NCBI GenBank assembly: GCA_965261395.1
Contig: OZ253462.1
Coordinates: 1,952,001-2,016,000 of the forward strand
Source of the DNA: Candidatus Latescibacterota bacterium
GTDB lineage: Bacteria > Latescibacterota > UBA2968 > UBA8231
Reading direction: 5' to 3'
DNA: 64,000 bases
Translations under genes and position numbers: made by a program
Shown here: positions 1-64,000 of the stretch, in pieces
Numbering within the stretch: position 1 is the first letter of the stretch
Layout: each line of letters opens with the position of its first letter
Notes under the pieces: model-generated
Told to the model about the DNA's origin: nothing
Database searches by the model: none
What the model saw: only the letters and a program-made list of their open reading frames with translations

Positions 1-740
1 CCCCGCTGGCCCTCGACGGCCTGTTTGCCCACTGCCAACACGGCCCAGAAGCGGCCGTAGTCGAGACAGATCTGGCCAAAGTTCTCCACATCGGCTTCGA
101 CATAGGGTCGCCAGAACTTCTGCCAGCGCGCTTCCACCCGGCGGGGCACGCCCAGCAGGTGCAGGGCGTAGTCGATGGCGTAGCAGCCCATATTGGTCAT
201 TTCGCCGCCGCCGACCGTGGCCGCTGGATCAAAGCGCTCGGGCCAGGTGTCCCGGATCGGGAAGTCCGGGGCAAAGGTCATGCCAAAGGTGTGGTAGTAG
301 CTCACCACTTGGCCGTATAGTCCGGCCCGCACCTGGTGCAGCAGCTTGTCAAAGGCGGGTTGGAATTTGACCATGGGGACGTCGAAGACAGCGAGGACCC
401 CCGCGGCCCGCACCTGGTCTTCAATGCGTCGGGCGGCGGCTGGATTGTGGCACAGGGGTTTGTTGATCCAGAGCGCCTTACCGGCCCGAGCGGCCAATTC
501 GACCATCTCGGCTTTGTCGCAGGGATCGGTCGCCAGGGCCAGGATCTCGACCTGAGCATGGCCCACCACGGCCTCGTAACTGGCGGCGAGGGGCGCTCGC
601 ATGGCCTGCTGCAATTCCCCGGCCCGCTGCGCCCTGGGCTCGTATCCCGTCACCACCCAGGTCCGAGGATGCGCGGCGAACTGCCCGGCGATCCCGGCCC
701 CGTGGGTGCAGCAATTGCCCAATACACCAACGCCGTACAT
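1..740 (-). CDS. Gfo/Idh/MocA family oxidoreductase (runs off window start)
   Basis: Manual translation from ATG at 740, preceded by GGAGGA: MYGVGVLGNCCTHGAG...ALWINKPLC...GGGEMTNMGCYAIDY. Rossmann-type N-terminus and a KP motif. Absent from the ORF track because it has no stop in the window. Confidence 0.8.
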   Translation of the reverse strand, partial: MYGVGVLGNCCTHGAGIAGQFAAHPRTWVVTGYEPRAQRAGELQQAMRAPLAASYEAVVGHAQVEILALATDPCDKAEMVELAARAGKALWINKPLCHNPAAARRIEDQVRAAGVLAVFDVPMVKFQPAFDKLLHQVRAGLYGQVVSYYHTFGMTFAPDFPIRDTWPERFDPAATVGGGEMTNMGCYAIDYALHLLGVPRRVEARWQKFWRPYVEADVENFGQICLDYGRFWAVLAVGKQAVEGQR

Positions 741-854
741 GAAGTCCTCCTCGGTCTAGACCGTCGTCGGTTGCGGCAGCGGCCCGCCTGGCCTGTCCAC
801 ACCCACATCCACCAGCGCACTTGCAGCCAAGCCCCGTCAGCAGGTCGGTTTGCG

Positions 855-1724
855 CTACTCGAGAAACATCTCCCCGGTGAAGGGCAGCGGCCCGCTTGGG
901 CGCTCGTAGCGAATTTGTTGGGGCGTTTTTTCGAGCGCGGCGGCCCACTGGTCGCGCCAGTCTTCATAGACGGTCTCCGAGGCGGGGTCGCGCCGGCTGC
1001 GGGCGACGAGACTGGGCCACTCCGGTCGCGGGGAAGGCTCACCCGTCTTCTGGTAGCGCAGATCCATGCTCCAGCGCACGGCGTCAGTGTTGTTCGGGCC
1101 TGATCCGTGAGGCGTCAGCTTGTGTACGAACAAGACGTCCCCTTTCTGCATGGGCAAGCTAATCCGCTCGGTTTGGGGCAGGTCCTGCCCGTACGACCAA
1201 TAGACCATGCGCTGCTGGTGAACTCGGGGTTGGACCTGCAAGCAGCCGTTTTCTTCGGTCGCCTCGACTAGGGGGACCCAGACGGTCGCCTGTAGAATGC
1301 CTTGTGCTTGTTGGGTTGTGAACACAGCATCCTGATGAAAAATTACATCTGTTGACGGCATTTTTGGCCGGACGTGCGACACGGCATTGCAGGTGATTTC
1401 TGGACCGATGAAAGGCTCAATCAGATCGACGAGGTTCTGGTTGCGCAAAAACTCAAAGGTGCCGCGCCGGCGGGTTTCCCCTATGTCGGGACAGCCATCA
1501 ACCTCGTCGCACTCTTCTGCGAGGCAAGCCAAGCGCCGCTCAAAAGGCTCGTTTTCGTAGAGGTTGACGATCTTGCCTTGGCTGTGCAGATCGCGGGCAA
1601 TTTCATCGACGACGATATTGTGATCCTCGATTAGCGGCGCGAGATCGCCGTCGGTAAGCCCTCCTTTGATAATGACGTACCCTTCTTCTGCGAAAAAATC
1701 GAGCTGTTGGTTGGTTACTTTCAC
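855..1724 (-). CDS. Phytanoyl-CoA dioxygenase (PhyH) family Fe(II)/2OG dioxygenase
   Basis: FHQD, NGCL and HGSGPN..RWSMDLRY motifs. GTG start at 1724 after AGGAG (track start 1775). Confidence 0.85.
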   Translation of the reverse strand: MKVTNQQLDFFAEEGYVIIKGGLTDGDLAPLIEDHNIVVDEIARDLHSQGKIVNLYENEPFERRLACLAEECDEVDGCPDIGETRRRGTFEFLRNQNLVDLIEPFIGPEITCNAVSHVRPKMPSTDVIFHQDAVFTTQQAQGILQATVWVPLVEATEENGCLQVQPRVHQQRMVYWSYGQDLPQTERISLPMQKGDVLFVHKLTPHGSGPNNTDAVRWSMDLRYQKTGEPSPRPEWPSLVARSRRDPASETVYEDWRDQWAAALEKTPQQIRYERPSGPLPFTGEMFLE

Positions 1725-1898
1725 GGTTGGTCTCCTTCTGTTCAAATCAGCTAGGTTTTGTTGTCTTGCCTCCAAGTCCTTTATAACGACTCAACCGGCG
1801 GGAAACAAGACCCATCGGCCTGCCTTACCTCGACTTGTAAGGGTCCTGGATTGCCTCTACAATAAAAGCCGCATTTCCTCTTAAACAAAGACTATGGC

Positions 1899-3026
1899 AT
1901 GTTTGCGCTGATTTTCTTGGCGCTGCTCGGCTCAATCTACGGCTATTCGGGCTGGCGGCTCATCCCCTATCTCTCTCCGCCTGTACATATCGGTGCCGCA
2001 CTGGCGCTGGTGTTCCTACTATTGACGCCCTTATTGCTCTTTCGCCTGCGGTCTCGTCCTCATCTGGCCTGGCTGACGGATCCCCTCGCCTGGGTGGCCT
2101 ATCTCGGCATGGGCTTTTTCATCGTCTGTTCGACCCTGCTGATCCTGCGCGATATAGGGGGCCTGCTCCTGGACCTAGTCTATCCTATCGACGCAACACT
2201 CAATGCCAGCATCGACTTGGCGACCTTCGTCCTGACTCTGGTCATGGCGGGCTATGGCTGCTACCAAGCCCGACGTACGCCAGCGGTCCGCCAAGTCGAT
2301 GTCCCTATCGAGAATCTCCCAAATGCGCTGGTCGGGCTGCGCATCGTCCAAATCAGCGATCTCCACGTCGGCCCGACCATCAAGGCTCCTTTTGTGGAGC
2401 GCGTTGTCGCCCGGGTCAACGAATTGCAACCCGACCTAATCGTCTTCACCGGTGACCTCGCCGACGGAACTGTTGAACGACTCGCCCCTCACACGGCGGC
2501 CTTAGCCGAACTCACCGCCCCGCTCGGGGTCTATTTCTGTACCGGCAACCACGAATACTACTCGGGCGTGGAGGGCTGGACCGAGCAGGCGCGCCGCCTC
2601 GGCTTCGACGTCTTGGTCAACGAGAGTCGCCAGATCGACTGCGGCAGCGGACGGATCGCCTTGGCCGGCGCGACCGACTTCAGCGCCGGCGAGCTAGTCC
2701 CCGACCACGCATCGGACCCGGCCAAGGCCCTTGCCGCCAGCGACGGGGCCGATGTGCGCATCCTGCTCGCGCACCAGCCGCGCAGCATAGAGGCTGCCAG
2801 CCAAGCCAATTGCCACCTGCAACTGTCGGGCCACACCCACGGCGGCCAGTTCGTGCCGTGGAAGTACGTAGTCTCCCTACAACAGCCCTATGTCGCGGGC
2901 CTGCACAAATTTCGCGACACTTGGATTTACATCCACCGAGGCACCGGCTACTGGGGACCCCCGCTGCGGCTTGGGGTCCCTTCCGAAATCGCGGTGCTCA
3001 CCCTGAGCCGGGCTGGGTCCGCATGA
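1899..3026 (+). CDS. Membrane-anchored metallophosphoesterase (YkuE/YaeI-like)
   Basis: N-terminal TM helices, then SDLH, TGD, GNHE, LAHQP and SGHTHGGQ motifs. Confidence 0.9.
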   Translation: MFALIFLALLGSIYGYSGWRLIPYLSPPVHIGAALALVFLLLTPLLLFRLRSRPHLAWLTDPLAWVAYLGMGFFIVCSTLLILRDIGGLLLDLVYPIDATLNASIDLATFVLTLVMAGYGCYQARRTPAVRQVDVPIENLPNALVGLRIVQISDLHVGPTIKAPFVERVVARVNELQPDLIVFTGDLADGTVERLAPHTAALAELTAPLGVYFCTGNHEYYSGVEGWTEQARRLGFDVLVNESRQIDCGSGRIALAGATDFSAGELVPDHASDPAKALAASDGADVRILLAHQPRSIEAASQANCHLQLSGHTHGGQFVPWKYVVSLQQPYVAGLHKFRDTWIYIHRGTGYWGPPLRLGVPSEIAVLTLSRAGSA

Positions 3027-3193
3027 AGTCGCTTGACTAAGTCGCCAAACGGCTGACTCAGTTCGCTAATCTTCCGACGACAGATGGAAATTATGCGACC
3101 AATGAGATATGGCGCGCCATCATCCCCTTGACACACTGCGGATGACACTGTTTATCCACACTATCCGTCCGGCCCATCCCCTGGAGATGATCC

Positions 3194-4297
3194 ATGACTG
3201 CCAATGTCCAAGCTGTCCCAACCACAAACGGCCGCGCGGCCACTCAATTCCGCCTCATCGACTGCGACGTGCATCACACCCTGCCCAACGACAAAGCCCT
3301 CTTTCCCTACTTACCGCGCCACTATGTCGAGCGCATTGAGGACTTCGGCTCCATGATGCCGCAGTTAGGCCACACCAATATGCCCAAACATGGCAACCGC
3401 CAAGAATTGTGGGAGGACCAAGAGACCAATCCAGCGGCCAATGTCGAAGTGGCGCGCCAAAGACATCTCGACGAATACGATATCGACGTGGCCGTGTTGA
3501 CGGGCGGGCCGTACAGCGCGGCCGTGCATTCGGATTGCGATTATGCGGCGGCTTATTGCCGGGCCTTCAACGATTGGACCCTAGAGCATTGGGTAGGCGC
3601 GGACTCGCGCTTTAGATCCTCCATCCACATCGCTCCCCAAGACCCGCAGTTGGCCGTGGCGGAAATAGACCGCCTAGGCCCCAAGCCTGAGTGCGTCCAA
3701 GTGATGATGCCGGCTGGCTCGCGCCAACCTTTTGGCCACCGCTTTTACCATCCCATCTACGAGGCCTGCCAGCGCCACAGTCTGCCACTGAGCATCCACT
3801 TCGGGGGCGAGGGAGCCGGCATTGCTGCGCCGCCTACGGCCGCGGGGTATCCCTCGCATTATCTGGAGATGCGCATGGCCCGGCCGCAGATCGCCATGGC
3901 GCATACGGTCAGCTTCATCTGCGAGGGAGTATTTGAAAAATTCCCCGACTTCCGCGTCCTCTTCATCGAGCACGACGTGTTTTGGGTTCCGGGATTGATG
4001 TGGCACATGGATTCCGACTGGAAGGGCCTGCGCGATTATACGCCGTGGGTCAAGCGCCTGCCCAGCGAGTACTTGCGGCAGCACATCCGCTTTGGCACCC
4101 AGCCCATGATCCAGCCGCCCACGCGCGACGATATGAAGCGCTTTTTGGAGTGGCTGCACGCCGATGAGGTCCTAGTTTTCGCCAGCGACTACCCGCACTG
4201 GGACTGGGACGAGCCAACGGGTTTCCTCGCCGATTTTGACGCGGACTACCGCCACCGCATCATGGCACAAAACGCGACGGAACTCTATGGCTTCTAA
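3194..4297 (+). CDS. Amidohydrolase_2 family protein
   Basis: IDCDVHH, AFNDW, IHFG and FASDYPHWD motifs. Confidence 0.88.
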   Translation: MTANVQAVPTTNGRAATQFRLIDCDVHHTLPNDKALFPYLPRHYVERIEDFGSMMPQLGHTNMPKHGNRQELWEDQETNPAANVEVARQRHLDEYDIDVAVLTGGPYSAAVHSDCDYAAAYCRAFNDWTLEHWVGADSRFRSSIHIAPQDPQLAVAEIDRLGPKPECVQVMMPAGSRQPFGHRFYHPIYEACQRHSLPLSIHFGGEGAGIAAPPTAAGYPSHYLEMRMARPQIAMAHTVSFICEGVFEKFPDFRVLFIEHDVFWVPGLMWHMDSDWKGLRDYTPWVKRLPSEYLRQHIRFGTQPMIQPPTRDDMKRFLEWLHADEVLVFASDYPHWDWDEPTGFLADFDADYRHRIMAQNATELYGF

Positions 4298-4646
4298 GCG
4301 CCATGTGGTCGCCCGGGCCGAGGAACTGCCCGATGGAGCGCGCAAGATCCTCAGCGTGGGCAACAGAGAGATCGGCGTCTTCAATATCGGGGGCAGCTAC
4401 TACGCCCTGCGCAATAGCTGCCCGCACAAAAACGGACCCTTGTGCCGAGGCCGGTTGCGGCCCTTGGTCGTGTCGCTAGGCGTGTACCAGATCGACTATC
4501 GGCAAGAGGACTTGGTGCTCAAGTGCCCTTGGCATCAGTGGGAATTCGACTTGGCCACCGGGCAGGCGCTGTATGACGAGACCATGCGGGTGAAGACGTA
4601 CGCGGCAGGGCGCGAAGGGGAAGAAGTGGTCGTATATGTGGAGTGA
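4287..4646 (+). CDS. Rieske [2Fe-2S] ferredoxin
   Basis: CPH...CPWH motifs. ATG at 4287 overlaps the amidohydrolase stop. Confidence 0.88.
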   Translation: MASKRHVVARAEELPDGARKILSVGNREIGVFNIGGSYYALRNSCPHKNGPLCRGRLRPLVVSLGVYQIDYRQEDLVLKCPWHQWEFDLATGQALYDETMRVKTYAAGREGEEVVVYVE

Positions 4647-4814
4647 TGCAGGGGGCCGCTCGGTTTCCTAGCGCACGGGTGCAGGACGACGAGGAATAGG
4701 ATGACCCATTAGCCGACGGACCGGCCCATAAAAACAAGCCCTCGGTACGCCATGTAGCGGTTGTGATCCGCCGCTACCCTTGTTAATTTGCACGCCTCAA
4801 ATAGGAGGATAAAC

Positions 4815-5606
4815 ATGACCACAGCCCCGTCCGTTACCCAGCTCCACAAAGCACTCGACCAAGAGCAAATTGACCTATTCCGCCGCCGCGGCTTCATCGT
4901 CATCGGCAAGCTGCTCGACGACGACCTCGTCGCCTTGCTGCGCGATGAATACGACCGGCTCTTTGCCGAGGCGCGCCAAAACGGGCGCTTCCGCAACCTG
5001 TCCATCAACAACACCGACGACCTCGACGAAAAGAACAGTGCCGACGAGCAGATGTTGCAGATCATGCAAATGTGCGAGCGCAGCATCCACTTCCGGCAAC
5101 TGCTCTACGACGCCCGCATCCTCGACATTGCCGAAGACCTCATCGGCCCGAATATCCAGCTCTTCCACGACCAAGCCCTCTACAAACCCGCCCACCACGG
5201 CGGCCCCGTCTTTTGGCACCAAGACAACGCCTACTGGAAATGTATGCCAGCCAACTTGGTTAGTTGCTGGATGACGCTCGACGATGTCGATGTGACCAAC
5301 GGTGCCATGCACCTGCTGCCCAGCTCGCACCTGACGCCCGTCGGGCACGAGCGCTCAGAGCAGACCAGTGCCTTGCTCGACTACGGCGACCAAGTCGATG
5401 CAACCCAAGCCGCCGTCATAGACCTGCCCGCGGGCGGCGCGCTTTTCCACCACTGCCAAACCCTCCACTACACCCCGCCGAACCAAACCGATCGCCAGCG
5501 CCGCGCCTTTGTCATCCACTTTATGCCCCCTGGCACGCGCTCGGCACACACCGGGCAATTCCTCGAAGTGTCTTTTGGCCGACCCATGCTGCGGATGCGG
5601 GTCTGA
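4815..5606 (+). CDS. Phytanoyl-CoA dioxygenase (PhyH) family protein
   Basis: WHQD, NGAM and LHYTPPN..RRA motifs. AGGAGG RBS before ATG 4815. Confidence 0.88.
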   Translation: MTTAPSVTQLHKALDQEQIDLFRRRGFIVIGKLLDDDLVALLRDEYDRLFAEARQNGRFRNLSINNTDDLDEKNSADEQMLQIMQMCERSIHFRQLLYDARILDIAEDLIGPNIQLFHDQALYKPAHHGGPVFWHQDNAYWKCMPANLVSCWMTLDDVDVTNGAMHLLPSSHLTPVGHERSEQTSALLDYGDQVDATQAAVIDLPAGGALFHHCQTLHYTPPNQTDRQRRAFVIHFMPPGTRSAHTGQFLEVSFGRPMLRMRV

Positions 5607-5621
5607 TCACGGCAGTCAGAG

Positions 5622-6347
5622 TCAGGCCAAATAACGCTCGGGGCTTTCCACGACCTCGGCCAGCAGGGCATCGACATAGGCGTCTATAGAAAAAAGCCGG
5701 CACGGGGATGCGCCAACGAGGCCCCGTGTCAGTGGGCCGGTAGCGTCCCAATACGCCCCCAGAAGCGGGCGGTCCAAGGCGGGATAGGCGGCTTGGGAAT
5801 CGGTTCGACGCAAGTGATGCCAGTAGAGCACTTCGACCAGATGGATGTAGGTGGAAGTTTGGTAATCGACGCCCAGCATGAGAATTTTGCCGCCGCGTCG
5901 ATAGGCGCGGAACATGGGCGAGTGGGTGCCGTAGGTCCGTCCCCAAGGAGCCAGATCCCACGGCGAAGTATGACCTTCCTCACGCAGGTGATCCGCGACA
6001 AAATCCTCAGCACCTCGCCCTCGGGCCGCTACCGAATGGGAATAGTGGTCGGAACGGTAAGTATCAGGTAGGCGGCGAAAGAATTCGCTCAGCCAGCCCA
6101 CGGTCGAGGGGGTAGTAGCCCAGTCCCAGCGGCGCGCTCGTTCGCTTCGCTCTATCAGATGAAACGAGGGCATCAGGATAAGTCCGTCAGGGTCGACCGC
6201 CGCTTGGAGCGCATCAATCACAGTCTGCGCTCCGCCAGCGACAGCCCCCAGACTCTTAAACGAGGAATGAATAAAGAGCGTATCCCCCGCTTCGACGCCC
6301 AAGGCTTCTAAATGGCTCTGTAGATCGGCTTGGGTGTAGGCGTCCAT
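5622..6347 (-). CDS. AAC(3)/YokD family N-acetyltransferase
   Basis: LFIHSSFKSLG, LILMPSF, RSDHYSHS and STYIHLVE motifs. Family membership alone does not prove aminoglycoside resistance. Confidence 0.85.
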   Translation of the reverse strand: MDAYTQADLQSHLEALGVEAGDTLFIHSSFKSLGAVAGGAQTVIDALQAAVDPDGLILMPSFHLIERSERARRWDWATTPSTVGWLSEFFRRLPDTYRSDHYSHSVAARGRGAEDFVADHLREEGHTSPWDLAPWGRTYGTHSPMFRAYRRGGKILMLGVDYQTSTYIHLVEVLYWHHLRRTDSQAAYPALDRPLLGAYWDATGPLTRGLVGASPCRLFSIDAYVDALLAEVVESPERYLA

Positions 6348-6359
6348 CGCAGTGCGCGG

Positions 6360-8354
6360 TTAGGCTTTGTCCAGACGTATCTTGGTCAGCCCCAGTTCTT
6401 TCAGTTGGGCACGCAGACGGCGACTCGGTACGGGCTGCATGTCGGGGCTCCACGGCTGTACTAAACGAACTTTGCTGCCCAAGGCGCGCAGGCAGTCGGG
6501 CAAGTCGAAATCGGCCAGCACGCCGGGGATGAAACAAGCGGCCGGCCATGCCACCAGCGGCGTCTGGGTCCACTCTTGGTAGGAAAGCGGGGCGTTTTTC
6601 AGGGTTGCCGAGGCGATCTTATCGTGCAGCAAGGCCGCGTACAGGGCGAGCAAGGCACCTTGCCCGCGACCGTACAGCCGCACGCGGCGGGCACCGGCCG
6701 CGACGAGCAGATCGAGCACACTCAATACGTCGTGCAGGCGACGGCCCAGATAGCTCTGTCCCAGCATGAGACCGTGGCCGTGGAACATGTAGTCCATGCC
6801 ATAGGGATGAAAGAAAGCCGCTTCTGCGGGCGTAGGGATGGATTCGCCCAAGCCGCGCACGTCGAGAGCGTAGAGCGAGTGCTGTCGGCGTAGAGCAATG
6901 GCCAAGGCGTCGCCCTGCAAGTCGTCTTCGGCTGCCACGTGAGGCAAGTAAAGATGCACTTCCCCTTCCACGTCGAGGCTATAGGGACGCGGCGGGTCGG
7001 CTAGGCATTTGTGGAGTAGAGCCTGGATGCCGTCTTCGGTCTCGACCCCGTACCGGGCTATCGTTTGCCCGTCCAAGTGGGCGGGGCGCAGCACCCTGTA
7101 GTGAGGCAAGGGGCGCTTGCGAGGCAACTGGAGGCGGACAGTTAGGCGCTGCGCCAGCCGGGCTTTGTCCAGCTTGGTGCGCTTTTGCTCCAAGCGGCAG
7201 GCCGCAGCCGCGGTCAGATCGTAGATGGGCACCGCGCCAGCCTCGACCGTATTGCCGCGAGGCGTGACATTGAGCTGATCTGCGGTCAAAACGGCGGGAC
7301 GGTGAATCTTGCGCGACTGCGGCAAACCAGCTTGGCGGGCGAAAAAGTCCACCATGGCTTCTTGGTTGTGCCGCGAAAAACCGTGTCCCTCCGGGCCGAT
7401 GAAGAGCTGGGCGTCTTCTTGGGACGCGCCCAACAGGTCGTAAAAGCGGCGCACTTCCTCATGGGCTTCCCGCAAACCCCGCCGGTCGAAGAAATCGTAG
7501 TTCTGTCCCAGCAACAGAACCGGCTCGGGGGCGCGGGCGATGCAGAAGTCGGCCAGTTCCAAACCAGCGCCGATGACGCCGGGGGGATATTGCTCGCAGT
7601 CGGCCGGCAATTCGTTTTCGAGGTTGGACAGGAAAGTCGTTACAAAGCAGCTCGGGGCGGCCATGGTGAAGCGATTTTCTATCGCCCACAGCCAAGTGGT
7701 CATGGTGCCACCGCCCGAATTGCCCGTCAGCCCGACGTGGGCGGGATCGACTTCCGGGCGGCTGAGCAAGTAGTCGAGGGCGCGAATGCCGTCCCAAGCG
7801 CGCCAAGAGCCGAACCACTCGCCCACCAATTCGAGCTGTTTGCCCATCATATTGTGAGCGTGGCAGCAGTTGGCCACGGCGCTTTTGTCGCTCAGCTTCC
7901 AGTATTGGTCGCGTTCGCCTTGGTTGAAAGGATCGTAAATCAGCACCACAAAACCAGCGCGGGCGAGGCGTTGGCAAAAAGCCTGATAAAGTTCGTCGTT
8001 TTTGCCGTTGTCGCTGTGGCCGCAGGTGCCAATGACGCCGGGTGCAGGGCCGATCAGTTTGTCGGGTATGTAGAGATGTCCCGAGACCAAGCATCCGGGC
8101 CGGCTGGCGTAGAGGAGCTTTTCAATGCGATACCCCTGCTGCTGCACCGTGCCGGTGATTTGAGCGCTGAGGGGCGTGCGGCGAGGGCGGGGGCGAAAGG
8201 CTTTGGCAATGGCTTGGCGCACGTGACGTTGATACTCGATAGCTTGGCCGCGAGTGCGGATGTCGGTGAGGCGCTGGCGACGGTCCGCGCGTAGCTCCCG
8301 CAGGCGACCGACGTAGTATTCGAGCACCATGTGCTGATAGCCGTTGCGGGTCAC
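6360..8354 (-). CDS. Alpha/beta hydrolase, acetylxylan esterase-like (two-domain)
   Basis: CGHS, GNSGGG nucleophile elbow and a His in GHGF, plus a second degenerate hydrolase domain. Confidence 0.8.
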   Translation of the reverse strand: MTRNGYQHMVLEYYVGRLRELRADRRQRLTDIRTRGQAIEYQRHVRQAIAKAFRPRPRRTPLSAQITGTVQQQGYRIEKLLYASRPGCLVSGHLYIPDKLIGPAPGVIGTCGHSDNGKNDELYQAFCQRLARAGFVVLIYDPFNQGERDQYWKLSDKSAVANCCHAHNMMGKQLELVGEWFGSWRAWDGIRALDYLLSRPEVDPAHVGLTGNSGGGTMTTWLWAIENRFTMAAPSCFVTTFLSNLENELPADCEQYPPGVIGAGLELADFCIARAPEPVLLLGQNYDFFDRRGLREAHEEVRRFYDLLGASQEDAQLFIGPEGHGFSRHNQEAMVDFFARQAGLPQSRKIHRPAVLTADQLNVTPRGNTVEAGAVPIYDLTAAAACRLEQKRTKLDKARLAQRLTVRLQLPRKRPLPHYRVLRPAHLDGQTIARYGVETEDGIQALLHKCLADPPRPYSLDVEGEVHLYLPHVAAEDDLQGDALAIALRRQHSLYALDVRGLGESIPTPAEAAFFHPYGMDYMFHGHGLMLGQSYLGRRLHDVLSVLDLLVAAGARRVRLYGRGQGALLALYAALLHDKIASATLKNAPLSYQEWTQTPLVAWPAACFIPGVLADFDLPDCLRALGSKVRLVQPWSPDMQPVPSRRLRAQLKELGLTKIRLDKA

Positions 8355-8725
8355 GAGCGGTCTGCTTCCAAGACGAATTGGCGGTCCCCTTCCGAGTAGG
8401 CTACGATCATATCCGCGTCCTCGGGGCCGAGGCTAATGCCATTGTGAAAGACGCCGGCCGGGATGGCGAGGGTATCGCCCGCTTCTAAAGTGAAGGACTG
8501 GTCGCCCAAGCTATGCTCTACGCGGCCAGCGAGCAGATAGAGCACTTCTTCGCAATTGGGGTGGGCGTGGCGCGGGTTGGCTTGGCCAGCTTTGAGGACG
8601 ACGCGGCCCAAAGTGAGGCCCTCGACATTGCCCTGTGGACGGCCCGCCAACCAGGTCAGATGACCCCATGATTCGTCTATGCGGTTCTGGCGGCTCTCGG
8701 CGGCGCTGAGAAGAGGATGCGACAT
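8351..8725 (-). CDS. Cupin domain protein
   Basis: HAHPNCEE...IPAGVFH cupin metal motif. Confidence 0.88.
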   Translation of the reverse strand: MSHPLLSAAESRQNRIDESWGHLTWLAGRPQGNVEGLTLGRVVLKAGQANPRHAHPNCEEVLYLLAGRVEHSLGDQSFTLEAGDTLAIPAGVFHNGISLGPEDADMIVAYSEGDRQFVLEADRS

Positions 8726-8917
8726 GGTGGGTTTAGGCTCCGGTTAGGGATGAGCTATAGAAGAAAACGATAATGCAACTTTCCTCCTATGCCGAATTCG
8801 CAAATAGCGAACAGTTTGTCAAGAGCTATTACTGTGCCCTATGGTCGGCGCGCCGTACTCACCTATTGTAATCGACTTTTTTGACGACCCTCCAGCCATT
8901 GGACATATTACCGGCCC

Positions 8918-10300
8918 ATGAACTCCATAGACCCCCAGGCCCTGTTGGCGCTTGCCGCTCTTCTCGGCCCGCGCTTGAACGCAACTTCTGAGGTGTGCCG
9001 CGCACACGCCGCCGACGCCTCCTACCACGCGCCGCAACCGCCACAGGCCGTAGCCTTTCCCGCCAGCGTTGAAGAAGTAGCCCAGATCGCCCGGATATGC
9101 ACCGCGCACCAGGTACCGATTGTGCCCTTTGGCACCGGCACGGCTGTCGAAGGCGGTATCGTCGCCGTGCGCGGCGGCCTTTGCGTCGATCTCTCGCGCA
9201 TGAACCGCATCCTCCGCGTCAGTGCGGCCGACATGGACGCCACGGTCGAAGCCGGCGTCACTCGCCAGCAGCTCAACGAACATCTCCGAGCACAAGACAC
9301 CGGCCTGCACTTCCCGGTTGATCCCGGAGCCGATGCCTCCTTGGGCGGCATGGCCGCCACCCGTGCCTCTGGCAGCGCTGCGGTTGGCTATGGCACCATG
9401 CGCGACAATGTCTTGGGCCTCAAGGCCGTCTTCGCCGACGGCACAGTCGTCGAAGTCGGGGGTCGGGCACGCAAATCCTCGGCAGGTTACGACCTAACCG
9501 CCCTGCTAGTCGGCAGCGAAGGCACGCTGGCCCTTATCACCGAAGTAACCCTGCGCCTAGCCAAGCTGCCGGCGGCCATCTCCGCAGCGGTCTGCCCCTT
9601 TGCCGACCTCGACACGGCCGTCGGCGCTGCCATCGACGTCTTGAGCGCGGGGATCCCCGTCGCGCGGCTCGAATTGCTCGACGAAGTGCAAATGCAGGCC
9701 TGTAACCAATACGCGGGCCTCGATTACGAGGTGGCACCGACGCTCTTTTTTGAATTTCACGACTCGGAAAAGGGGGTTGTCGAACAAGCTGAAACTGCTG
9801 GCGCGCACGTAGCCCGGAGGGGCGGCGGTCCCTTCCGCTGGGCCACCGCCGCCGGTGAGCGCGACCGCTTGTGGCAGGCGCGCTACGACGCCTATTACGC
9901 CTCACGTGCGCTCCGCCCCGGCTCGGTGGGCTATGTAACCGATGTCTGCGTGCCGATTACGGCCCTTGCTCGCTGCATCCACCAAACGAGAGCCGCGCTG
10001 GCCGACCTCGACTTTCCCGCGCCGCTCTTCGGCCACGTCGGTGACGGCAACTTTCACGTCGTCTGCCTCATCGAGCCGGGCAACGCCGAAGAGCTAGCGC
10101 AGGTACAGCGGCTGGGCGAGCAGATCGTCGAGTGGGCACTCCAGGCCGGAGGAACTTGCACCGGCGAACACGGCATCGGCTTGGGCAAGCTCGACGCGCT
10201 TGAAGCCGAGTGCGGCCCAGGCGTCGAGATCATGCGCCGCATCAAAAAAGCACTCGACCCCGACCACCTTATGAACCCCGGCAAAGTCCTGCGCATCTGA
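8918..10300 (+). CDS. FAD-linked oxidase (D-lactate dehydrogenase/GlcD family)
   Basis: PFGTGT, KSSAGYDL, GSEGTL, HVGDGNFH, GEHGIG and MNPGK motifs. Confidence 0.9.
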   Translation: MNSIDPQALLALAALLGPRLNATSEVCRAHAADASYHAPQPPQAVAFPASVEEVAQIARICTAHQVPIVPFGTGTAVEGGIVAVRGGLCVDLSRMNRILRVSAADMDATVEAGVTRQQLNEHLRAQDTGLHFPVDPGADASLGGMAATRASGSAAVGYGTMRDNVLGLKAVFADGTVVEVGGRARKSSAGYDLTALLVGSEGTLALITEVTLRLAKLPAAISAAVCPFADLDTAVGAAIDVLSAGIPVARLELLDEVQMQACNQYAGLDYEVAPTLFFEFHDSEKGVVEQAETAGAHVARRGGGPFRWATAAGERDRLWQARYDAYYASRALRPGSVGYVTDVCVPITALARCIHQTRAALADLDFPAPLFGHVGDGNFHVVCLIEPGNAEELAQVQRLGEQIVEWALQAGGTCTGEHGIGLGKLDALEAECGPGVEIMRRIKKALDPDHLMNPGKVLRI

Positions 10301-10335
10301 AGCCACCATCCCCCTCAACTTAGCGAGATTGCATT

Positions 10336-11550
10336 ATGAAAATCACCAACGTCGAATTCTTCCATCTCAACCCGCGCCTCTGTGACCGCTATCAGGGTCA
10401 CGAGGTCCGCTTCTCCGGCATCGACACCCAGACCGTCTTCCGCGTAACCCTCGACAACGGCGTCGTCGGCTACGGCGACGAGCGCGGCCACACCTCGCTT
10501 TCCGAAGGACAGATCGCGGGCATGATCGACCAATCGCCATTCAACTATGTGGCTGGTGCGCTCAGCACCGGCCTGATGGGGGCACTGTACGACGCCATGG
10601 GCAAGGCCATCGAAGAGCCTGCGTACAAGCTATTGGGCCAGAAGGTGCGCGATCGCGTGCCGGTGGCGGCGTGGACCCGGCCGGCGGCTCCCGAGGACTT
10701 TGCCCGCGAAATCCAACGCGCCGCCCAAGAGGGCTACACCCTCTTCAAGATGCATTCAGCCGAACAGCACGACGTGATCGAGCAGACGCGCGCCGCCCAA
10801 GAGGTCGCCCCGCCCGGCTTTAAGGTCCACTGGGACTTCAACCACAATCGGCCCTCTACCGCCGTGCTGCGCATCGTCGATGAGCTGGAAAAATTTCCGG
10901 TCGTCGGCTTCTTGGAAGACCCGCTCTATCCCTACGACATCGAGGGCTGGCGTCTGTTGCGTTCAAAGACCTGCCTACCACTTTTGATGCACGTGCCGCA
11001 GCTCGGGGGCGGCCCGGAGATTCAGCGAGATGTGGCCGACCTCTACATGATCGGCGAAATGGGCATTGGCCACTCCATTCGCCGGGGCTTGGCTGCGGCG
11101 GCCGCCGGTCTTTCGACCGTGATTCAGCTTACTGGCGGCACCCTGTGCAAGGCCATGGCCATGCACTTGGGCGCGGTCATTCCCAATGTCTCGCATTCGA
11201 CCAACTTAGACGATCAGTACGCAGAGGATGTGACCGGAGGCCGCCTCGAAGTCAGCGAGGGCAGCACGCCGGTGCCCGAGGGGCCGGGGCTGGGCGTGGA
11301 AGTAGATGAGCAGATATTGGCAGAACTAGCCGCGCGGCCCAAGAGCGAACTGCCGCGCCACGTCGGCGTCTTGCACCTGCCTGGCGGCACCACGTACTAC
11401 ACCCCGAGCATCCCGGCGGTCGAGCGGCTGACCGGATTTGTCGAAGGCAATGTGCGCGGCGTGCGCACCGAGGTCTGGAACGACGACGGCTCGGAAGAAT
11501 TCGCGCGTATTTATGAACAGGTGCAAAAAGAAGGCAAAGTCAAGACTTAG
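10336..11550 (+). CDS. Mandelate racemase/muconate lactonizing enzyme (enolase superfamily) protein
   Basis: GYGD, LYDAMGK..PAYKLLG, KMH, DFN, EDP and PGLGVEVD motifs. Confidence 0.8.
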   Translation: MKITNVEFFHLNPRLCDRYQGHEVRFSGIDTQTVFRVTLDNGVVGYGDERGHTSLSEGQIAGMIDQSPFNYVAGALSTGLMGALYDAMGKAIEEPAYKLLGQKVRDRVPVAAWTRPAAPEDFAREIQRAAQEGYTLFKMHSAEQHDVIEQTRAAQEVAPPGFKVHWDFNHNRPSTAVLRIVDELEKFPVVGFLEDPLYPYDIEGWRLLRSKTCLPLLMHVPQLGGGPEIQRDVADLYMIGEMGIGHSIRRGLAAAAAGLSTVIQLTGGTLCKAMAMHLGAVIPNVSHSTNLDDQYAEDVTGGRLEVSEGSTPVPEGPGLGVEVDEQILAELAARPKSELPRHVGVLHLPGGTTYYTPSIPAVERLTGFVEGNVRGVRTEVWNDDGSEEFARIYEQVQKEGKVKT

Positions 11551-11563
11551 AAAGGAACACTTC

Positions 11564-12688
11564 ATGCTCGACCAACTCGCCTATCTCCGCGACGCTCAAA
11601 CTGGGCGCGCCTCGTCTTGGGACGAAACCGGCCGCAACAGCGACGCCTGGTGGATCGAACCCGGTGAGAGCGCAGTCCTCGCCGACATCAAAGGCCCCGG
11701 CCGCATCACCCACCTCTGGCTGACTCAAGCCAACCACTACCGAGAGTGCTTGCTCAAAATCACCTACGACGACGCAGATTTCCCCAGCGTGGTCTGCCCT
11801 TTAGGCGATTTCTTTGGCCTCGGCCACGGCATCGTCAACTCCTACCAGTCCCTGCTCTTTTCCACCTCGACGCGCAGCAACAATGTTTTTAATACCGGCT
11901 GCGCCCTCAACGCCTACGTGCAAATGCCCTTCCGCCAGCGGGCAGTCGTCGAACTGGTCAACGAGAGCAGCGAACGGCACCGCCAGTACTTCTACGTCGA
12001 TTACGAGACCGGCGACGTGCCGAGCGAGGCCGGGTATTTCCACGCGGAGTTCCGCCGCGAAAACCCCTTTGGCGGGTGGGGGCACGAGATCCGCGTCAAC
12101 GCGCCGGAAGCCAACATCGTCAACAAGGAACAGACTGCTTGGGATAACAACTACGTCATCTTGGAAACCCAAGGACGCGGCCACTACATCGGCTGCAACA
12201 TCAGCGTCACCAACTTCCAGGGCACTTGGTGGGGCGAGGGCGACGACATAATCTGGGTCGATGGCTACAAGTGGCCCCCCGAACTGCACGGCACCGGCAG
12301 CGAGGACTACCTCAACCAAGCGTGGGGCATGCAGGACAACGCCTTTTTGCGCAACGGCTCCTCCATCCACGAAAACAACACCAACGGCTACCAAACTTCG
12401 TACGTCCACCACCTCGAAAATCCCGTCCATTTCCAGCGGGAAATCAAGGCCACCATCGAACACGGCCACGGCAATCACCTCTGCAACGAGATGAGCAGCG
12501 TCGCCTACTGGTACGCGGCCGAACCCACCCGTGTGGCCGAACCCCCCGCCGTCGCCCAGCGCATGCCCGTCCTCCGCGACGACCAAGGCCAGTGGTTGTA
12601 CGATCCAGAGAATCAAATCACCAGTAGGAAAATTCGCCCCAACGCGGAAATGGAGCAGATGAAAAAGCAGTGGGCGGCCAGAGACTAG
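11564..12688 (+). CDS. DUF2961 / glycoside hydrolase family 172 protein
   Basis: GPGRITHLW, PLGDFFG, WWGEGD, GTGSEDY and IEHG motifs. RBS AAGGA before ATG 11564. Confidence 0.88.
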   Translation: MLDQLAYLRDAQTGRASSWDETGRNSDAWWIEPGESAVLADIKGPGRITHLWLTQANHYRECLLKITYDDADFPSVVCPLGDFFGLGHGIVNSYQSLLFSTSTRSNNVFNTGCALNAYVQMPFRQRAVVELVNESSERHRQYFYVDYETGDVPSEAGYFHAEFRRENPFGGWGHEIRVNAPEANIVNKEQTAWDNNYVILETQGRGHYIGCNISVTNFQGTWWGEGDDIIWVDGYKWPPELHGTGSEDYLNQAWGMQDNAFLRNGSSIHENNTNGYQTSYVHHLENPVHFQREIKATIEHGHGNHLCNEMSSVAYWYAAEPTRVAEPPAVAQRMPVLRDDQGQWLYDPENQITSRKIRPNAEMEQMKKQWAARD

Positions 12689-13335
12689 TGAGTGCGACGC
12701 TAACAACCACAGCCAAAGTTCAGATCGTCCTCGACGTACTCCAGCGGCTCTATCCCAGTCCCTCAATCCCGCTCAAAAGTCGGGACCCCTACACGCATCT
12801 CATTGCCGTGTTGCTTTCGGCGCAATGCACGGATGCGCGCGTCAACCAAGTAACGCCCGCGCTCTTTGCCCGCGCCGACCGGCCCGAGCGCATGGTCGAG
12901 CTGGCCGTGGAAGAGATCGAACAGATCATTCACCCTTGCGGATTGGCCCCTCGCAAGTCCAAGGCCATCTGGACGCTCTCGCAGATACTGCTCGCCGAAC
13001 ACGGCGGCCAAGTCCCGCCCGATCTGGCCGCGCTCGAACGCCTGCCTGGAGTGGGGCACAAAACCGCGCAAGTCGTTCTGGCGCAGAATTTCGGTGTGCC
13101 GACCTTCCCCGTGGACACCCACATCCATCGGCTGATCTACCGTTGGGGGCTGTCCAGCGGCAAGAGCGTCGAGCGAACAGAACGGGACTGCAAGCGCCTC
13201 TTCCCCCAGGCGCGTTGGAACGACCTGCACCTACAAATCATCTACTTTGGCCGCGAGCATTGCCCAGCGCGCGGACACCAACCTGCTGAGTGCCTTTTGT
13301 GTAGCAGGATAGGCCGCAAGAGCCTGTTCAAATAG
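12688..13335 (+). CDS. nth: Endonuclease III (HhH-GPD DNA glycosylase)
   Basis: LLSAQCTD, LPGVGHKTA, PVDTH and a C-terminal Cys cluster. Confidence 0.92.
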   Translation: MSATLTTTAKVQIVLDVLQRLYPSPSIPLKSRDPYTHLIAVLLSAQCTDARVNQVTPALFARADRPERMVELAVEEIEQIIHPCGLAPRKSKAIWTLSQILLAEHGGQVPPDLAALERLPGVGHKTAQVVLAQNFGVPTFPVDTHIHRLIYRWGLSSGKSVERTERDCKRLFPQARWNDLHLQIIYFGREHCPARGHQPAECLLCSRIGRKSLFK

Positions 13336-13364
13336 GGACATCCCTACGAAAGGAGAACTTCTTT

Positions 13365-14228
13365 ATGAGCGATAATCTACGTTTGTTATCCATCGGCGCG
13401 CATCCGGCCGACATCTTCGACCAGTCGGGCGGCACCATGGCCCATCACGTTGCCCGCGGCGACTGGGTCGGCTGCGTGGTGCTGACACACGGAGCGAGGG
13501 TTCACGACAAGGTGATCAGCGACGAGATGTTCCACCGGGCCGAAGTCCCGCAAGCGGACCAACTAACGGCGCTGATGGCCGAGCGCGCCGACGTCAAGGC
13601 CGACGAGGTGCGGCGAGCCTGTGCCCTGCTCGGAGTCGAGGAAATCCACTTTTTCGGGGCCGACGACGCGGTGTTGCAAGTTACCGAGGAGGCCGTGCGC
13701 CGCCTAGCGCGGCTGGTGCGCCAACTGCGGCCGGATGTGGTGCTGACCCACTTTCCCAAGGAAGGCGACGGGCTGACCAACGCCCATGCCATCTGCGGTC
13801 AAATCGTCCTCCACGCGCTTGCGCTGGCCAATGGGGTGGATCCCGGCGACAGCCGTCCGCCGCATCGGGTCGCCCAAGTTTTTTATTTTGGCACCGGGGC
13901 GGCAGCGATCCCGCGCAGTGTTTGGGATTCGGAGGGCGGCTACTACAACGATGTTTTTATCGACATTACCGACGTGGTCGCCAAGAAGCTGGCAGCGCTG
14001 GATTGCCTAGAAAGCCAAGGCTACGGCGGGGCGTATGCGCGCAAGCGGATCGAGACCAGCGACGGGGCCTTTGGCTCAGCCGCCGGATGCGCTTACGCCG
14101 AGGGCTTTATCAAAGCCAACGCCGAGACCCATTACTACCTGCCGCTGACCGAGCACGCCATAAAGCAGGCACGGACGTCTGATCACGAGCATATCGCCAC
14201 ACAGTCGTTCAAGATCCAGACCGATTGA
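13365..14228 (+). CDS. PIG-L/LmbE family deacetylase-like protein
   Basis: GAHPAD..GGT, RPDVVLTH, IDITD..KK..AL and YAEGF motifs. Confidence 0.82.
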   Translation: MSDNLRLLSIGAHPADIFDQSGGTMAHHVARGDWVGCVVLTHGARVHDKVISDEMFHRAEVPQADQLTALMAERADVKADEVRRACALLGVEEIHFFGADDAVLQVTEEAVRRLARLVRQLRPDVVLTHFPKEGDGLTNAHAICGQIVLHALALANGVDPGDSRPPHRVAQVFYFGTGAAAIPRSVWDSEGGYYNDVFIDITDVVAKKLAALDCLESQGYGGAYARKRIETSDGAFGSAAGCAYAEGFIKANAETHYYLPLTEHAIKQARTSDHEHIATQSFKIQTD

Positions 14229-14240
14229 TCCGGCGTCCGC

Positions 14241-15434
14241 CTACTGCATCCCAGCCAGTCGCTCCGCCAAGTCCTCCTGCGTCGTCCCAATGTCGAGGGA
14301 GCCAATGTCCCGTCCGTCCAAGCTGTTGGCTAATCCGCCCAGATCGTCCTGCGTCGTCGGCTTGGCCACTACGCCCACATAGTCTAGCACTTCGTGAATT
14401 TTGTCGGCGCGAATGCCGAACCCCAAGGCGGTTTGTGGGACGCGCGTAGGTGCGCCGCCTATGCTGAGAACCAGATTCTCAATACCCGCGTTGTTGATGG
14501 CCACCACTTGGCCGGAATCATCGAAAATGGGGCTGCCGCTGGTGCCGCCAGAAAGGTCGAGATTGTGCTGGACGATGTAGGTGTCGGACGCGGTGTACGA
14601 CTCGCCTTGGAAGGGCGGACGCAAGGCACTGATCGTGCCGTTCTTGAAGGTGGCAATCGGGAAAAGGTGGGACAGCTCGCCGCCTTGGAGTTCACCGGGA
14701 AATCCTACAGTCGCTATCGGCGCACCGATTCTCAATCGGCGAACCGCGTTGCTCGTCGCCAAGGAGACGCGCCGCCCAATGAAGCCTTCGGAGATGTGTA
14801 GCGTACCTACATCGGGCGACCTCAGATCGTCGGGGTCCCATTGTGGGTGTGCCCAATAAGTACTAATAAAAAAATAATTTTCTTGGTATGAGAGATCGGT
14901 CGTCAGGTTTCGCACTACTATCCACAAACTGTGTAGATCGGTTCCATACCTGTTATTGAACGCCGCTACTTGACCATCCAATTCAAGCAGTCCATCTATG
15001 ATGTGTCCATTGGTGACAAGCGTACCGCTTTCCACGGCAAAGCTTGTGCCGATGAATGTAATAGTCACATCCTCTATGTTGCCGTTGTACACACCGTGGA
15101 GCACGGCGTAGATAGAGTACTGCAAAGAATGGACGATCCCGCTCCAATCCCCAATCTGGCCTTCCAACTCGTCCACGCGATCTTGCAGATCCTCAAATTC
15201 CCGCCGCGTAATACTCGTCTGCGTCAGCTTGGCGCGCACTTGGCCGATCTCCTCGGCATTGTCCGCCGTCACCGCGAGAGCGTCGAGCCGCGCCAACAGG
15301 CTCAGCCGGTCCTCCTCTTGGGCGGCTTCAACTTCGGAAAGACGCTGCTCTAATTCATCCACTCGCTCCGCGAGCGGATTATCCGCGCAGGCGAAAAAGA
15401 CCGCGCCTAGCAGGACGGAGAAAAACAGACGCAT
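14241..15434 (-). CDS. Lipoprotein with coiled-coil stalk and trypsin-like serine protease domain
   Basis: Lipobox-like FFAC and a heptad-rich N-terminus. Catalytic triad motifs VTNGH, PDV and GGTSGSP. Confidence 0.8.
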   Translation of the reverse strand: MRLFFSVLLGAVFFACADNPLAERVDELEQRLSEVEAAQEEDRLSLLARLDALAVTADNAEEIGQVRAKLTQTSITRREFEDLQDRVDELEGQIGDWSGIVHSLQYSIYAVLHGVYNGNIEDVTITFIGTSFAVESGTLVTNGHIIDGLLELDGQVAAFNNRYGTDLHSLWIVVRNLTTDLSYQENYFFISTYWAHPQWDPDDLRSPDVGTLHISEGFIGRRVSLATSNAVRRLRIGAPIATVGFPGELQGGELSHLFPIATFKNGTISALRPPFQGESYTASDTYIVQHNLDLSGGTSGSPIFDDSGQVVAINNAGIENLVLSIGGAPTRVPQTALGFGIRADKIHEVLDYVGVVAKPTTQDDLGGLANSLDGRDIGSLDIGTTQEDLAERLAGMQ

Positions 15435-15556
15435 GAAAAGCTCCTTTCGGGGTTGGCGCATTGCTTGCAGATACGCCTAAACGTAGTTTGTCAACAGCAC
15501 GCGCCGTGCGATAATGCCCAATTCTATTCCTGTGAACAAGACCCTGTACCCTCTAC

Positions 15557-16810
15557 ATGCCATTAGCCCTTTCGCTCCTCCTCGTCCTTTCATCCTGCAG
15601 CCCTGAGCCGCGCCAAGACGCCACCGTCACCCTCGAGTTCTGGACCATTGCCCTCGGCGATGCATTCGCCGACTACATCTTGGGCATGATCGCCGAGTAC
15701 GAGCAGGCCCACCCCGGCGTAAAAGTCAAGTGGGTCGATGTCAGCGGCGGCGAAGTGGCCGAGAAGTTCCTCGCCGCCTTGGTCGGCGACGCGCCCCCAG
15801 ACTTGGCCAACATCTACGACCTGCCCCGCTTCCTGCAATACGACATCCTCGTCAACATGGACGAGGCGGTCGCGCCAGCCGCAAAGGCCAAACGGCTCGA
15901 AAATTTCTGGCGCGGCGTCGGCTACTTCCAAGGCAGCAACTACGCCATCCCTTGGTACGTCGGCGTCTCCATGCTCTGGTACAACAAAGACCTCTTCGCC
16001 CAGGCCGGCCTCGACCCCGAGCGCCCGCCGACCACCATCGACGAGATGCTCGCCATGGGCCGCCAAATCCGCGAGCGCACCGGCAAATACGGCGTCTCTT
16101 GGCGGCTGCATCCCTCCCTCATAGCCCCTCCTTGGGCGCTGTTGCGTCTAGACGGCTTCTGGCCGCTCTTCGTTCCCAACGCCCGCCGCACCCGCATCAA
16201 CCACCCCGAGGCCAAGGCTATCTTTCAGCAGTGGATTGACGCCTATCAGCAGGGGATCGTTCCGCCCGAGGCCCTCGCCGCCTCCCACCGCGACGAGGTC
16301 AATTGGTTCATCGAAGGCCGCGCGGCCATGCTGCCCTTTTCCGGCGGCTGGATCACTCGCTACTTCGACGATTCCTTTGCCAAAAAGGCGGTACCAGCAC
16401 CCATGCCGCGAGGCCGCCTCGGCCAAGTGCCGGCCACCAACCAAGTCTTGGTCGTGCCTAAAGCCTCGCCCCACGTAGAGCAAGCCGTTGACTTCGGGCT
16501 GTTTGTCACCAACGACGCCAACCAGCTCGAATTCTGCCGCCTAGTCGCCATTTTGCCCTCGACCGTCCAAGCGGCTGCCGACCCCTATTTTCGCCGCCCG
16601 CCCACCACGCTAGCCGACGCCGCCAACCAGCTTTCCGCGGCCGACATCGCCCACTCCTTTGTCATGGCCCCGCCCGACGTCAAAAGCTGGAGCCGGATGG
16701 AGGACATTCTCCACGAGGAATTCGCCAAAGCATTGGCCGGCCAGCAGAGCGCGGACGCGGCCCTGAGCCGCATCGAATCCAAGTGGAACCACCTGTCGCG
16801 CTTCCATTGA
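15557..16810 (+). CDS. Sugar ABC transporter substrate-binding lipoprotein
   Basis: Lipobox LSSC, YAIPWY and LWYNKDLF..AG motifs. Confidence 0.9.
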   Translation: MPLALSLLLVLSSCSPEPRQDATVTLEFWTIALGDAFADYILGMIAEYEQAHPGVKVKWVDVSGGEVAEKFLAALVGDAPPDLANIYDLPRFLQYDILVNMDEAVAPAAKAKRLENFWRGVGYFQGSNYAIPWYVGVSMLWYNKDLFAQAGLDPERPPTTIDEMLAMGRQIRERTGKYGVSWRLHPSLIAPPWALLRLDGFWPLFVPNARRTRINHPEAKAIFQQWIDAYQQGIVPPEALAASHRDEVNWFIEGRAAMLPFSGGWITRYFDDSFAKKAVPAPMPRGRLGQVPATNQVLVVPKASPHVEQAVDFGLFVTNDANQLEFCRLVAILPSTVQAAADPYFRRPPTTLADAANQLSAADIAHSFVMAPPDVKSWSRMEDILHEEFAKALAGQQSADAALSRIESKWNHLSRFH

Positions 16811-16821
16811 GACCAAACGCC

Positions 16822-17742
16822 ATGTACGGACGCTACGTACCTTATTACTTTGTCGCCCCCGGGCTGTTGTTCCTAGCCGTGTTCTTCGCCTATCCCTTGC
16901 TCGATACGCTCTATCTCAGCCTGCACCGCTACAACATCTTCTCGCCGCCCACCTTCGTCGGCCTCGACAATTTTCGCCGCGCTTGGGGCGACGAGCTGTT
17001 TTGGCGGGTCTTGGCCAATACTCTGCTCTACGCGATCATCGTCGTGCCCGCGCTCGTCGTGCTCTCGTTTTTCATGGCCCTCCTACTCGACAACTCGCTG
17101 CGGCTGATCAAGATATTTCGCACGCTGTACTACATTCCGGTCGTCACCTCCATCGTCGTCGCTGGCATCGTCTGGAAGTGGCTCTACAATGCCGACGGCC
17201 TGATCAACGCCTTCCTCAAGGGGCTGGGCGTCAGCGGCCCATCGTGGCTGGCCGATGTGCGCGGCGTCCCCGAGGCACTCTTGGGCCTGTTGGGCGTGGA
17301 GACCCAGTCCGCGTGGTTGACTGAGCCGGCGATTGCCCTGTCTGCGGTGGCCATGGTCACCGTGTGGAAGGCCACGCCGTACTACATGATCATCTATCTG
17401 GCCGGCTTGCAGGGCATCCCGGCCCAGCTCAAAGAAGCCGCCCGCGTCGATGGGGCCGGTTGGTGGCAGGTCGTGCGCCACGTCATCATCCCGACGATCA
17501 AGCCCTACACCCTCGTGGTCTCCATCATCGCCACCATTGCCGCCTTGCGCACCTTTGGCGAAGTGTACGTGATGACCGGCGGCGGCCCCTTCCACCGCAC
17601 CAACCTATTGTCCTACTACATCTACACGCTCGGGTTCAAATACCTCGAAGTAGGGTACGCCGCGGCCGTCTCGCTCTGCTTGCTGGTCGTCATATTGATC
17701 TTTGCCCTGCTCAACTTTCGCCTCGCTGGCCGAGGAGCTTGA
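16822..17742 (+). CDS. Sugar ABC transporter permease (MalF/UgpA-like)
   Basis: FVGLDNF, EAARVDGA and MTGGGP motifs. Multiple TM helices. Confidence 0.92.
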   Translation: MYGRYVPYYFVAPGLLFLAVFFAYPLLDTLYLSLHRYNIFSPPTFVGLDNFRRAWGDELFWRVLANTLLYAIIVVPALVVLSFFMALLLDNSLRLIKIFRTLYYIPVVTSIVVAGIVWKWLYNADGLINAFLKGLGVSGPSWLADVRGVPEALLGLLGVETQSAWLTEPAIALSAVAMVTVWKATPYYMIIYLAGLQGIPAQLKEAARVDGAGWWQVVRHVIIPTIKPYTLVVSIIATIAALRTFGEVYVMTGGGPFHRTNLLSYYIYTLGFKYLEVGYAAAVSLCLLVVILIFALLNFRLAGRGA

Positions 17743-17743
17743 G

Positions 17744-18559
17744 ATGGTTCAGCGCATTCTGCTCTACGCGATCCTGTGCGCAGTCGGCGCGGTCTTGCTG
17801 GTTCCTTTCGCTTGGCTACTATCCACCGCGCTCAAAGCCGAGTCGGCCGATCTGTTCGCCCATCCTCCGCAGTGGATTCCCGACCCCATCGTCTGGGGCA
17901 ACTTCGCCAAGGCTTGGAACATCCTCCCGTTTGTGCGCTACCTCTTCAATACCTTCTACATTGCCATCGCCACGGTCCTGCTCAACTTGACGTGTTGTTC
18001 GCTGGCCGGCTACGCCCTCGCCCGCATGCACTTTCGCGGACGCCAAGCCATCTTCTACTGCATATTGGCCACGACCATGGTGCCGTTCCAAGTTCTCTTA
18101 ATCCCGCTCTTTATCGTCACCTTGAAGCTGGGTCTCGTGGATTCGTACGCCGGCGTCATTTTGCCAGTGGCGGTCAACGCCTTTGGCATCTTCCTCCTGC
18201 GCCAAGCCTTCACCACTATTCCCACCGATCTCGAAGATGCCGCGCGCATCGACGGCTGCGGCCCGTGGACCATCTATGCGCGCATTATGATGCCCTTGGT
18301 CAAACCAGCCCTCGCCGTGCAGGCGGCGTTTACGTTCGTAGCCCAGTGGAACGATTTTCTGTGGCCGCTGGTGGTGCTCAAAAGCCGCGAGCTGTACACC
18401 CTGCAATTGGGACTGGCCAGCCTCCAGGGCGTCTTTGGGGTCAACTGGCGCTACATTTCAGCGGCTTCGATCATCGCCTTGGTGCCGACGGTGCTGTTCT
18501 TTCTCTTCACCCAGCGATTTTTCACGCAGGGGCTGACGGCTGGTGCTGTGAAGGAATAG
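17744..18559 (+). CDS. Sugar ABC transporter permease (MalG/UgpE-like)
   Basis: EDAARIDGC, WNDFLWPL and a GAVKE C-terminus. Confidence 0.92.
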   Translation: MVQRILLYAILCAVGAVLLVPFAWLLSTALKAESADLFAHPPQWIPDPIVWGNFAKAWNILPFVRYLFNTFYIAIATVLLNLTCCSLAGYALARMHFRGRQAIFYCILATTMVPFQVLLIPLFIVTLKLGLVDSYAGVILPVAVNAFGIFLLRQAFTTIPTDLEDAARIDGCGPWTIYARIMMPLVKPALAVQAAFTFVAQWNDFLWPLVVLKSRELYTLQLGLASLQGVFGVNWRYISAASIIALVPTVLFFLFTQRFFTQGLTAGAVKE

Positions 18560-18604
18560 CGGGGTCGTCATCTTCGGCATCTGAGTGAGGAGATAGCAAG
18601 GCGC

Positions 18605-21600
18605 ATGTCATCCGTTATGTTAGCCGATTTGCCCATGGACTTCGCTGCCGACCCGGATGCTGTCTCGGCCGTCGCCGAGGCGCATCGTCTCGCCTATGGA
18701 CACCTTTTTAATTCCGCGTTCGCCGCGGAAACGTCGCTAATTGACCCGCTCCCGCATCAGCGCATTGCCGTGTACGAGCAGATGCTGCAACAGGCTCCCC
18801 TGCGATTCTTGCTGGCCGACGACGCGGGGGCTGGCAAGACCATCATGACGGGCCTATACGTACGCGAGATGCTGTCCCGCCGTCTCATCCGTCGCGTGCT
18901 CATCGTGCCGCCGGCTGGCTTGGTCGGCAACTGGGAGCGGGAAATGCGCACCCTGTTTCGCCTGTCATTCCGCATCGTCAGCGGCGAAGACGCACGCACC
19001 GGCAATCCCTTCCTCGGCCCAGAGAGCGACCAAGTAATCGTCAGCATCGACACCTTGGCCGGGGAACGCATGTTTGGCCACCTCAAAGACTCGCAAACCG
19101 ACGCCTACGACCTCGTCGTCTTCGACGAGGCGCACAAGCTGTCTGCGGATCGTCTGCCGGATTTCCGGGTGCGCAAGACGGATCGGTACAAGCTGGCGGA
19201 AGCCCTAGCCGGTGCCGAGGTAGAAGATGAGCGCTGGGAGCTTCCTTGGTCGGTCCAACACCTGCTGTTGCTGACGGCCACGCCGCACATGGGCAAGGAT
19301 TATCCCTATTACTTCCTGTGGCGTCTGTTGCTGCCGGACGCGCTCTCGACCTACGACGCGTTCGACACTTTTCCCCGCGACTCTCGGCAGAGGCACTTCA
19401 TCCGCCGGACCAAGGAGGAGATGGTCCGCTTCGATGGTGCTCCGCTGTATCCACAGCGAAATTGCGCCACTCTGAGCTACGATCTCTCGCAGGGGCCAGA
19501 GAGCGAACAGGAGCTCTACGACGAGACGACCGAATACATCGGGTATTATTACAACCGCGCCGGAGTGTTGAACCAGTCCGCTGCCCGCTTGGCGATGAGC
19601 GTCTTTCAGCGGCGTCTCGCTAGTTCCACCTATGCCCTTCTACGCTCCTTTGAGCGTCGGCAAGAAAAGCTCGCAGGGCTGATTGACGACATTCGGAATG
19701 GACGACTTACCGAGGAACAGCTCGTGCGCCAGCAACGGAGCCTCGACAAGCTCGACGACATCTTTGAAACGCGGACCGCCGATGAGGACGCCGCAAGCGA
19801 GGACGGAGGCGAGCAACACGAGGAGTTCGAGGGCAAGGCTCTAAGCGGCACCGTTGCAGTCAACCTCAGCGAACTTGAGGTAGAACGTCGCCAAGTCGAA
19901 GCGTTGCTCAACAAGACTCGGAGCCTGTTCGACACCGGCGAGGAGTCCAAGTTCGAGAAGCTGCGCGAAGTGCTCCGCGACCCGCAATACCTCGACGAGA
20001 AGCTCATCATCTTCACCGAGCACCGCGACACTGCGGAGTTTTTGGTGCGCCGGCTCGAAGGGCTTGGCTTCACAGGTCAAGTTGCTCTGATCCACGGCGG
20101 CCTGCCCTACCAGGAGCGCGAGCGCCAAGTTGAGTTTTTTCGTCAATCAGCAGCGGAAGGCGGGGCCAACTACCTAGTGGCCACCGACGCTGCTGGCGAA
20201 GGGATTAACCTGCAATTCTGCTGGCTGATGGTGAACTACGACATCCCCTGGAACCCGGCGCGGCTCGAACAGCGGATGGGGCGCATCCATCGCTACGGCC
20301 AGAAACACGATCCAGTGGTCATCGTCAATCTGGTGGCCGGCGGTACGCGCGAGGGGCGGGTGCTGAAGACCCTGCTCGACAAGCTCGAAGCGATCCGTCG
20401 CCAGCTTCAATCCGATAAGGTGTTTGACGTGGTGGGTCGGCTGTTTGAGGGGTTGTCCATGCGGGACTATCTGGAGCAGGCGGTCACTGGAGATGCCGAC
20501 AGCATTGCCGAGCGCTTGGAGGGCGACCTTACAGAGCAACAAGTCCAAGCTCTTGCGGAGCGAGAGCGCGTACTCTTTGGAGAAGGCGGCGAGGTTCGCC
20601 GGCGACTGGCGCAGCTCAACGACGAGGCAGAGCAGGAAAACTATCGCCGCTTGCTGCCCGGATACGTGCGCCGTTTTGTGGAGCGAGCCGCGCCGCTGCT
20701 CGACTTGCGCATCGAGGGCGACTTAGGAGCCACTTTTGCGCTGGTGCCCGGCCGGCCCCGCGCGGCTGATGCCTTGTTGCCCGCACTTGAGGTCTATCCC
20801 GAGGAAGCGCGCGAGCGGCTGACGGTGTATAAGCCGACGGACCACGAAAGCGCGGTCTGGATGCACCCCGGCGAGCCGGTGTTCGACGCCCTCTCAGCCG
20901 CGATCCTGAGTCGCTTCGGGCGCGACGGGCTCAAGGGTGCCGTGTTCACCGACCCTTATGCGACCGAGGCATATCTATTTCATATCGCACTGATTTCTGT
21001 CGAACAGCACAGCCAAGGCAACGCAGGGCCGACCGCCCCGCAGCCCCTCGAATCGCGCCTAATCGGGCTGCGCCAATCGAGCAACGGCACCATAGAGGAG
21101 TGCCCGGTCGAGCATCTACTTCTGCTCAGAGGTGCCCACGGCTTCGCGCCAAGCCGGGTGCCACTGGCTACCCTAGCTCGCGACATGGTCGCTGATACTG
21201 CCCAGTTCATCCGCGAGGACGTGAACGAGCGCGTCGTGCAAGCGCATCGCCAGCGCCGCCTCGACGATCTGCCCGCACGCCTAAAGTTCGTCAATCGCGG
21301 CTTCGACTTTCAGGCTGCCGAACTCGCCGCCGCCCGATCCCGCCTTAGCAAAATGGCCCGCGATGGTAATCGCCACGCCCAAGGGGAACTCTCCAAGGTC
21401 AAGGAACGGCAGCGGAGCTTGACGGCTTCCCGCAATCATCGCCTCGACGATCTGCGGGCCGAACCAGACCTCATCCAGGCCGGTGAGATCGAGTTCCTCG
21501 TTCACGCCCTCGTGGTGCCGGCCCAAGATTCCGAGGAGACTGAGCGCTACGATGCCGATGTCGAAGCTATCGCTGTGGAGGTGGCTACCGATTATGAGAA

Positions 21601-21949
21601 GCGCTTCGGTGCCGAGGTACAGGATGTTTCGCGGCCCGAGCTAGCGCGGCGCGCCGGGCTAACCGACTGGCCAGGCTTTGATCTGCTTTCCCGCCACGCC
21701 GGAGAAGAACGACGCGCCATAGAAGTCAAGGGACGGGCCGGTACCGGCGGCATTGAAATGAGTGATAATGAATGGGCCAAGGCTTGCAATCTCCGCGACG
21801 AATACTGGCTCTACGTCGTCTTTGACTGCGCCACGCCTCACCCGCGTTTGGTGCGGGTGCGCGATCCATTTGCCAAGCTGCTCGTCAGGAGCCGCGAGTC
21901 TATCGCCTATATTATCAACCCAAGGGCTGTTATAGAGGCAGCCGAGTGA
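18605..21949 (+). CDS. SNF2-family helicase with C-terminal DUF3883-like PD-(D/E)XK nuclease
   Basis: PLPHQ, LADDAGAGKT, DEAH, TATPH, GEGINLQ and QRMGRIHRYGQ motifs. C-terminal GFDLLS...IEVKG. Confidence 0.9.
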   Translation: MSSVMLADLPMDFAADPDAVSAVAEAHRLAYGHLFNSAFAAETSLIDPLPHQRIAVYEQMLQQAPLRFLLADDAGAGKTIMTGLYVREMLSRRLIRRVLIVPPAGLVGNWEREMRTLFRLSFRIVSGEDARTGNPFLGPESDQVIVSIDTLAGERMFGHLKDSQTDAYDLVVFDEAHKLSADRLPDFRVRKTDRYKLAEALAGAEVEDERWELPWSVQHLLLLTATPHMGKDYPYYFLWRLLLPDALSTYDAFDTFPRDSRQRHFIRRTKEEMVRFDGAPLYPQRNCATLSYDLSQGPESEQELYDETTEYIGYYYNRAGVLNQSAARLAMSVFQRRLASSTYALLRSFERRQEKLAGLIDDIRNGRLTEEQLVRQQRSLDKLDDIFETRTADEDAASEDGGEQHEEFEGKALSGTVAVNLSELEVERRQVEALLNKTRSLFDTGEESKFEKLREVLRDPQYLDEKLIIFTEHRDTAEFLVRRLEGLGFTGQVALIHGGLPYQERERQVEFFRQSAAEGGANYLVATDAAGEGINLQFCWLMVNYDIPWNPARLEQRMGRIHRYGQKHDPVVIVNLVAGGTREGRVLKTLLDKLEAIRRQLQSDKVFDVVGRLFEGLSMRDYLEQAVTGDADSIAERLEGDLTEQQVQALAERERVLFGEGGEVRRRLAQLNDEAEQENYRRLLPGYVRRFVERAAPLLDLRIEGDLGATFALVPGRPRAADALLPALEVYPEEARERLTVYKPTDHESAVWMHPGEPVFDALSAAILSRFGRDGLKGAVFTDPYATEAYLFHIALISVEQHSQGNAGPTAPQPLESRLIGLRQSSNGTIEECPVEHLLLLRGAHGFAPSRVPLATLARDMVADTAQFIREDVNERVVQAHRQRRLDDLPARLKFVNRGFDFQAAELAAARSRLSKMARDGNRHAQGELSKVKERQRSLTASRNHRLDDLRAEPDLIQAGEIEFLVHALVVPAQDSEETERYDADVEAIAVEVATDYEKRFGAEVQDVSRPELARRAGLTDWPGFDLLSRHAGEERRAIEVKGRAGTGGIEMSDNEWAKACNLRDEYWLYVVFDCATPHPRLVRVRDPFAKLLVRSRESIAYIINPRAVIEAAE

Positions 21950-22060
21950 CGCAGACGCGATTGCATGAATCAAACCCATAGGGAAAATTCTGAGGTAAGC
22001 GGTCTTGGCGGCACAGGTTGGCCGACAGCCGGCAGGACCCTCACCAGCGAGGAGTCACCC

Positions 22061-23662
22061 ATGATGACGACAACCATGCGTTTCTTCAACACCGCCGGTC
22101 CCATCAAGGCGGAAATGCACTACCACATATCGCCTCTAGCGCGGCTCGACTGCGACGACTTCCTACAGCTCATCCGGCAGGAAAAGTACTTCGTCCTGCA
22201 CGCGCCGCGCCAGACCGGCAAGACCTCCGCGCTCCTAGCGCTGCGCGATGAACTGAACGCCAGCGGCGAGTTTCGCTGTGTGTACGTCAACGTCGAGGTC
22301 GGCCAGACGGCGCGGGAGGATGTGGCCGCGGCTATGCGGGCGATACTCAGCGCATTGGCTCGTGCGGCGCGCCACGCGCTCGATGACTTGTTTGTCACCG
22401 ACATTTGGCGCGGCATTCTCGACGACGCTGGCCCCAACGACGCGCTGGGGGAGACCCTTGCCTGCTGGGCGGCCGCGGATCCAAAGCCGCTGGTACTGAT
22501 GATCGACGAGGTTGACGCCCTGATCGGCGACACCCTGCTAGCCGTGCTGCGGCAATTGCGCGCTGGCCACCCAGAGCGCCCGCGCCGGTTTCCCCAGAGC
22601 GTGATTCTGTGCGGGGTGCGCGACGTGCGCGACTACCGCATCCGCTCTACCGCCGAAAACGCAATCATCGCCGGGGGCAGCGCGTTCAACATCCGCGCCG
22701 AGTCCCTGCGCCTCGGGGACTTCTCGCGCGCCGAGGTTGAGTCCCTGTTGGCGCAGCACACCGAGGAGACCGGCCAAGCGTTCACCGAGGAGGCACGACG
22801 CGACATCTGGGAGCTAACCCAAGGCCAACCGTGGCTCGTGAACGCCCTCGCCTACGAAGCCTGCTGGGGCAACAAGGCCGGGCGTGACCGCAGCCGGTCG
22901 ATCACCGCCGACGCCATCCAGGACGCCCGCGAGCAGTTGATCCTGCGCCGCGAGACGCATCTGGATCAGCTCACCGACAAGCTGCAAGAAGAGCGGGTGC
23001 GGCGGGTGGTCGAGCCGCTGCTGAAAGGAGCCGATGATGCCGGCTCGTTTGCTGCCGCCGATCTGCAGTACGTGCGCGATCTCGGACTCGTGCGTACCGA
23101 CGATCCCATTGCCATCGCCAACCCGATCTACCGCGAGGTGATCCCGCGCGACCTCACCTACACCACCCAAGCAGGCTTTCACCACGACCCGGCTTGGTAC
23201 GTCGATGCAGACGGCACCCTGCAGGTGGGCAAGCTCCTAGCCGCGTTCCAAGAGTTTTTCCGCGAGCATTCCGAGCACTGGATGGAGCGGTTCCAGTACA
23301 AGGAGGCGGGGCCGCAGTTGCTACTCCAAGCGTTTTTACAGCGCATCGTGAACAGCGGCGGCCGGATCGAGCGGGAGTATGGCTTGGGTCGGATGCGCAC
23401 AGACTTGCTGCTGATATGGCCAGTGGGCGGGGATCGCGGCAAGACGCAGAAGGTCGTCATTGAGTGCAAGGTGCTGCGTCGAGGGCTGGAGCGGACGCTG
23501 CGCGAAGGGCTGGAGCAGACGCGCGCCTACATGGATCGCTGCGCGACGGCGGAAGGACACCTCGTGCTCTTTGACCGCAGCGAGGGCAAGTCGTGGGACG
23601 ACAAGGTGTATCGCCGCGAGGAAACTGAAGGCGGCGCACCGGTCGAGGTGTGGGGAATGTGA
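22061..23662 (+). CDS. AAA-like P-loop ATPase with C-terminal PD-(D/E)XK-like domain (copy 1)
   Basis: MRFFNTAGP, APRQTGKT (Walker A), MIDEVD (Walker B) and RTDLLL...IECK. GGAG RBS before 22061. Confidence 0.85.
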   Translation: MMTTTMRFFNTAGPIKAEMHYHISPLARLDCDDFLQLIRQEKYFVLHAPRQTGKTSALLALRDELNASGEFRCVYVNVEVGQTAREDVAAAMRAILSALARAARHALDDLFVTDIWRGILDDAGPNDALGETLACWAAADPKPLVLMIDEVDALIGDTLLAVLRQLRAGHPERPRRFPQSVILCGVRDVRDYRIRSTAENAIIAGGSAFNIRAESLRLGDFSRAEVESLLAQHTEETGQAFTEEARRDIWELTQGQPWLVNALAYEACWGNKAGRDRSRSITADAIQDAREQLILRRETHLDQLTDKLQEERVRRVVEPLLKGADDAGSFAAADLQYVRDLGLVRTDDPIAIANPIYREVIPRDLTYTTQAGFHHDPAWYVDADGTLQVGKLLAAFQEFFREHSEHWMERFQYKEAGPQLLLQAFLQRIVNSGGRIEREYGLGRMRTDLLLIWPVGGDRGKTQKVVIECKVLRRGLERTLREGLEQTRAYMDRCATAEGHLVLFDRSEGKSWDDKVYRREETEGGAPVEVWGM

Positions 23663-23684
23663 GCGGATGACGGCTTCTAAAAGG

Positions 23685-23870
23685 ATGGCTATCGCCCGCG
23701 TCCGGCAGAGGATAGTAGAGGGTGGGCACGATGTGCCGGAGCCTGTGGTTCGTCGTCGGTTTTTAGCGGGCTAGCGCAATTTTGAATCAATCTATCGAGA
23801 GCTTGTAGATGAGTGGGCTGTTTACGATAATTCGGGTAATTTGAAAATCTTGAGGATATGGCCATTCTAG
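23685..23870 (+). pseudogene. C-terminal remnant of a zeta-toxin-like P-loop protein
   Basis: MAIARVRQRIVEGGHDVPEPVVRRRFLAG*RNFESIYRELVDEWAVYDNSG. Internal TAG at 23772 and no Walker A. Confidence 0.72.
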
Positions 23871-23883
23871 ACGGAGGAGCAAT

Positions 23884-24108
23884 ATGAAGACGATTGGAGT
23901 CGCAAAATTCAAGGAGCAGTGCTTGGCCTTGCTCGACCAGCTCGATGACGATGGGTTGGTCATCACCAAGCACGGTAAGCCAATAGCCCGAGTCGTCCCC
24001 TGCGATCAGCAAGACGCCGACCTGATCGGCAGCCTACGACACAAGATCAAAATCCGGGGTGACATCCTCACGACCGGCGTCCGCTGGGATGCAGATGCTC
24101 AATCTTGA
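23884..24108 (+). CDS. Phd/YefM family antitoxin
   Basis: KFKEQCLALLD...VITKHGKPIARVVP. GGAG RBS. Confidence 0.88.
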   Translation: MKTIGVAKFKEQCLALLDQLDDDGLVITKHGKPIARVVPCDQQDADLIGSLRHKIKIRGDILTTGVRWDADAQS

Positions 24109-24196
24109 CACACATATTCTCATCTTCGCGAATGTTCCGTTGCTCACGCGAGACCAAATCATACGGCGTTCGCAGGTTGTTCCGCTAGCCTCGTAG
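24095..24196 (+). pseudogene. VapC/PIN toxin with central deletion
   Basis: 33-aa ORF overlapping the antitoxin end: MLNLDTHILIFA joined directly to NVPLLTRDQIIRRS, i.e. the two termini of a VapC. Confidence 0.75.
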
Positions 24197-24244
24197 AGCA
24201 AATACCCTAGAAATGGTGAGACATAGGTGCTCAATGTCAAATCA

Positions 24245-24385
24245 CGTTGCTCGGGGTAACGGCGCTGGAGTCCCTCGGTATCGAAGTTGACCCGCTCAAC
24301 CAGCGACTGAAGAAGCTGCCGGCTGTGCGGCTCAAGAGCCTGCGGACGAGATCGAGAAAGGAGAAGCAGCATGGGAGTACGACAG
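24245..24385 (+). repeat. Protease-3'-end/partner-5' junction repeat, copy A (orphan)
   Basis: CGTTGCTCGGGGTAACGGCGCTGGAGTCCCTCGGTATCGAAG...GTGCGGCTCAAGAGCCTGCGG, similar to 26291, 27183 and 27901. No upstream protease body. Confidence 0.9.
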
Positions 24386-24669
24386 CCGCGTTATAGCAAA
24401 GAGGAGTTCGCCCGGCGCGGTCAGGCGCTCTACGAGCAACGAGTGAGGCCGCAGGTGGAAGAAGGCAATAGCGGTAGGATCGTGGCGATTGATATTGAGA
24501 CGGGCGAGTTCGAGGTAGCGGACGACCCACTTGCCGCATCTGACCAACTTTTTGCGCGTTGTCCAGATGCGCAGCCGTGTTAGTGCGTATCGGGCACCGG
24601 GCGCTACATTGGTTCGGGCAGTCGCATGCTAGTGCACGATATAAGGCAATGGAGACGCCAACATGCTGA
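24371..24669 (+). pseudogene. Small protease-partner protein (DUF5678-like), apparent frameshift near 24580
   Basis: EEFARRGQALYEQ...IVAIDIETGEFEV, homologous to 26423..26701. Stops at 24583, but VRIGHRA continues in another frame, matching VRVGHRA in the paralog. Confidence 0.65.
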
Positions 24670-25973
24670 AGCGCATACATATCCGAGGATACAAGTCTCT
24701 TGAAGACGTCGAAGTGTGTCTTACCCAGCTTGTGGTTCTGTTCGGACCGAATGCCGCTGGTAAGAGCAATTTGCTCGATGCTTTGCAACTGCTGTCGAAG
24801 CTGGGGACGAGCCGGACGCTCAAAGAGGCTTTTGATCCACCCTATCGCGGCAAGCCACTCGAATCCTTTACCATCGGGCAAAAAGGCATCAAGGGGCTGC
24901 TCGAACAGGAGCGGCTGTCGTTCTCGATTGAAGCCGACCTGAGCTTGTCGGATGCGGTCGTTGAGACCGTCAATCGCCAGATACTAGAAATGCGTCGTCC
25001 GCACGGCGAGGGCGAGTCTAAAGAGAGAAGCAAGCTCCCCGCCCGTGTCCGCGAACGCGACTTGCGCTACCGCATCGAGGTGGAGATGCTGCCCAGATCG
25101 GGTCTCCTGCGCGTGGCGGACGAATACCTAGCCGCCCTCAACAGCAAGGGCGAGCCCACGGGTAAACGCAAGCCCTTTCTCGAACGGCAAGACGAAAGAA
25201 TCCACCTGCGGCACGAAGGACAGGCGCACCCCACCTGTTATGACCGTTATCTGGATCACAGCATCCTCTCTATGCCGCATTATCCGCCGCACTATCCCCA
25301 CTTGGCGGCGGCGCGGCGCGAACTGGAGAGCTGGCTGTTCTTCTACTTTGAGCCACGCGAACGCATGCGCGCCGCCAATCCAGTAAAAGAAGTGCGCCAT
25401 ATCGGCTTGATGGGTGAAGAACTCGCCGCCTTCCTCAACACCATGAAGTCAACCGATGAAAGACAGTTCAGGGGAGTCGAGAAGGCGTTACATGCGCTGA
25501 TGCCGAACATCGACGGCATTGAGGTGGAGGTGAGCGATCTCGGCGAGGTCGAGCTTCGCCTCAAGGAAGGCGGTGTTGCGATACCGGCCCGCGTACTCTC
25601 CGAAGGTACGCTGCGGATGCTCGGACTGCTAGCTTTGACCGGCGTTGACGACGCCCCGGCATTGGTCGGGTTCGAGGAACCAGAAAACGGCGTCCACCCG
25701 CGCCGCATCCAGTTGATCGCGGAATTGCTGAAAACACAGGAGACCCTGCAACAGACTCAGTACATCGTCACCACGCACTCGCCGATCCTGCCCGATCTGC
25801 TCGCGGACAGCTCCCTGTTTGTGACGAACCGGATCGACCGCAAGACACGAATTGAGCCGTTTTCTACTTGGGGACCATTGGGACGGCGCGATGATTTTAG
25901 CCAAGTGCTCTCCGACGAGGAGGACGGACTTCCAGTTTCAACACGTATCTTGAGAGGGGACTTCGATGCGTGA
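24663..25973 (+). CDS. ABC-type (AAA_21-like) ATPase, defence-associated
   Basis: GYKS, GPNAAGKS, LSEGT, FEEPENGVHP and VTTHS motifs. Confidence 0.88.
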   Translation: MLKRIHIRGYKSLEDVEVCLTQLVVLFGPNAAGKSNLLDALQLLSKLGTSRTLKEAFDPPYRGKPLESFTIGQKGIKGLLEQERLSFSIEADLSLSDAVVETVNRQILEMRRPHGEGESKERSKLPARVRERDLRYRIEVEMLPRSGLLRVADEYLAALNSKGEPTGKRKPFLERQDERIHLRHEGQAHPTCYDRYLDHSILSMPHYPPHYPHLAAARRELESWLFFYFEPRERMRAANPVKEVRHIGLMGEELAAFLNTMKSTDERQFRGVEKALHALMPNIDGIEVEVSDLGEVELRLKEGGVAIPARVLSEGTLRMLGLLALTGVDDAPALVGFEEPENGVHPRRIQLIAELLKTQETLQQTQYIVTTHSPILPDLLADSSLFVTNRIDRKTRIEPFSTWGPLGRRDDFSQVLSDEEDGLPVSTRILRGDFDA

Positions 25974-26016
25974 TTCGCCGCTTGAGGCGGCGGAGCAAAC
26001 TGAAAGTGAAAGGAGA

Positions 26017-26487
26017 ATGAAAATGGGTGCAGTAAACGCCAACGTAGTCATCAGCAACCCAGCTAATCGAGCCAAAAGCTGGGAAGAGGTTTTTCTGGTT
26101 GATACAGGCGCGACCGACAGCCTCGTCCCGCGACAACACCTGGAGGCCATCGGCCTCAAACCCGAAGCACCGCGGACGTACCTATTGGCCGATGGCAGTG
26201 AAGTCCAGATGGACATTGCGGTTGCGCGAATCGAACTCATGGGGGAAATCGTGGGAGGCACGGTTCTTTTTGGAGACGCAGACACCGAGCCGTTGCTCGG
26301 GATAACGGCCCTGGAGTCCCTCGGTATAGAAATTGATCCGCTCAACCAGCGACTGAAAAAGCTGCCGGCTGTGCGGCTCAAGGATCTGCGGAGGAAAGCG
26401 AGATTGGAGAAAGGAGAACAGCATGGGCACAGATCGCACTTACGGCCCCGGGGAGATAGCAGCCCAGGGGGAAGCCATTTATCGTGA
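26017..26487 (+). CDS. Clan AA (retropepsin-like) aspartic protease
   Basis: FLVDTGATDS, LADGS and EPLLGITALE motifs. AGGAG RBS before ATG 26017 (track start 25966). Confidence 0.85.
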   Translation: MKMGAVNANVVISNPANRAKSWEEVFLVDTGATDSLVPRQHLEAIGLKPEAPRTYLLADGSEVQMDIAVARIELMGEIVGGTVLFGDADTEPLLGITALESLGIEIDPLNQRLKKLPAVRLKDLRRKARLEKGEQHGHRSHLRPRGDSSPGGSHLS

Positions 26488-26701
26488 ACAGATCCAGTCT
26501 AAAGTTGAGCCAACGGAGAAAGGGAAATTCGTAGTCATTGATGTTGAGACCGGAGACTATGAGATCGACGCAGGGGACGCGGTGGCTACGCGGCGGCTTT
26601 TGGAGCGGAGGCCGTCGGCCGTTACATACGGAGTGCGCGTCGGCCATCGCGCAGCATACAGCCACGTCGGTGGCTTCCGGAATCCCAAGCACGATGATTA
26701 A
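26423..26701 (+). CDS. Small protease-partner protein (DUF5678-like)
   Basis: GEAIYREQI...GKFVVIDVETGDYEI...VRVGHRA. AAGGAG RBS. Stop overlaps the next protease start. Confidence 0.75.
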   Translation: MGTDRTYGPGEIAAQGEAIYREQIQSKVEPTEKGKFVVIDVETGDYEIDAGDAVATRRLLERRPSAVTYGVRVGHRAAYSHVGGFRNPKHDD

Positions 26702-27074
26702 GGGAAAGATTAGCGAGAATCAACAGGCGTTGCTTCCTATAGACATTATAGACGGTGAAGGCCGCCCGAGGTCATTGGAGGTTATCCTAGACACCGGGTT
26801 TACTGGGTATTTGACACTGCCTCCGGAATCCATCCGTCAATTGGGACTGACCTCCATTGGTCAACGGACCTTTGAGCTAGCTAATGGGGAACTCTTTGAG
26901 TTTGCGGCCTACCTCGCCATGGTGTCCTGGCATGGACGCCTCCGTGATGTGCTGGTGCTGCAGTCGGACAGTGTTCCGTTGCTGGGCATGACTCTGCTCT
27001 GGGGTAGTCGAGTTACTGTGGATGCGTTGGACGACGGAGAGGTTATCATTGAAGAGCTTCCACCAGCCCAGTGA
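26694..27074 (+). CDS. Clan AA aspartic protease (AF_0612-like)
   Basis: MIKGKI...VILDTGFTGYLTLP...LANG...PLLGMTLL. Confidence 0.85.
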   Translation: MIKGKISENQQALLPIDIIDGEGRPRSLEVILDTGFTGYLTLPPESIRQLGLTSIGQRTFELANGELFEFAAYLAMVSWHGRLRDVLVLQSDSVPLLGMTLLWGSRVTVDALDDGEVIIEELPPAQ

Positions 27075-27110
27075 CGGGAAGTCGAAGGCCCATGCGCCGC
27101 GGGCGACGTT

Positions 27111-27348
27111 CGGTTGCGCGAATCGAACTCAGGGGGGAAATCGTGGGAGGCACGGTTCTTTTCGGGGACGCAGACACCGAGCCGTTGCTCGGGGTAACGG
27201 CTCGGGAGTCCCTCGGTATCGAAGTCGATCCACTCAACCAGCGACTGGAGAAGCTGCCGGCCGTGCGGCTCAAGAGCTTGCGGAGGAAAACGAGATAGGA
27301 TCAAGGATAACAACATGGGCACAGATCGCACTTACGGCCCCAGGGAGA
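27111..27348 (+). repeat. Diverged direct duplication of ~26219-26456 (protease 3' half plus partner gene start), containing junction copy C
   Basis: CGGTTGCGCGAATCGAACTC...ATGGGCACAGATCGCACTTACGGCCCC occurs at both sites. This copy lacks the DTG motif. Confidence 0.9.
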
Positions 27349-27349
27349 A

Positions 27350-27520
27350 ATGTCGAGCAAGACTACCGAGCAACGTGACACCATTATGAAGTATTCAGAC
27401 GCTTTCGCCCGTATAGACGAGGAAGAAGAGAGAGAGGAGATAGAAAGCGCTTACTCTGCACTAATTGAGGATGTCCGTCGAGAGGTCGAGAGTCTTGAGG
27501 CGAATGAGCCGAAGAGATAG
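27350..27520 (+). CDS. Short acidic hypothetical ORF or gene remnant (56 aa)
   Basis: Manual translation MSSKTTEQRDTIMKYSDAFARIDEEEEREEIESAYSALIEDVRREVESLEANEPKR. No recognisable motif. Confidence 0.3.
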   Translation: MSSKTTEQRDTIMKYSDAFARIDEEEEREEIESAYSALIEDVRREVESLEANEPKR

Positions 27521-27560
27521 GCGAACCCGCCTAACATTCGGGATCGAGTATGCGGATGTA

Positions 27561-27622
27561 GCGAGTCTATCGCCGACACCATCACCCCAAGAGCTTTTAT
27601 AGAAGCAGCCGAGTAACGCAGA
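27561..27622 (+). repeat. Second copy of the SNF2 helicase 3' end (21894-21955)
   Basis: 62 bp with 9 mismatches by manual alignment. Encodes ESIADTITPRAFIEAAE* versus ESIAYIINPRAVIEAAE*, and both are followed by CGCAGA. Confidence 0.9.
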
Positions 27623-27626
27623 GGAA

Positions 27627-27959
27627 ATGAAAATGGGAGTCCCGCACGTCATGGGCACCATTCGCAATCCCGTCGAACCGGACAGAACCTGGGAAGGGCT
27701 ATTTCTGGTCGATACGGGAGCGACCGATTGCCTAGTACCGCGACCCTGCCTGGAGGCTATAGGTCTCGTCCCCAAAGGGCAACGGGTGTACGAACTGGCA
27801 GACGGGCGCGAGATCAGGATGGACATCACGACCGCCGATATCGAGTTCATGGGGGAGATCGTCGGCGGAACGATTGTATTTGGCAAGGCGAATGCCGAAC
27901 CGCTACTCGGGGTGACGGTCCTGGAATCGGTGGGAATTGAAGTCGATCCGAGTAGCTAG
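27627..27959 (+). CDS. Clan AA aspartic protease, C-terminus shortened by a TAG (junction copy D runs on to ~28025)
   Basis: FLVDTGATDC and EPLLGVTVLE motifs. After the TAG the frame continues TLKRLPSVRLK, as in the paralog (QRLKKLPAVRLK). Confidence 0.8.
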   Translation: MKMGVPHVMGTIRNPVEPDRTWEGLFLVDTGATDCLVPRPCLEAIGLVPKGQRVYELADGREIRMDITTADIEFMGEIVGGTIVFGKANAEPLLGVTVLESVGIEVDPSS

Positions 27960-28943
27960 ACCCTGAAAAGGCTTCCCTCAGTGCGCCTCAAGAGCCTGCG
28001 GGCGAGATCGAGATGGAGTACGACACGCTTACCGTCTCTGACCACAAAACCGAGTCTGACGACTCCAAGATAATCTGCTTAGAAAGTACGAGGGCTATGA
28101 CGGATAGAAATTGGGAGAATGAGTTCAGCCAGTGGGCAAGACCACCTGGCAAAACCGAGGATGAGCGTTGTGAGAATGCGATCAAAGCTATTCGCAATGC
28201 GATTGCCAAAAGCGACAAGTTGAAAAACCGGAGCCTTATGGTCTTCCCGCATGGCTCGTATCGTAACCGCGTCAATGTCCGACAAGACAGCGACGTCGAC
28301 GTGGGGGTTCTTTGCTACGAGTCTTTTTTTTATCACCTCCCCGAAGGGACCACCAACGAGACTTTTGGCTTTTCTGTCCCAGCAGAGTACGGCTACACTC
28401 AGTTTAAAAATGAACTTGTGGAAGCCTTGGCTGAGCACTTCGGATCTGGAGCGGTCCGTCGTGGGAACAAAGCCATCGACGTGCGAGAGAACACATATCA
28501 CGTGGAAGCTGATGTTGCGCCGTTCTTTGAATATCGGCACTACTCAGAAAACAGAAATTATCTATGCGGAGTGGCCTTAAGTCCTGACAACGGCGAGATG
28601 ATCTACAATTACCCCGAGCGAATACTCGATAGCTGGCCGCATATACCACTGCACTACGAGAATGGGGTCTCCAAAAACAAAACAACCCATCGTTCCTACA
28701 AGGGAGTCGTGCGTATTCTTAAGAAAATACGCAACGAAATGGACGATGCTTTCATTGCTGCGGCTAAGCCGATTCCAGGATTTCTGATCGAGTGCATGGC
28801 TTGGAACGCACCGACCGCGTGTTTCAAAGGAGATACGTGGGACGGCAAAGTACAAGCTGTGCTTCTACACCTTTGGTCGAGCACCAAAGACGACGCGAGT
28901 TGTAAGGACTGGAAGGAGGTCAACGACATCAAGTTTCTCTTTA

Positions 28944-29875
28944 GAAGCCGTCTGAAAACCCTTGCTGTAGCCGGTATTTGAATCGGCGTACTCATCGAGC
29001 CATATTCAGGTTTCGCGACAAAATCTGAACAGAAAGGCTCGTATGATGAGTACGCCTAGTAGGCAATATGCCACCGATGTAACCGATGTGCAATGGCGTC
29101 GGATCGAACCGTTGCTGCCGGCTTCGACATGGCAGCCGAACGGTCCGGGTCGGCCACCGCGGGATCGACGCCAGATCGTCAACGGCCTTTTGTATCTGAC
29201 CAAGACCGGTTGTCCTTGGGCTTTGTTGCCTTCTTGTTTTGGACCGTGGAAAACGGTGTATGATTACTTTCGTCGCTGGAGTCTACAAGGGGTCTGGCCG
29301 CAGGTATTGGATCGACTCACCCAGCGGGAACGCCGCCTCAACGGACGGGCTCCAACGCCGTCGGCTGGCGTAGTCGATAGTCAGACGATCAAGACGGCAA
29401 CCCATGGTAAAACAACCGGTTATGACGCCGGAAAAAAGGTCAAGGGGCGCAAGCGTCATCTGTTGGTCGACACCTCGGGCTTGCTTAGACAGGTGGTGGT
29501 CACCGCCGCCGATGTAGAGGATCGGGACGGCCTCAAGCAGGTGTTGACCCGCTTGGGGGCCTCCGGCGTAGCCCGGTTACGCAAACTGTGGGGCGATGGC
29601 GGCTATCGAGGCGATCCGATCCGAACGTGGGTGGCTAACGTAAAAAAGACGCACAAAATAGACTTGGAAGTCGTCGCCAAACAAGGCCCCGGCTTTGAGG
29701 TGTTACCACGCCGTTGGGTCGTCGAGCGCACGTTTGCGTGGTTGATGAATTTTCGCCGACATGCCCGAGATTATGAGGTGTTGACCCACCATAGCGAAGC
29801 CTTGATCCAGATTGCTATGATCCACTTGCTGCTCAAACGGATCAAATAGAAAAAATATAGTTTTCAGACGGCTTC
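28944..29875 (+). mobile_element. IS5-family insertion sequence (IS1031-like), 932 bp
   Basis: Perfect 16-bp IRs GAAGCCGTCTGAAAAC (28944-28959) and GTTTTCAGACGGCTTC (29860-29875). TTA duplication at 28941-28943 and 29876-29878. Confidence 0.95.
29043..29849 (+). CDS. IS5 family DDE transposase
   Basis: TGCPW, VDSQT, GYDAGKKVKGRKRH, DGGY and RWVVERTFAW motifs. Confidence 0.95.
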   Translation: MMSTPSRQYATDVTDVQWRRIEPLLPASTWQPNGPGRPPRDRRQIVNGLLYLTKTGCPWALLPSCFGPWKTVYDYFRRWSLQGVWPQVLDRLTQRERRLNGRAPTPSAGVVDSQTIKTATHGKTTGYDAGKKVKGRKRHLLVDTSGLLRQVVVTAADVEDRDGLKQVLTRLGASGVARLRKLWGDGGYRGDPIRTWVANVKKTHKIDLEVVAKQGPGFEVLPRRWVVERTFAWLMNFRRHARDYEVLTHHSEALIQIAMIHLLLKRIK

Positions 29876-29958
29876 TTAACTCAGCTCAACCGTGGAAGCG
29901 GTACGAGGCTCATGCTTTCATTGAAGCCGCGTGGAGCTATATCCAAGTAAGATAAAGA

Positions 29959-30603
29959 ATGAAAATCGAGCGCACCCATATCACTGTTTTCGTAGCTATA
30001 GCTGCGCTTGTGTGGTGGGGCACTTTGTTATGGCAGGATACGCCAGTTGCTTGGGAACACGGAAAGCCCTTCACTGTGGTCGTAAGTGTTCTTGGAGTGT
30101 TTGGGCTTGTCTTTGATCATTTTTTGTGGCGTTGCCGGTTGTTTCACGGATGGTTGGTTAAACGGCCAGATCTCCGCGGGACTTGGCGCGTCGAACTCCA
30201 GTCAAGCTATATCAATCCGGAGACCGGAGAGCGTGTGCCTATGATTGTCTGCTACATGGGGGTCAAGCAGACGCTATCGGAACTCAAGATGCACTTGATG
30301 ACACCAGAATCTGAATCCTGGTCTATCGCGAGCCACATTAGGCCCTCTCCAAGCGGAAACGGCTATCAGGTGATCTGTGTCTACAAAAACAAGCCTAACA
30401 TCCATCTTCGCGACGAACGAATTAGTGAGATACATAACGGAGCTCTCATCATCGATACTCATGGTTCTGGTGTTCGGCCCGATACCTTCACGGCAGAATA
30501 CTGGACCGACCGCAAGACGGTGGGGAGCATGAAATTTGAAAGTCGTATCAGCCAAGTTTTCACGCACTTTGAAGACGCGGATCAGCACTTCGAGCAAAAC
30601 TAA
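29959..30603 (+). CDS. cap15: CBASS 2TM beta-barrel effector (Cap15-like)
   Basis: Two N-terminal TM helices, PDLRGTW, QT...TPESES, YKNKP, HNGA and YWTDR motifs. Starts 3 bp after the restored cyclase stop. Confidence 0.82.
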   Translation: MKIERTHITVFVAIAALVWWGTLLWQDTPVAWEHGKPFTVVVSVLGVFGLVFDHFLWRCRLFHGWLVKRPDLRGTWRVELQSSYINPETGERVPMIVCYMGVKQTLSELKMHLMTPESESWSIASHIRPSPSGNGYQVICVYKNKPNIHLRDERISEIHNGALIIDTHGSGVRPDTFTAEYWTDRKTVGSMKFESRISQVFTHFEDADQHFEQN

Positions 30604-30658
30604 CCGAGCAGTCTGATGCCATATGTGTTCACACAACCATGATGAAACCGACTAAAAC

Positions 30659-33600
30659 ATGACCGACAAACGCCTCATCGAAGTCGCCTTCCCCCTGAAG
30701 CAGGTCTCCCTCGACTCTGTCCACGAGAAGAATGTGCGTCACGGCCACATCTCCACGCTGCACATCTGGCCGGCGCGGCGACCGCTAGCCGCGGCGCGGG
30801 CGGCGCTGATTGCGACGTTGCTTGCCGATCCCGGCGATCCCAAGCAACGGCAGGAGATTCTGGATCGCATGGCGGGTCGCGTCGTCGAGAAAATTGAGCG
30901 CAAGCGGGTGAATGGGCGGGTGGTCGAGAAGGTGAAGGAGGAAACGGTCGGCGGCATTCTTCATTGGGGGCGCGAGAATGATCCCGATCTTGCGTGGTTC
31001 CGCGCAGAGATTCGCAAGGCGTACGGCGGGCGGGCACCCAAGGTGCTGGACCCGTTTGCCGGTGGCGGTGCCATTCCGCTCGAAGCCATGCGCCTCGGCT
31101 GCGACGTGACCGCCATGGACATCAACCCGGTGGCTTGGTTCATCCTCAAGTGTACCCTCGAATACCCGCAGAAGCTCGCTGGTCAGACCCGCCCGCTGCC
31201 CGAATTCGCGCTGGAGGACGGCGAATTCATGGAGGCGTTTCTGAAGGCGAAGGGGTTTAAGGGTGCCAGCTTGCGGACCTTCTTGGAGCGGCTCGGCCAC
31301 GGCGATGGCGGTGAAATCCAGCTCGATCTCTTGCAACAGGACGATCCCATACTGGAGGCGGATCTCGCTTGGCACGTGCGCGCTTGGGGCCGGTGGGTGC
31401 TGGCCAAGGCGCGCACGGAGTTGGCTGCGCACTATCCGACTTATGCTGAGTTCGAGCCGCTGAAGGCGGATGAGGAGTATGAGCCGCGTCCGATGCGACT
31501 CTTAGAGATTGATGATGCGGGAATTCCGCAGGTCGATCTGCTCAACGCCGAGTTCGACGCCGCCTATCTCAAGGACCCGCGCAACCCGCGCTGGATCGCC
31601 AAGCCGACGGTGGCCTATCTCTGGGCGCGGACTGTAACCTGCAAACAGTGCCGCGCCACCCTGCCGCTGCTCAAGACGCGCTGGTTGTGCAAGAAGGATC
31701 GCAAGCGCGTGCTGCTGACGATGGAGCCGAAGGCCGACCAGACTGGCGTTGTCTTCGGCGTGCAGAGCGACGTGCCGCACAACGGCGGCAACGCGGCGCA
31801 GCGGCGGGAGCACGACAAGCGCATCGGAGCGGGCACTATGTCGCGCACCGGCGCAACCTGCCCGTGCTGTGGCGCGATCACGACCATGGCGGATATCCGT
31901 TTTGAAGGCCGCGCTGGGCGGTTGGGCGCGGCGATGACGGCTGTGGTAGTGGATGGGCCGAAAGGCAAGGGTAAGGAATACCGCTTGCCGATGGACCACG
32001 AGCGGGCGGTGGCAGAAGTGACTGAGGAACAGCTTCAGGCGCTGTATGCGGACATCCCGTTTGGGCTGCCGGAGGAACCAATCATTGAAGACGCGAAACG
32101 AAACACATGGTGTGTTCAATATGGGGAAAATTCCTGGAGAAAGCTGTTTACGAACCGGCAGCTATTGGCCCTTGGCTCGTTCGTTTTGATCCTTCGGAAA
32201 CTAATGAAAGAACTTGATGATTGGCCGGAGAGTTGGCGCGAGGGGCTGATTGCAAATCTTGCACTCGTGAACGACCGGCTGGCAGACTACTCCAGCACAA
32301 TCTGCTCTTGGCACAACGGAAGAGAGGTAATTAGAAATACTTTTGGGCGATTTGCTCTGCCTATCGTCTGGGATTATACCGAAGTCAATCCGTTATCAGA
32401 TACATCTGGCAACTTCCGCGGTGCACTTGATTGGGTTTCTAAGGTCTGCGAGCATCTGCAAAAAAGCATCGATTCAGCCCGAAGCGGAGAGAGCATTTGT
32501 GCATCGGCCATCACCTTCCCAACCGATAGTGTCGATCTGATATTAACCGACCCACCTTACTACGATGCAATCGGTTATTCCGTCCTTATGGACTTCTTCT
32601 ATGTCTGGCTTAGGCGATCGACACATGGATTGTCCGCCAAGGTCGAATCGGTCTTCTCCGATGCCCTTGGCCCCAAATGGGATCATGGCACCAGCGACGG
32701 CGAGCTCATAGACGACGCCAGCAGATTTGGTGGCGACAGAGAGCGGTCCAAGCAGAACTATGAAGACGGCATGGCCCGATCGTTCCGCTCTTGTCACGCT
32801 GCGTTGGGGCCAAACGGGCGGCTCGTGGTTGTGTTTGCCAACAAGCATCCCAATGCTTGGGAGACGTTGATCGCTGCCCTGATTCGGGCCGGCTTCGTCG
32901 TCGATGGCTCGTGGCCCATCCAGACCGAGATGAGCAACAGAACCCGCTCACTAGGGTCGGCCGCTCTCGCCTCCTCCGTCTGGATCGTCTGCAAAAAGCG
33001 CCCCCCCGCTCGCCCCGGCTGGGACACCACCGTCCTCAACGAAATGCGCGACAACATCACCCAGCAACTCCGCGACTTCTGGGACGCCGGCATCCGCGGC
33101 CCCGACTTCGTATGGGCCGCAACCGGCCCAGCCCTCGAAGCCTTCAGCAAGCACCCCGTAGTCAAAAAGGCCAACGACCCGAACCAACTAATGACCGTCT
33201 CGGAATTCCTGCGCGAAGTGCGGCGCATGGTCGTCGATTTCGTCGTCGGCCGCGTGCTGACCCAAGACGGCGACCAAGACCTGCCCCGTGCCACGACACG
33301 GGGAGCCGCGACCGGCCTCGACGACGTAACCACCTACTACCTGCTCCATCGCCACGACTTCGGCATGGCAGAAGCCCCCGTCGGCGGCTGCATCCTCTAC
33401 GCCCTATCGTGCAACCTCTCCGACTCCGCCCTCGTCAACCAGCACGACCTCCTCGCCCAAGCGGGCAAAGGAAGAGCCAGCGACGAACTCGAAGAGGACG
33501 ACCCACCCGAGGACGCAGAAGAGACAAGCGGCGGTGCCAAAGTCAAGCTCAAACCCTATAACCGGCGACAGGGCCGCAACCTCGGCCTCGAAGCCCCAGG

Positions 33601-33880
33601 CGGACGCCCCGTCCCCCTCATCGACCAAGTCCACAAACTCATGCACCTCTGGCGCGCCGGCGACCAAGTCAAAGTGGACGACTACCTCGACACCCGCGGC
33701 CTCCAGCACAACGCCCTATTCAATCAAATCCTCCAGGCCCTCATCGAACTAGCCGCCGCCGGCTCCGACGAGCGCTCCATCCTCGAAGCCCTAAGCAACC
33801 ACCTAGCCGCTCGCGGCGGTGTTCAGGCACAGAGGCAGAGGCAGCTTCAATTCGGAACGAAAACGGATGGCAATGGATAA
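30659..33880 (+). CDS. DUF1156 domain DNA methyltransferase (amino-MTase)
   Basis: LHIWPARRPL, LDPFAGGG (SAM motif), TDPPYY (catalytic) and CxxC pairs. Confidence 0.9.
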   Translation: MTDKRLIEVAFPLKQVSLDSVHEKNVRHGHISTLHIWPARRPLAAARAALIATLLADPGDPKQRQEILDRMAGRVVEKIERKRVNGRVVEKVKEETVGGILHWGRENDPDLAWFRAEIRKAYGGRAPKVLDPFAGGGAIPLEAMRLGCDVTAMDINPVAWFILKCTLEYPQKLAGQTRPLPEFALEDGEFMEAFLKAKGFKGASLRTFLERLGHGDGGEIQLDLLQQDDPILEADLAWHVRAWGRWVLAKARTELAAHYPTYAEFEPLKADEEYEPRPMRLLEIDDAGIPQVDLLNAEFDAAYLKDPRNPRWIAKPTVAYLWARTVTCKQCRATLPLLKTRWLCKKDRKRVLLTMEPKADQTGVVFGVQSDVPHNGGNAAQRREHDKRIGAGTMSRTGATCPCCGAITTMADIRFEGRAGRLGAAMTAVVVDGPKGKGKEYRLPMDHERAVAEVTEEQLQALYADIPFGLPEEPIIEDAKRNTWCVQYGENSWRKLFTNRQLLALGSFVLILRKLMKELDDWPESWREGLIANLALVNDRLADYSSTICSWHNGREVIRNTFGRFALPIVWDYTEVNPLSDTSGNFRGALDWVSKVCEHLQKSIDSARSGESICASAITFPTDSVDLILTDPPYYDAIGYSVLMDFFYVWLRRSTHGLSAKVESVFSDALGPKWDHGTSDGELIDDASRFGGDRERSKQNYEDGMARSFRSCHAALGPNGRLVVVFANKHPNAWETLIAALIRAGFVVDGSWPIQTEMSNRTRSLGSAALASSVWIVCKKRPPARPGWDTTVLNEMRDNITQQLRDFWDAGIRGPDFVWAATGPALEAFSKHPVVKKANDPNQLMTVSEFLREVRRMVVDFVVGRVLTQDGDQDLPRATTRGAATGLDDVTTYYLLHRHDFGMAEAPVGGCILYALSCNLSDSALVNQHDLLAQAGKGRASDELEEDDPPEDAEETSGGAKVKLKPYNRRQGRNLGLEAPGGRPVPLIDQVHKLMHLWRAGDQVKVDDYLDTRGLQHNALFNQILQALIELAAAGSDERSILEALSNHLAARGGVQAQRQRQLQFGTKTDGNG

Positions 33881-34361
33881 GAAAACGGTATACATCGAGA
33901 CCTCGACCGTGTCATATTTGACGGCTCGACCTACGAATGATCTGCTGGCGTCTGCTTGGCAAATGATCACGGTTGAGTGGTGGGAAACGCAGAGAATCCG
34001 ATTCGACCTTTATACCTCTGATGTTGCGCTTGAAGAGGCTGGAAAGGGCAACCTTGAGGCGGCGGCACGACGTCTTGAAGCGTTATCCGGTATTCCCATA
34101 TTGCCCATTACGGGGAGCGTCGTCGCGTTGTCCAAAGTGCTTCTCCAAGGAAGAGCCCTGCCGGCTAAGGCCCTAGACGATGCCCTGCATATTGCCGTAT
34201 CCGCGGTACACGGCGTCGATTATCTTCTGACTTGGAACTGTCGGCATCTTGATAATGCCGAAACCAAACCCATCGTGCGGAGCATTTGTAGCATACACGG
34301 GCATACTAGTCCCGAAATATGCACCCCTCAAGAACTTATGGGAGTAGTTGAAGATGTCTGA
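33873..34361 (+). CDS. PIN-domain (VapC-like) toxin
   Basis: VYIETST, DALHIA, LLTWNCRH and ICTP motifs. Confidence 0.85.
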   Translation: MDKKTVYIETSTVSYLTARPTNDLLASAWQMITVEWWETQRIRFDLYTSDVALEEAGKGNLEAAARRLEALSGIPILPITGSVVALSKVLLQGRALPAKALDDALHIAVSAVHGVDYLLTWNCRHLDNAETKPIVRSICSIHGHTSPEICTPQELMGVVEDV

Positions 34362-34551
34362 CCAAATCATTGAGGAACTCTGGCAGATCAAAGACAGCAT
34401 CGCTCGGGAACATGACTATGATATCGAGTCCCTTGTTGCCCATCTCCAAACCAAACAGCGGTCGGCGGATCAGCAAGTTGTGGATCTGAGCGCCCTGAAG
34501 CGGACTGCCGACCAAGGCGCTCCAGGATCGCCAGACAAGCCGCGCCATTGA
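34354..34551 (+). CDS. Small putative antitoxin partner of the PIN toxin
   Basis: MSDQIIEELWQIKDSIAREHDYDI. Overlaps the PIN stop. Confidence 0.65.
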   Translation: MSDQIIEELWQIKDSIAREHDYDIESLVAHLQTKQRSADQQVVDLSALKRTADQGAPGSPDKPRH

Positions 34552-34565
34552 GCTTGGTCGGAGGA
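34507..34565. repeat. Imperfect hairpin resembling a degenerate integron attC site
   Basis: GCCGACCAAGGCGCTCCAG...TGAGCTTGGTCGG. The arms pair with bulged bases, but the canonical AAC/GTT cores are not intact. Confidence 0.4.
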
Positions 34566-34658
34566 TTATGAATATGTCTCTCCGACGCGCTTATTCAATG
34601 ATATGCCTGAGCCTGTCGAAGCCGAGTATCGAGTGAATAGTCAACCGGAGGAAATCCG

Positions 34659-35921
34659 ATGATCACGTCGATTCGCCTCGTGAATTTCAAGAACTTCGCC
34701 GACGAAACCCTGCGCGTCGGCCCGTTCACCGTAATCGTAGGCGCGAACGCCAGCGGTAAGAGCAATATCCGCGACGCCTTCCGCTTCCTACACGGCATAG
34801 GCCGGGGATACTCATTGGCGGAGATCATCGGCGGTAAATACGGGGCAGACTGGAAACCGATTCGCGGTGCGGCGAATGAGATCGTCCGGTTCGGGCAGGC
34901 TGCGTTTTCTATTGAGGTCCGTATGAGATTAGAAGATACAGACACATGTTACCTGATCGAGGTTAGTAACGACAAAGAAGGACCCAATGAATTCCGGTTT
35001 ACCAATGAAGGACTTACGGGCCCCTCCTTCATCGTTAAGAGCAATCCCGACCGAGACGATTCCGTCCAAACACAATCCGACGCCTTCCCTCTACTTCTCA
35101 ACATGTTTTTGGCCATTAAAGAGGAAGACCCCAAAATCCAGATCAAGTTTGGACCGGCGCTGGAGAAAATGGGAGAGTTCATATCAATGACTCGCTCCTT
35201 TAAAAAACACCTTGAACCGTACATCCAACAGATAATCGACATCTTTGCCAACATGCGCTTTTTGGAACTGTCGCCGGACCAGATGCGAGAACCGGCCTTT
35301 CCCGGAGCGACTGTCTTGGGTGACTCCGGCGAGAATTTGCCGGTGGTGCTGGAGGACATCTGCTCCGACCCCAAGCGCAAAGAGATTCTCGCCGATTGGT
35401 TAAGCGAACTCACACCTATGGATGTGGCCGACTTCGAGTTCCCGCGCGACCCCAGCGGTCGGGTCCATCTCACGCTCTGCGAGACGAATGGTAGAAAAGT
35501 ATCGGCCTATAGCGCGTCGGACGGCACGCTACGTTTTCTCGCCATGCTGGCTGTACTGCTCGGTACAAAATCAGCCGGCCTCTACTTCTTTGAGGAAATT
35601 GACAATGGTATCCACCCTGTGCGGCTGAACTTGTTAATGGATTTGATCGAACGGCAAACCGCGAAGCACGGTATTCAGGTGCTCACCACGACCCATGCGC
35701 CAACCCTGTTGACCGTAATGAACGATAATACGTTCGAGAATACATCCGTAATATGCCGCCTTGAAGACACTTCCGATGCAATCATCCGCCCGGTTGCCAA
35801 ACTGCCCAACGTGCGGGAGTTGAGGCAGGATCAAGGGCTGGGGCGTCTCCACGAATCTGGATGGATGGAGAACGCGCTCTTCTTCACCGAAGACTACGAT
35901 GAAGCGGAGGACGGCTCGTGA
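34659..35921 (+). CDS. ABC-type (AAA_21-like) ATPase
   Basis: NFKN, GANASGKS, ASDGT, FEEIDNGIHP and TTTHAP motifs. Confidence 0.88.
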   Translation: MITSIRLVNFKNFADETLRVGPFTVIVGANASGKSNIRDAFRFLHGIGRGYSLAEIIGGKYGADWKPIRGAANEIVRFGQAAFSIEVRMRLEDTDTCYLIEVSNDKEGPNEFRFTNEGLTGPSFIVKSNPDRDDSVQTQSDAFPLLLNMFLAIKEEDPKIQIKFGPALEKMGEFISMTRSFKKHLEPYIQQIIDIFANMRFLELSPDQMREPAFPGATVLGDSGENLPVVLEDICSDPKRKEILADWLSELTPMDVADFEFPRDPSGRVHLTLCETNGRKVSAYSASDGTLRFLAMLAVLLGTKSAGLYFFEEIDNGIHPVRLNLLMDLIERQTAKHGIQVLTTTHAPTLLTVMNDNTFENTSVICRLEDTSDAIIRPVAKLPNVRELRQDQGLGRLHESGWMENALFFTEDYDEAEDGS

Positions 35922-36490
35922 GAGTTCTCATCATTCCCGAAGACTTCCGCAACGATCAGTACATTCTGAAACCTATTTTCTTACGTCTCTTTCAATCCAT
36001 TGGCAGGCCGCGTGTACGTGTCGATGTTTGCCGTGACCCGCTGCTTGGCGGCGTCGGAGAAGCACTGAAGTCAGAACGCATTGCAGAGGTAGTCAGAATG
36101 CATGGAGGCATGACGGATATCTTCATCCTGTGCATAGACCGGGACGGCAAGGAAGGGCGACGTCAGAGTCTTAACCAACTCCAAAAGAAGTTCGACAACG
36201 GACAAACCTTTTTGGCCGAAAACGCTTGGGAAGAGATTGAAACTTGGCTCCTCGCGGGCTTAGATTTGCCCGCAAATTGGAATTGGAGGACCGTTCGAGC
36301 GGAAGTACAAGTCAAGGAAACTTACTTCGAACCGCTCGCTGTCCAGCGCGGATTATCGGACGCGCTAGGCGGTGGTCGAAAGCATCTGGGAGAAGAGGCA
36401 TCCCGCCGGATTGACGCGATTAGGCAGAAGTGTCCCGACGATTTCGATGCCCTTGCCCAGCGTCTCGAAGCCGCGATACAAAATACCTGA
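35918..36490 (+). CDS. ATPase partner protein, TOPRIM-like (DUF4276-like)
   Basis: IIPED, CIDRDG (DxD) and EIETWLLAG motifs. GTGA overlap with the ATPase stop. Confidence 0.65.
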   Translation: MRVLIIPEDFRNDQYILKPIFLRLFQSIGRPRVRVDVCRDPLLGGVGEALKSERIAEVVRMHGGMTDIFILCIDRDGKEGRRQSLNQLQKKFDNGQTFLAENAWEEIETWLLAGLDLPANWNWRTVRAEVQVKETYFEPLAVQRGLSDALGGGRKHLGEEASRRIDAIRQKCPDDFDALAQRLEAAIQNT

Positions 36491-36502
36491 ACGAGGTTTG
36501 AT

Positions 36503-39500
36503 ATGACAACGAAGCCTTCCTGGAAACCCTGGCAAGAGGTCGTACAACTGCGCGACGACCTAAAGACCGGCGAACTGTCGCTAGCCGTATTCGCCGCCGA
36601 CCTGTACGACGTAATCATGCAGAAGGGCCAGCGGCCAGTGTACGAGCATCCCGCCGAGTTCTTCGCCCTCACTTATCCCACCTACAATCTGCGGGAACTG
36701 GTCAAAGACGTGGCCCTGCGCTTGGCCGGCAAAAGCGATAAGGCGTACCGGAAGCTTTCGGTCAACTACGGCGGCGGCAAAACCCATACGCTCATCACGC
36801 TTAGGCACCTAGTACACGATCCAGCCACCTTGCCCGATCTGCCGGCAGTGAAGGAGTTCGAGGCGTCCATCGGCTCCAAGGCACCCAAGGCGCGAGTCGC
36901 GGCGCTGTGCTTCGACAAGATTGACCTAGAGAAGGGCGTCGAGACCCCGGGTCCCGACGGCACGATCAGGATGCTCAAGCATCCGTGGAGCATCCTCGCC
37001 TTTCAACTGGCGGGAGCAGATGGCCTCCGGCTCATTCACGCCGACGGCAAAGACGCCGAGCGCGACACCCCCCCGGCGGAACCGCTCGTGGTAGAACTGC
37101 TGTCGAAGCCACAACAAGACGATCTCTCGACGCTGGTGCTACTCGACGAGGTATTAATGTATATCCGCGTTCAGGTCGAAGCCGCCTCGGATTCGCGCGG
37201 ACGCTTGATCAGCTTTTTCCAGTACCTCACGCAAGCAGTCGTAAAAGTGGATCGCTGCGCCATGGTAGCCTCGCTGCTCGCCTCCGACCCAGGGAAGCAG
37301 GACGGTAACAAACTGCTGCGAGAAGTGTCCGAAGTCTTTGGCCGCCAGATGGAAGAAGACGCCAGTCCGGTTAGCAAGGAAGATGTGGCAGAGGTGCTGC
37401 GGCGGCGCTTTTTCAAACCTGAGTCGATTCGCGATCCAAGCGTTTTTCGCCCGCACGTCACTTCGGTAGTGGGGAGCATCGCTGCGCTCGACGAGCAGAC
37501 CCGGAAAGAACGGGGGAGCGCGGAGAAGCGCTATCTGAGCAGCTATCCCTTCCACCCAGACCTCTCCGATGTCTTCTACACCCGCTGGACCCAACTCGAC
37601 GGCTTCCAGCGCACCCGTGGCATCCTGCGGACATTTGCCATTGCCCTGCGCGATGCCGAAAAGTGGGACACGAGCCCGCTGGTCGGACCGAATGTGTTTT
37701 TGAACGAGCCGGACAAGAACGACTTGGCCGAAGCCGCCAGTGAACTTGCTTCCTTTGCCAGCGTTGACACCGAAACTGGCAAGCACCAAGAATGGCGGCC
37801 AATTCTCGAAGGTGAACTAGCCAAGGCGCGCACCATCCAGTCGGAGACGACCGGCTTGGGCCACCGGGAGATGGAACAGGCGGCTGTTGCGGTATTTCTG
37901 AGTTCTCAGCCCATTGGCCACAAGGCGCTGACTCAGGAGCTGATGGTGCTGATCGGAGCGGCCAAGCCGGATAAAATAGAATTGGAAAAGGCCCTGCGTC
38001 GCTGGACGGAACTGTCCTGGTTTCTCGACGAGGTGGAGGTCTCCACAGAATCAGAAGACGAGGGATTGCCCAAGGCGTGGCGGCTGGGCAATCGCCCCAA
38101 CCTGCGGCAGATGCACCACGACGCCTGCACTTCCCGCGTATCGCCCCCCCTCGTGGAATCACAGATCATCAATGCCATCGAAAAACTGAAGGTACTCACC
38201 ACTGGCGCATCCGCGGCCGGCGCAAAGGTCCACAACCTGCCGGAAAGACCGCGCGACATTGCGGACGACGGCGAGTTCCACTACGCAATCCTTAGCCCGA
38301 AAGCGGCCTCGGAGTCTGGCAAACCAAGCACCGAAGCCAAACAGTTCATCGACGAGACGACCGCGTCTGACCGCCCCCGAGTCCATCGCAACGCCATCGT
38401 CCTCGCCGTTCCTTCCCGGGACGGTCTCGACGCGGCGCGCAGGCGGGCGCGGGAGTATCTCGGTTGGGAGGAAGTCCGCGACCAACTCAAGAATCAGCCG
38501 ATTGACCCGATCCGCGAGCAGATGCTCATCAACGAAACAGAGGCGGCGAGAAAGCACATCCCTGGGGCTATCAGGCAAGCGTACTCCGTGGTTGTCACCG
38601 TCAACGAGAGCAATGATATCCACGCCTTCAAAGTAGTGGTGACCGACGCGCCCTTGTTCACCACCATCAAGGCCGATCCGCGAGCGCGCATCCAAGAAAC
38701 AGCCATCAGCTCAGAGGCGATGATGCCAGATGGCCCTTACGACTTGTGGCGCGAAGGAGAGGATTCTCGCCGGGTCAAGGATCTGGTCGGTGCCTTCGCG
38801 CAGTTTCCCAAGCTGCCCAAAATGCTGCGCCAGAAGGAAATTCTGGATACCGTCGTGCAAGGGGTTCAGCAAGGAATCTGGGTAGCGCGGGTCGTGCGCC
38901 CAGACCGCACCGCTAGGACATTCTGGCACACGGCCATCGACGAGCCAGCCCTCAAGGACTCAGGTCTGGAAGTACTGCTGCCCGAAGCAGCCACCCTAAG
39001 CGACCTCGCGCCCGATCTGCTCGCATATCAAAAACTCCCAGGGCTTTGGGAGGCTGAGGAGATCCGTGTTCAAGACGTGTACGACTATTTTTCCGGCAGC
39101 CACACCGTGAGCGTACCCAGAGAGGGCTACGAAGAGATGCTCAGCATCCCGAAGTGCGAACCAGCGGATGTCGAGACCGCGATCTCACAAGCTGTCGAGC
39201 AGGGAGTGGTGTGGTTGACCAGCGGACCAGCCTCAATCATAGAGGAGCCAGTCCCTGCTGGAGTACTCAGCGCTGCCGCGATATTAAGGCCACCACCCGA
39301 GCGGATTGACGTGGACGAGCTGATGGCCAAGTCGATCCCCGATGCTTGGAAAGACAGCAAGGCCAACGCCCTCGCCATTGCCACTGCACTTTCGACCAAG
39401 CGGGGCGTCAATTTGCCGTGGCCCACGGTGAAGTCGGCAATAGAAGATGGTATCCGTGCGCGCTGGATCGAACTGAGCAATGATAGCGCCGCGTGGCCAT

Positions 39501-39790
39501 GCGACTTGGCCAGTGCCCAACAGGTGATCCTCCAGGTACCCTCCACAGTACGCGAGGAACCCCCTGAGCCCAAGCCACGGGGACTCCTCATGGCCGAAGA
39601 CGGCCTCGAAGCCAACGGCATCCAAGATTTGGCCGAGCAGATTCCAGACATTACCAAGGCCGCCGTCGGCAATACCCTCAAGTTCAACATCCGCATTGAG
39701 TTCGGTGGGGAAACAACGCCCGACCCGGAGGCAGTGGAAAAGATCAACGAGCTGCTCGCTGAGGTGTCCGACAAGCTGCGACTCAATTGA
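36503..39790 (+). CDS. DUF499 family ATPase
   Basis: LAVFAADL, FFALTYPT, YGGGKTH, LLDEV, SYPFHP and FQRTRG motifs. Confidence 0.9.
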   Translation: MTTKPSWKPWQEVVQLRDDLKTGELSLAVFAADLYDVIMQKGQRPVYEHPAEFFALTYPTYNLRELVKDVALRLAGKSDKAYRKLSVNYGGGKTHTLITLRHLVHDPATLPDLPAVKEFEASIGSKAPKARVAALCFDKIDLEKGVETPGPDGTIRMLKHPWSILAFQLAGADGLRLIHADGKDAERDTPPAEPLVVELLSKPQQDDLSTLVLLDEVLMYIRVQVEAASDSRGRLISFFQYLTQAVVKVDRCAMVASLLASDPGKQDGNKLLREVSEVFGRQMEEDASPVSKEDVAEVLRRRFFKPESIRDPSVFRPHVTSVVGSIAALDEQTRKERGSAEKRYLSSYPFHPDLSDVFYTRWTQLDGFQRTRGILRTFAIALRDAEKWDTSPLVGPNVFLNEPDKNDLAEAASELASFASVDTETGKHQEWRPILEGELAKARTIQSETTGLGHREMEQAAVAVFLSSQPIGHKALTQELMVLIGAAKPDKIELEKALRRWTELSWFLDEVEVSTESEDEGLPKAWRLGNRPNLRQMHHDACTSRVSPPLVESQIINAIEKLKVLTTGASAAGAKVHNLPERPRDIADDGEFHYAILSPKAASESGKPSTEAKQFIDETTASDRPRVHRNAIVLAVPSRDGLDAARRRAREYLGWEEVRDQLKNQPIDPIREQMLINETEAARKHIPGAIRQAYSVVVTVNESNDIHAFKVVVTDAPLFTTIKADPRARIQETAISSEAMMPDGPYDLWREGEDSRRVKDLVGAFAQFPKLPKMLRQKEILDTVVQGVQQGIWVARVVRPDRTARTFWHTAIDEPALKDSGLEVLLPEAATLSDLAPDLLAYQKLPGLWEAEEIRVQDVYDYFSGSHTVSVPREGYEEMLSIPKCEPADVETAISQAVEQGVVWLTSGPASIIEEPVPAGVLSAAAILRPPPERIDVDELMAKSIPDAWKDSKANALAIATALSTKRGVNLPWPTVKSAIEDGIRARWIELSNDSAAWPCDLASAQQVILQVPSTVREEPPEPKPRGLLMAEDGLEANGIQDLAEQIPDITKAAVGNTLKFNIRIEFGGETTPDPEAVEKINELLAEVSDKLRLN

Positions 39791-39812
39791 GTCCAGCAAG
39801 GAGTCGCAACAG

Positions 39813-41414
39813 GTGACGACAGCCATGCGTTTCTTCAACACCGCTGGCCCCATCAAGACGGATATCCACTATCACGTCCCGCTCCTTTCGCGGCTCGATG
39901 TCGAGGACCTTCTGCTGCTCATCCGGCAGTGGAAGTACTTCGTCCTACACGCGCCGCGTCAGACGGGCAAAACATCGGCATTGTTCGCCTTGAGGGATCA
40001 ATTAAACGCCAGTGGCGAGTTCCGCTGCGTGTACGTCAACGTCGAGGTCGGCCAGTCGGCACGGGAGGATGTGGCCGCGGCCATGCGGGCCATACTCGGT
40101 CAGATGGCCTCAGAGGCAGAGTACGCTTTGAGCGACTCGACGCTAGGGAAGATAAGTCTCGACACCCTTGAGGCATTCGGTCCCCACCAAGCTCTTCGAG
40201 GGACGTTGGCCCGCTGGGCCGAGTCGGACGCCAAGCCGCTGGTGCTCATGCTCGACGAGATTGACGCGCTGATCGGCGACACCCTGCTGGCGGTGCTGCG
40301 ACAATTGCGCGCTGGCTACCCGGAGCGCCCGCACCGATTTCCACAGAGCGTAATTCTGTGCGGTGTGCGCGACGTGCGCGACTACCGCATCCGATCTACC
40401 GCCGAAAACGCAATCATCGCCGGGGGTAGCGCGTTCAACGTCCGCGCCGAATCCCTGCGCTTAGGAGACTTCTCGCGCGACGAGGTCGAATCACTGCTAG
40501 CACAACACACCGAGGAGACCGGCCAAGCATTCACCGAGGAGGCGCGACGCGACGTCTGGGAGCTGACCCAAGGCCAACCGTGGCTGGTCAACGCGCTGGC
40601 CTACGAAGCCTGCTTCGGCAACAAGGCCGGGCGCGACCGCAACCGGTCAATCACCGCCGACGCCATCCAAGACGCCCGCGAACAGTTGATCCTGCGCCGC
40701 GAGACGCATCTGGATCAGCTCACCGACAAGCTCCAAGAGGAACGGGTGCGCCGAGTAGTCGAACCGCTGCTGAGCGGCACCGCCGCCGCCGCCTCGATTC
40801 CCGCCGACGATTTGCAGTACGCGCGCGACTTGGGCTTGGTGGCGCAGGACGGCCCCGTTGCCATCGCCAACCCCATCTACCGCGAGGTGATCCCGCGCGA
40901 CCTCACCTACACCACTCAGGAGATGTCGATCCACCACGACCCCGCCTGGTACGTCAATGATGACGGCACCCTACAGGTGGGCAAGCTGCTGGCCGCGTTC
41001 CAAGAGTTTTTCCGCGAGCATTCCGAACACTGGGTGGAGCGTTTCCAGTACAAGGAGGCCGGCCCACAGTTGCTGCTGCAGGCGTTCTTGCAGCGTGTCG
41101 TCAACAGCGGCGGGCGAATTGAACGCGAGTATGGCTTGGGCCGCATGCGCACGGATCTGCTGCTGGTGCGGCCAGTGGGCGGGGATCCCGGCAGGACGCA
41201 GAAGGTCGTCATCGAGTGCAAGGTGCTGCATCGGGGTCTGGAGCGGACGCTGCGTGAAGGTCTGGAGCAGACGCGCGCCTACATGGACCGCTGCGCTGCG
41301 GCGGAGGGACACCTCGTGCTTTTCGACCGCAGCGAGGGCAAGTCGTGGGACGACAAGGTGTATCGCCGCGAGGAAACTGAAGGCGGCGCGCCAGTCACGG
41401 TGTGGGGAATGTGA
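39813..41414 (+). CDS. AAA-like ATPase with C-terminal PD-(D/E)XK-like domain (copy 2)
   Basis: Close paralog of 22061..23662 with long identical stretches. AAGGAG RBS before GTG 39813. Confidence 0.85.
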   Translation: MTTAMRFFNTAGPIKTDIHYHVPLLSRLDVEDLLLLIRQWKYFVLHAPRQTGKTSALFALRDQLNASGEFRCVYVNVEVGQSAREDVAAAMRAILGQMASEAEYALSDSTLGKISLDTLEAFGPHQALRGTLARWAESDAKPLVLMLDEIDALIGDTLLAVLRQLRAGYPERPHRFPQSVILCGVRDVRDYRIRSTAENAIIAGGSAFNVRAESLRLGDFSRDEVESLLAQHTEETGQAFTEEARRDVWELTQGQPWLVNALAYEACFGNKAGRDRNRSITADAIQDAREQLILRRETHLDQLTDKLQEERVRRVVEPLLSGTAAAASIPADDLQYARDLGLVAQDGPVAIANPIYREVIPRDLTYTTQEMSIHHDPAWYVNDDGTLQVGKLLAAFQEFFREHSEHWVERFQYKEAGPQLLLQAFLQRVVNSGGRIEREYGLGRMRTDLLLVRPVGGDPGRTQKVVIECKVLHRGLERTLREGLEQTRAYMDRCAAAEGHLVLFDRSEGKSWDDKVYRREETEGGAPVTVWGM

Positions 41415-41543
41415 GCGATGGTAACGTTGTTTGGGAGAAGATCGATGGAACATTCGATGATGAACTTGAAGATGGCCGCAGACAACTCGCCATGAAATGC
41501 AGCAGCGATAGAGTACGGGACCACAACCAAGGAAACAACGCCC

Positions 41544-42716
41544 ATGCGAGCGACCATATACACATACCCCTGGGACTTGACGGACGAGGGCATTGACTCG
41601 GCCCTAGACACCATCGCCCACACAGCCGGCCTCAACAGCGTCAGCTTGGCCCAGAGCTACCACGTATCGACGTATTTTTTACCGCACAATCCCCGGCGGC
41701 CCCTCTATTGGGGAGAAGAAGGCGCGCTCTACTTCCAGCCATCCGCCGCCTTTTACGACGAAAGCCCAATCGCGCCCCTAATCAGCAACGTCGTCGATGG
41801 CCCGGATTACATGCGCCGAATCGCGGATAAAATCAGGGAGCGCGGCCTCGACCTGACGAGTTGGTTGGTCTTCAACTACAACCACTACCTGCCCCAGCGC
41901 TATCCAGACGCAGCCAAGCACGATCCCTTTGGACACAGCAACTTCGCCCAACTATGCCCGGCCAGCCCCTTGGTGCGCGACTACGCTTGCGCGCTCTGCC
42001 GCGATATAGCCGCGCAGTTCCAGCCCGACGAATTCCACCTCGAATCGCTGGGCTACCTGCACTTCAGCTACGGGTTCCGCAATCCCAAGGTCGGCGTAAA
42101 GATCACGCCCTTCTGCGAACTGTTGATGGGGTTGTGCTACTGCCAGCACTGCTTGCAGCGGGCCGGTGCCCTCGGCTTGGACGGAGAGAGCTTCCGCGCA
42201 GAGGTCGCCGAATACCTCGCCCGCGAACTCGCCACTGAGCCTGCCCCAGAAGACATGCAGTCCCCTAGCGCCGAATGCCTCGCCGCCGCCTTTTCCGGCC
42301 GCTTGCAGACCTTGCTCGACGCCCGCGTCGAAACGGCGACCTCGCTGGTGGAGGAAGCCATTGCCATCGCCAACCAAGCCGGCGCACGCGCCTCGTTCTT
42401 CGGGGGCCGCGACCGGGTCGTCAACGGGCTTGATTCGGATCGCGTCCTCCGCAACGTGTACATGGTCAACGCTGGCGTGGGCGGCGAGCCGGATGCCCTA
42501 GCCGCTAGCGTCCGCGGCCTGCGCGGCGAATTCCCCGCCGAAACCGGCCTGAGCGCCATCGTCTCCCCTGGGGGATTCGCCGCCGGCGACGCGCTCGGCG
42601 CACACCTGACCGCGCTGAGTCAAGCGGGCGTCAATGGCTACGCCTTCTACAACTACGGACTCATCCGCCGCGCCCACCTCGAGTGGATCGGTACCCACCG
42701 CCATTTGTGGGCGTAG
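41544..42716 (+). CDS. Hypothetical protein, probable glycoside-hydrolase-like TIM barrel
   Basis: YTYPWD, SYH, LCPASP, HLES, CYCQHC and FYNYG motifs. Function inferred only. Confidence 0.55.
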   Translation: MRATIYTYPWDLTDEGIDSALDTIAHTAGLNSVSLAQSYHVSTYFLPHNPRRPLYWGEEGALYFQPSAAFYDESPIAPLISNVVDGPDYMRRIADKIRERGLDLTSWLVFNYNHYLPQRYPDAAKHDPFGHSNFAQLCPASPLVRDYACALCRDIAAQFQPDEFHLESLGYLHFSYGFRNPKVGVKITPFCELLMGLCYCQHCLQRAGALGLDGESFRAEVAEYLARELATEPAPEDMQSPSAECLAAAFSGRLQTLLDARVETATSLVEEAIAIANQAGARASFFGGRDRVVNGLDSDRVLRNVYMVNAGVGGEPDALAASVRGLRGEFPAETGLSAIVSPGGFAAGDALGAHLTALSQAGVNGYAFYNYGLIRRAHLEWIGTHRHLWA

Positions 42717-42743
42717 CGCTTTCCGACCGCAGGAGCTAACGAT

Positions 42744-43754
42744 ATGGACATCCAAGCGATCCAACGCGCCATCGACGCGCAGCCCCGCCACCGCCTGACG
42801 CATTTGCCAACGCCCTTACAGCATTGTCCGCGACTGTCGGCCGCGCTCGGGGGGCCGCAGATCTGGATCAAGCGCGACGATCTGACCGGCCTCGCCTTTG
42901 GCGGCAACAAGTCCCGCTACCTCGAATTCACCCTCGCCGAGGCCACGGCCCAGGGGTGCGATGCGGCCGTGCTGAGCGCGGTCGTCCAGTCGAATCACTG
43001 CCGCCAATTCGCCGCAGCCTGTGCCCAGCTCGGCCTCAAGGGCGTCGTCGTCCTACGCGAGAATGATTCCATCATGGGGCGCAAATCGCCGGCCCAGGGC
43101 AACTACCTTTTAGACCAGCTATGCGGAACGCGCATCCGCTTTGCTCCGCCCGAGGGCATCGGCGCAACCATAGCCGAGGAAGTGGAGCGACTCAAGGCAG
43201 AAGGACACAAGCCTTTCACCGGCCTGTCCGGGCTGTTGTCGCGCGTTGCCTATATCCAATGTGCGTTGGAAATCGAAACCCAAGTACGCGCCGCGGGCAT
43301 CCAAGCCGACGATGTGGTAGTGGGGTCAGGAGGGACCAGCTTGGCCGGGCTGGTAGCCGGATTTTCCCTTTTGGGGCGCTCGACTCGCTTCCTCGGCACC
43401 CCCCAGAGCAAGATGGGCCAGCGCGAAGGGGTATCTGAGCGCATCGCACAATCCGCCGCGGAAGCTGCGGCCCACCTCGGCCTCGAATGCGCGCCCGACC
43501 CAGAGCACATCGCCGTGACCGATGAGTACGTCGGCCCGGGCTTCGGCCATTTGGACCGCGCTACGCTCGACAGCATCCGCCTTCTCGCCCAGAGCGAGGG
43601 CATCTTCGTCGATCCCACCTATTCGGGCAAGGGACTGGCCTGCCTAATTGATCAGGTGCGCCAAGGGCGTTTCCGCGACAGCGCCAACATCGTCTTCGTC
43701 CACACCGGCGGAACACCGCTTCTCTTCGCCTACGGAGAAGCCCTGCTCGACTAG
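42744..43754 (+). CDS. PLP-dependent D-cysteine desulfhydrase/ACC deaminase family protein
   Basis: KRDDLTGLAFGGNKSR, QSNHCR, DPTYSGK and HTGG motifs. Confidence 0.9.
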   Translation: MDIQAIQRAIDAQPRHRLTHLPTPLQHCPRLSAALGGPQIWIKRDDLTGLAFGGNKSRYLEFTLAEATAQGCDAAVLSAVVQSNHCRQFAAACAQLGLKGVVVLRENDSIMGRKSPAQGNYLLDQLCGTRIRFAPPEGIGATIAEEVERLKAEGHKPFTGLSGLLSRVAYIQCALEIETQVRAAGIQADDVVVGSGGTSLAGLVAGFSLLGRSTRFLGTPQSKMGQREGVSERIAQSAAEAAAHLGLECAPDPEHIAVTDEYVGPGFGHLDRATLDSIRLLAQSEGIFVDPTYSGKGLACLIDQVRQGRFRDSANIVFVHTGGTPLLFAYGEALLD

Positions 43755-45292
43755 GGGGCTAACCCCAACGGCCCAACCAACTCGTCCAGCGCGTCCGCCA
43801 GCGGCTGTGGATTGTCGAGATCGGCGATGATGGCCGCCAAGAAGACCACGCCACGGCGGCGGGCAAAATCCGCAATCTGCGCGTAACTCAGCTTGGGCAG
43901 ATCCGCTAGCTGCTCGCCTACTAAATGCGCGAGTCGCTGCTCTAAGATCGGCGGTCGCTCGGCGTACGGCATGTTCTTCAGCAGCAGGATTAGGTCGTTG
44001 CGCGCTAAGACGCGCTCGCGGACTCCGTAGCCCAAGCGGCGGCAATAGCCGTCAAAGTCGTCCAAGGCATCCGCGCGCCCCCCCGCCAATCCCAGCGCAT
44101 CCTCCCGGCCAAAGAGGGTCGTCATTATGGTCTGCGCGATCAGATAATGGCCCCAGACCGTGGGGTGCAAATACTCGGTGATTAGCTCGTCGCCGACCAA
44201 ACCAGCCGGAGCATGGGTGGCAAGCTCCTGCTCCACATTGATCAAGATCGCCCCAGACTCAGCGGCCAAGGTGCGAATGGCGCGGTTGAAGGGCGAGCAG
44301 GCCCGCAGGTGAATGCCGTCCAAATCGCGAGCGCGCACCAACGCGGCCAGTGCCTGCGCGGAATCCCCGGCCGCTTGGTGCGCCAAGCCCGCGGCAAAGT
44401 GCAGGGCCGCGTGCTGCGGATAATCCGCCAGCGCCGAGTTTGGCGGCGGGACCGGCCCCTGCGAGCGCAGGGGATAAAATCCGGCCAAATTGGAAACCAG
44501 CGTACAGAGCGCGACCGGCACCTCGCGCTCGCGTAGCACCTCGACTATCTCGGTCATATTGCGCTGGTAATGGGCCTCGGTCTGCCGATGCGCTTCGTCC
44601 TCCAAGTAGATCTCCCGCTGCACCAAGTGCACGCCAAAGGACTCGGCGGGTGCGGCGGGGCCCAGCGCGGCCGCGGCGTAATGCAGCAGGCTTTCGAGCA
44701 AGTAGTAGGTCTTTGTCCGCTGCAAGAACATCTGCAACCGTATGAAGGCCCTGTTGCCGCTCAGGCGCGCAAACGGGGTCGCGGCCCCGTACGGCCCCAC
44801 GAACTCGTTGTGACCGGCGTAGATCACGACCAAATCCGGCTCGTACTCGACTACCTCCTCGACAAATTCGCGCACGACGAAGGAATTGATGGCCGTGACG
44901 CCGCAGTTGACAACCTCGATCTCGCGTGCTGGATACGCATCGGCGAGCATCTGTTGCAAGAAGTTGGGAAACGAAGTGTAGGCGGGGTTGGGGAAGCCGA
45001 GCAGGGTTGAAGCCCCCAGCGCGAACACGCGAAACGCGCGCGCGTCTTTGTCGCGGGCAAAGCGATCTTGACCAGGGGCCAAGCGCACGTATTGGCGGGG
45101 GAAAAAGCGCCGCGCGGCCTGCGGATTGATGCGGTAGGACGAGCCGGTAGCCGCGAAAAGAGCGTCGTCCGGGCCGACGTCCATCAGCCACAAGGCCGCC
45201 TCAAAGAGCACGACGAACGACAAACCAACCAGTATAGCAACGGCCCGGCCTTTTGCCCTATTTGTTGTTTTTACTTTGTTTTGCGCGTTCAT
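43751..45292 (-). CDS. SGNH/GDSL-fold membrane-anchored protein with TPR-like segment
   Basis: N-terminal TM helix, LGAST, VNCG, YAGHNEF and EYLHP motifs. Confidence 0.75.
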   Translation of the reverse strand: MNAQNKVKTTNRAKGRAVAILVGLSFVVLFEAALWLMDVGPDDALFAATGSSYRINPQAARRFFPRQYVRLAPGQDRFARDKDARAFRVFALGASTLLGFPNPAYTSFPNFLQQMLADAYPAREIEVVNCGVTAINSFVVREFVEEVVEYEPDLVVIYAGHNEFVGPYGAATPFARLSGNRAFIRLQMFLQRTKTYYLLESLLHYAAAALGPAAPAESFGVHLVQREIYLEDEAHRQTEAHYQRNMTEIVEVLREREVPVALCTLVSNLAGFYPLRSQGPVPPPNSALADYPQHAALHFAAGLAHQAAGDSAQALAALVRARDLDGIHLRACSPFNRAIRTLAAESGAILINVEQELATHAPAGLVGDELITEYLHPTVWGHYLIAQTIMTTLFGREDALGLAGGRADALDDFDGYCRRLGYGVRERVLARNDLILLLKNMPYAERPPILEQRLAHLVGEQLADLPKLSYAQIADFARRRGVVFLAAIIADLDNPQPLADALDELVGPLGLAP

Positions 45293-45308
45293 CAACACTT
45301 AAAAAAAC

Positions 45309-47261
45309 ATGGCTGAAATCGACTCTTCTGACAATGCGCCGGCCGCCATTACGGGCCGGAGCATCCTCGTCGGCGCCGTGCTGAGCTTGGTCATTGCCGT
45401 CGGTATTCCCTACGGCAGCATGGTCGTGCAAGGCTCGCGCCTCGGGCTGAGTTCGGCTACGCCGGCGGCGTTTTTCCTGCTATTCGTCCTGCTCCTGACC
45501 CTTCAAATTGCCTTGGGACGCCGGGGTTTTCGGCGCGGTGAGTTGGTCGTCATCTTCGCCATGATGGCCGTTGCCACGGCCATCCCCACGCGCGGCGTAG
45601 TGGGGATGCTGCTGCCGATGATCACCGGCACCTTCTACTACGCCACTCCTGAAAACCAATGGGCCGACTTAGTCCATCCGTTTCTCTCGGATTGGATGGT
45701 GGTGTACGATCCGGCCGCGGTAAAAGCATTTTACGAGGGCACCAAAGGCTCGGCCATTCCCTATGACGTCTGGCTCAAGCCGCTCGGGCGCTGGTTTGCA
45801 TTCTACGCGGGGTTTTACGCAGCCATCATCGCGGCCATATCCATCTTGCGCCGCCAATGGGTTGACAACGAGCGACTCGTTTTTCCGCTGGCCCAAGTCC
45901 CTCTCGCCATGATACAAGACGACGATGGCGGCGAGCAAAAAACTCTCAGACCTTTTTTTCGCAACCCCATCATGTGGTGCGGCTTGTTGCTGCCCTTCTT
46001 GCTCAACAGCACCAACGCCCTGCACCACTACTTCAACTTCGTCCCCTCCCTCGCCCTCCAGACTAGCGTCGAGCTTTTCAACCGCACGGCCTCGCTCAAC
46101 ATCCGCATGAACTTCCTGATGTTCGGCTTCGCGTATTTCATCAACTCTAATATCGCCTTCAGCCTGTGGTTTTTCTACCTGCTCCACGTGATACAAGAAA
46201 GTGTCTTCAGCTACATCGGCATCTTCAGCCCCGAGGAACTGGGACCTTGGACCGGGTCTGGGCCGGTGGGCGCGATTATGGGACATCAGATGATGGGCGC
46301 GATCATCGTCTTGGTGTTCTTTGGGTTGTGGACGGCGCGGCCCCACCTCAAAAACGTCCTGCGCAAGGCCCTGTGGGGCGACGACCGGATCGACGACTCG
46401 CAGGAGATTCTCTCCTATCGGGCCGCGTTTTGGCTCTTCATCGGCGGTGTCTGCACCATGGGCTTCTGGCTGTGGAAAAGCGGGATCCCGGCTTGGATCG
46501 TGCCCTTCTTCCTGTTCTCTTCCTTGGTCATATTCATCGGCCTAGCGCGCGTCATCGCCGAGGCGGGCATGCCCACCGTAACCCCAGAAATGGTCCCGGC
46601 CGGCTTTGTCGTCTCCGGCGTTGGAGTCCCGGCCCTCGGCGCGCAAGGCATGGTCGCCACAGGCTACTCTTTGGTCTGGGCGGGGGACCTGCTGGTCTTT
46701 ATGACCGCGCCCCTCGCCAACAGCCTGCGCTTGAGCAGCGCGATCAAAGGCACCCGCCGCCCGCTCTTCTGGGCGATTGTCGCGGCCATGCTCATCAGCC
46801 TAGTAGTCTCCTCTTGGTTCATGCTCTACCTCGCATACCGCGACGGCGCGCTCAACCTACATCCCCAATACTTCACCGGCTTTGCTGCATACCCCTCGGA
46901 CTTTGCCGCGCAAAAGCTCGCCAATCCCACGGGACCGAGCCTTGCCGGGTGGCTGTGGACGGGTTTCGGCGCCCTGATCATGGGCGGTTTGATGACCGCC
47001 CGCCACTTCTTCGTCTGGTGGCCCTTTCACCCGCTCGGCTTTGCGGTGAGCACCGGCTGGGTAATGAACAGCATCTGGTTTTCGATCTTTCTCGCTTGGC
47101 TCATCAAGATCACCGTCCTCAAATACGGCGGCCCCCGCACCTACCTCCTCACCCGCCCCTTTTTCGTCGGGGTCGTGCTCGGCCAGTTCGTCGCCGCTGG
47201 CCTGTGGCTGGTGGTGGATGGCTTTACCGGCATGGTCGGCAATCGAACACCTGTATATTAA
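45309..47261 (+). CDS. Polytopic membrane protein (DUF6785/DUF6784-like, putative transporter)
   Basis: Many TM helices. RRQWVDNERLVFPL, WWPFHPLGF and LKYGG motifs. Confidence 0.75.
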   Translation: MAEIDSSDNAPAAITGRSILVGAVLSLVIAVGIPYGSMVVQGSRLGLSSATPAAFFLLFVLLLTLQIALGRRGFRRGELVVIFAMMAVATAIPTRGVVGMLLPMITGTFYYATPENQWADLVHPFLSDWMVVYDPAAVKAFYEGTKGSAIPYDVWLKPLGRWFAFYAGFYAAIIAAISILRRQWVDNERLVFPLAQVPLAMIQDDDGGEQKTLRPFFRNPIMWCGLLLPFLLNSTNALHHYFNFVPSLALQTSVELFNRTASLNIRMNFLMFGFAYFINSNIAFSLWFFYLLHVIQESVFSYIGIFSPEELGPWTGSGPVGAIMGHQMMGAIIVLVFFGLWTARPHLKNVLRKALWGDDRIDDSQEILSYRAAFWLFIGGVCTMGFWLWKSGIPAWIVPFFLFSSLVIFIGLARVIAEAGMPTVTPEMVPAGFVVSGVGVPALGAQGMVATGYSLVWAGDLLVFMTAPLANSLRLSSAIKGTRRPLFWAIVAAMLISLVVSSWFMLYLAYRDGALNLHPQYFTGFAAYPSDFAAQKLANPTGPSLAGWLWTGFGALIMGGLMTARHFFVWWPFHPLGFAVSTGWVMNSIWFSIFLAWLIKITVLKYGGPRTYLLTRPFFVGVVLGQFVAAGLWLVVDGFTGMVGNRTPVY

Positions 47262-47275
47262 AGGAAAGAATCTCT

Positions 47276-48919
47276 ATGCGACCTCTGTACACCCTCGCTA
47301 TCACTATCGCCCTCGCGAGTTGCTCTCAGGAGGCAAACTCGCCGGTAGCGCGAGTCAATGACGTACCCATCTCGGCGGAGAGCCTGTGGGCCTTTGTCGA
47401 AAAGCTGCCTCCAGGCTTGCGCAACCCCGAAGGCGGCGACGCGGCCCGACGTCAATACGTGCAATCGCTTATCGACCGCCAACTAATTCTCAAAGAGGCT
47501 ATCACTCACGGGCTGGATACCCTACAATCGGTAAAACGCGCCGTCGATGAGGCCGTGGATGCGCGGGTCATCGCCCTCTATCGGGCGCGCAGCATAACCG
47601 CTCAGGTGCAAGTGCCCGAAGAAGAGGTGCGGCGCGTCTTTGCGGAAGAGGGCTACCACCGCGAGCGCAAGCTCAACGCGATCCTGGTCCACACTCGCGC
47701 CGAAATCGAAGCGGCCATGGCCGCGCTCGACACCGGCCAGCCCTTTGCCGAAGTGGCCCGCGCGCACTCGCTCGACAAGCGCTCGGCTGAACAGGGCGGC
47801 GAGTTGGGCTTTATTGGCCGCGAGGCTGCGCCCGGTCTGCACATCCCAGCCGAGGTCTTCAATACGCTGCCCTTGGGGGAAATATCCGCCCCTTTGCGCG
47901 CCGGCCGCAGTTGGCACATCGTCCGCTTCACCGAAGACCGCGACACACCTTACGAGCGCTACCGCCCCCTCATCGAAGAGCAGCTATTCCGCGAGCGCTT
48001 GGCCCAAGTTGAGGCCGAGCACTTTGAGTCACTCCGCGCGGCGGCAAGTGCAGCCCTCGACCACGATGGGCTGCAACTCATGCTCAGCGCGGCCCAGCGC
48101 GAGGACGGCGCGCTGCTCGACACATCCGCCGCGCCGCTCTACACTTTTGCCGAGGGCCAAGCCACGGTCGCTGCGGCTTATAAGGCCCTGAGACGGCTCA
48201 ATGCCCAGCGCAGCCTCAAAGACAGCACGCGCGCGCGCACCGCGCTAGACAGGTTGGTGCTGCGGCCCCTCCTCCAGCGCCGCGCCGCCCGCGAACAGGG
48301 CCTACACGAAGACCCAGACATCCAACGGCTGGCCACGCGGGCTTACCAAGACGCACTGCTCAACGCCGTGCGCAACCGCTTCGCAGCCGTCGAAATGCTC
48401 TCCGACGCCGAGGTATGGGAATACTACGACAGCCACCCAGATATGTTTTATCACGAAGAGTCCGTCGAGGTCGAAGAGCTGCTCGCGTCTAGCCCGGCCG
48501 AGGCCCAGTGGTTCAGCGACCAACTCGCCGCCGGCGCGAGTTTTGCCGACCTCGCCGACCGCAGCGTCCGCGCCCAAGCGGTCAAGTCGCAAGCGCGCTT
48601 CCACTTCCATCCGCGCGACGAGAAGCTCTATCCGCACCTAGTCCCGGCCATCTATGCAGCACAACCCGGCCAGCTCGTCGGGCCGATTCGGGTGCGCGAC
48701 GGGTACTCCATTTTCCGCGTCCAAGGACGCAACCCCGGCCGGGTCGAGCCGTACGAGCAGGTCCAGCGCCGCGCCCACGCGCTGCTGCGCCGCGAGCGAG
48801 AAAACGCGGCCTTCACCAGCTTGGTCCAAGACCTGCGCCAGCGCTATCAGAGCCGGGTCGAAATCGACGAGCAAGCACTCAAGGCCGCCCTGCCAGATTC
48901 GCTGGTCCAAGGCACCTGA
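47276..48919 (+). CDS. PpiC/parvulin-type peptidyl-prolyl isomerase lipoprotein (two rotamase domains)
   Basis: Lipobox LASC, FAEVARAHS...GGELG and GASFADLA motifs. AAGGA RBS before ATG 47276. Confidence 0.82.
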   Translation: MRPLYTLAITIALASCSQEANSPVARVNDVPISAESLWAFVEKLPPGLRNPEGGDAARRQYVQSLIDRQLILKEAITHGLDTLQSVKRAVDEAVDARVIALYRARSITAQVQVPEEEVRRVFAEEGYHRERKLNAILVHTRAEIEAAMAALDTGQPFAEVARAHSLDKRSAEQGGELGFIGREAAPGLHIPAEVFNTLPLGEISAPLRAGRSWHIVRFTEDRDTPYERYRPLIEEQLFRERLAQVEAEHFESLRAAASAALDHDGLQLMLSAAQREDGALLDTSAAPLYTFAEGQATVAAAYKALRRLNAQRSLKDSTRARTALDRLVLRPLLQRRAAREQGLHEDPDIQRLATRAYQDALLNAVRNRFAAVEMLSDAEVWEYYDSHPDMFYHEESVEVEELLASSPAEAQWFSDQLAAGASFADLADRSVRAQAVKSQARFHFHPRDEKLYPHLVPAIYAAQPGQLVGPIRVRDGYSIFRVQGRNPGRVEPYEQVQRRAHALLRRERENAAFTSLVQDLRQRYQSRVEIDEQALKAALPDSLVQGT

Positions 48920-48922
48920 GCG

Positions 48923-50371
48923 ATGACCGCGCGCCTGTTGCTGATTTTGGGCGCACTCGCCTGCGCCGACCAACCCGATCCGCAAGATGCGGCACGCCCC
49001 GCAGAAGCCCACCGCTTGCTCCAGCGCGGTACGCTCTTCTTGCAACAGGATCGGCCCGCCCGCGCCCTAGCGGCACTCACGCAGGCCGTGGCGCTCGATT
49101 CCGCGTCGAGCACCGCCCATTTTCAGCAGGGACTAGCCCATGCCCGGCTCGACCAGCCAGCGCTCGCCATCGCCGCCTTCAAACGCGCCTTGGCCCTGAC
49201 GCCCGACCAGCCGCGCGCGCTCTTTGCTCTCGCCGCGGTGCTGCGCGACCAGCACCGCTATCTAGAGGCAGCTACCTATCTGGAGCAGGCTATCGCCCTC
49301 GCTCCCGAGCGCGCCAAATATCACTTCTATCTGGGTGAGGCGCGCCGCGCCACCGGCGATTTTGCAGGCGCGCTCGCAGCCTTTGAACGCACCATCGAAC
49401 TCGCGCCCGACCATCTTGAGGCCCGCTACTACCACAGCGACCTCCTCGTGCGCAACCAGCAATTATCCCAAGCGCGCGCGGGCTTTGTAGATCTGCTCGC
49501 CCATGATCCCGACCACGTCCAAGGCGGTCTCGGCTTGGGCGGCTTGCTCATCCGCCTAGGGGAACCCGCAGCGGCCATCGACGTGCTTGAGCGCATTGCC
49601 ACCACCGAGCCGCACAACCCCGCTCCCCACTATCTGTTGGCCCAAGCCTACGCCGAGTGCGACCGCCCCGACGACGCCCGCAACGCGCTGGGCCGCTTCC
49701 AGCGCTTGAGCGCGGCCGAACGCCACCTCAACCAAGCCAACATTTACATCCGCCAACGCACGTGGGACAAGGCGATCGACTCCCTAAAACGCGCCCTCGC
49801 TAACGACTCTACCTCGGTGGACATTCGCCAGCGCCTCGCCACCGTGTACGCATACCAAAAGCGCTTCGCCGACGCCCGCGACGCGCTGGAGCAAGTCCTC
49901 GCCCGCGAGCCCGACCACCACGACGCCTACATCATGTTGGGCGACCTGTACTTGCACGAGGGTATGTCCAAAGAAGCCAACGCGCACTTTACCCGCGCCT
50001 CGGCGATCGACCCCGACTCCTTTGCCGCGGCCTATGGCTTGGGCCGCGCGCGTTTCAAAAGTGGCGACTTTGCCGGGGCCGTCGCCGCGTTGCGCCAAGC
50101 CCTCGCCCGCGAGCCCGACCACCGCGACGCCCACTACGCCATCGGGCTAGCCTATGTCCGCCAAGCAAGCTACCGCGATGCCCGCGCCCATTTCGCCCGC
50201 AGCATTGCCCTCGACCCAGACCACGCGGAATCGCACTACGGGCTGGCGCTGCTCCTCATGCAGCAAGGGCAGCGGGAGCAAGCGCGGCAAGCCTTGCAAA
50301 AGGTGCTTGCCCTCGCCCCGGATCACCAGCGCGCTCAGGCCAAGCTAGGCGAACTGGACCAAGAGCCGTAA
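48923..50371 (+). CDS. TPR-repeat lipoprotein
   Basis: Lipobox ALAC followed by many 34-aa TPR units. Confidence 0.88.
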   Translation: MTARLLLILGALACADQPDPQDAARPAEAHRLLQRGTLFLQQDRPARALAALTQAVALDSASSTAHFQQGLAHARLDQPALAIAAFKRALALTPDQPRALFALAAVLRDQHRYLEAATYLEQAIALAPERAKYHFYLGEARRATGDFAGALAAFERTIELAPDHLEARYYHSDLLVRNQQLSQARAGFVDLLAHDPDHVQGGLGLGGLLIRLGEPAAAIDVLERIATTEPHNPAPHYLLAQAYAECDRPDDARNALGRFQRLSAAERHLNQANIYIRQRTWDKAIDSLKRALANDSTSVDIRQRLATVYAYQKRFADARDALEQVLAREPDHHDAYIMLGDLYLHEGMSKEANAHFTRASAIDPDSFAAAYGLGRARFKSGDFAGAVAALRQALAREPDHRDAHYAIGLAYVRQASYRDARAHFARSIALDPDHAESHYGLALLLMQQGQREQARQALQKVLALAPDHQRAQAKLGELDQEP

Positions 50372-50388
50372 GCTGCCTCTTTCGCGTC

Positions 50389-50525
50389 CTCGGCGACGGA
50401 ACTTTGCCGAGGTGGCCGAGCGCGCTGGAGTCCTTTTCCCGGCGGAAGGCGGATATGCGGCTTCTTCTTCGATCTTGACAACGACGGACATCTCGACCTA
50501 TTTGCTTCAACTATGAGCGCCTTTC
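50389..50525 (+). pseudogene. Frameshifted FG-GAP/CRTAC1-like repeat fragment
   Basis: LGDGT / FAEVAERAGV...GGY / FFDLDNDGHLDLF are read in shifting frames. Confidence 0.6.
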
Positions 50526-50583
50526 CCGGCCGCATCCGCATCGCCCAACGCGAGGCGCACTACCAGATTCTCAGGAGGCCACC

Positions 50584-53500
50584 ATGAGACTCTTAGTGTT
50601 TATAGGCATCTGCTTGGCACCGCTGGCCGCAGTCCACGCCCAAAAAGGCCACCGCGTCACCAGCCGCTCCGTAGTGGTCAATAGGGCCGCGCACTGGCAC
50701 AACTGGCAGCTACCTACCCACGCCGTGCAGGTGTCGCCGGACGGCACCGTCGAGCCGCACTTTTTTCGCGCGCGCTTCAACCTGCTCGACGACTTGCAGA
50801 CCTTCACTCGCCCCATCGTAGATCTGCGTCGCCGCCGCAACCAGAATGCCATCCTCAACATCGACAGCACCCAGACCCGCGACGTAAAAGGCGAGGTCAT
50901 CCTCGACCGCAAGGGCAACCCCTTCTACTCCTATTTCTTTCGTCCAGGCATCAGCCGCGTCGGCTCAAATGCAGCGGCCGCCGCCAACATCCTCGACGAC
51001 GATCCAACCACCTTCTGGGAGCCCGACCCGCAAGCATCGCTCGACGACTGGTGGATCGAAATAGACTTGGGTCGCGTCGTGGCGGTCGATTCCCTCGTCA
51101 TCCACTTCGTCGAAGAAGAGTTGGGCGATCCCTTTTTCCAGTTCCGCGTTCTCGCCGCGCCCGACCAAGAGCCGGTGCAGGAAAACGCCGACAAAATTGC
51201 CTTTGAACGAGTCGCCAGCACCAAGGCCCCCAACCGCGACCAGCGCACCTTCCGCATTGGTCTCGAACAGCTCAAAGCCGACCCCGACTGGCAGGGCAGG
51301 CTGGTGCAGACCATCCGCATCGTGGTCAGCGATACCCGCGGTGCGCGCGGCGAGCAGATCAGCGAAGAGGAATGGCAGGCCCTACCAGCCAACGAGCGCG
51401 GTGCGATCGTCTATTTCATCCGCGATGAACAGGGCTTTGAAGAGCCGGTCGAGCGCGCCGTCTATGAAAGCCTCGATCCCCAGCGCCAAGGCCGCTTGGA
51501 TTACTACCGGCGCGAACGACCGCGTCTGGCCGGTATCGAGGTGTACGGGTTTGGCGACAACATCAGCAGTGGCTTGATAGCCGGCGGCGGCCAACTCGGC
51601 CTGACCGGCGACGGCTTCTTGCCGGGGCCGGCTTTTGATGGGGATTTCAACACCAGCTTCCTGCACCTCGTTTGGTCGCCGACCATCGACCGCGGCGTGC
51701 TCACCGTTGACATGGGCGCGTCGTTTTGGCTCGACGTCATGCGCATTTCCTCGGCCCGGCCCCGGCCTTTTATCGACGGCTACTTGATCCGCGGCTCCGA
51801 CGGCTCGCGCGATACCCGCGGCAAGATCAAGTGGGCGCGCCTCAGCCCCCGCTTCCGCGAGGACAACAGCACCGACCGCTTTGAGCACATCGTCGACACC
51901 TATACCTCCAGCCCCAAGCTCCGCTTCCTCGAAATAAGCATCATCTCGGCAGACCCGCGCCGCCGAGGCGGGTACAACACCGGGCCGACTATTGTCGAGT
52001 ACCAGCTTTTTTCCACCGGCTACCCCGCGCAAGCAGAGCTGACTTCTGATCTGATTGCGCTGCCTGGGGCGCGCAACTTCGGAGCCATCACTTGGGAGAC
52101 TGAGACACCCCCGGGCACGACCGTCGCAATCCGCACCCGCACCGGCGACTTGCTGGGCAAGGTTATCCGCTACTTCGATAGCTCGGGCAACGAAATCACC
52201 TATGACGCTTGGAAAAACCTCTTGGGCAGCTTTAAGGGACCAGCCGACACCACCTTCGTGCCCACTAGCGGCTGGAGCCCTTGGAGCCGCGCCTACCAGC
52301 AGCCCGGCGACATCGTCACCTCTCCCGGTCTGCGCAAGTTCATGCAGTTCCAAGTCGAGATGATTACTACCGACCGCGAGGCCGCGGCCTCGATCCGCTC
52401 GCTCGCGGTCGAGTTGCTCAATCCAGTGGCCGAGCGCATCGCAGCCGAACTATGGCCGGCCTCGGTGGAGACCTCCGGTGAGCGGGAGACCTTTGACGTC
52501 TTTGCCCAGCCCTACTTCATCGAGTCGCCCGCAGCCTCGCGCAGCTCTGGCTTCAACGAAATCCTGCTGACCATGCCGGCCTCGGAAAACCTCGAACTCT
52601 TGGAGTTTGGCATCGGCAGCCCAGACGGCGAGCAGGTCTTTCGCCTTGGGACCGAGCGCGGCGTGCTCTCGGCCGACGACCAGACGCAAGCCGCGCTTTT
52701 GGCCAACAGCGGCGACTCGATCTGGGTGCGCCTAGACGATGCGCTCAACATCCTGCCCGCGACCAGCCGCACGTACAACCGCATTACCCTCGAGGGCGAA
52801 GAGGTTCCCGTGACCCAAGACGGCCTGCCGCTTACGGCCGCGGCGTACGGGACCCTCGACAAAGACGAACGGGGGGCCATTCGCTACTTCCGCCGCAACG
52901 GCAACCGGCTCAGCGAGATTGACCAAACCAGCTACGGCGACCTGCCCAGCGAAGAGCAAGGCCCCGTCCGCTACTTCCGCATTCTGCGTGGCGATGGGGC
53001 CCAGTTTCCCTTTGACGCGCTCGGCGACTCGCTCGACTCGGCAGCGTACAACCGCCTCTCTGCGACTAATCGCGGCGTTGTGACTGGGCCGGGCCAGCGG
53101 TTTCGCCTGCGCCTTTCAGCACCGGTCTTTCTCAACGGCACTACCTTGCACCTGTTCGTGCGCCATGCCACGAGCACCGACGCCGAAGTGGCGTGGCAGG
53201 CCGTTGAAGCGGGCAACGCCGACGAAGGCGTCGCCAGCAACACGCTAGCAATCAAGGTCCCCATCGACAGCGGCCTTCTCCAAGGCCTCGCAGTCGGTCC
53301 CAACCCCTTTACCCCCAACGGCGACGGGATCAACGACGCGGCTGAAATCTCGCTGGACATCTTCAAGCTCACTTCCAGCCGCCGCCTCCAAGTGCGGATT
53401 TATACGCTTGATGGGCGACGGGTTTGGCAGCGCGAGGAGATGGTGTTGAGCGGTCGCACCACCGTGCGTTGGGACGGCGTCGATGACCACGGCCGCCGAG

Positions 53501-53595
53501 CGCCGCCCGGGCTGTATCTGTGCCAAGTCCAGCTCGACGCCGACGCCGAAGGACAGCCGACGACCCAAGCGCGGATTATCGCCGTGGCCTACTAG
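50584..53595 (+). CDS. Large secreted protein with discoidin-like segments and a C-terminal FlgD-Ig/CTD-like domain
   Basis: Signal peptide, WIEIDLGR, RTRTG, PNPFTPNGDGIND and WDG.D..G...PPGLY. Ends IAVAY. Confidence 0.75.
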   Translation: MRLLVFIGICLAPLAAVHAQKGHRVTSRSVVVNRAAHWHNWQLPTHAVQVSPDGTVEPHFFRARFNLLDDLQTFTRPIVDLRRRRNQNAILNIDSTQTRDVKGEVILDRKGNPFYSYFFRPGISRVGSNAAAAANILDDDPTTFWEPDPQASLDDWWIEIDLGRVVAVDSLVIHFVEEELGDPFFQFRVLAAPDQEPVQENADKIAFERVASTKAPNRDQRTFRIGLEQLKADPDWQGRLVQTIRIVVSDTRGARGEQISEEEWQALPANERGAIVYFIRDEQGFEEPVERAVYESLDPQRQGRLDYYRRERPRLAGIEVYGFGDNISSGLIAGGGQLGLTGDGFLPGPAFDGDFNTSFLHLVWSPTIDRGVLTVDMGASFWLDVMRISSARPRPFIDGYLIRGSDGSRDTRGKIKWARLSPRFREDNSTDRFEHIVDTYTSSPKLRFLEISIISADPRRRGGYNTGPTIVEYQLFSTGYPAQAELTSDLIALPGARNFGAITWETETPPGTTVAIRTRTGDLLGKVIRYFDSSGNEITYDAWKNLLGSFKGPADTTFVPTSGWSPWSRAYQQPGDIVTSPGLRKFMQFQVEMITTDREAAASIRSLAVELLNPVAERIAAELWPASVETSGERETFDVFAQPYFIESPAASRSSGFNEILLTMPASENLELLEFGIGSPDGEQVFRLGTERGVLSADDQTQAALLANSGDSIWVRLDDALNILPATSRTYNRITLEGEEVPVTQDGLPLTAAAYGTLDKDERGAIRYFRRNGNRLSEIDQTSYGDLPSEEQGPVRYFRILRGDGAQFPFDALGDSLDSAAYNRLSATNRGVVTGPGQRFRLRLSAPVFLNGTTLHLFVRHATSTDAEVAWQAVEAGNADEGVASNTLAIKVPIDSGLLQGLAVGPNPFTPNGDGINDAAEISLDIFKLTSSRRLQVRIYTLDGRRVWQREEMVLSGRTTVRWDGVDDHGRRAPPGLYLCQVQLDADAEGQPTTQARIIAVAY

Positions 53596-53650
53596 TTATT
53601 GCTGGAACGCCCGGAGCCGATTATCATTGACGCACCTTAGGAGGGATTGC

Positions 53651-56314
53651 ATGAACCGGAGATGGACATTCTGGACGGCAATAGCCATCCTGTGGCTCGG
53701 CAGTGCTGCTGCCGACGCCCAGGAATACGGCGCTCGCACCGGCACGGTCAAAAGGGGCGGGGTGGTTTCCTTTGAGCCACAGGGGCCCGGCGTCCTGTTC
53801 GGCTCCCTCGACCCGGCCAAGCGCAAGTGGTACGTGCCGCAGGAGCTTTTTAACGAATATCAGTGGCGGCAGTGGGAATACTCCAACTACGCCCGCGATC
53901 ACTACCAGCGCTACGTTAGCGCCATCCGCGAGGGCGATTACTACTACGACCTCTACGGCAACCTCATCACCCGGGGCTGGCTGATTTTCAACAACTCGCA
54001 GACCCAGCCCCGGCAGTTTGGCTCTTCCGTGCTGAAGTCTAGAAATTTCGAGGGGTGGTTTAGCGGCTTGGTCATCTCGGCCGACTCCAAGGGCCAGCAC
54101 CACTACGCCCTGACGGCCGGCACCAAGATCCGCTCGACCCTGACGCCGATGACCTTCTCCAAGCCGCGCTGGGACGGCATTCAATTCGACTACGCGGCTG
54201 ACAAATACCAAGGCACCCTGATCTACTCGCGTATCAGCCGCCCCGGTGGCACGTCAACCAACGATCAAGAGAGCTTGGTCACCAACGAAACATCTATGTT
54301 CGGCAGCCGCACCACCGCGCAGGTGGGCGACTTCGCCACCATAGGGCTGACCATGGTCAACGCCCACCAGTCCAACACCCTCATCGACGGCTTTACCGGC
54401 AACCCCTTCACCGGTGAGCTTACAGTTGATCAGAACCAGACCGTCTCGATCATCGAGGTCGTCTTGCGCGACGACAGCCCCGAGGACGGCGTCGGCGGCG
54501 CAGCCTTCTTCAGCGCCGGTTCGGACATCATCATCACCTATCTCGACGGCACCCAAGACAACGGCAAGGCCATTCGCTTTGAGCCGATCATCGAAGGTGG
54601 CCTCGTGGGGGAGGGCTTTCTCTCAGCCGATGGCGTCGAGGAGATCCGCCTGCGCTACGACTTTGACAGCCCGGCCTTTGTCAACCGCGCTTCGGGCACC
54701 AAAGAAGAAATCAAAAAGGTCGAGTTCCGCCTCGTGCTGGGCAACGACTATCAGGTCTGGGTCACTTCTGACAGCCAGCTCAACTTCAGCGGCGAGTCCG
54801 TGCTCTTGCTCGTCGCCCAAGCCGAGGGCAACGTCCAAGACAACACCAATTTGCAGATCGTCAGTTTCGACTACGGCCTGCCGACCTCCACTCAGATTTG
54901 GGGAGGAACCTTAGAGCTGCAAAAGGTCCTCGGCTTCGACTTCTACGGCGAGTACGACCTCAGTTACAGCTACACCAAGTACCCCAATGTAGTCGCCAAA
55001 ACCCACACCACCTTTTCCGGCATCCGCGGCGACCGCGCCGCCGCCGCGTGGATGATGAACCTCTCGCGGGTCGCGTTTCCCTTTTTCTTTTTTGGCGAGG
55101 CCTACAGCATGGATCCTCGCTACTCCACCCGCACGTTCACCGCCCAAGGCGATGGCTTTATCGACTACGAGGACGAACGCATCCACGTCGTCGAGCTGGT
55201 CGAGGACAACGACGACCAAGACGAATTTCCCGACACCGTGCGCAAGGACTGGCAAGTCGGCGACCCGAGCGTCTTCCCCGGCTGGGACGAAAACAACGAC
55301 TTCATCTCGGATTTCAACCAGAACGACAACCGCTTCTTGAGCAACCTCATCCCGGACTACGAGGAGCCGTTTTTGCGCCACAACGTCGATCGGCCCGAAT
55401 TTCTCTTCGGCATCGACCTGAACAACAACCTGTGGGTCGATCGCTTTGAAAACGACGAACTGCCCGACTACCCCTACAATAAGGATCACCGCGGGTACAA
55501 CGCCTACGGCGGCGTCCACTTCACCCCGGAATTGCGGCTGATGGTCGGCGTCTTGCGCGAGGGCCTCATTTCTTCCAAGCAGAAAAACCACGCCAATTAC
55601 GCCCTGCTAACTCTCGACTACCACCACCCTTCTTGGGGTCGCTTCCGCGCCTTTGAGATGCTCAAATCCACCACCGACGACATTCCCGACGACCTCTTGC
55701 AGTGGCTGCCCAACGCCAATATTCGCACCGGCGAGCCGACCAAAGTTGAGGATCCCCTCATCGCCCGCGACGCTTGGATCAACAGCCTGTGGATCGGCCA
55801 CGACTACAAGTTGCGCGGCCTGCTGACGGCCAATTACCTCAAATACGACCTGTATCACCAGCGGCTCAGCGAGAACGAGCGAGCGCTGTTGGGCCTGCGC
55901 GAGCGCGACTTTTTCTTTGGCCTAATCAACAAAATCAGCTACCGCTTCGACTTTGGGCACCTGTGGCTGGAGCCGCGCTGGAAAAGCGAGTACCGCCACC
56001 AGAGCCGCGACCTAATTTCGGCTGACGAGCGCACCGAGCTGGCCGAGATCGGCGGCTTCGTCCTCGGCTTTCCCCTGCTCAGCCACACGACCCTGCTGAG
56101 CGGGCTGGAGCTGACCTTCCTCAATGACATGAAGCGCGACTCCAACGACTTCAACGGCCTAGTCTGGGCCTTGCAGATGGCCAATATCTCCGATTATCTC
56201 GGCTACAAAGTCACGACTCATGCGGGTATGAAAATCGACCGTCGCCAGCCCCGAGGCGAGGACGCCGTGATTATTAATCAGATCTTTATTTCCATCTACG
56301 CGGGCTTGCAATAA
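53651..56314 (+). CDS. Large exported protein, probable outer-membrane beta-barrel with Asp-rich Ca-binding-like loops
   Basis: Signal peptide, DxN/DxD-rich motifs and amphipathic aromatic beta strands toward the C-terminus (…FISIYAGLQ). Confidence 0.6.
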   Translation: MNRRWTFWTAIAILWLGSAAADAQEYGARTGTVKRGGVVSFEPQGPGVLFGSLDPAKRKWYVPQELFNEYQWRQWEYSNYARDHYQRYVSAIREGDYYYDLYGNLITRGWLIFNNSQTQPRQFGSSVLKSRNFEGWFSGLVISADSKGQHHYALTAGTKIRSTLTPMTFSKPRWDGIQFDYAADKYQGTLIYSRISRPGGTSTNDQESLVTNETSMFGSRTTAQVGDFATIGLTMVNAHQSNTLIDGFTGNPFTGELTVDQNQTVSIIEVVLRDDSPEDGVGGAAFFSAGSDIIITYLDGTQDNGKAIRFEPIIEGGLVGEGFLSADGVEEIRLRYDFDSPAFVNRASGTKEEIKKVEFRLVLGNDYQVWVTSDSQLNFSGESVLLLVAQAEGNVQDNTNLQIVSFDYGLPTSTQIWGGTLELQKVLGFDFYGEYDLSYSYTKYPNVVAKTHTTFSGIRGDRAAAAWMMNLSRVAFPFFFFGEAYSMDPRYSTRTFTAQGDGFIDYEDERIHVVELVEDNDDQDEFPDTVRKDWQVGDPSVFPGWDENNDFISDFNQNDNRFLSNLIPDYEEPFLRHNVDRPEFLFGIDLNNNLWVDRFENDELPDYPYNKDHRGYNAYGGVHFTPELRLMVGVLREGLISSKQKNHANYALLTLDYHHPSWGRFRAFEMLKSTTDDIPDDLLQWLPNANIRTGEPTKVEDPLIARDAWINSLWIGHDYKLRGLLTANYLKYDLYHQRLSENERALLGLRERDFFFGLINKISYRFDFGHLWLEPRWKSEYRHQSRDLISADERTELAEIGGFVLGFPLLSHTTLLSGLELTFLNDMKRDSNDFNGLVWALQMANISDYLGYKVTTHAGMKIDRRQPRGEDAVIINQIFISIYAGLQ

Positions 56315-56327
56315 GCGCGCAGCGCCC

Positions 56328-58541
56328 ATGGCTAGACGCTGGATGTTCATGGGGGTTGTGGCCGTCTTTGCGCTCGCCCTCTCAGCGCGCCTTTACTACC
56401 TCCACGAAATACGCGTCAGCCCGCTTTTTACCGCACCCGTCGTCGATGCCCGCACCTATACCGAGGACGCTCGCTACCTAAGCGACGTCTCCTTTGCGGG
56501 TCGGCCCGCGCCCTTCTGGCAACCACCGCTCTACCCCGTGCTGCTCGGCGTCCTCTTTGCCGTCGCCGGAGACAATCTCTACCTACCGAGGCTCATCCAA
56601 GCCGTCCTAGGCGCGCTCGTCTGCGTCCTCATCTGCCTGTTGGGGTACCGGGTCTTTGGCGCGGGGATCGGGCTAGGCGCGGGCTTTGCCGCGGCGTTGT
56701 ACGGTCCCCTCATCTACTTTGGCGGCGAGTTGCTGCCGACCCTGCTGGCCTGTTGCCTCAACTTGCTCGTGCTGTTGCTCGCAGTCGGCGGGGGCGGTTG
56801 GGCGCGCGCGCTGGCAGCCGGTGTGCTGCTGGGCCTGTCCGCGCTCGCCGTGGCCAATGTGCTGCTCTTCGCGCCCGTGCTGTTGGGCTATCTCTACTGG
56901 CGACAGCGGCGGCTCCGCCCGCCAGCTCTCCTGCTCTTGGGCTGCGCGCTGGTCATCGCGCCGGTCGCGTATCGCAACTGGGCGGTTGGCGACGATCTAG
57001 TGCTCATCTCGCACAACGCGGGCATCAACTTTTACATCGGCAACAACGCCGACTACGCGCAAACGACCCGCATCCGCCCGGGACGGGCTTGGGCCGAGCT
57101 GGTGGAAATGCCCGAACGCCGCGCTGGTATTGAGCAGCCTTCGGCCAAGTCGCGCTATTTCTTTGCCCAATCTTGGCAATACATAACCTCCGAGCCGCTC
57201 GATTTCTTGGGCTTGCTGGCCTACAAGGGCTACCTATTCCTGCGCGGCGACGAAATCCCGCGCAACCGCGACCTCTACTTCGCCCGCAACGACTCTTCGC
57301 TGTTGTCGATCCTGCTGTGGAAAAAGGGGCTGGCGTTTCCCTTCGGCTTGATCGCCCCGCTGGCTCTAGTGGGGCTTTTTGCCTTTCTGCGCTCCCCTGA
57401 GCCTGCCGAGGGGCGCTTGCTCGCGCTCTTTGTGGCTTGCTACGCGCTGTCCGTAGTCCTGTTTTTCGTCACCGGGCGCTATCGCCTGCCGGCTGTCCCG
57501 GTGCTGTTGCTGTTTGCGGCTTGTGGGGTGCGCGCCCTGTGGCACCGGCCTTGGCCCGCGCTCGCCGCCTTTGCCGCCCTCCTGGTCTTTTGCAATGTCG
57601 CCACAGGCGCGATGGACCGAGAAGGCGATGCCCACGAGCACTACTATCTCGGCTACGCCTACGAGGAACGGGACATGCCGGCCCACGCCGCCCGCCACTA
57701 CCGCCGCGCCATGGCCCGCGACCCCAACTTCGCCGAGCCACTTCTCGCGCTCGCCGCGCTCCACGGCGAGGCCAAGCGCTACGGCAAGGCCATCGACCTC
57801 TATCGCCGCTATCTTAAAACGCGGCCTCACGACGAGGACGTGCGCTTTCTCCTTGGTCACACCGCATTGCTCGCTCGGCGCTACGACGAGGCTGCAGCCG
57901 CGTACTCTGAGATCACAGCGGTGCGTCCCAACTGGGCAGCCGCGCACGGCGGCCTCGGCTACGCCCTCCTAATGACGGACCAACCCCAGCGCGCTACCCG
58001 AGCTTATAGTCGCACGCTCGAACTGAACCCGGACTCGACGCTCGTGCGCTATCAACTTGCTCGCCTGTACGCCGAGCAAGGGCAGACCCGCGAGGCTATC
58101 GCCGAGTTTGAGCAACTCGTGCAGCGCGAACCGCACATTCCCGAGTACCCAACCCGCCTCGCCGACCTGCTCATCCAACTCCAACAAGGGACGGGCATGG
58201 CCCTCGGGCAAACGAGCCAGTTAGCCGAGGCCGAAAGACTTTTGCGCCGCGCCATCGCGCTCGACCCCAAGGCCGCGCATCCCCATTGGAGCTTGGGCAT
58301 GCTCTACGCCCGCCAAGGACGCTATGCAGAGGCCGTGACCCTGTTTGAGCATTTGCTCCAGATCGCTCCGCGCGATTACCAAACCCACCTATTCCTCGGG
58401 CACCTCTACCAACGCACCGGACGCCAAGCCGACGCGGACGCCCAGTTCGCGGCCTTCAGCCGCAGCCAGCGCGCCTACCGCATGGAAAAGGTGGCGCGCC
58501 GGGAAATGGAAGCCCAGATCGAACAAATTTTCGGCGGTTGA
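56328..58541 (+). CDS. GT-C fold glycosyltransferase (ArnT/PMT-like) with C-terminal TPRs
   Basis: VDARTY, QPPLYP, GINFYIGNN and RYRLP motifs. TM region followed by TPRs. Confidence 0.8.
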   Translation: MARRWMFMGVVAVFALALSARLYYLHEIRVSPLFTAPVVDARTYTEDARYLSDVSFAGRPAPFWQPPLYPVLLGVLFAVAGDNLYLPRLIQAVLGALVCVLICLLGYRVFGAGIGLGAGFAAALYGPLIYFGGELLPTLLACCLNLLVLLLAVGGGGWARALAAGVLLGLSALAVANVLLFAPVLLGYLYWRQRRLRPPALLLLGCALVIAPVAYRNWAVGDDLVLISHNAGINFYIGNNADYAQTTRIRPGRAWAELVEMPERRAGIEQPSAKSRYFFAQSWQYITSEPLDFLGLLAYKGYLFLRGDEIPRNRDLYFARNDSSLLSILLWKKGLAFPFGLIAPLALVGLFAFLRSPEPAEGRLLALFVACYALSVVLFFVTGRYRLPAVPVLLLFAACGVRALWHRPWPALAAFAALLVFCNVATGAMDREGDAHEHYYLGYAYEERDMPAHAARHYRRAMARDPNFAEPLLALAALHGEAKRYGKAIDLYRRYLKTRPHDEDVRFLLGHTALLARRYDEAAAAYSEITAVRPNWAAAHGGLGYALLMTDQPQRATRAYSRTLELNPDSTLVRYQLARLYAEQGQTREAIAEFEQLVQREPHIPEYPTRLADLLIQLQQGTGMALGQTSQLAEAERLLRRAIALDPKAAHPHWSLGMLYARQGRYAEAVTLFEHLLQIAPRDYQTHLFLGHLYQRTGRQADADAQFAAFSRSQRAYRMEKVARREMEAQIEQIFGG

Positions 58542-58660
58542 TCCGCAGAAAGCGACTTCTCGATGCACAACGCGAGCCGCTGGGCGGTTTTCGGGCATGG
58601 ACCGCTCAGCGTGTTACCCGACGACCCACGAGTGCAAAATCGGTTGGAGAGACTGGGGCG

Positions 58661-60751
58661 TTAGTAAACGACGGCTACGACGCGGCTTTGCTCAGCGTCG
58701 CCCGAATCCCCGGCGACAAAGACGCGGGCCACGTACAGGCCCGGGGGAACGGCTTGGCCTTGGTCGTCGCGACCGTCCCACACTTTGTCTGTGTAGTGGC
58801 CGTTGGCCTCGTCGCCGGCGAAGAGGACGCGCACGCGCTGGCCGCTCAAGTCGTAGAGCGCGACCTCGACCGGCCTCGGGGTGCTCAGCGCCAACAGGTT
58901 GTAGTAGATGACCGCCTCGTCGTTGATGCTGTCGCCATTGGGGGTAAAGGGGTTAGGCGCAGCCTTCACTTCGCCCAATAGCTGTCCTTCGGCCAATACG
59001 GACGGACTGAGCACCGTGGTGCCTGAAAAAGCGTCTTCGTCGCCCTCGCCCAAAAAGGCCACATTGCCCGGATCAATGACCTGAGCGGCACCCGGCTCGG
59101 TAGTGAGCCGCGCCGCAGCGGTGAAGTTGGTGCTGTACGTCAGCACGTTGGTCTGGAAGCGAACATGCACCTGCGTCTGGTCGTCGGTCACCACGGGGAA
59201 GCGCACGGCAAAGCGGTCGTCGGTCACCTCGGCAATGGCAAACTCTCCACTAGCCGCGTCGAGGCTAGCGAACTGATGCTCGGCCACGACCGCACCATCG
59301 CCATCAATAATCTGCACCGCGTCGATGCTCGACACCCGCGCCGGCGTGTCGATCTCAATGGTGTCGAAGCCGCGCAGGTCGGCGGTGCCCATGGCGGCGC
59401 GCGCGGCAAAGGTAAAGACCTCTTCCTCAGACACCGGGACCTCGCGCGGAAAGACCTCGCCGACCAAGGCGTCGGCAAACGGCGGCGTCAACAAGTCGAA
59501 GTTCAGCGACTCGATCACCCGCGCTGCCTCTAGGTCGCTGCTATTAAAAACGACCTCGAACTGCATGTAGCGGCGCGGACTGGGCGAGACAATGGGCCGG
59601 CCCGGGCCGTTGGCCGCGCTCGCCGGATAAGGCGTGCTGAAAGGACTCCAATTGATCAGGTCGTCGGTCACGGCCCCGGCCATCCACTCGCGGCCCGCAG
59701 CGTCGGTAATGGGCGTCTGACCGGCCTTTTGGGGAAATTTCCGGTACTCGGCTAGGCCCATTTCCTCCCCGGGGTTTTCCAGCGAAAAAGGAATGTCATC
59801 GGCGTCTTGCTTGCCGCGCAGTCGGCGAGTGTACACAAAGGGTGAGGTGTCCGTGCCCGTGCGCGTGCGGATCTGCGCGCTGGAGAAGCGCGGATCGCCC
59901 AACACCTCTTCCACCCAGCGCAGCGTGCCCCACACGGCTGGTTGCCCGGCGTCGAAGATGTCCGACACGTACTGGGCCCGCGACAGGAAGCCCTTGCCGA
60001 AAATCTCGATCTCGTCGATCTCAAAGTCTATCGGCGAGGTCGCCCGCAAGCGCAGGTGCTGGACGTAGCGCGGCGGGTCGAGCGGCACGTCGATAACCGC
60101 GACTTGGTTGTCGGTCTCGGCGATCAGCGGATCCCAGATGGGCGTGTCCTCGCTGGTCAAGTTCAGGCCGTCGTTGGTAAAAAGCTCATACGCTCGCAGG
60201 TAGTCGTTTTGAAAAGGGGTCGAGGGCGAAGACACGACTGTATTGCGCGGATAGATGCGTATCCGCTCCACCCCGAAGCGCGCCCCTAAATTGAGCAGGA
60301 CTAGGATGCCGAGGGAATTCTGATTCTTGCGCTCAAAGGCCAACAACTCGCCGCCCGGCTGGTCTGAGAGCAACTCCTTTAACATCATCTCCAAGTCGAG
60401 CGGCTTGAACGTACCGCTGAAGTCGAAGACATTGGGCGAATCGATGTCGCCGCCGCGCTCGATGGTGCCGACGGCCACGTTATCCCCCTCGGCAATGCGC
60501 AGCGGCAGGATGCTGTGGGCAAAGTCCTCGCGTGCGAATTCGACTAAGTCGCCGGGCGCGTTGCCCACCAGCAGGTTGTTGGGGTTCAAGGGCGAGCGGT
60601 GCTCGGCGTCAATGGTGGAGACGACTGCCTCGCCTTCACCTCGCCAGTCCAAGTCGCCGCCCTCCCCAATCGAGACCGCGTCGAGTGCCAAACTTCCGCT
60701 CGGCAGCCAGAGCACTAAGACGAGACCGACTGCGGCACAATACGCTTTCAT
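58661..60751 (-). CDS. Secreted protein with C-terminal FlgD-Ig/CTD-like domain
   Basis: Signal peptide, RTRTG, PNPFTPNGDSIND and WDGRDDQG..VPPGLY. Ends VAVVY. Confidence 0.75.
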   Translation of the reverse strand: MKAYCAAVGLVLVLWLPSGSLALDAVSIGEGGDLDWRGEGEAVVSTIDAEHRSPLNPNNLLVGNAPGDLVEFAREDFAHSILPLRIAEGDNVAVGTIERGGDIDSPNVFDFSGTFKPLDLEMMLKELLSDQPGGELLAFERKNQNSLGILVLLNLGARFGVERIRIYPRNTVVSSPSTPFQNDYLRAYELFTNDGLNLTSEDTPIWDPLIAETDNQVAVIDVPLDPPRYVQHLRLRATSPIDFEIDEIEIFGKGFLSRAQYVSDIFDAGQPAVWGTLRWVEEVLGDPRFSSAQIRTRTGTDTSPFVYTRRLRGKQDADDIPFSLENPGEEMGLAEYRKFPQKAGQTPITDAAGREWMAGAVTDDLINWSPFSTPYPASAANGPGRPIVSPSPRRYMQFEVVFNSSDLEAARVIESLNFDLLTPPFADALVGEVFPREVPVSEEEVFTFAARAAMGTADLRGFDTIEIDTPARVSSIDAVQIIDGDGAVVAEHQFASLDAASGEFAIAEVTDDRFAVRFPVVTDDQTQVHVRFQTNVLTYSTNFTAAARLTTEPGAAQVIDPGNVAFLGEGDEDAFSGTTVLSPSVLAEGQLLGEVKAAPNPFTPNGDSINDEAVIYYNLLALSTPRPVEVALYDLSGQRVRVLFAGDEANGHYTDKVWDGRDDQGQAVPPGLYVARVFVAGDSGDAEQSRVVAVVY

Positions 60752-60907
60752 TGCAATCCTCCGTGCGATTTGCTGCATAAAACAACCAAAGAGCGAGCAT
60801 AAATCAAGTTAAGCGCGGCTCGCCATGCGCTATATCCAAACTTGCCAAGCCGCCCTCTTCTTTCTTTATATTACTTTTATCTCATTTTATCTCAAGGAAA
60901 AGACGCC

Positions 60908-63028
60908 ATGCAGCGCATCATCGCTTCGTGTTTTCTGCTCGTCCTGTCGATTGTGCCAGCGCACAGTCGTGGGGAATTTCGCGTCGGAGGAGACGACGGC
61001 AATCCCTGGCCCAGCCTGCTGTCTGAAGAAGGGGCCGGCGAGTACTGGTTCTTCGATGCCGAAGGCCAGTTCGTGAGCACCGAACCCGTGGGTGTCACGC
61101 CCCACGGCGCAGCCGCCGACACCCTCATCGACTTTGCCGACAACGCCATCGGGCCGCGCTTCATCGACCCGACGGTCAACCTAACCCTGACCGATCCCAA
61201 TTCCTCGGCCATAAAGATTCCCCTGCCCTATATCGGCGGCGAAGCCCAGACCACCGATGGCTGTGGTGCTGTCGATAACCATACTCCCGTAGTCAAGAAG
61301 CAATTCGATGGCGATGTGACCACCGCTCACTTTCGCCGCTTCACCCCAGGCCAAGGCATCTTTAGTGGCGGCACGATCATCGCCGGGGTCACCGGCGAAG
61401 GCTGGAAACAAGCGGTCGTCATAGATTTTCGTGCGGCCGTGCCCGTCAACCGCATCCGCTTCTTTCCCCGCCTCGGCCAAGAGGACGACCTATTGCTCAT
61501 TAACGAACTCACCGAGCCTCGTCCCTCTTTGGAAGCCTTTGGCGTAGATAGCTTTGCCAGCAACTTTCTCGCTTGGTATGAAATCCGCGTCGGCGACAAT
61601 AATGCGCGTTTTGCCAACAGCCCCTGTGACAAGGTCAGCCGCGTCACCAAGGGTCTGAACTGGGTGCGCAACCAAGATCCCCAGCTCACGGTGCTCGAAT
61701 CCAATCGCGAAAATCTCGATCCAGTAGTCGAACTGAGCTTCCCCACCGAGTCAATTCGCTGGATCACGGCCCAAGCCTTCCCTTTGCGCGACTGGGAGGT
61801 CGCCGAATTCGAAGTGTACGGCGAGGGCTTCGTCGAGGAGACTGTCCTCGTCACTCAGATCCTCGACTTTGGCCAGCCGATCAACTGGGGCAAAATTCGC
61901 TGGGACGCCGACGTGCCCGAGGGCACCCGCATCGAGGTCCGCACCCGCACCGGCAACACCCCCGATCCCAGCCTCTACTTCGCCGAAAACATCAATGGCG
62001 ACATCCGTCCCATCACCTTGGCCGCCTACGGAAAACTCGACCCGTCCGGCCGCCTGCCCACCGTGTACGACACCGACAACTGGAGCTTTTGGTCGCCGCC
62101 CTACGACTTTGCCGCGGGCTTGCGCGACAGCGACGCGCCGGCTGAGGCATGGCGCGACGGCACGCCGCTTTTGTCGCCCGGGCCGAGCCGCTACATCCAG
62201 CTCTCTTTTCGCCTGTTTTCTACCTTTACCACCTCGCCCCGCATCCGCTCATTCACACTCCAATTCGGCAATGCACCGGCCGCCCGCGCAATCCTCGGCG
62301 AGGTGTGGCCCATTGCAGTCGATTCCTTCGCGCCCACGGAATTTACGTACGTTGTCCGGCCGGAATTCAGCGCCGATGACACTGGATTCGACCGGCTAGA
62401 GATCCGCACCCACGCCCAAGTCCGCGCCGTCTCTGCGGTCAAACGCGACGGCACCGAACTCGATTTGGACGCCTTTGTTCCAGATATCCAAGCCGACCGC
62501 CTCGTGGTGTCCTTCCCTCGCCTGCAAGGCGAAGAGGACAGTTTTAAACAGCTCGAAGTGAGCTTTGTCGTGCCAGTCTTGCGCTTTGGCACCGAGTTTT
62601 CGGGCTGGGTCTTCGACAGCGACGACCCCGACCAGATCAAACAACAAATTCGCCCGGGCAACGCCACCTTTCGCTTTTCGGGCGACGCCCTCGCCGTCAA
62701 CACGCCCGTCGGCGGCCGGCTCCTCGTCGATATTGCGGTGACTTCCAACCCGCTCACGCCGAATGGCGACGGACTGAACGAGACCTTGGAAATCGCCTAC
62801 AAGCTGCGCGAAGTCACGGCTAGTCGCCCGGTGCGGCTGGCGATCTACAACCTCGCCGGCCAACTCGTGGTCGAGTTGCCGTCCATCACTGCTCGCAGCG
62901 GCGAATTCGCCCATCGCTGGGACGGCCGCGACGCCGCTGGGCAGCTCGTACCCCCAGGCACCTATATCTGGCGGCTGCAACTAGAAGAGAAAGAAGAACG
63001 CACCGGCATCCTCGCGGTCGCTTATTGA
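60908..63028 (+). CDS. Secreted protein with C-terminal FlgD-Ig/CTD-like domain
   Basis: Signal peptide, RTRTG, NPLTPNGDGLNE and WDGRDAAG..VPPGTY. Ends LAVAY. Confidence 0.75.
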   Translation: MQRIIASCFLLVLSIVPAHSRGEFRVGGDDGNPWPSLLSEEGAGEYWFFDAEGQFVSTEPVGVTPHGAAADTLIDFADNAIGPRFIDPTVNLTLTDPNSSAIKIPLPYIGGEAQTTDGCGAVDNHTPVVKKQFDGDVTTAHFRRFTPGQGIFSGGTIIAGVTGEGWKQAVVIDFRAAVPVNRIRFFPRLGQEDDLLLINELTEPRPSLEAFGVDSFASNFLAWYEIRVGDNNARFANSPCDKVSRVTKGLNWVRNQDPQLTVLESNRENLDPVVELSFPTESIRWITAQAFPLRDWEVAEFEVYGEGFVEETVLVTQILDFGQPINWGKIRWDADVPEGTRIEVRTRTGNTPDPSLYFAENINGDIRPITLAAYGKLDPSGRLPTVYDTDNWSFWSPPYDFAAGLRDSDAPAEAWRDGTPLLSPGPSRYIQLSFRLFSTFTTSPRIRSFTLQFGNAPAARAILGEVWPIAVDSFAPTEFTYVVRPEFSADDTGFDRLEIRTHAQVRAVSAVKRDGTELDLDAFVPDIQADRLVVSFPRLQGEEDSFKQLEVSFVVPVLRFGTEFSGWVFDSDDPDQIKQQIRPGNATFRFSGDALAVNTPVGGRLLVDIAVTSNPLTPNGDGLNETLEIAYKLREVTASRPVRLAIYNLAGQLVVELPSITARSGEFAHRWDGRDAAGQLVPPGTYIWRLQLEEKEERTGILAVAY

Positions 63029-63153
63029 CAAACGGCGTTAAGTTGTTTATCCATTGAGGCACTAAGCGCGTGCCGAGCGCGCTGTATTTTTGTACATTTT
63101 GTACATATTGTTTTATACAGCATTTCTCACTTCTCCTAAGGAGGGTTTTCGCT

Positions 63154-64000
63154 ATGAAAGAGCGGAGCAAATTCGTCTTAGCGGCAGTCTTGGTCATGGG
63201 CCTGTGCGGTACGTCCTTTGGCCACGCGCCTCCCGGCGAGCTCTATTTCGCCGTGCAGTTCCCCGACAATCTCGTCCCCACCATGGACGGTGACCTGTCG
63301 GACTGGGACGTCGTGCCGATCGATCCGTACACGATCCGCAACGACCGCCTCTATTCGCCGGTGGCCGACATCCAGCCCGTGGGCCGTGGCGAAATCGATG
63401 TCAGCGACATTAACATCCGCCACCTCATCGGCTGGAACGACAGCGCCAACAAGCTCTACTACATGACCGAGGTCTTCGACAATGTCCACAACTTGGACCG
63501 CGAAAACCCCTCGGCCTTCTGGCAGGACGACGCCTGGGAAGTAGAGGTCAACCCGGACCACACGCCGACCGAGGACCATAACCTAGAAGGCGAGCCGGCC
63601 AACAACTTCAGCTACAAGTGGGCTGTGCCGCCGGTCGAAGGTGCCTATCAGTTCTACCGCCCGGTGAGCGCGCTCGAGTGGCTGGTAGATGGCAGCGAAT
63701 GGGTGGACTTTGGCTGGAGCTACGACGGCGAGCAGTTCGGCGAGAGCACCTATTATTACGAGCTAGCCATCACGCCGATCATCGCGTTGCCCAACGACGC
63801 GTCAGCCACCCCAGAGCAAGCCGTGGTTTTCGATCTCGCGGAAAACGAGATCATCCACACGTCCGTGACCGTGGGCGACTTCGACGAGGCTTGCACCGAG
63901 TGTGCGCTCGAAAGCTATCAGGGGTTCTGGACCATGTCGCCGGAAAGCTGCTGCACCGGGACCAATGACGTGGTGCTGGCAGAGATGGAGCCTTCGCTGG
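63154..64000 (+). CDS. Secreted CBM9/DOMON-like protein (runs off window end)
   Basis: AAGGAGG RBS. Manual translation MKERSKFVLAAVLVMG...PTMDGDLSDW...GWND...DDAWEVEVNPDH. Confidence 0.6.
   Translation, partial: MKERSKFVLAAVLVMGLCGTSFGHAPPGELYFAVQFPDNLVPTMDGDLSDWDVVPIDPYTIRNDRLYSPVADIQPVGRGEIDVSDINIRHLIGWNDSANKLYYMTEVFDNVHNLDRENPSAFWQDDAWEVEVNPDHTPTEDHNLEGEPANNFSYKWAVPPVEGAYQFYRPVSALEWLVDGSEWVDFGWSYDGEQFGESTYYYELAITPIIALPNDASATPEQAVVFDLAENEIIHTSVTVGDFDEACTECALESYQGFWTMSPESCCTGTNDVVLAEMEPSL

Follow-up and report, generated by a model that had tools for sequence, protein, structure and literature searches.

Repeated protease gene ends in an Hma defence locus as probable scars of serial displacement

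In a 64,000-nucleotide stretch of a Candidatus Latescibacterota genome (contig OZ253462.1, positions 1,952,001 to 2,016,000; hereafter the window), one short sequence recurs ahead of different genes, which raises the question of whether it is a site for the capture of gene cassettes or the residue of another process. A repeat search returned a 121-nt direct repeat at 24245-24365 (copy A), 26291-26411 (B), 27183-27303 (C), and 27901-28021 (D), with B, C, and D being 88, 88, and 71% identical to A, and blastn of the array region against the whole window found the repeat at those four places and no fifth. The blastn E-values (1.4e-41 for A/B; 6.9e-90 over 238 nt for B/C; 8.9e-38 over 338 nt for B/D) exclude chance as the source of the four copies. 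Judging by its sequence, each copy is the 3' end of a clan AA (TIGR03698) aspartic protease gene. The whole array lies, according to PADLOC, in an Hma defence system, between hmaA and hmaB, and its features are as follows (+, forward strand).

18605..21949, +, hmaA, first Hma core gene, SNF2/DEAD helicase with NOV_C end (PADLOC HmaA, E 3.9e-167; Pfam Helicase_C, NOV_C)
21956..22010, +, short protease relic from within the gene (codons ~64-84, 'ARIELMGEIVG'), located in the spacer 3' of the hmaA stop (alignments; weak nhmmer match at the same place in related locus L001)
22044..23665, +, AAA ATPase module, 533-565 aa (Pfam AAA_22/AAA_35)
23884..24108, +, Phd/YefM-type antitoxin gene (Pfam PhdYeFM, E 8e-8; NCBIfam phd_fam)
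24093-24196, +, 33-codon stump of a toxin gene 3' of the antitoxin gene (ORF list), putatively PIN-like by its N-terminal motif
24245..24396, +, copy A, 5'-truncated protease relic, codon ~90 to stop TAG at 24394-24396, no DTG (profile 269-360)
24371..24583, +, partner A, 70 aa (homologue of partner B, 35% aa)
24643..25973, +, HEC-01A ABC ATPase module (PADLOC HEC-01A, E 2.2e-54; borders by blastn)
25975..26016, +, hmaA 3'-end relic ('PLEAAEQTE'), now the leader of protease 1 (aligned with the hmaA ends of L002, 'LIEAAEQG' and stop, and of L011)
26017..26487, +, protease 1, intact clan AA aspartic protease (DTGA), whose 3' end is copy B (NCBIfam TIGR03698, 78.4 bits, cut-off 57.35)
26423..26701, +, partner B, 92 aa, no known family (273 homologues; model pLDDT 79)
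26694..27074, +, protease 2, 126 aa, DTGF, distant paralogue (~30% aa) of protease 1 (TIGR03698, 48.5 bits, below cut-off)
27104..27298, +, copy C, 5'-truncated protease relic, codon ~63 to stop, no DTG (profile 197-360; 90% to B over 238 nt)
27315..27349, +, first 35 nt of a B-type partner gene, after copy C (partner B homology ends at +33-35)
27350..27520, +, acidic ORF, 56 aa (ORF list)
27561..27622, +, hmaA 3'-end relic, 62 nt, directly 5' of protease D (85% to 21894-21955)
27627..28012, +, protease D, full-length paralogue of another clade with in-frame TAG at 27957-27959, whose 3' end is copy D (TIGR03698, 78.7 bits)
28013..30603, +, CBASS block, split CD-NTase and then Cap15 2TM effector at 29959-30603 (Pfam Cap15_CD_rec; PADLOC)
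28940-28959 and 29860-29879, inverted repeats of the IS5-family element that splits the CD-NTase; transposase 29043-29849 (Pfam DDE_Tnp_1)
30659..33880, +, hmaB, second Hma core gene, DUF1156 methylase (PADLOC HmaB, E 2.6e-120)
36503..39790, +, hmaC, third Hma core gene, DUF499 ATPase (PADLOC HmaC, E 5e-76)

Read as blocks, the order is hmaA, the protease relic, the inserted ATPase/Phd block, stump A with partner A and HEC-01A, an hmaA stump with protease 1 and partner B/protease 2, stump C, the acidic ORF, an hmaA stump with protease D and CBASS, and finally hmaB. The original prediction, made from the letters alone, had placed the repeat at 24245, 26291, 27183, and 27901 and had called two copies orphans without DTG; both points were borne out, as were the shared peptide, LLG(V/I)T(A/V)(L/R)ES(L/V)GIE(V/I)DP...LK(K/R)LP(A/S)VRLK, found in 4/4 copies, and the tails common to A and D (GAGATCGAGA..GGAGTACGACA) and to B and C (ATGGGCACAGATCGCAC). 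Its outline of the copies was right for the four 3' ends, but C reaches further upstream, to ~27104-27111, and D, seen there as a junction alone, is a full-length paralogue, 70% identical to B across the whole gene. Of the four, only B is an intact gene; D is a paralogue that has diverged and carries a TAG, and A and C are 5'-truncated relics; the internal relic at ~21956-22010, which is additional to the four copies, is shared with L001, L015, and L041. The intact gene resembles other clan AA (retropepsin-like) TIGR03698 proteases in length (~125-135 aa), DTG motif, and a score above the cut-off.

The cargo predicted to be an ABC ATPase proved to be a HEC-01A homologue in PADLOC, whose gene-exact borders recur in L001, L041, and L077 (blastn), and which in the window is without its usual downstream gene (in L001, an overlapping gene of 194 aa). 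The predicted CBASS consists of an IS-interrupted CD-NTase (family start near 28097; PADLOC Cyclase, E 8.4e-109, residues 32-315) followed by the Cap15 effector (PADLOC Effector 2TM, E 1.3e-60). The acidic ORF had no family in Pfam, NCBIfam, or PADLOC and no homologue in 80 related loci.

The prediction had read the junction of protease end and partner start as a recombination handle, working without an integrase and supplying cargo with a translation start; RecA acting on the repeats could be one means. We consider this unlikely, even though several observations speak for it. Unrelated gene blocks do meet at the copies, and a Pfam scan of 47 window proteins detected no integrase or recombinase except the IS5-type DDE transposase inside CBASS, so the array is integrase-free as predicted. 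Four breaks 3' of the protease, at distances from the partner ATG of +33-35 (window C), ~+24 (window D), +31 (L001), and +27 (L061), fall within ~10 nt of the stop of the A-type protease frame. Furthermore, the frame of the partner stub after C stops at 27387-27389, where this stop and an in-frame start codon (ATG) of the acidic ORF overlap as ATGA, and an hmaB stub in L011 likewise ends on the ATG of the next gene. However, synonymous codon differences are 0.58 in the repeat unit vs 0.53 in the rest of the protease gene; since synonymous sites are as variable there as elsewhere, the repeat is, on codon-level comparison, coding sequence, namely the most conserved protein segment of the gene (pairwise aa identity 0.85-0.94), and not a DNA site. 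Neither strand folded better than shuffles (z -0.3 to +2.3), which leaves no hairpin. The left ends of the orphan pieces also differ (A, codon ~90; C, ~63; a piece in L060, 95-113), these pieces (profile 269-360, 197-360, and 285-340) making up 3 of 88 nhmmer matches, plus one weak match. The ribosome-binding site is degenerate at C and was lost at D through a 13-nt deletion, and the HEC-01A module, one of several with gene-exact borders, moves as a unit whose ends lie clear of the junction. As for the non-random breaks, they may result from selection that keeps the protease intact, from decay of nonfunctional DNA, and from long repeats being unstable; a site- or region-specific process would also fit.

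Nor is the partner a regular neighbour of the protease, as the predicted junction had implied. At least 595 protease loci were ordered by their similarity to protease 1, which favours full-length copies, and the top 80 were examined as related loci; the partner follows a protease 1-type gene in one of these 80, plus two stubs. The partner family (273 homologues) is close in size to that of protease 2 (236; protease 1, 4679), and the two share contigs: there are 20 listed pairs with a longest contig of the same size, down to 932 nt. A model of the complex of partner B and protease 2 scored 0.78, a value reached by 116 of 157 solved complexes and two of 215 mismatched pairs, whereas the best control scored 0.01; runs agreed in at least 86% of contacts, with a partner pLDDT of at least 82. 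Shared contigs and the complex model together point to protease 2 as the partner's real mate, and the two make up a separate two-gene module, partner first, whose products are predicted to bind each other. In the window, the partner B stop overlaps the protease 2 start (ATGATTAA). The partner was hence rejected as part of a handle. In partner A, the conserved C-terminal third is missing; the gene shares its first 26 nt with the reading frame of protease A and has a homologue in L011 (82% aa).

The protease junction is also not singled out, because hmaA and hmaB leave stumps of the same kind. Three hmaA 3' ends occur in the window, each just 5' of a protease copy: the real one (21949), ~25975-26016, and 27561-27622; L011 likewise has hmaA 3' ends 5' of protease copies. 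Stumps of the hmaB 5' end (from the ATG to +61 to +113) lie 5' of cargo in L011, L041, and L077, the last with one on each side of its protease, further ones are carried by L013 and L016, and all end within a stretch of ~50 nt. In L001 (87-94% nt identity), the hmaA end and spacer are followed by an intact protease, to whose 3' end copy A is 94% identical. The match of the window to L001 runs up to 22008 and resumes at 24245; hence, the inserted block 22009-24244, which holds the AAA ATPase module, replaced codons 1-~89 of protease A. At 25973/25974, the sole junction with both parents in hand, about 2 nt are shared; homology at the protease 1 leader begins at 25972-25975 (blastn).

Among the 80 related loci, whose genomes appear from record titles to be of the sponge-symbiont type, the protease often lies directly 3' of hmaA or between hsdM and hsdS. 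Seventeen are Hma loci, and the protease starts within 210 nt of the hmaA end in 10 of the 16 with hmaA or a remnant in range. Varied defence genes downstream in relatives would support cassette capture, and the outcome was divided: in 14 Hma loci, 21 of 35 ORFs after the protease matched PADLOC models of many kinds of defence, whereas in type I restriction-modification loci the downstream gene is invariant, hsdS following the protease in 20 of the 80 loci.

Local tandem duplication of a protease-partner-protease 2 unit with later decay, without outside DNA, would be an alternative origin. B and C, 90% identical over 238 nt and 892 nt apart, do resemble a 1.27-copy tandem unit, the AAA ATPase module (22044..23665) duplicates, at 83.7% identity, the gene that follows hmaC (39793-41417; blastn), and the 56-nt piece in L060 is 96% identical to the adjoining full copy. 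Yet in a quick tree, B falls with L001 in a 14-row clade (nine Hma; support 97), whereas D, only 70% identical, joins further Hma-linked copies in the second main branch. Identity to copies in L001 and L011, the latter of a different phylum by record title, is 92-96% for each of A, B, and C, against 89-94% among themselves; over the 92-164 nt compared, these gaps come to a handful of bases and lack significance on their own. Since B and D belong to different clades and A, B, and C are as near to the L001/L011 copies as to one another, the copies have separate origins and do not stem from one recent local tandem duplication. Besides, two copies are each accompanied by an hmaA 3' relic, the two relics differing in sequence type, partners A and B share only 35% aa, and the G+C content of the CBASS block (48-52% vs ~60-65% around) is foreign. 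Duplication as the whole account is, therefore, quite improbable.

Less probable still is an assembly artefact, in which strain variants of one Hma locus were stitched into a false array. Most related records are metagenome-assembled genomes, and the region is full of truncated genes, as such an error might leave. Nevertheless, repeats this short (at most 240 nt) and this diverged (7-30%) would not usually lead an assembler to join the wrong sequences, and like stumps occur in the independent assemblies of L001, L011, L041, and L077, three of them on contigs or chromosomes above 1 Mb (the L011 contig has 216 kb).

The reading that we favour, with a probability of about 0.62, is that the protease relics are scars of serial displacement in an Hma locus rather than a purpose-built docking site. 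The protease gene is usually found inside defence operons in these genomes, and the window's Hma locus would have taken up DNA blocks serially from at least two or three other Hma-type loci. An incoming block might be anchored by homology in a conserved gene, hmaA and perhaps also the protease, while its far end would be joined by illegitimate recombination, cutting the resident hmaA or protease and pushing the 3' stump with its followers downstream. Long direct repeats would be prone to recombination with loss of the cargo, which may be why stumps remain short. Protease D is now a pseudogene. The layout of the array, the identities of its genes, the breaks in synteny, and the comparable stumps of relatives are observed, whereas we infer the mechanism of recombination and, as no donor-recipient pair was seen, the direction and order of events. 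Of the integron-like capture first proposed, this leaves the seams, the varied Hma cargo, the missing integrase, and an origin other than one recent tandem duplication, but not the DNA site.

The prediction knew of no description of such an array; an analogous integrase-free one is in print, however. In type VI secretion (T6SS) effector-immunity arrays of Vibrio cholerae, the accessible text describes sequential displacement with a conserved upstream gene as anchor and no integrase, notes a likeness to integrons, and proposes homology-facilitated illegitimate recombination (PMC5361080); Rhs 'C-terminal displacement' and CDI strings of orphan cdiA-CT/cdiI are related cases (PMC5361080; PMC3150448). 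As described there, modules enter beside the anchor, and displaced 3' ends with their partners are pushed back, different genes following each, much as in the window. In those arrays, however, a toxin gene is displaced and its immunity gene is kept by selection. In the window, it is a small protease gene within an anti-phage operon that is displaced, partner A survives in truncated form, only 35 nt of the partner remain after C, and Hma-type loci hold stumps of both flanking core genes as well (hmaA 3', hmaB 5'). With integrons (IntI, attI, attC), the array shares ordered unrelated genes, each after a repeated element, beside a fixed point; unlike them, it has no IntI, folded attC-like strand, or fixed crossover point, and its repeat is coding and conserved at the protein level only.

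Such scars touch the question of how defence genes become embedded in operons of this kind. A preprint (bioRxiv 10.1101/2024.01.29.577857) reports, in its main text, defence systems embedded within Hma, BREX, DISARM, and type I restriction-modification operons, with embedded genes in 62.7% of 1,485 Hma systems; the varied same-orientation defence cargo between hma genes, HEC-01A included, is like that in the window. That text speaks of a 'genomic sink', leaves the origin of embedding unexplored, contains neither 'recombination', 'aspartyl', nor 'peptidase', uses 'protease' once in another sense, and has no mention that we found of stumps of this kind. Our literature search found no paper tying this TIGR03698 subfamily to defence operons. 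The nearest solved relative of the protease by sequence is the Rickettsia protease ApRick (E 0.006).

A repeat search of the window revealed a single family of direct repeats, each 121 nt long, with four members at 24245, 26291, 27183 and 27901 (copies A, B, C and D), the second to fourth being 88, 88 and 71% identical to the first, and blastn of the whole 64 kb matched the region at these four places only (E 1e-41 to 7e-90). The four junction copies of the original prediction are therefore real, and in-frame translation showed that each encodes the peptide quoted there; the remark that two of them are orphans without the catalytic DTG motif also holds, for copies A and C. Judged by sequence, the copies are the 3' ends of one gene family, that of the predicted clan AA retropepsin-like aspartic proteases. 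Two full-length genes, protease 1 and protease D, scored 78.4 and 78.7 bits with the NCBIfam model TIGR03698 (cut-off 57.35) and both contain the motif DTGA; a third gene, protease 2 (26694-27074), has the motif DTGF and reached 48.5 bits, which is under the cut-off.

Protease copies and pieces in the window
24245-24396: copy A, stump from about codon 90, without DTG
26017-26487: protease 1, intact gene whose end is copy B
~27104-27298: copy C, stump from about codon 63, without DTG
27627-28012: protease D, containing copy D; full-length paralogue with 70% nucleotide identity to B across the whole gene and an in-frame TAG at 27957-27959
spacer directly 3' of the hmaA stop: fifth protease piece, about 55 nt of the gene's middle part

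As indicated by PADLOC matches, the array sits within a predicted Hma anti-phage system, with HmaA, HmaB and HmaC encoded together on one strand (E 3.9e-167, 2.6e-120 and 5e-76, respectively).

Hma genes recognized by PADLOC, all on the same strand
18605-21949: hmaA
30659-33880: hmaB
36503-39790: hmaC

The ABC ATPase located 3' of copy A is a HEC-01A homologue (PADLOC). This family is named for being embedded in Hma, and HEC-01 consists of the ABC ATPase and a TOPRIM partner. HEC-01B, its second gene, is absent from the window, in which the protease 1 module begins at the ATPase stop; L001, a closely related locus, retains an overlapping 194-aa gene after its HEC-01A ATPase, and PADLOC gave no match for that gene. 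Nor did PADLOC match any of the window's proteases, and nothing was found in Pfam, NCBIfam and PADLOC for the acidic ORF (27350-27520) or for the small genes partner A (24371-24583) and partner B (26423-26701). The cargo predicted to be CBASS was recognized as a CD-NTase and a Cap15 two-helix effector in a block of lower G+C, but it is not intact, since an IS5-family element of 940 bp interrupts the cyclase gene near its 3' end (Pfam, PADLOC and repeat search). This element (28940-29879) carries a transposase gene (29043-29849; DDE_Tnp_1 and DUF4096) and 20-nt inverted repeats that are 95% complementary, and is inserted about 24 codons before the CD-NTase end; the cyclase frame seems to restart after it and to run almost as far as the start of Cap15. 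An AAA_22/AAA_35 ATPase gene occurs twice in the window (22044-23665, embedded after hmaA, and 39793-41417, after hmaC), the two copies being 83.7% identical in nucleotides from the ribosome site to just beyond the stop. Between hmaB and hmaC there is a second block of embedded genes (33819-36490). It holds a PDC-M07A ABC ATPase (34659-35921) with an overlapping 190-aa gene without family, and a PIN-domain gene, which overlaps the last ~60 nt of hmaB with its start and whose L001 homologue (84% nucleotide identity) stands elsewhere, between the protease and HEC-01A.

The protease 1 family comprises 4679 homologues at E <= 0.001, the best 120 of which are 64-100% identical. Scanning one genome per species yielded at least 600 matching stretches, at least 595 of them confirmed, and we examined the best 80, a ranking that favours whole genes. 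Over about ten phyla, as labelled in the records of these loci (Latescibacterota, Poribacteria, Acidobacteriota, Binatota, Nitrospirota, Chloroflexota, Gemmatimonadota and others), the protease is conserved at 66-93% amino acid identity, and these phyla are of the kind typical of sponge symbionts. Hma loci account for 17 of these 80 top-ranked loci (out of at least 595); among the 16 Hma loci with hmaA or a remnant of it in range, 10 have no more than 210 nt between the hmaA end and the protease start. The next gene belongs to an HsdS cluster in 20 of the 80 loci, 18 of which have an HsdM cluster upstream (clusters were built by BLASTP and their representatives alone annotated). These 20 loci, within L019-L074 (e.g. 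L024:5460-5825 and L020:8001-8366), hold the protease between hsdM and hsdS of a type I restriction-modification (R-M) system, with starts and stops overlapping or a few bases apart, in Latescibacterota, Nitrospirota, Acidobacteriota and one gammaproteobacterium. Proteases of this type form one well-supported clade (99) on a quick tree, on which copies from different phyla cluster according to their operon context (17 context changes vs 34 in shuffles) and proteases 1 and D fall into two different Hma-linked groups. Two Poribacteria Hma loci carry tandem full proteases of the same two clades after hmaA, D-type then 1-type (L010:6883-7239 and 8001-8381; L014:7209-7574 and 8001-8360).

In the remaining loci, the protease follows housekeeping genes (ClpX, malate/lactate dehydrogenase before GST, mandelate racemase, CoA-transferases and others; Pfam was run on 47 of 79 first-downstream and 35 of 53 upstream ORFs). 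There it is a single co-oriented gene (L057, L059, L022, L039, L075, L080, L040, L051, L073, L078, L079, L063 and L012), with a pyruvate:ferredoxin oxidoreductase and an amoB-like gene among the further neighbours and flanks that are conserved over no more than about 20-45 nt upstream, and several of these genomes carry more than one copy. L012 (CAMBFS010000153.1) is a 9.6-kb contig in which the protease is flanked by genes for an amoB-like monooxygenase and for a multicopper oxidase; its label, Klebsiella pneumoniae MAG, may be a binning error. The protease behaves here like a travelling hitch-hiker gene. Searches of plasmid and phage records with protease 1 (tblastn) gave no match in either, hence no sign of its riding on known plasmids or phages, and a literature search found no paper linking the clan AA/TIGR03698 family to defence operons.

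The original prediction took the junction for a recombination handle in an integrase-free, integron-like array that captures or shuffles defence cassettes. That the array is integrase-free agrees with Pfam, which found no integrase or recombinase, tyrosine recombinase IntI included, among 47 (21 + 26) window proteins, the sole recombination-type match being the DDE transposase of the element inside CBASS. The likeness to an integron was not borne out by the following results: (i) IntI is lacking from these proteins; (ii) no attC-like hairpin was detected, as no copy folds better than shuffled sequence on either strand (four units folded as DNA on both strands, z-scores -0.34 to +2.27, 200 shuffles each); (iii) no DNA-level constraint beyond coding was seen, the synonymous codon difference being 0.58 in codons 90-120 vs 0.53 in codons 1-89 (77 of 81 genes, four being dropped for register or stop), and since these differences are as high in the repeat as elsewhere, the repeat is conserved at the protein level; and (iv) neither a fixed crossover point nor uniform borders were found in the orphan pieces A, C and L060, which cover profile positions 269-360, 197-360 and 285-340, respectively. 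A common left border for stumps A and L060 was rejected, as they begin 16 nt apart and their right ends differ too.

Right-hand breaks range from -17 (L015) to +35 relative to the partner ATG. The start of the partner gene, predicted to be part of the conserved junction, proved exceptional: a partner homologue follows the protease in 1 of the 80 loci (L011), and a remnant in L001 and L061 consists of the first 27-31 nt alone. The A-type protease frame extends 26 nt into the partner gene (stop TAG at 24394-24396), and the breaks after the protease, at +27 (L061), +31 (L001), about +24 (window D) and +33-35 (window C), all four lie within about 10 nt of that stop; the partner "stubs" therefore exist because this frame overlaps the partner start and the breaks occur near its end.

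Comparison with relatives revealed how the pieces lie relative to full genes. L001 (87-94% nucleotide identity) has the order hmaA end, spacer, intact protease, and the window matches it to 22008 and resumes at 24245, so that block 22009-24244 replaced the first ~89 protease codons and stump A is located downstream of it. The block contains the AAA ATPase copy, a Phd antitoxin and a toxin-gene stump. A short frame at 23684-23836, ending '...VRQRIVEGGHDVPEPVVRRRFLAG', resembles the C-terminal stump of another gene, which may be zeta-toxin-like, and has two copies, 72-73% identical, in L077 (5074-5226 and 10436-10588). Three hmaA 3' ends occur in the window, and a short distance downstream of every one there is a copy of the protease: besides the genuine end, these are a relic of ~40 nt (~25975), which makes up the protease 1 leader, and a relic of 62 nt (27561) that precedes protease D. 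Stumps beyond full copies with genes in between are thus found for hmaA (~25975 and 27561) and for the protease (protease 1, then stump C). Relatives contain 5' stumps of hmaB that begin at the ATG and extend to +61..+113; in L011, L041 and L077 they are found upstream of the embedded cargo.

5' stumps of hmaB in related loci
L011:9938-10046: 97% identical to the resident hmaB
L041:12282-12378: 89% identical to the resident hmaB
L077:7860-7954 and 8406-8524: 92% identical to the resident hmaB, flanking a protease gene
L013:13269-13352: stump
L016:9376-9421: stump

These stumps end at about +61, +75-89, +97, +103, +104 and +113, which cluster within ~50 nt; a single end site was rejected. Where the whole gene is present, hmaA is 63-81% identical in amino acids in most loci and 49-55% in L002, L003, L005 and L008. 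Listing the downstream genes in relatives, the check attached to the original prediction, gave a divided answer, as the cargo between protease and hmaB differs in 14 of the 14 Hma loci compared, but the same HsdS cluster follows the protease in 20 of all 80 loci. In L001 (7285-7997, compared with window 18616-21295), hmaA has lost about 2.7 kb, so that the final ~650 nt remain, and pieces of two different CD-NTase genes (8423-8536 and 9423-9622) stand between the protease and HEC-01A, so this Hma locus is decaying too. A single local tandem duplication, named beforehand as fatal to the array, seems less likely: copies A, B and C are 89-94% identical to each other and 92-96% to the L001/L011 copies (differences of a few bases), and being no closer mutually than to those, they speak against recent local duplication or homogenisation, and D falls into another clade.

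Taken together, the protein-level conservation, the absence of a fold, the varied borders, the synteny with L001, the hmaA and hmaB stumps and the A/B/C distances favour scars over a site. We consider it most likely that the copies are displacement scars, left by the same process as in Vibrio T6SS effector-immunity arrays, which grow by sequential displacement, and in Rhs loci, where C-terminal ends are displaced. For these, PMC5361080 proposes homology-facilitated illegitimate recombination and remarks on a likeness to integrase-less integrons. Common to those arrays and ours are a conserved anchor gene, new blocks beside it and displaced 3' stumps with differing downstream genes. As expected for sequential displacement, the hmaA locus combines a conserved upstream anchor with variable downstream genes, and both hmaA and the protease left 3' stumps downstream of a full copy with genes in between. 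In this process hmaA would serve as the left and hmaB as the right anchor, each event would have one homologous and one illegitimate end, and at least four events, whose order we infer, would have occurred in the window; ~2 nt are shared at one junction with both parents known. Survivorship may be the reason why the stumps are short, as recombination between long direct repeats would delete the new cargo.

It is also conceivable, though in our estimate rather unlikely, that conserved gene ends bounding the cargo work as portable homology arms for RecA-driven, region-specific cassette exchange. The arms may be formed by ~60 nt at the 3' end of hmaA, by ~110-240 nt at that of the protease gene and by the opening ~60-115 nt of hmaB; cargo between direct repeats could loop out by RecA and re-enter other Hma or R-M loci in which that conserved gene is present, the stub would give the newcomer a ribosome site and a coupled stop-start, and the widely travelled protease gene would be the commonest left-hand arm. 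Such arms would explain the pile-up of breaks within ~10-50 nt (~10 nt for four breaks after the protease, ~50 nt for the ends of the hmaB stumps), and are further favoured by modules with gene-exact borders (HEC-01A, 24643-25973; AAA ATPase, 22044-23665) and by two stub frames that end in an ATGA overlap with the start of the next gene. If this were true, defence arrays would be built in a genuinely integrase-free, integron-like manner.

Defence genes that lie inside operons of Hma, BREX, DISARM and type I R-M were described in a preprint (bioRxiv 10.1101/2024.01.29.577857), which calls the origin of embedding unexplored, and the main text of which does not contain the words recombination, aspartyl or peptidase. 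Read as displacement scars, the hmaA, hmaB and protease stumps at the cargo seams make this locus and its relatives a readable record of embedding, which suggests that the route is recombination, anchored by homology, between related defence operons, the same logic as proposed for toxin-immunity arrays. The very conserved protease gene, found habitually after hmaA or between hsdM and hsdS, deserves a bench test, as does the conserved pair of partner and protease 2, whose products are predicted to bind.

The partner family comprises 273 homologues of ~91 aa with no Pfam family and the protease 2 family 236; the two are about equally large, and for 20 of the listed pairs the longest contig has the same length, in some cases as short as 932 to 3397 nt. 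Since the partner pairs with protease 2, the predicted junction is the border of two modules, protease on one side and partner plus protease 2 on the other. Like toxin-antitoxin pairs, partner B and protease 2 are adjacent, overlapping small genes (the partner stop overlaps the protease 2 start by 8 nt, 26694-26701) with products predicted to bind. The partner fold was modelled with pLDDT 79; Foldseek returned 0 PDB matches at E <= 0.001, and an Atlas structure search with the homologue P0125 yielded unnamed 'hypothetical protein' clusters only. The modelled complex of partner B with protease 2 scored 0.78, the best of three controls being 0.01; 116 of 157 solved complexes attained the mark applied, as did 2 of 215 mismatched pairs, counts that apply roughly here because self-made alignments were used. 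Model runs share at least 86% of contacts, with a partner pLDDT of at least 82, and bring protease 2 catalytic-loop residues 33 and 35-39 together with residues 75-83 of the partner's conserved tail. The model supports predicted binding through this tail at the active-site region, placed against the catalytic loop as an inhibitor or substrate would be. In partner B (26423-26698), residues 73-92 (VGHRAAYSHVGGFR) are the most conserved part, and the tail is disordered when the partner is modelled alone (pLDDT < 70).
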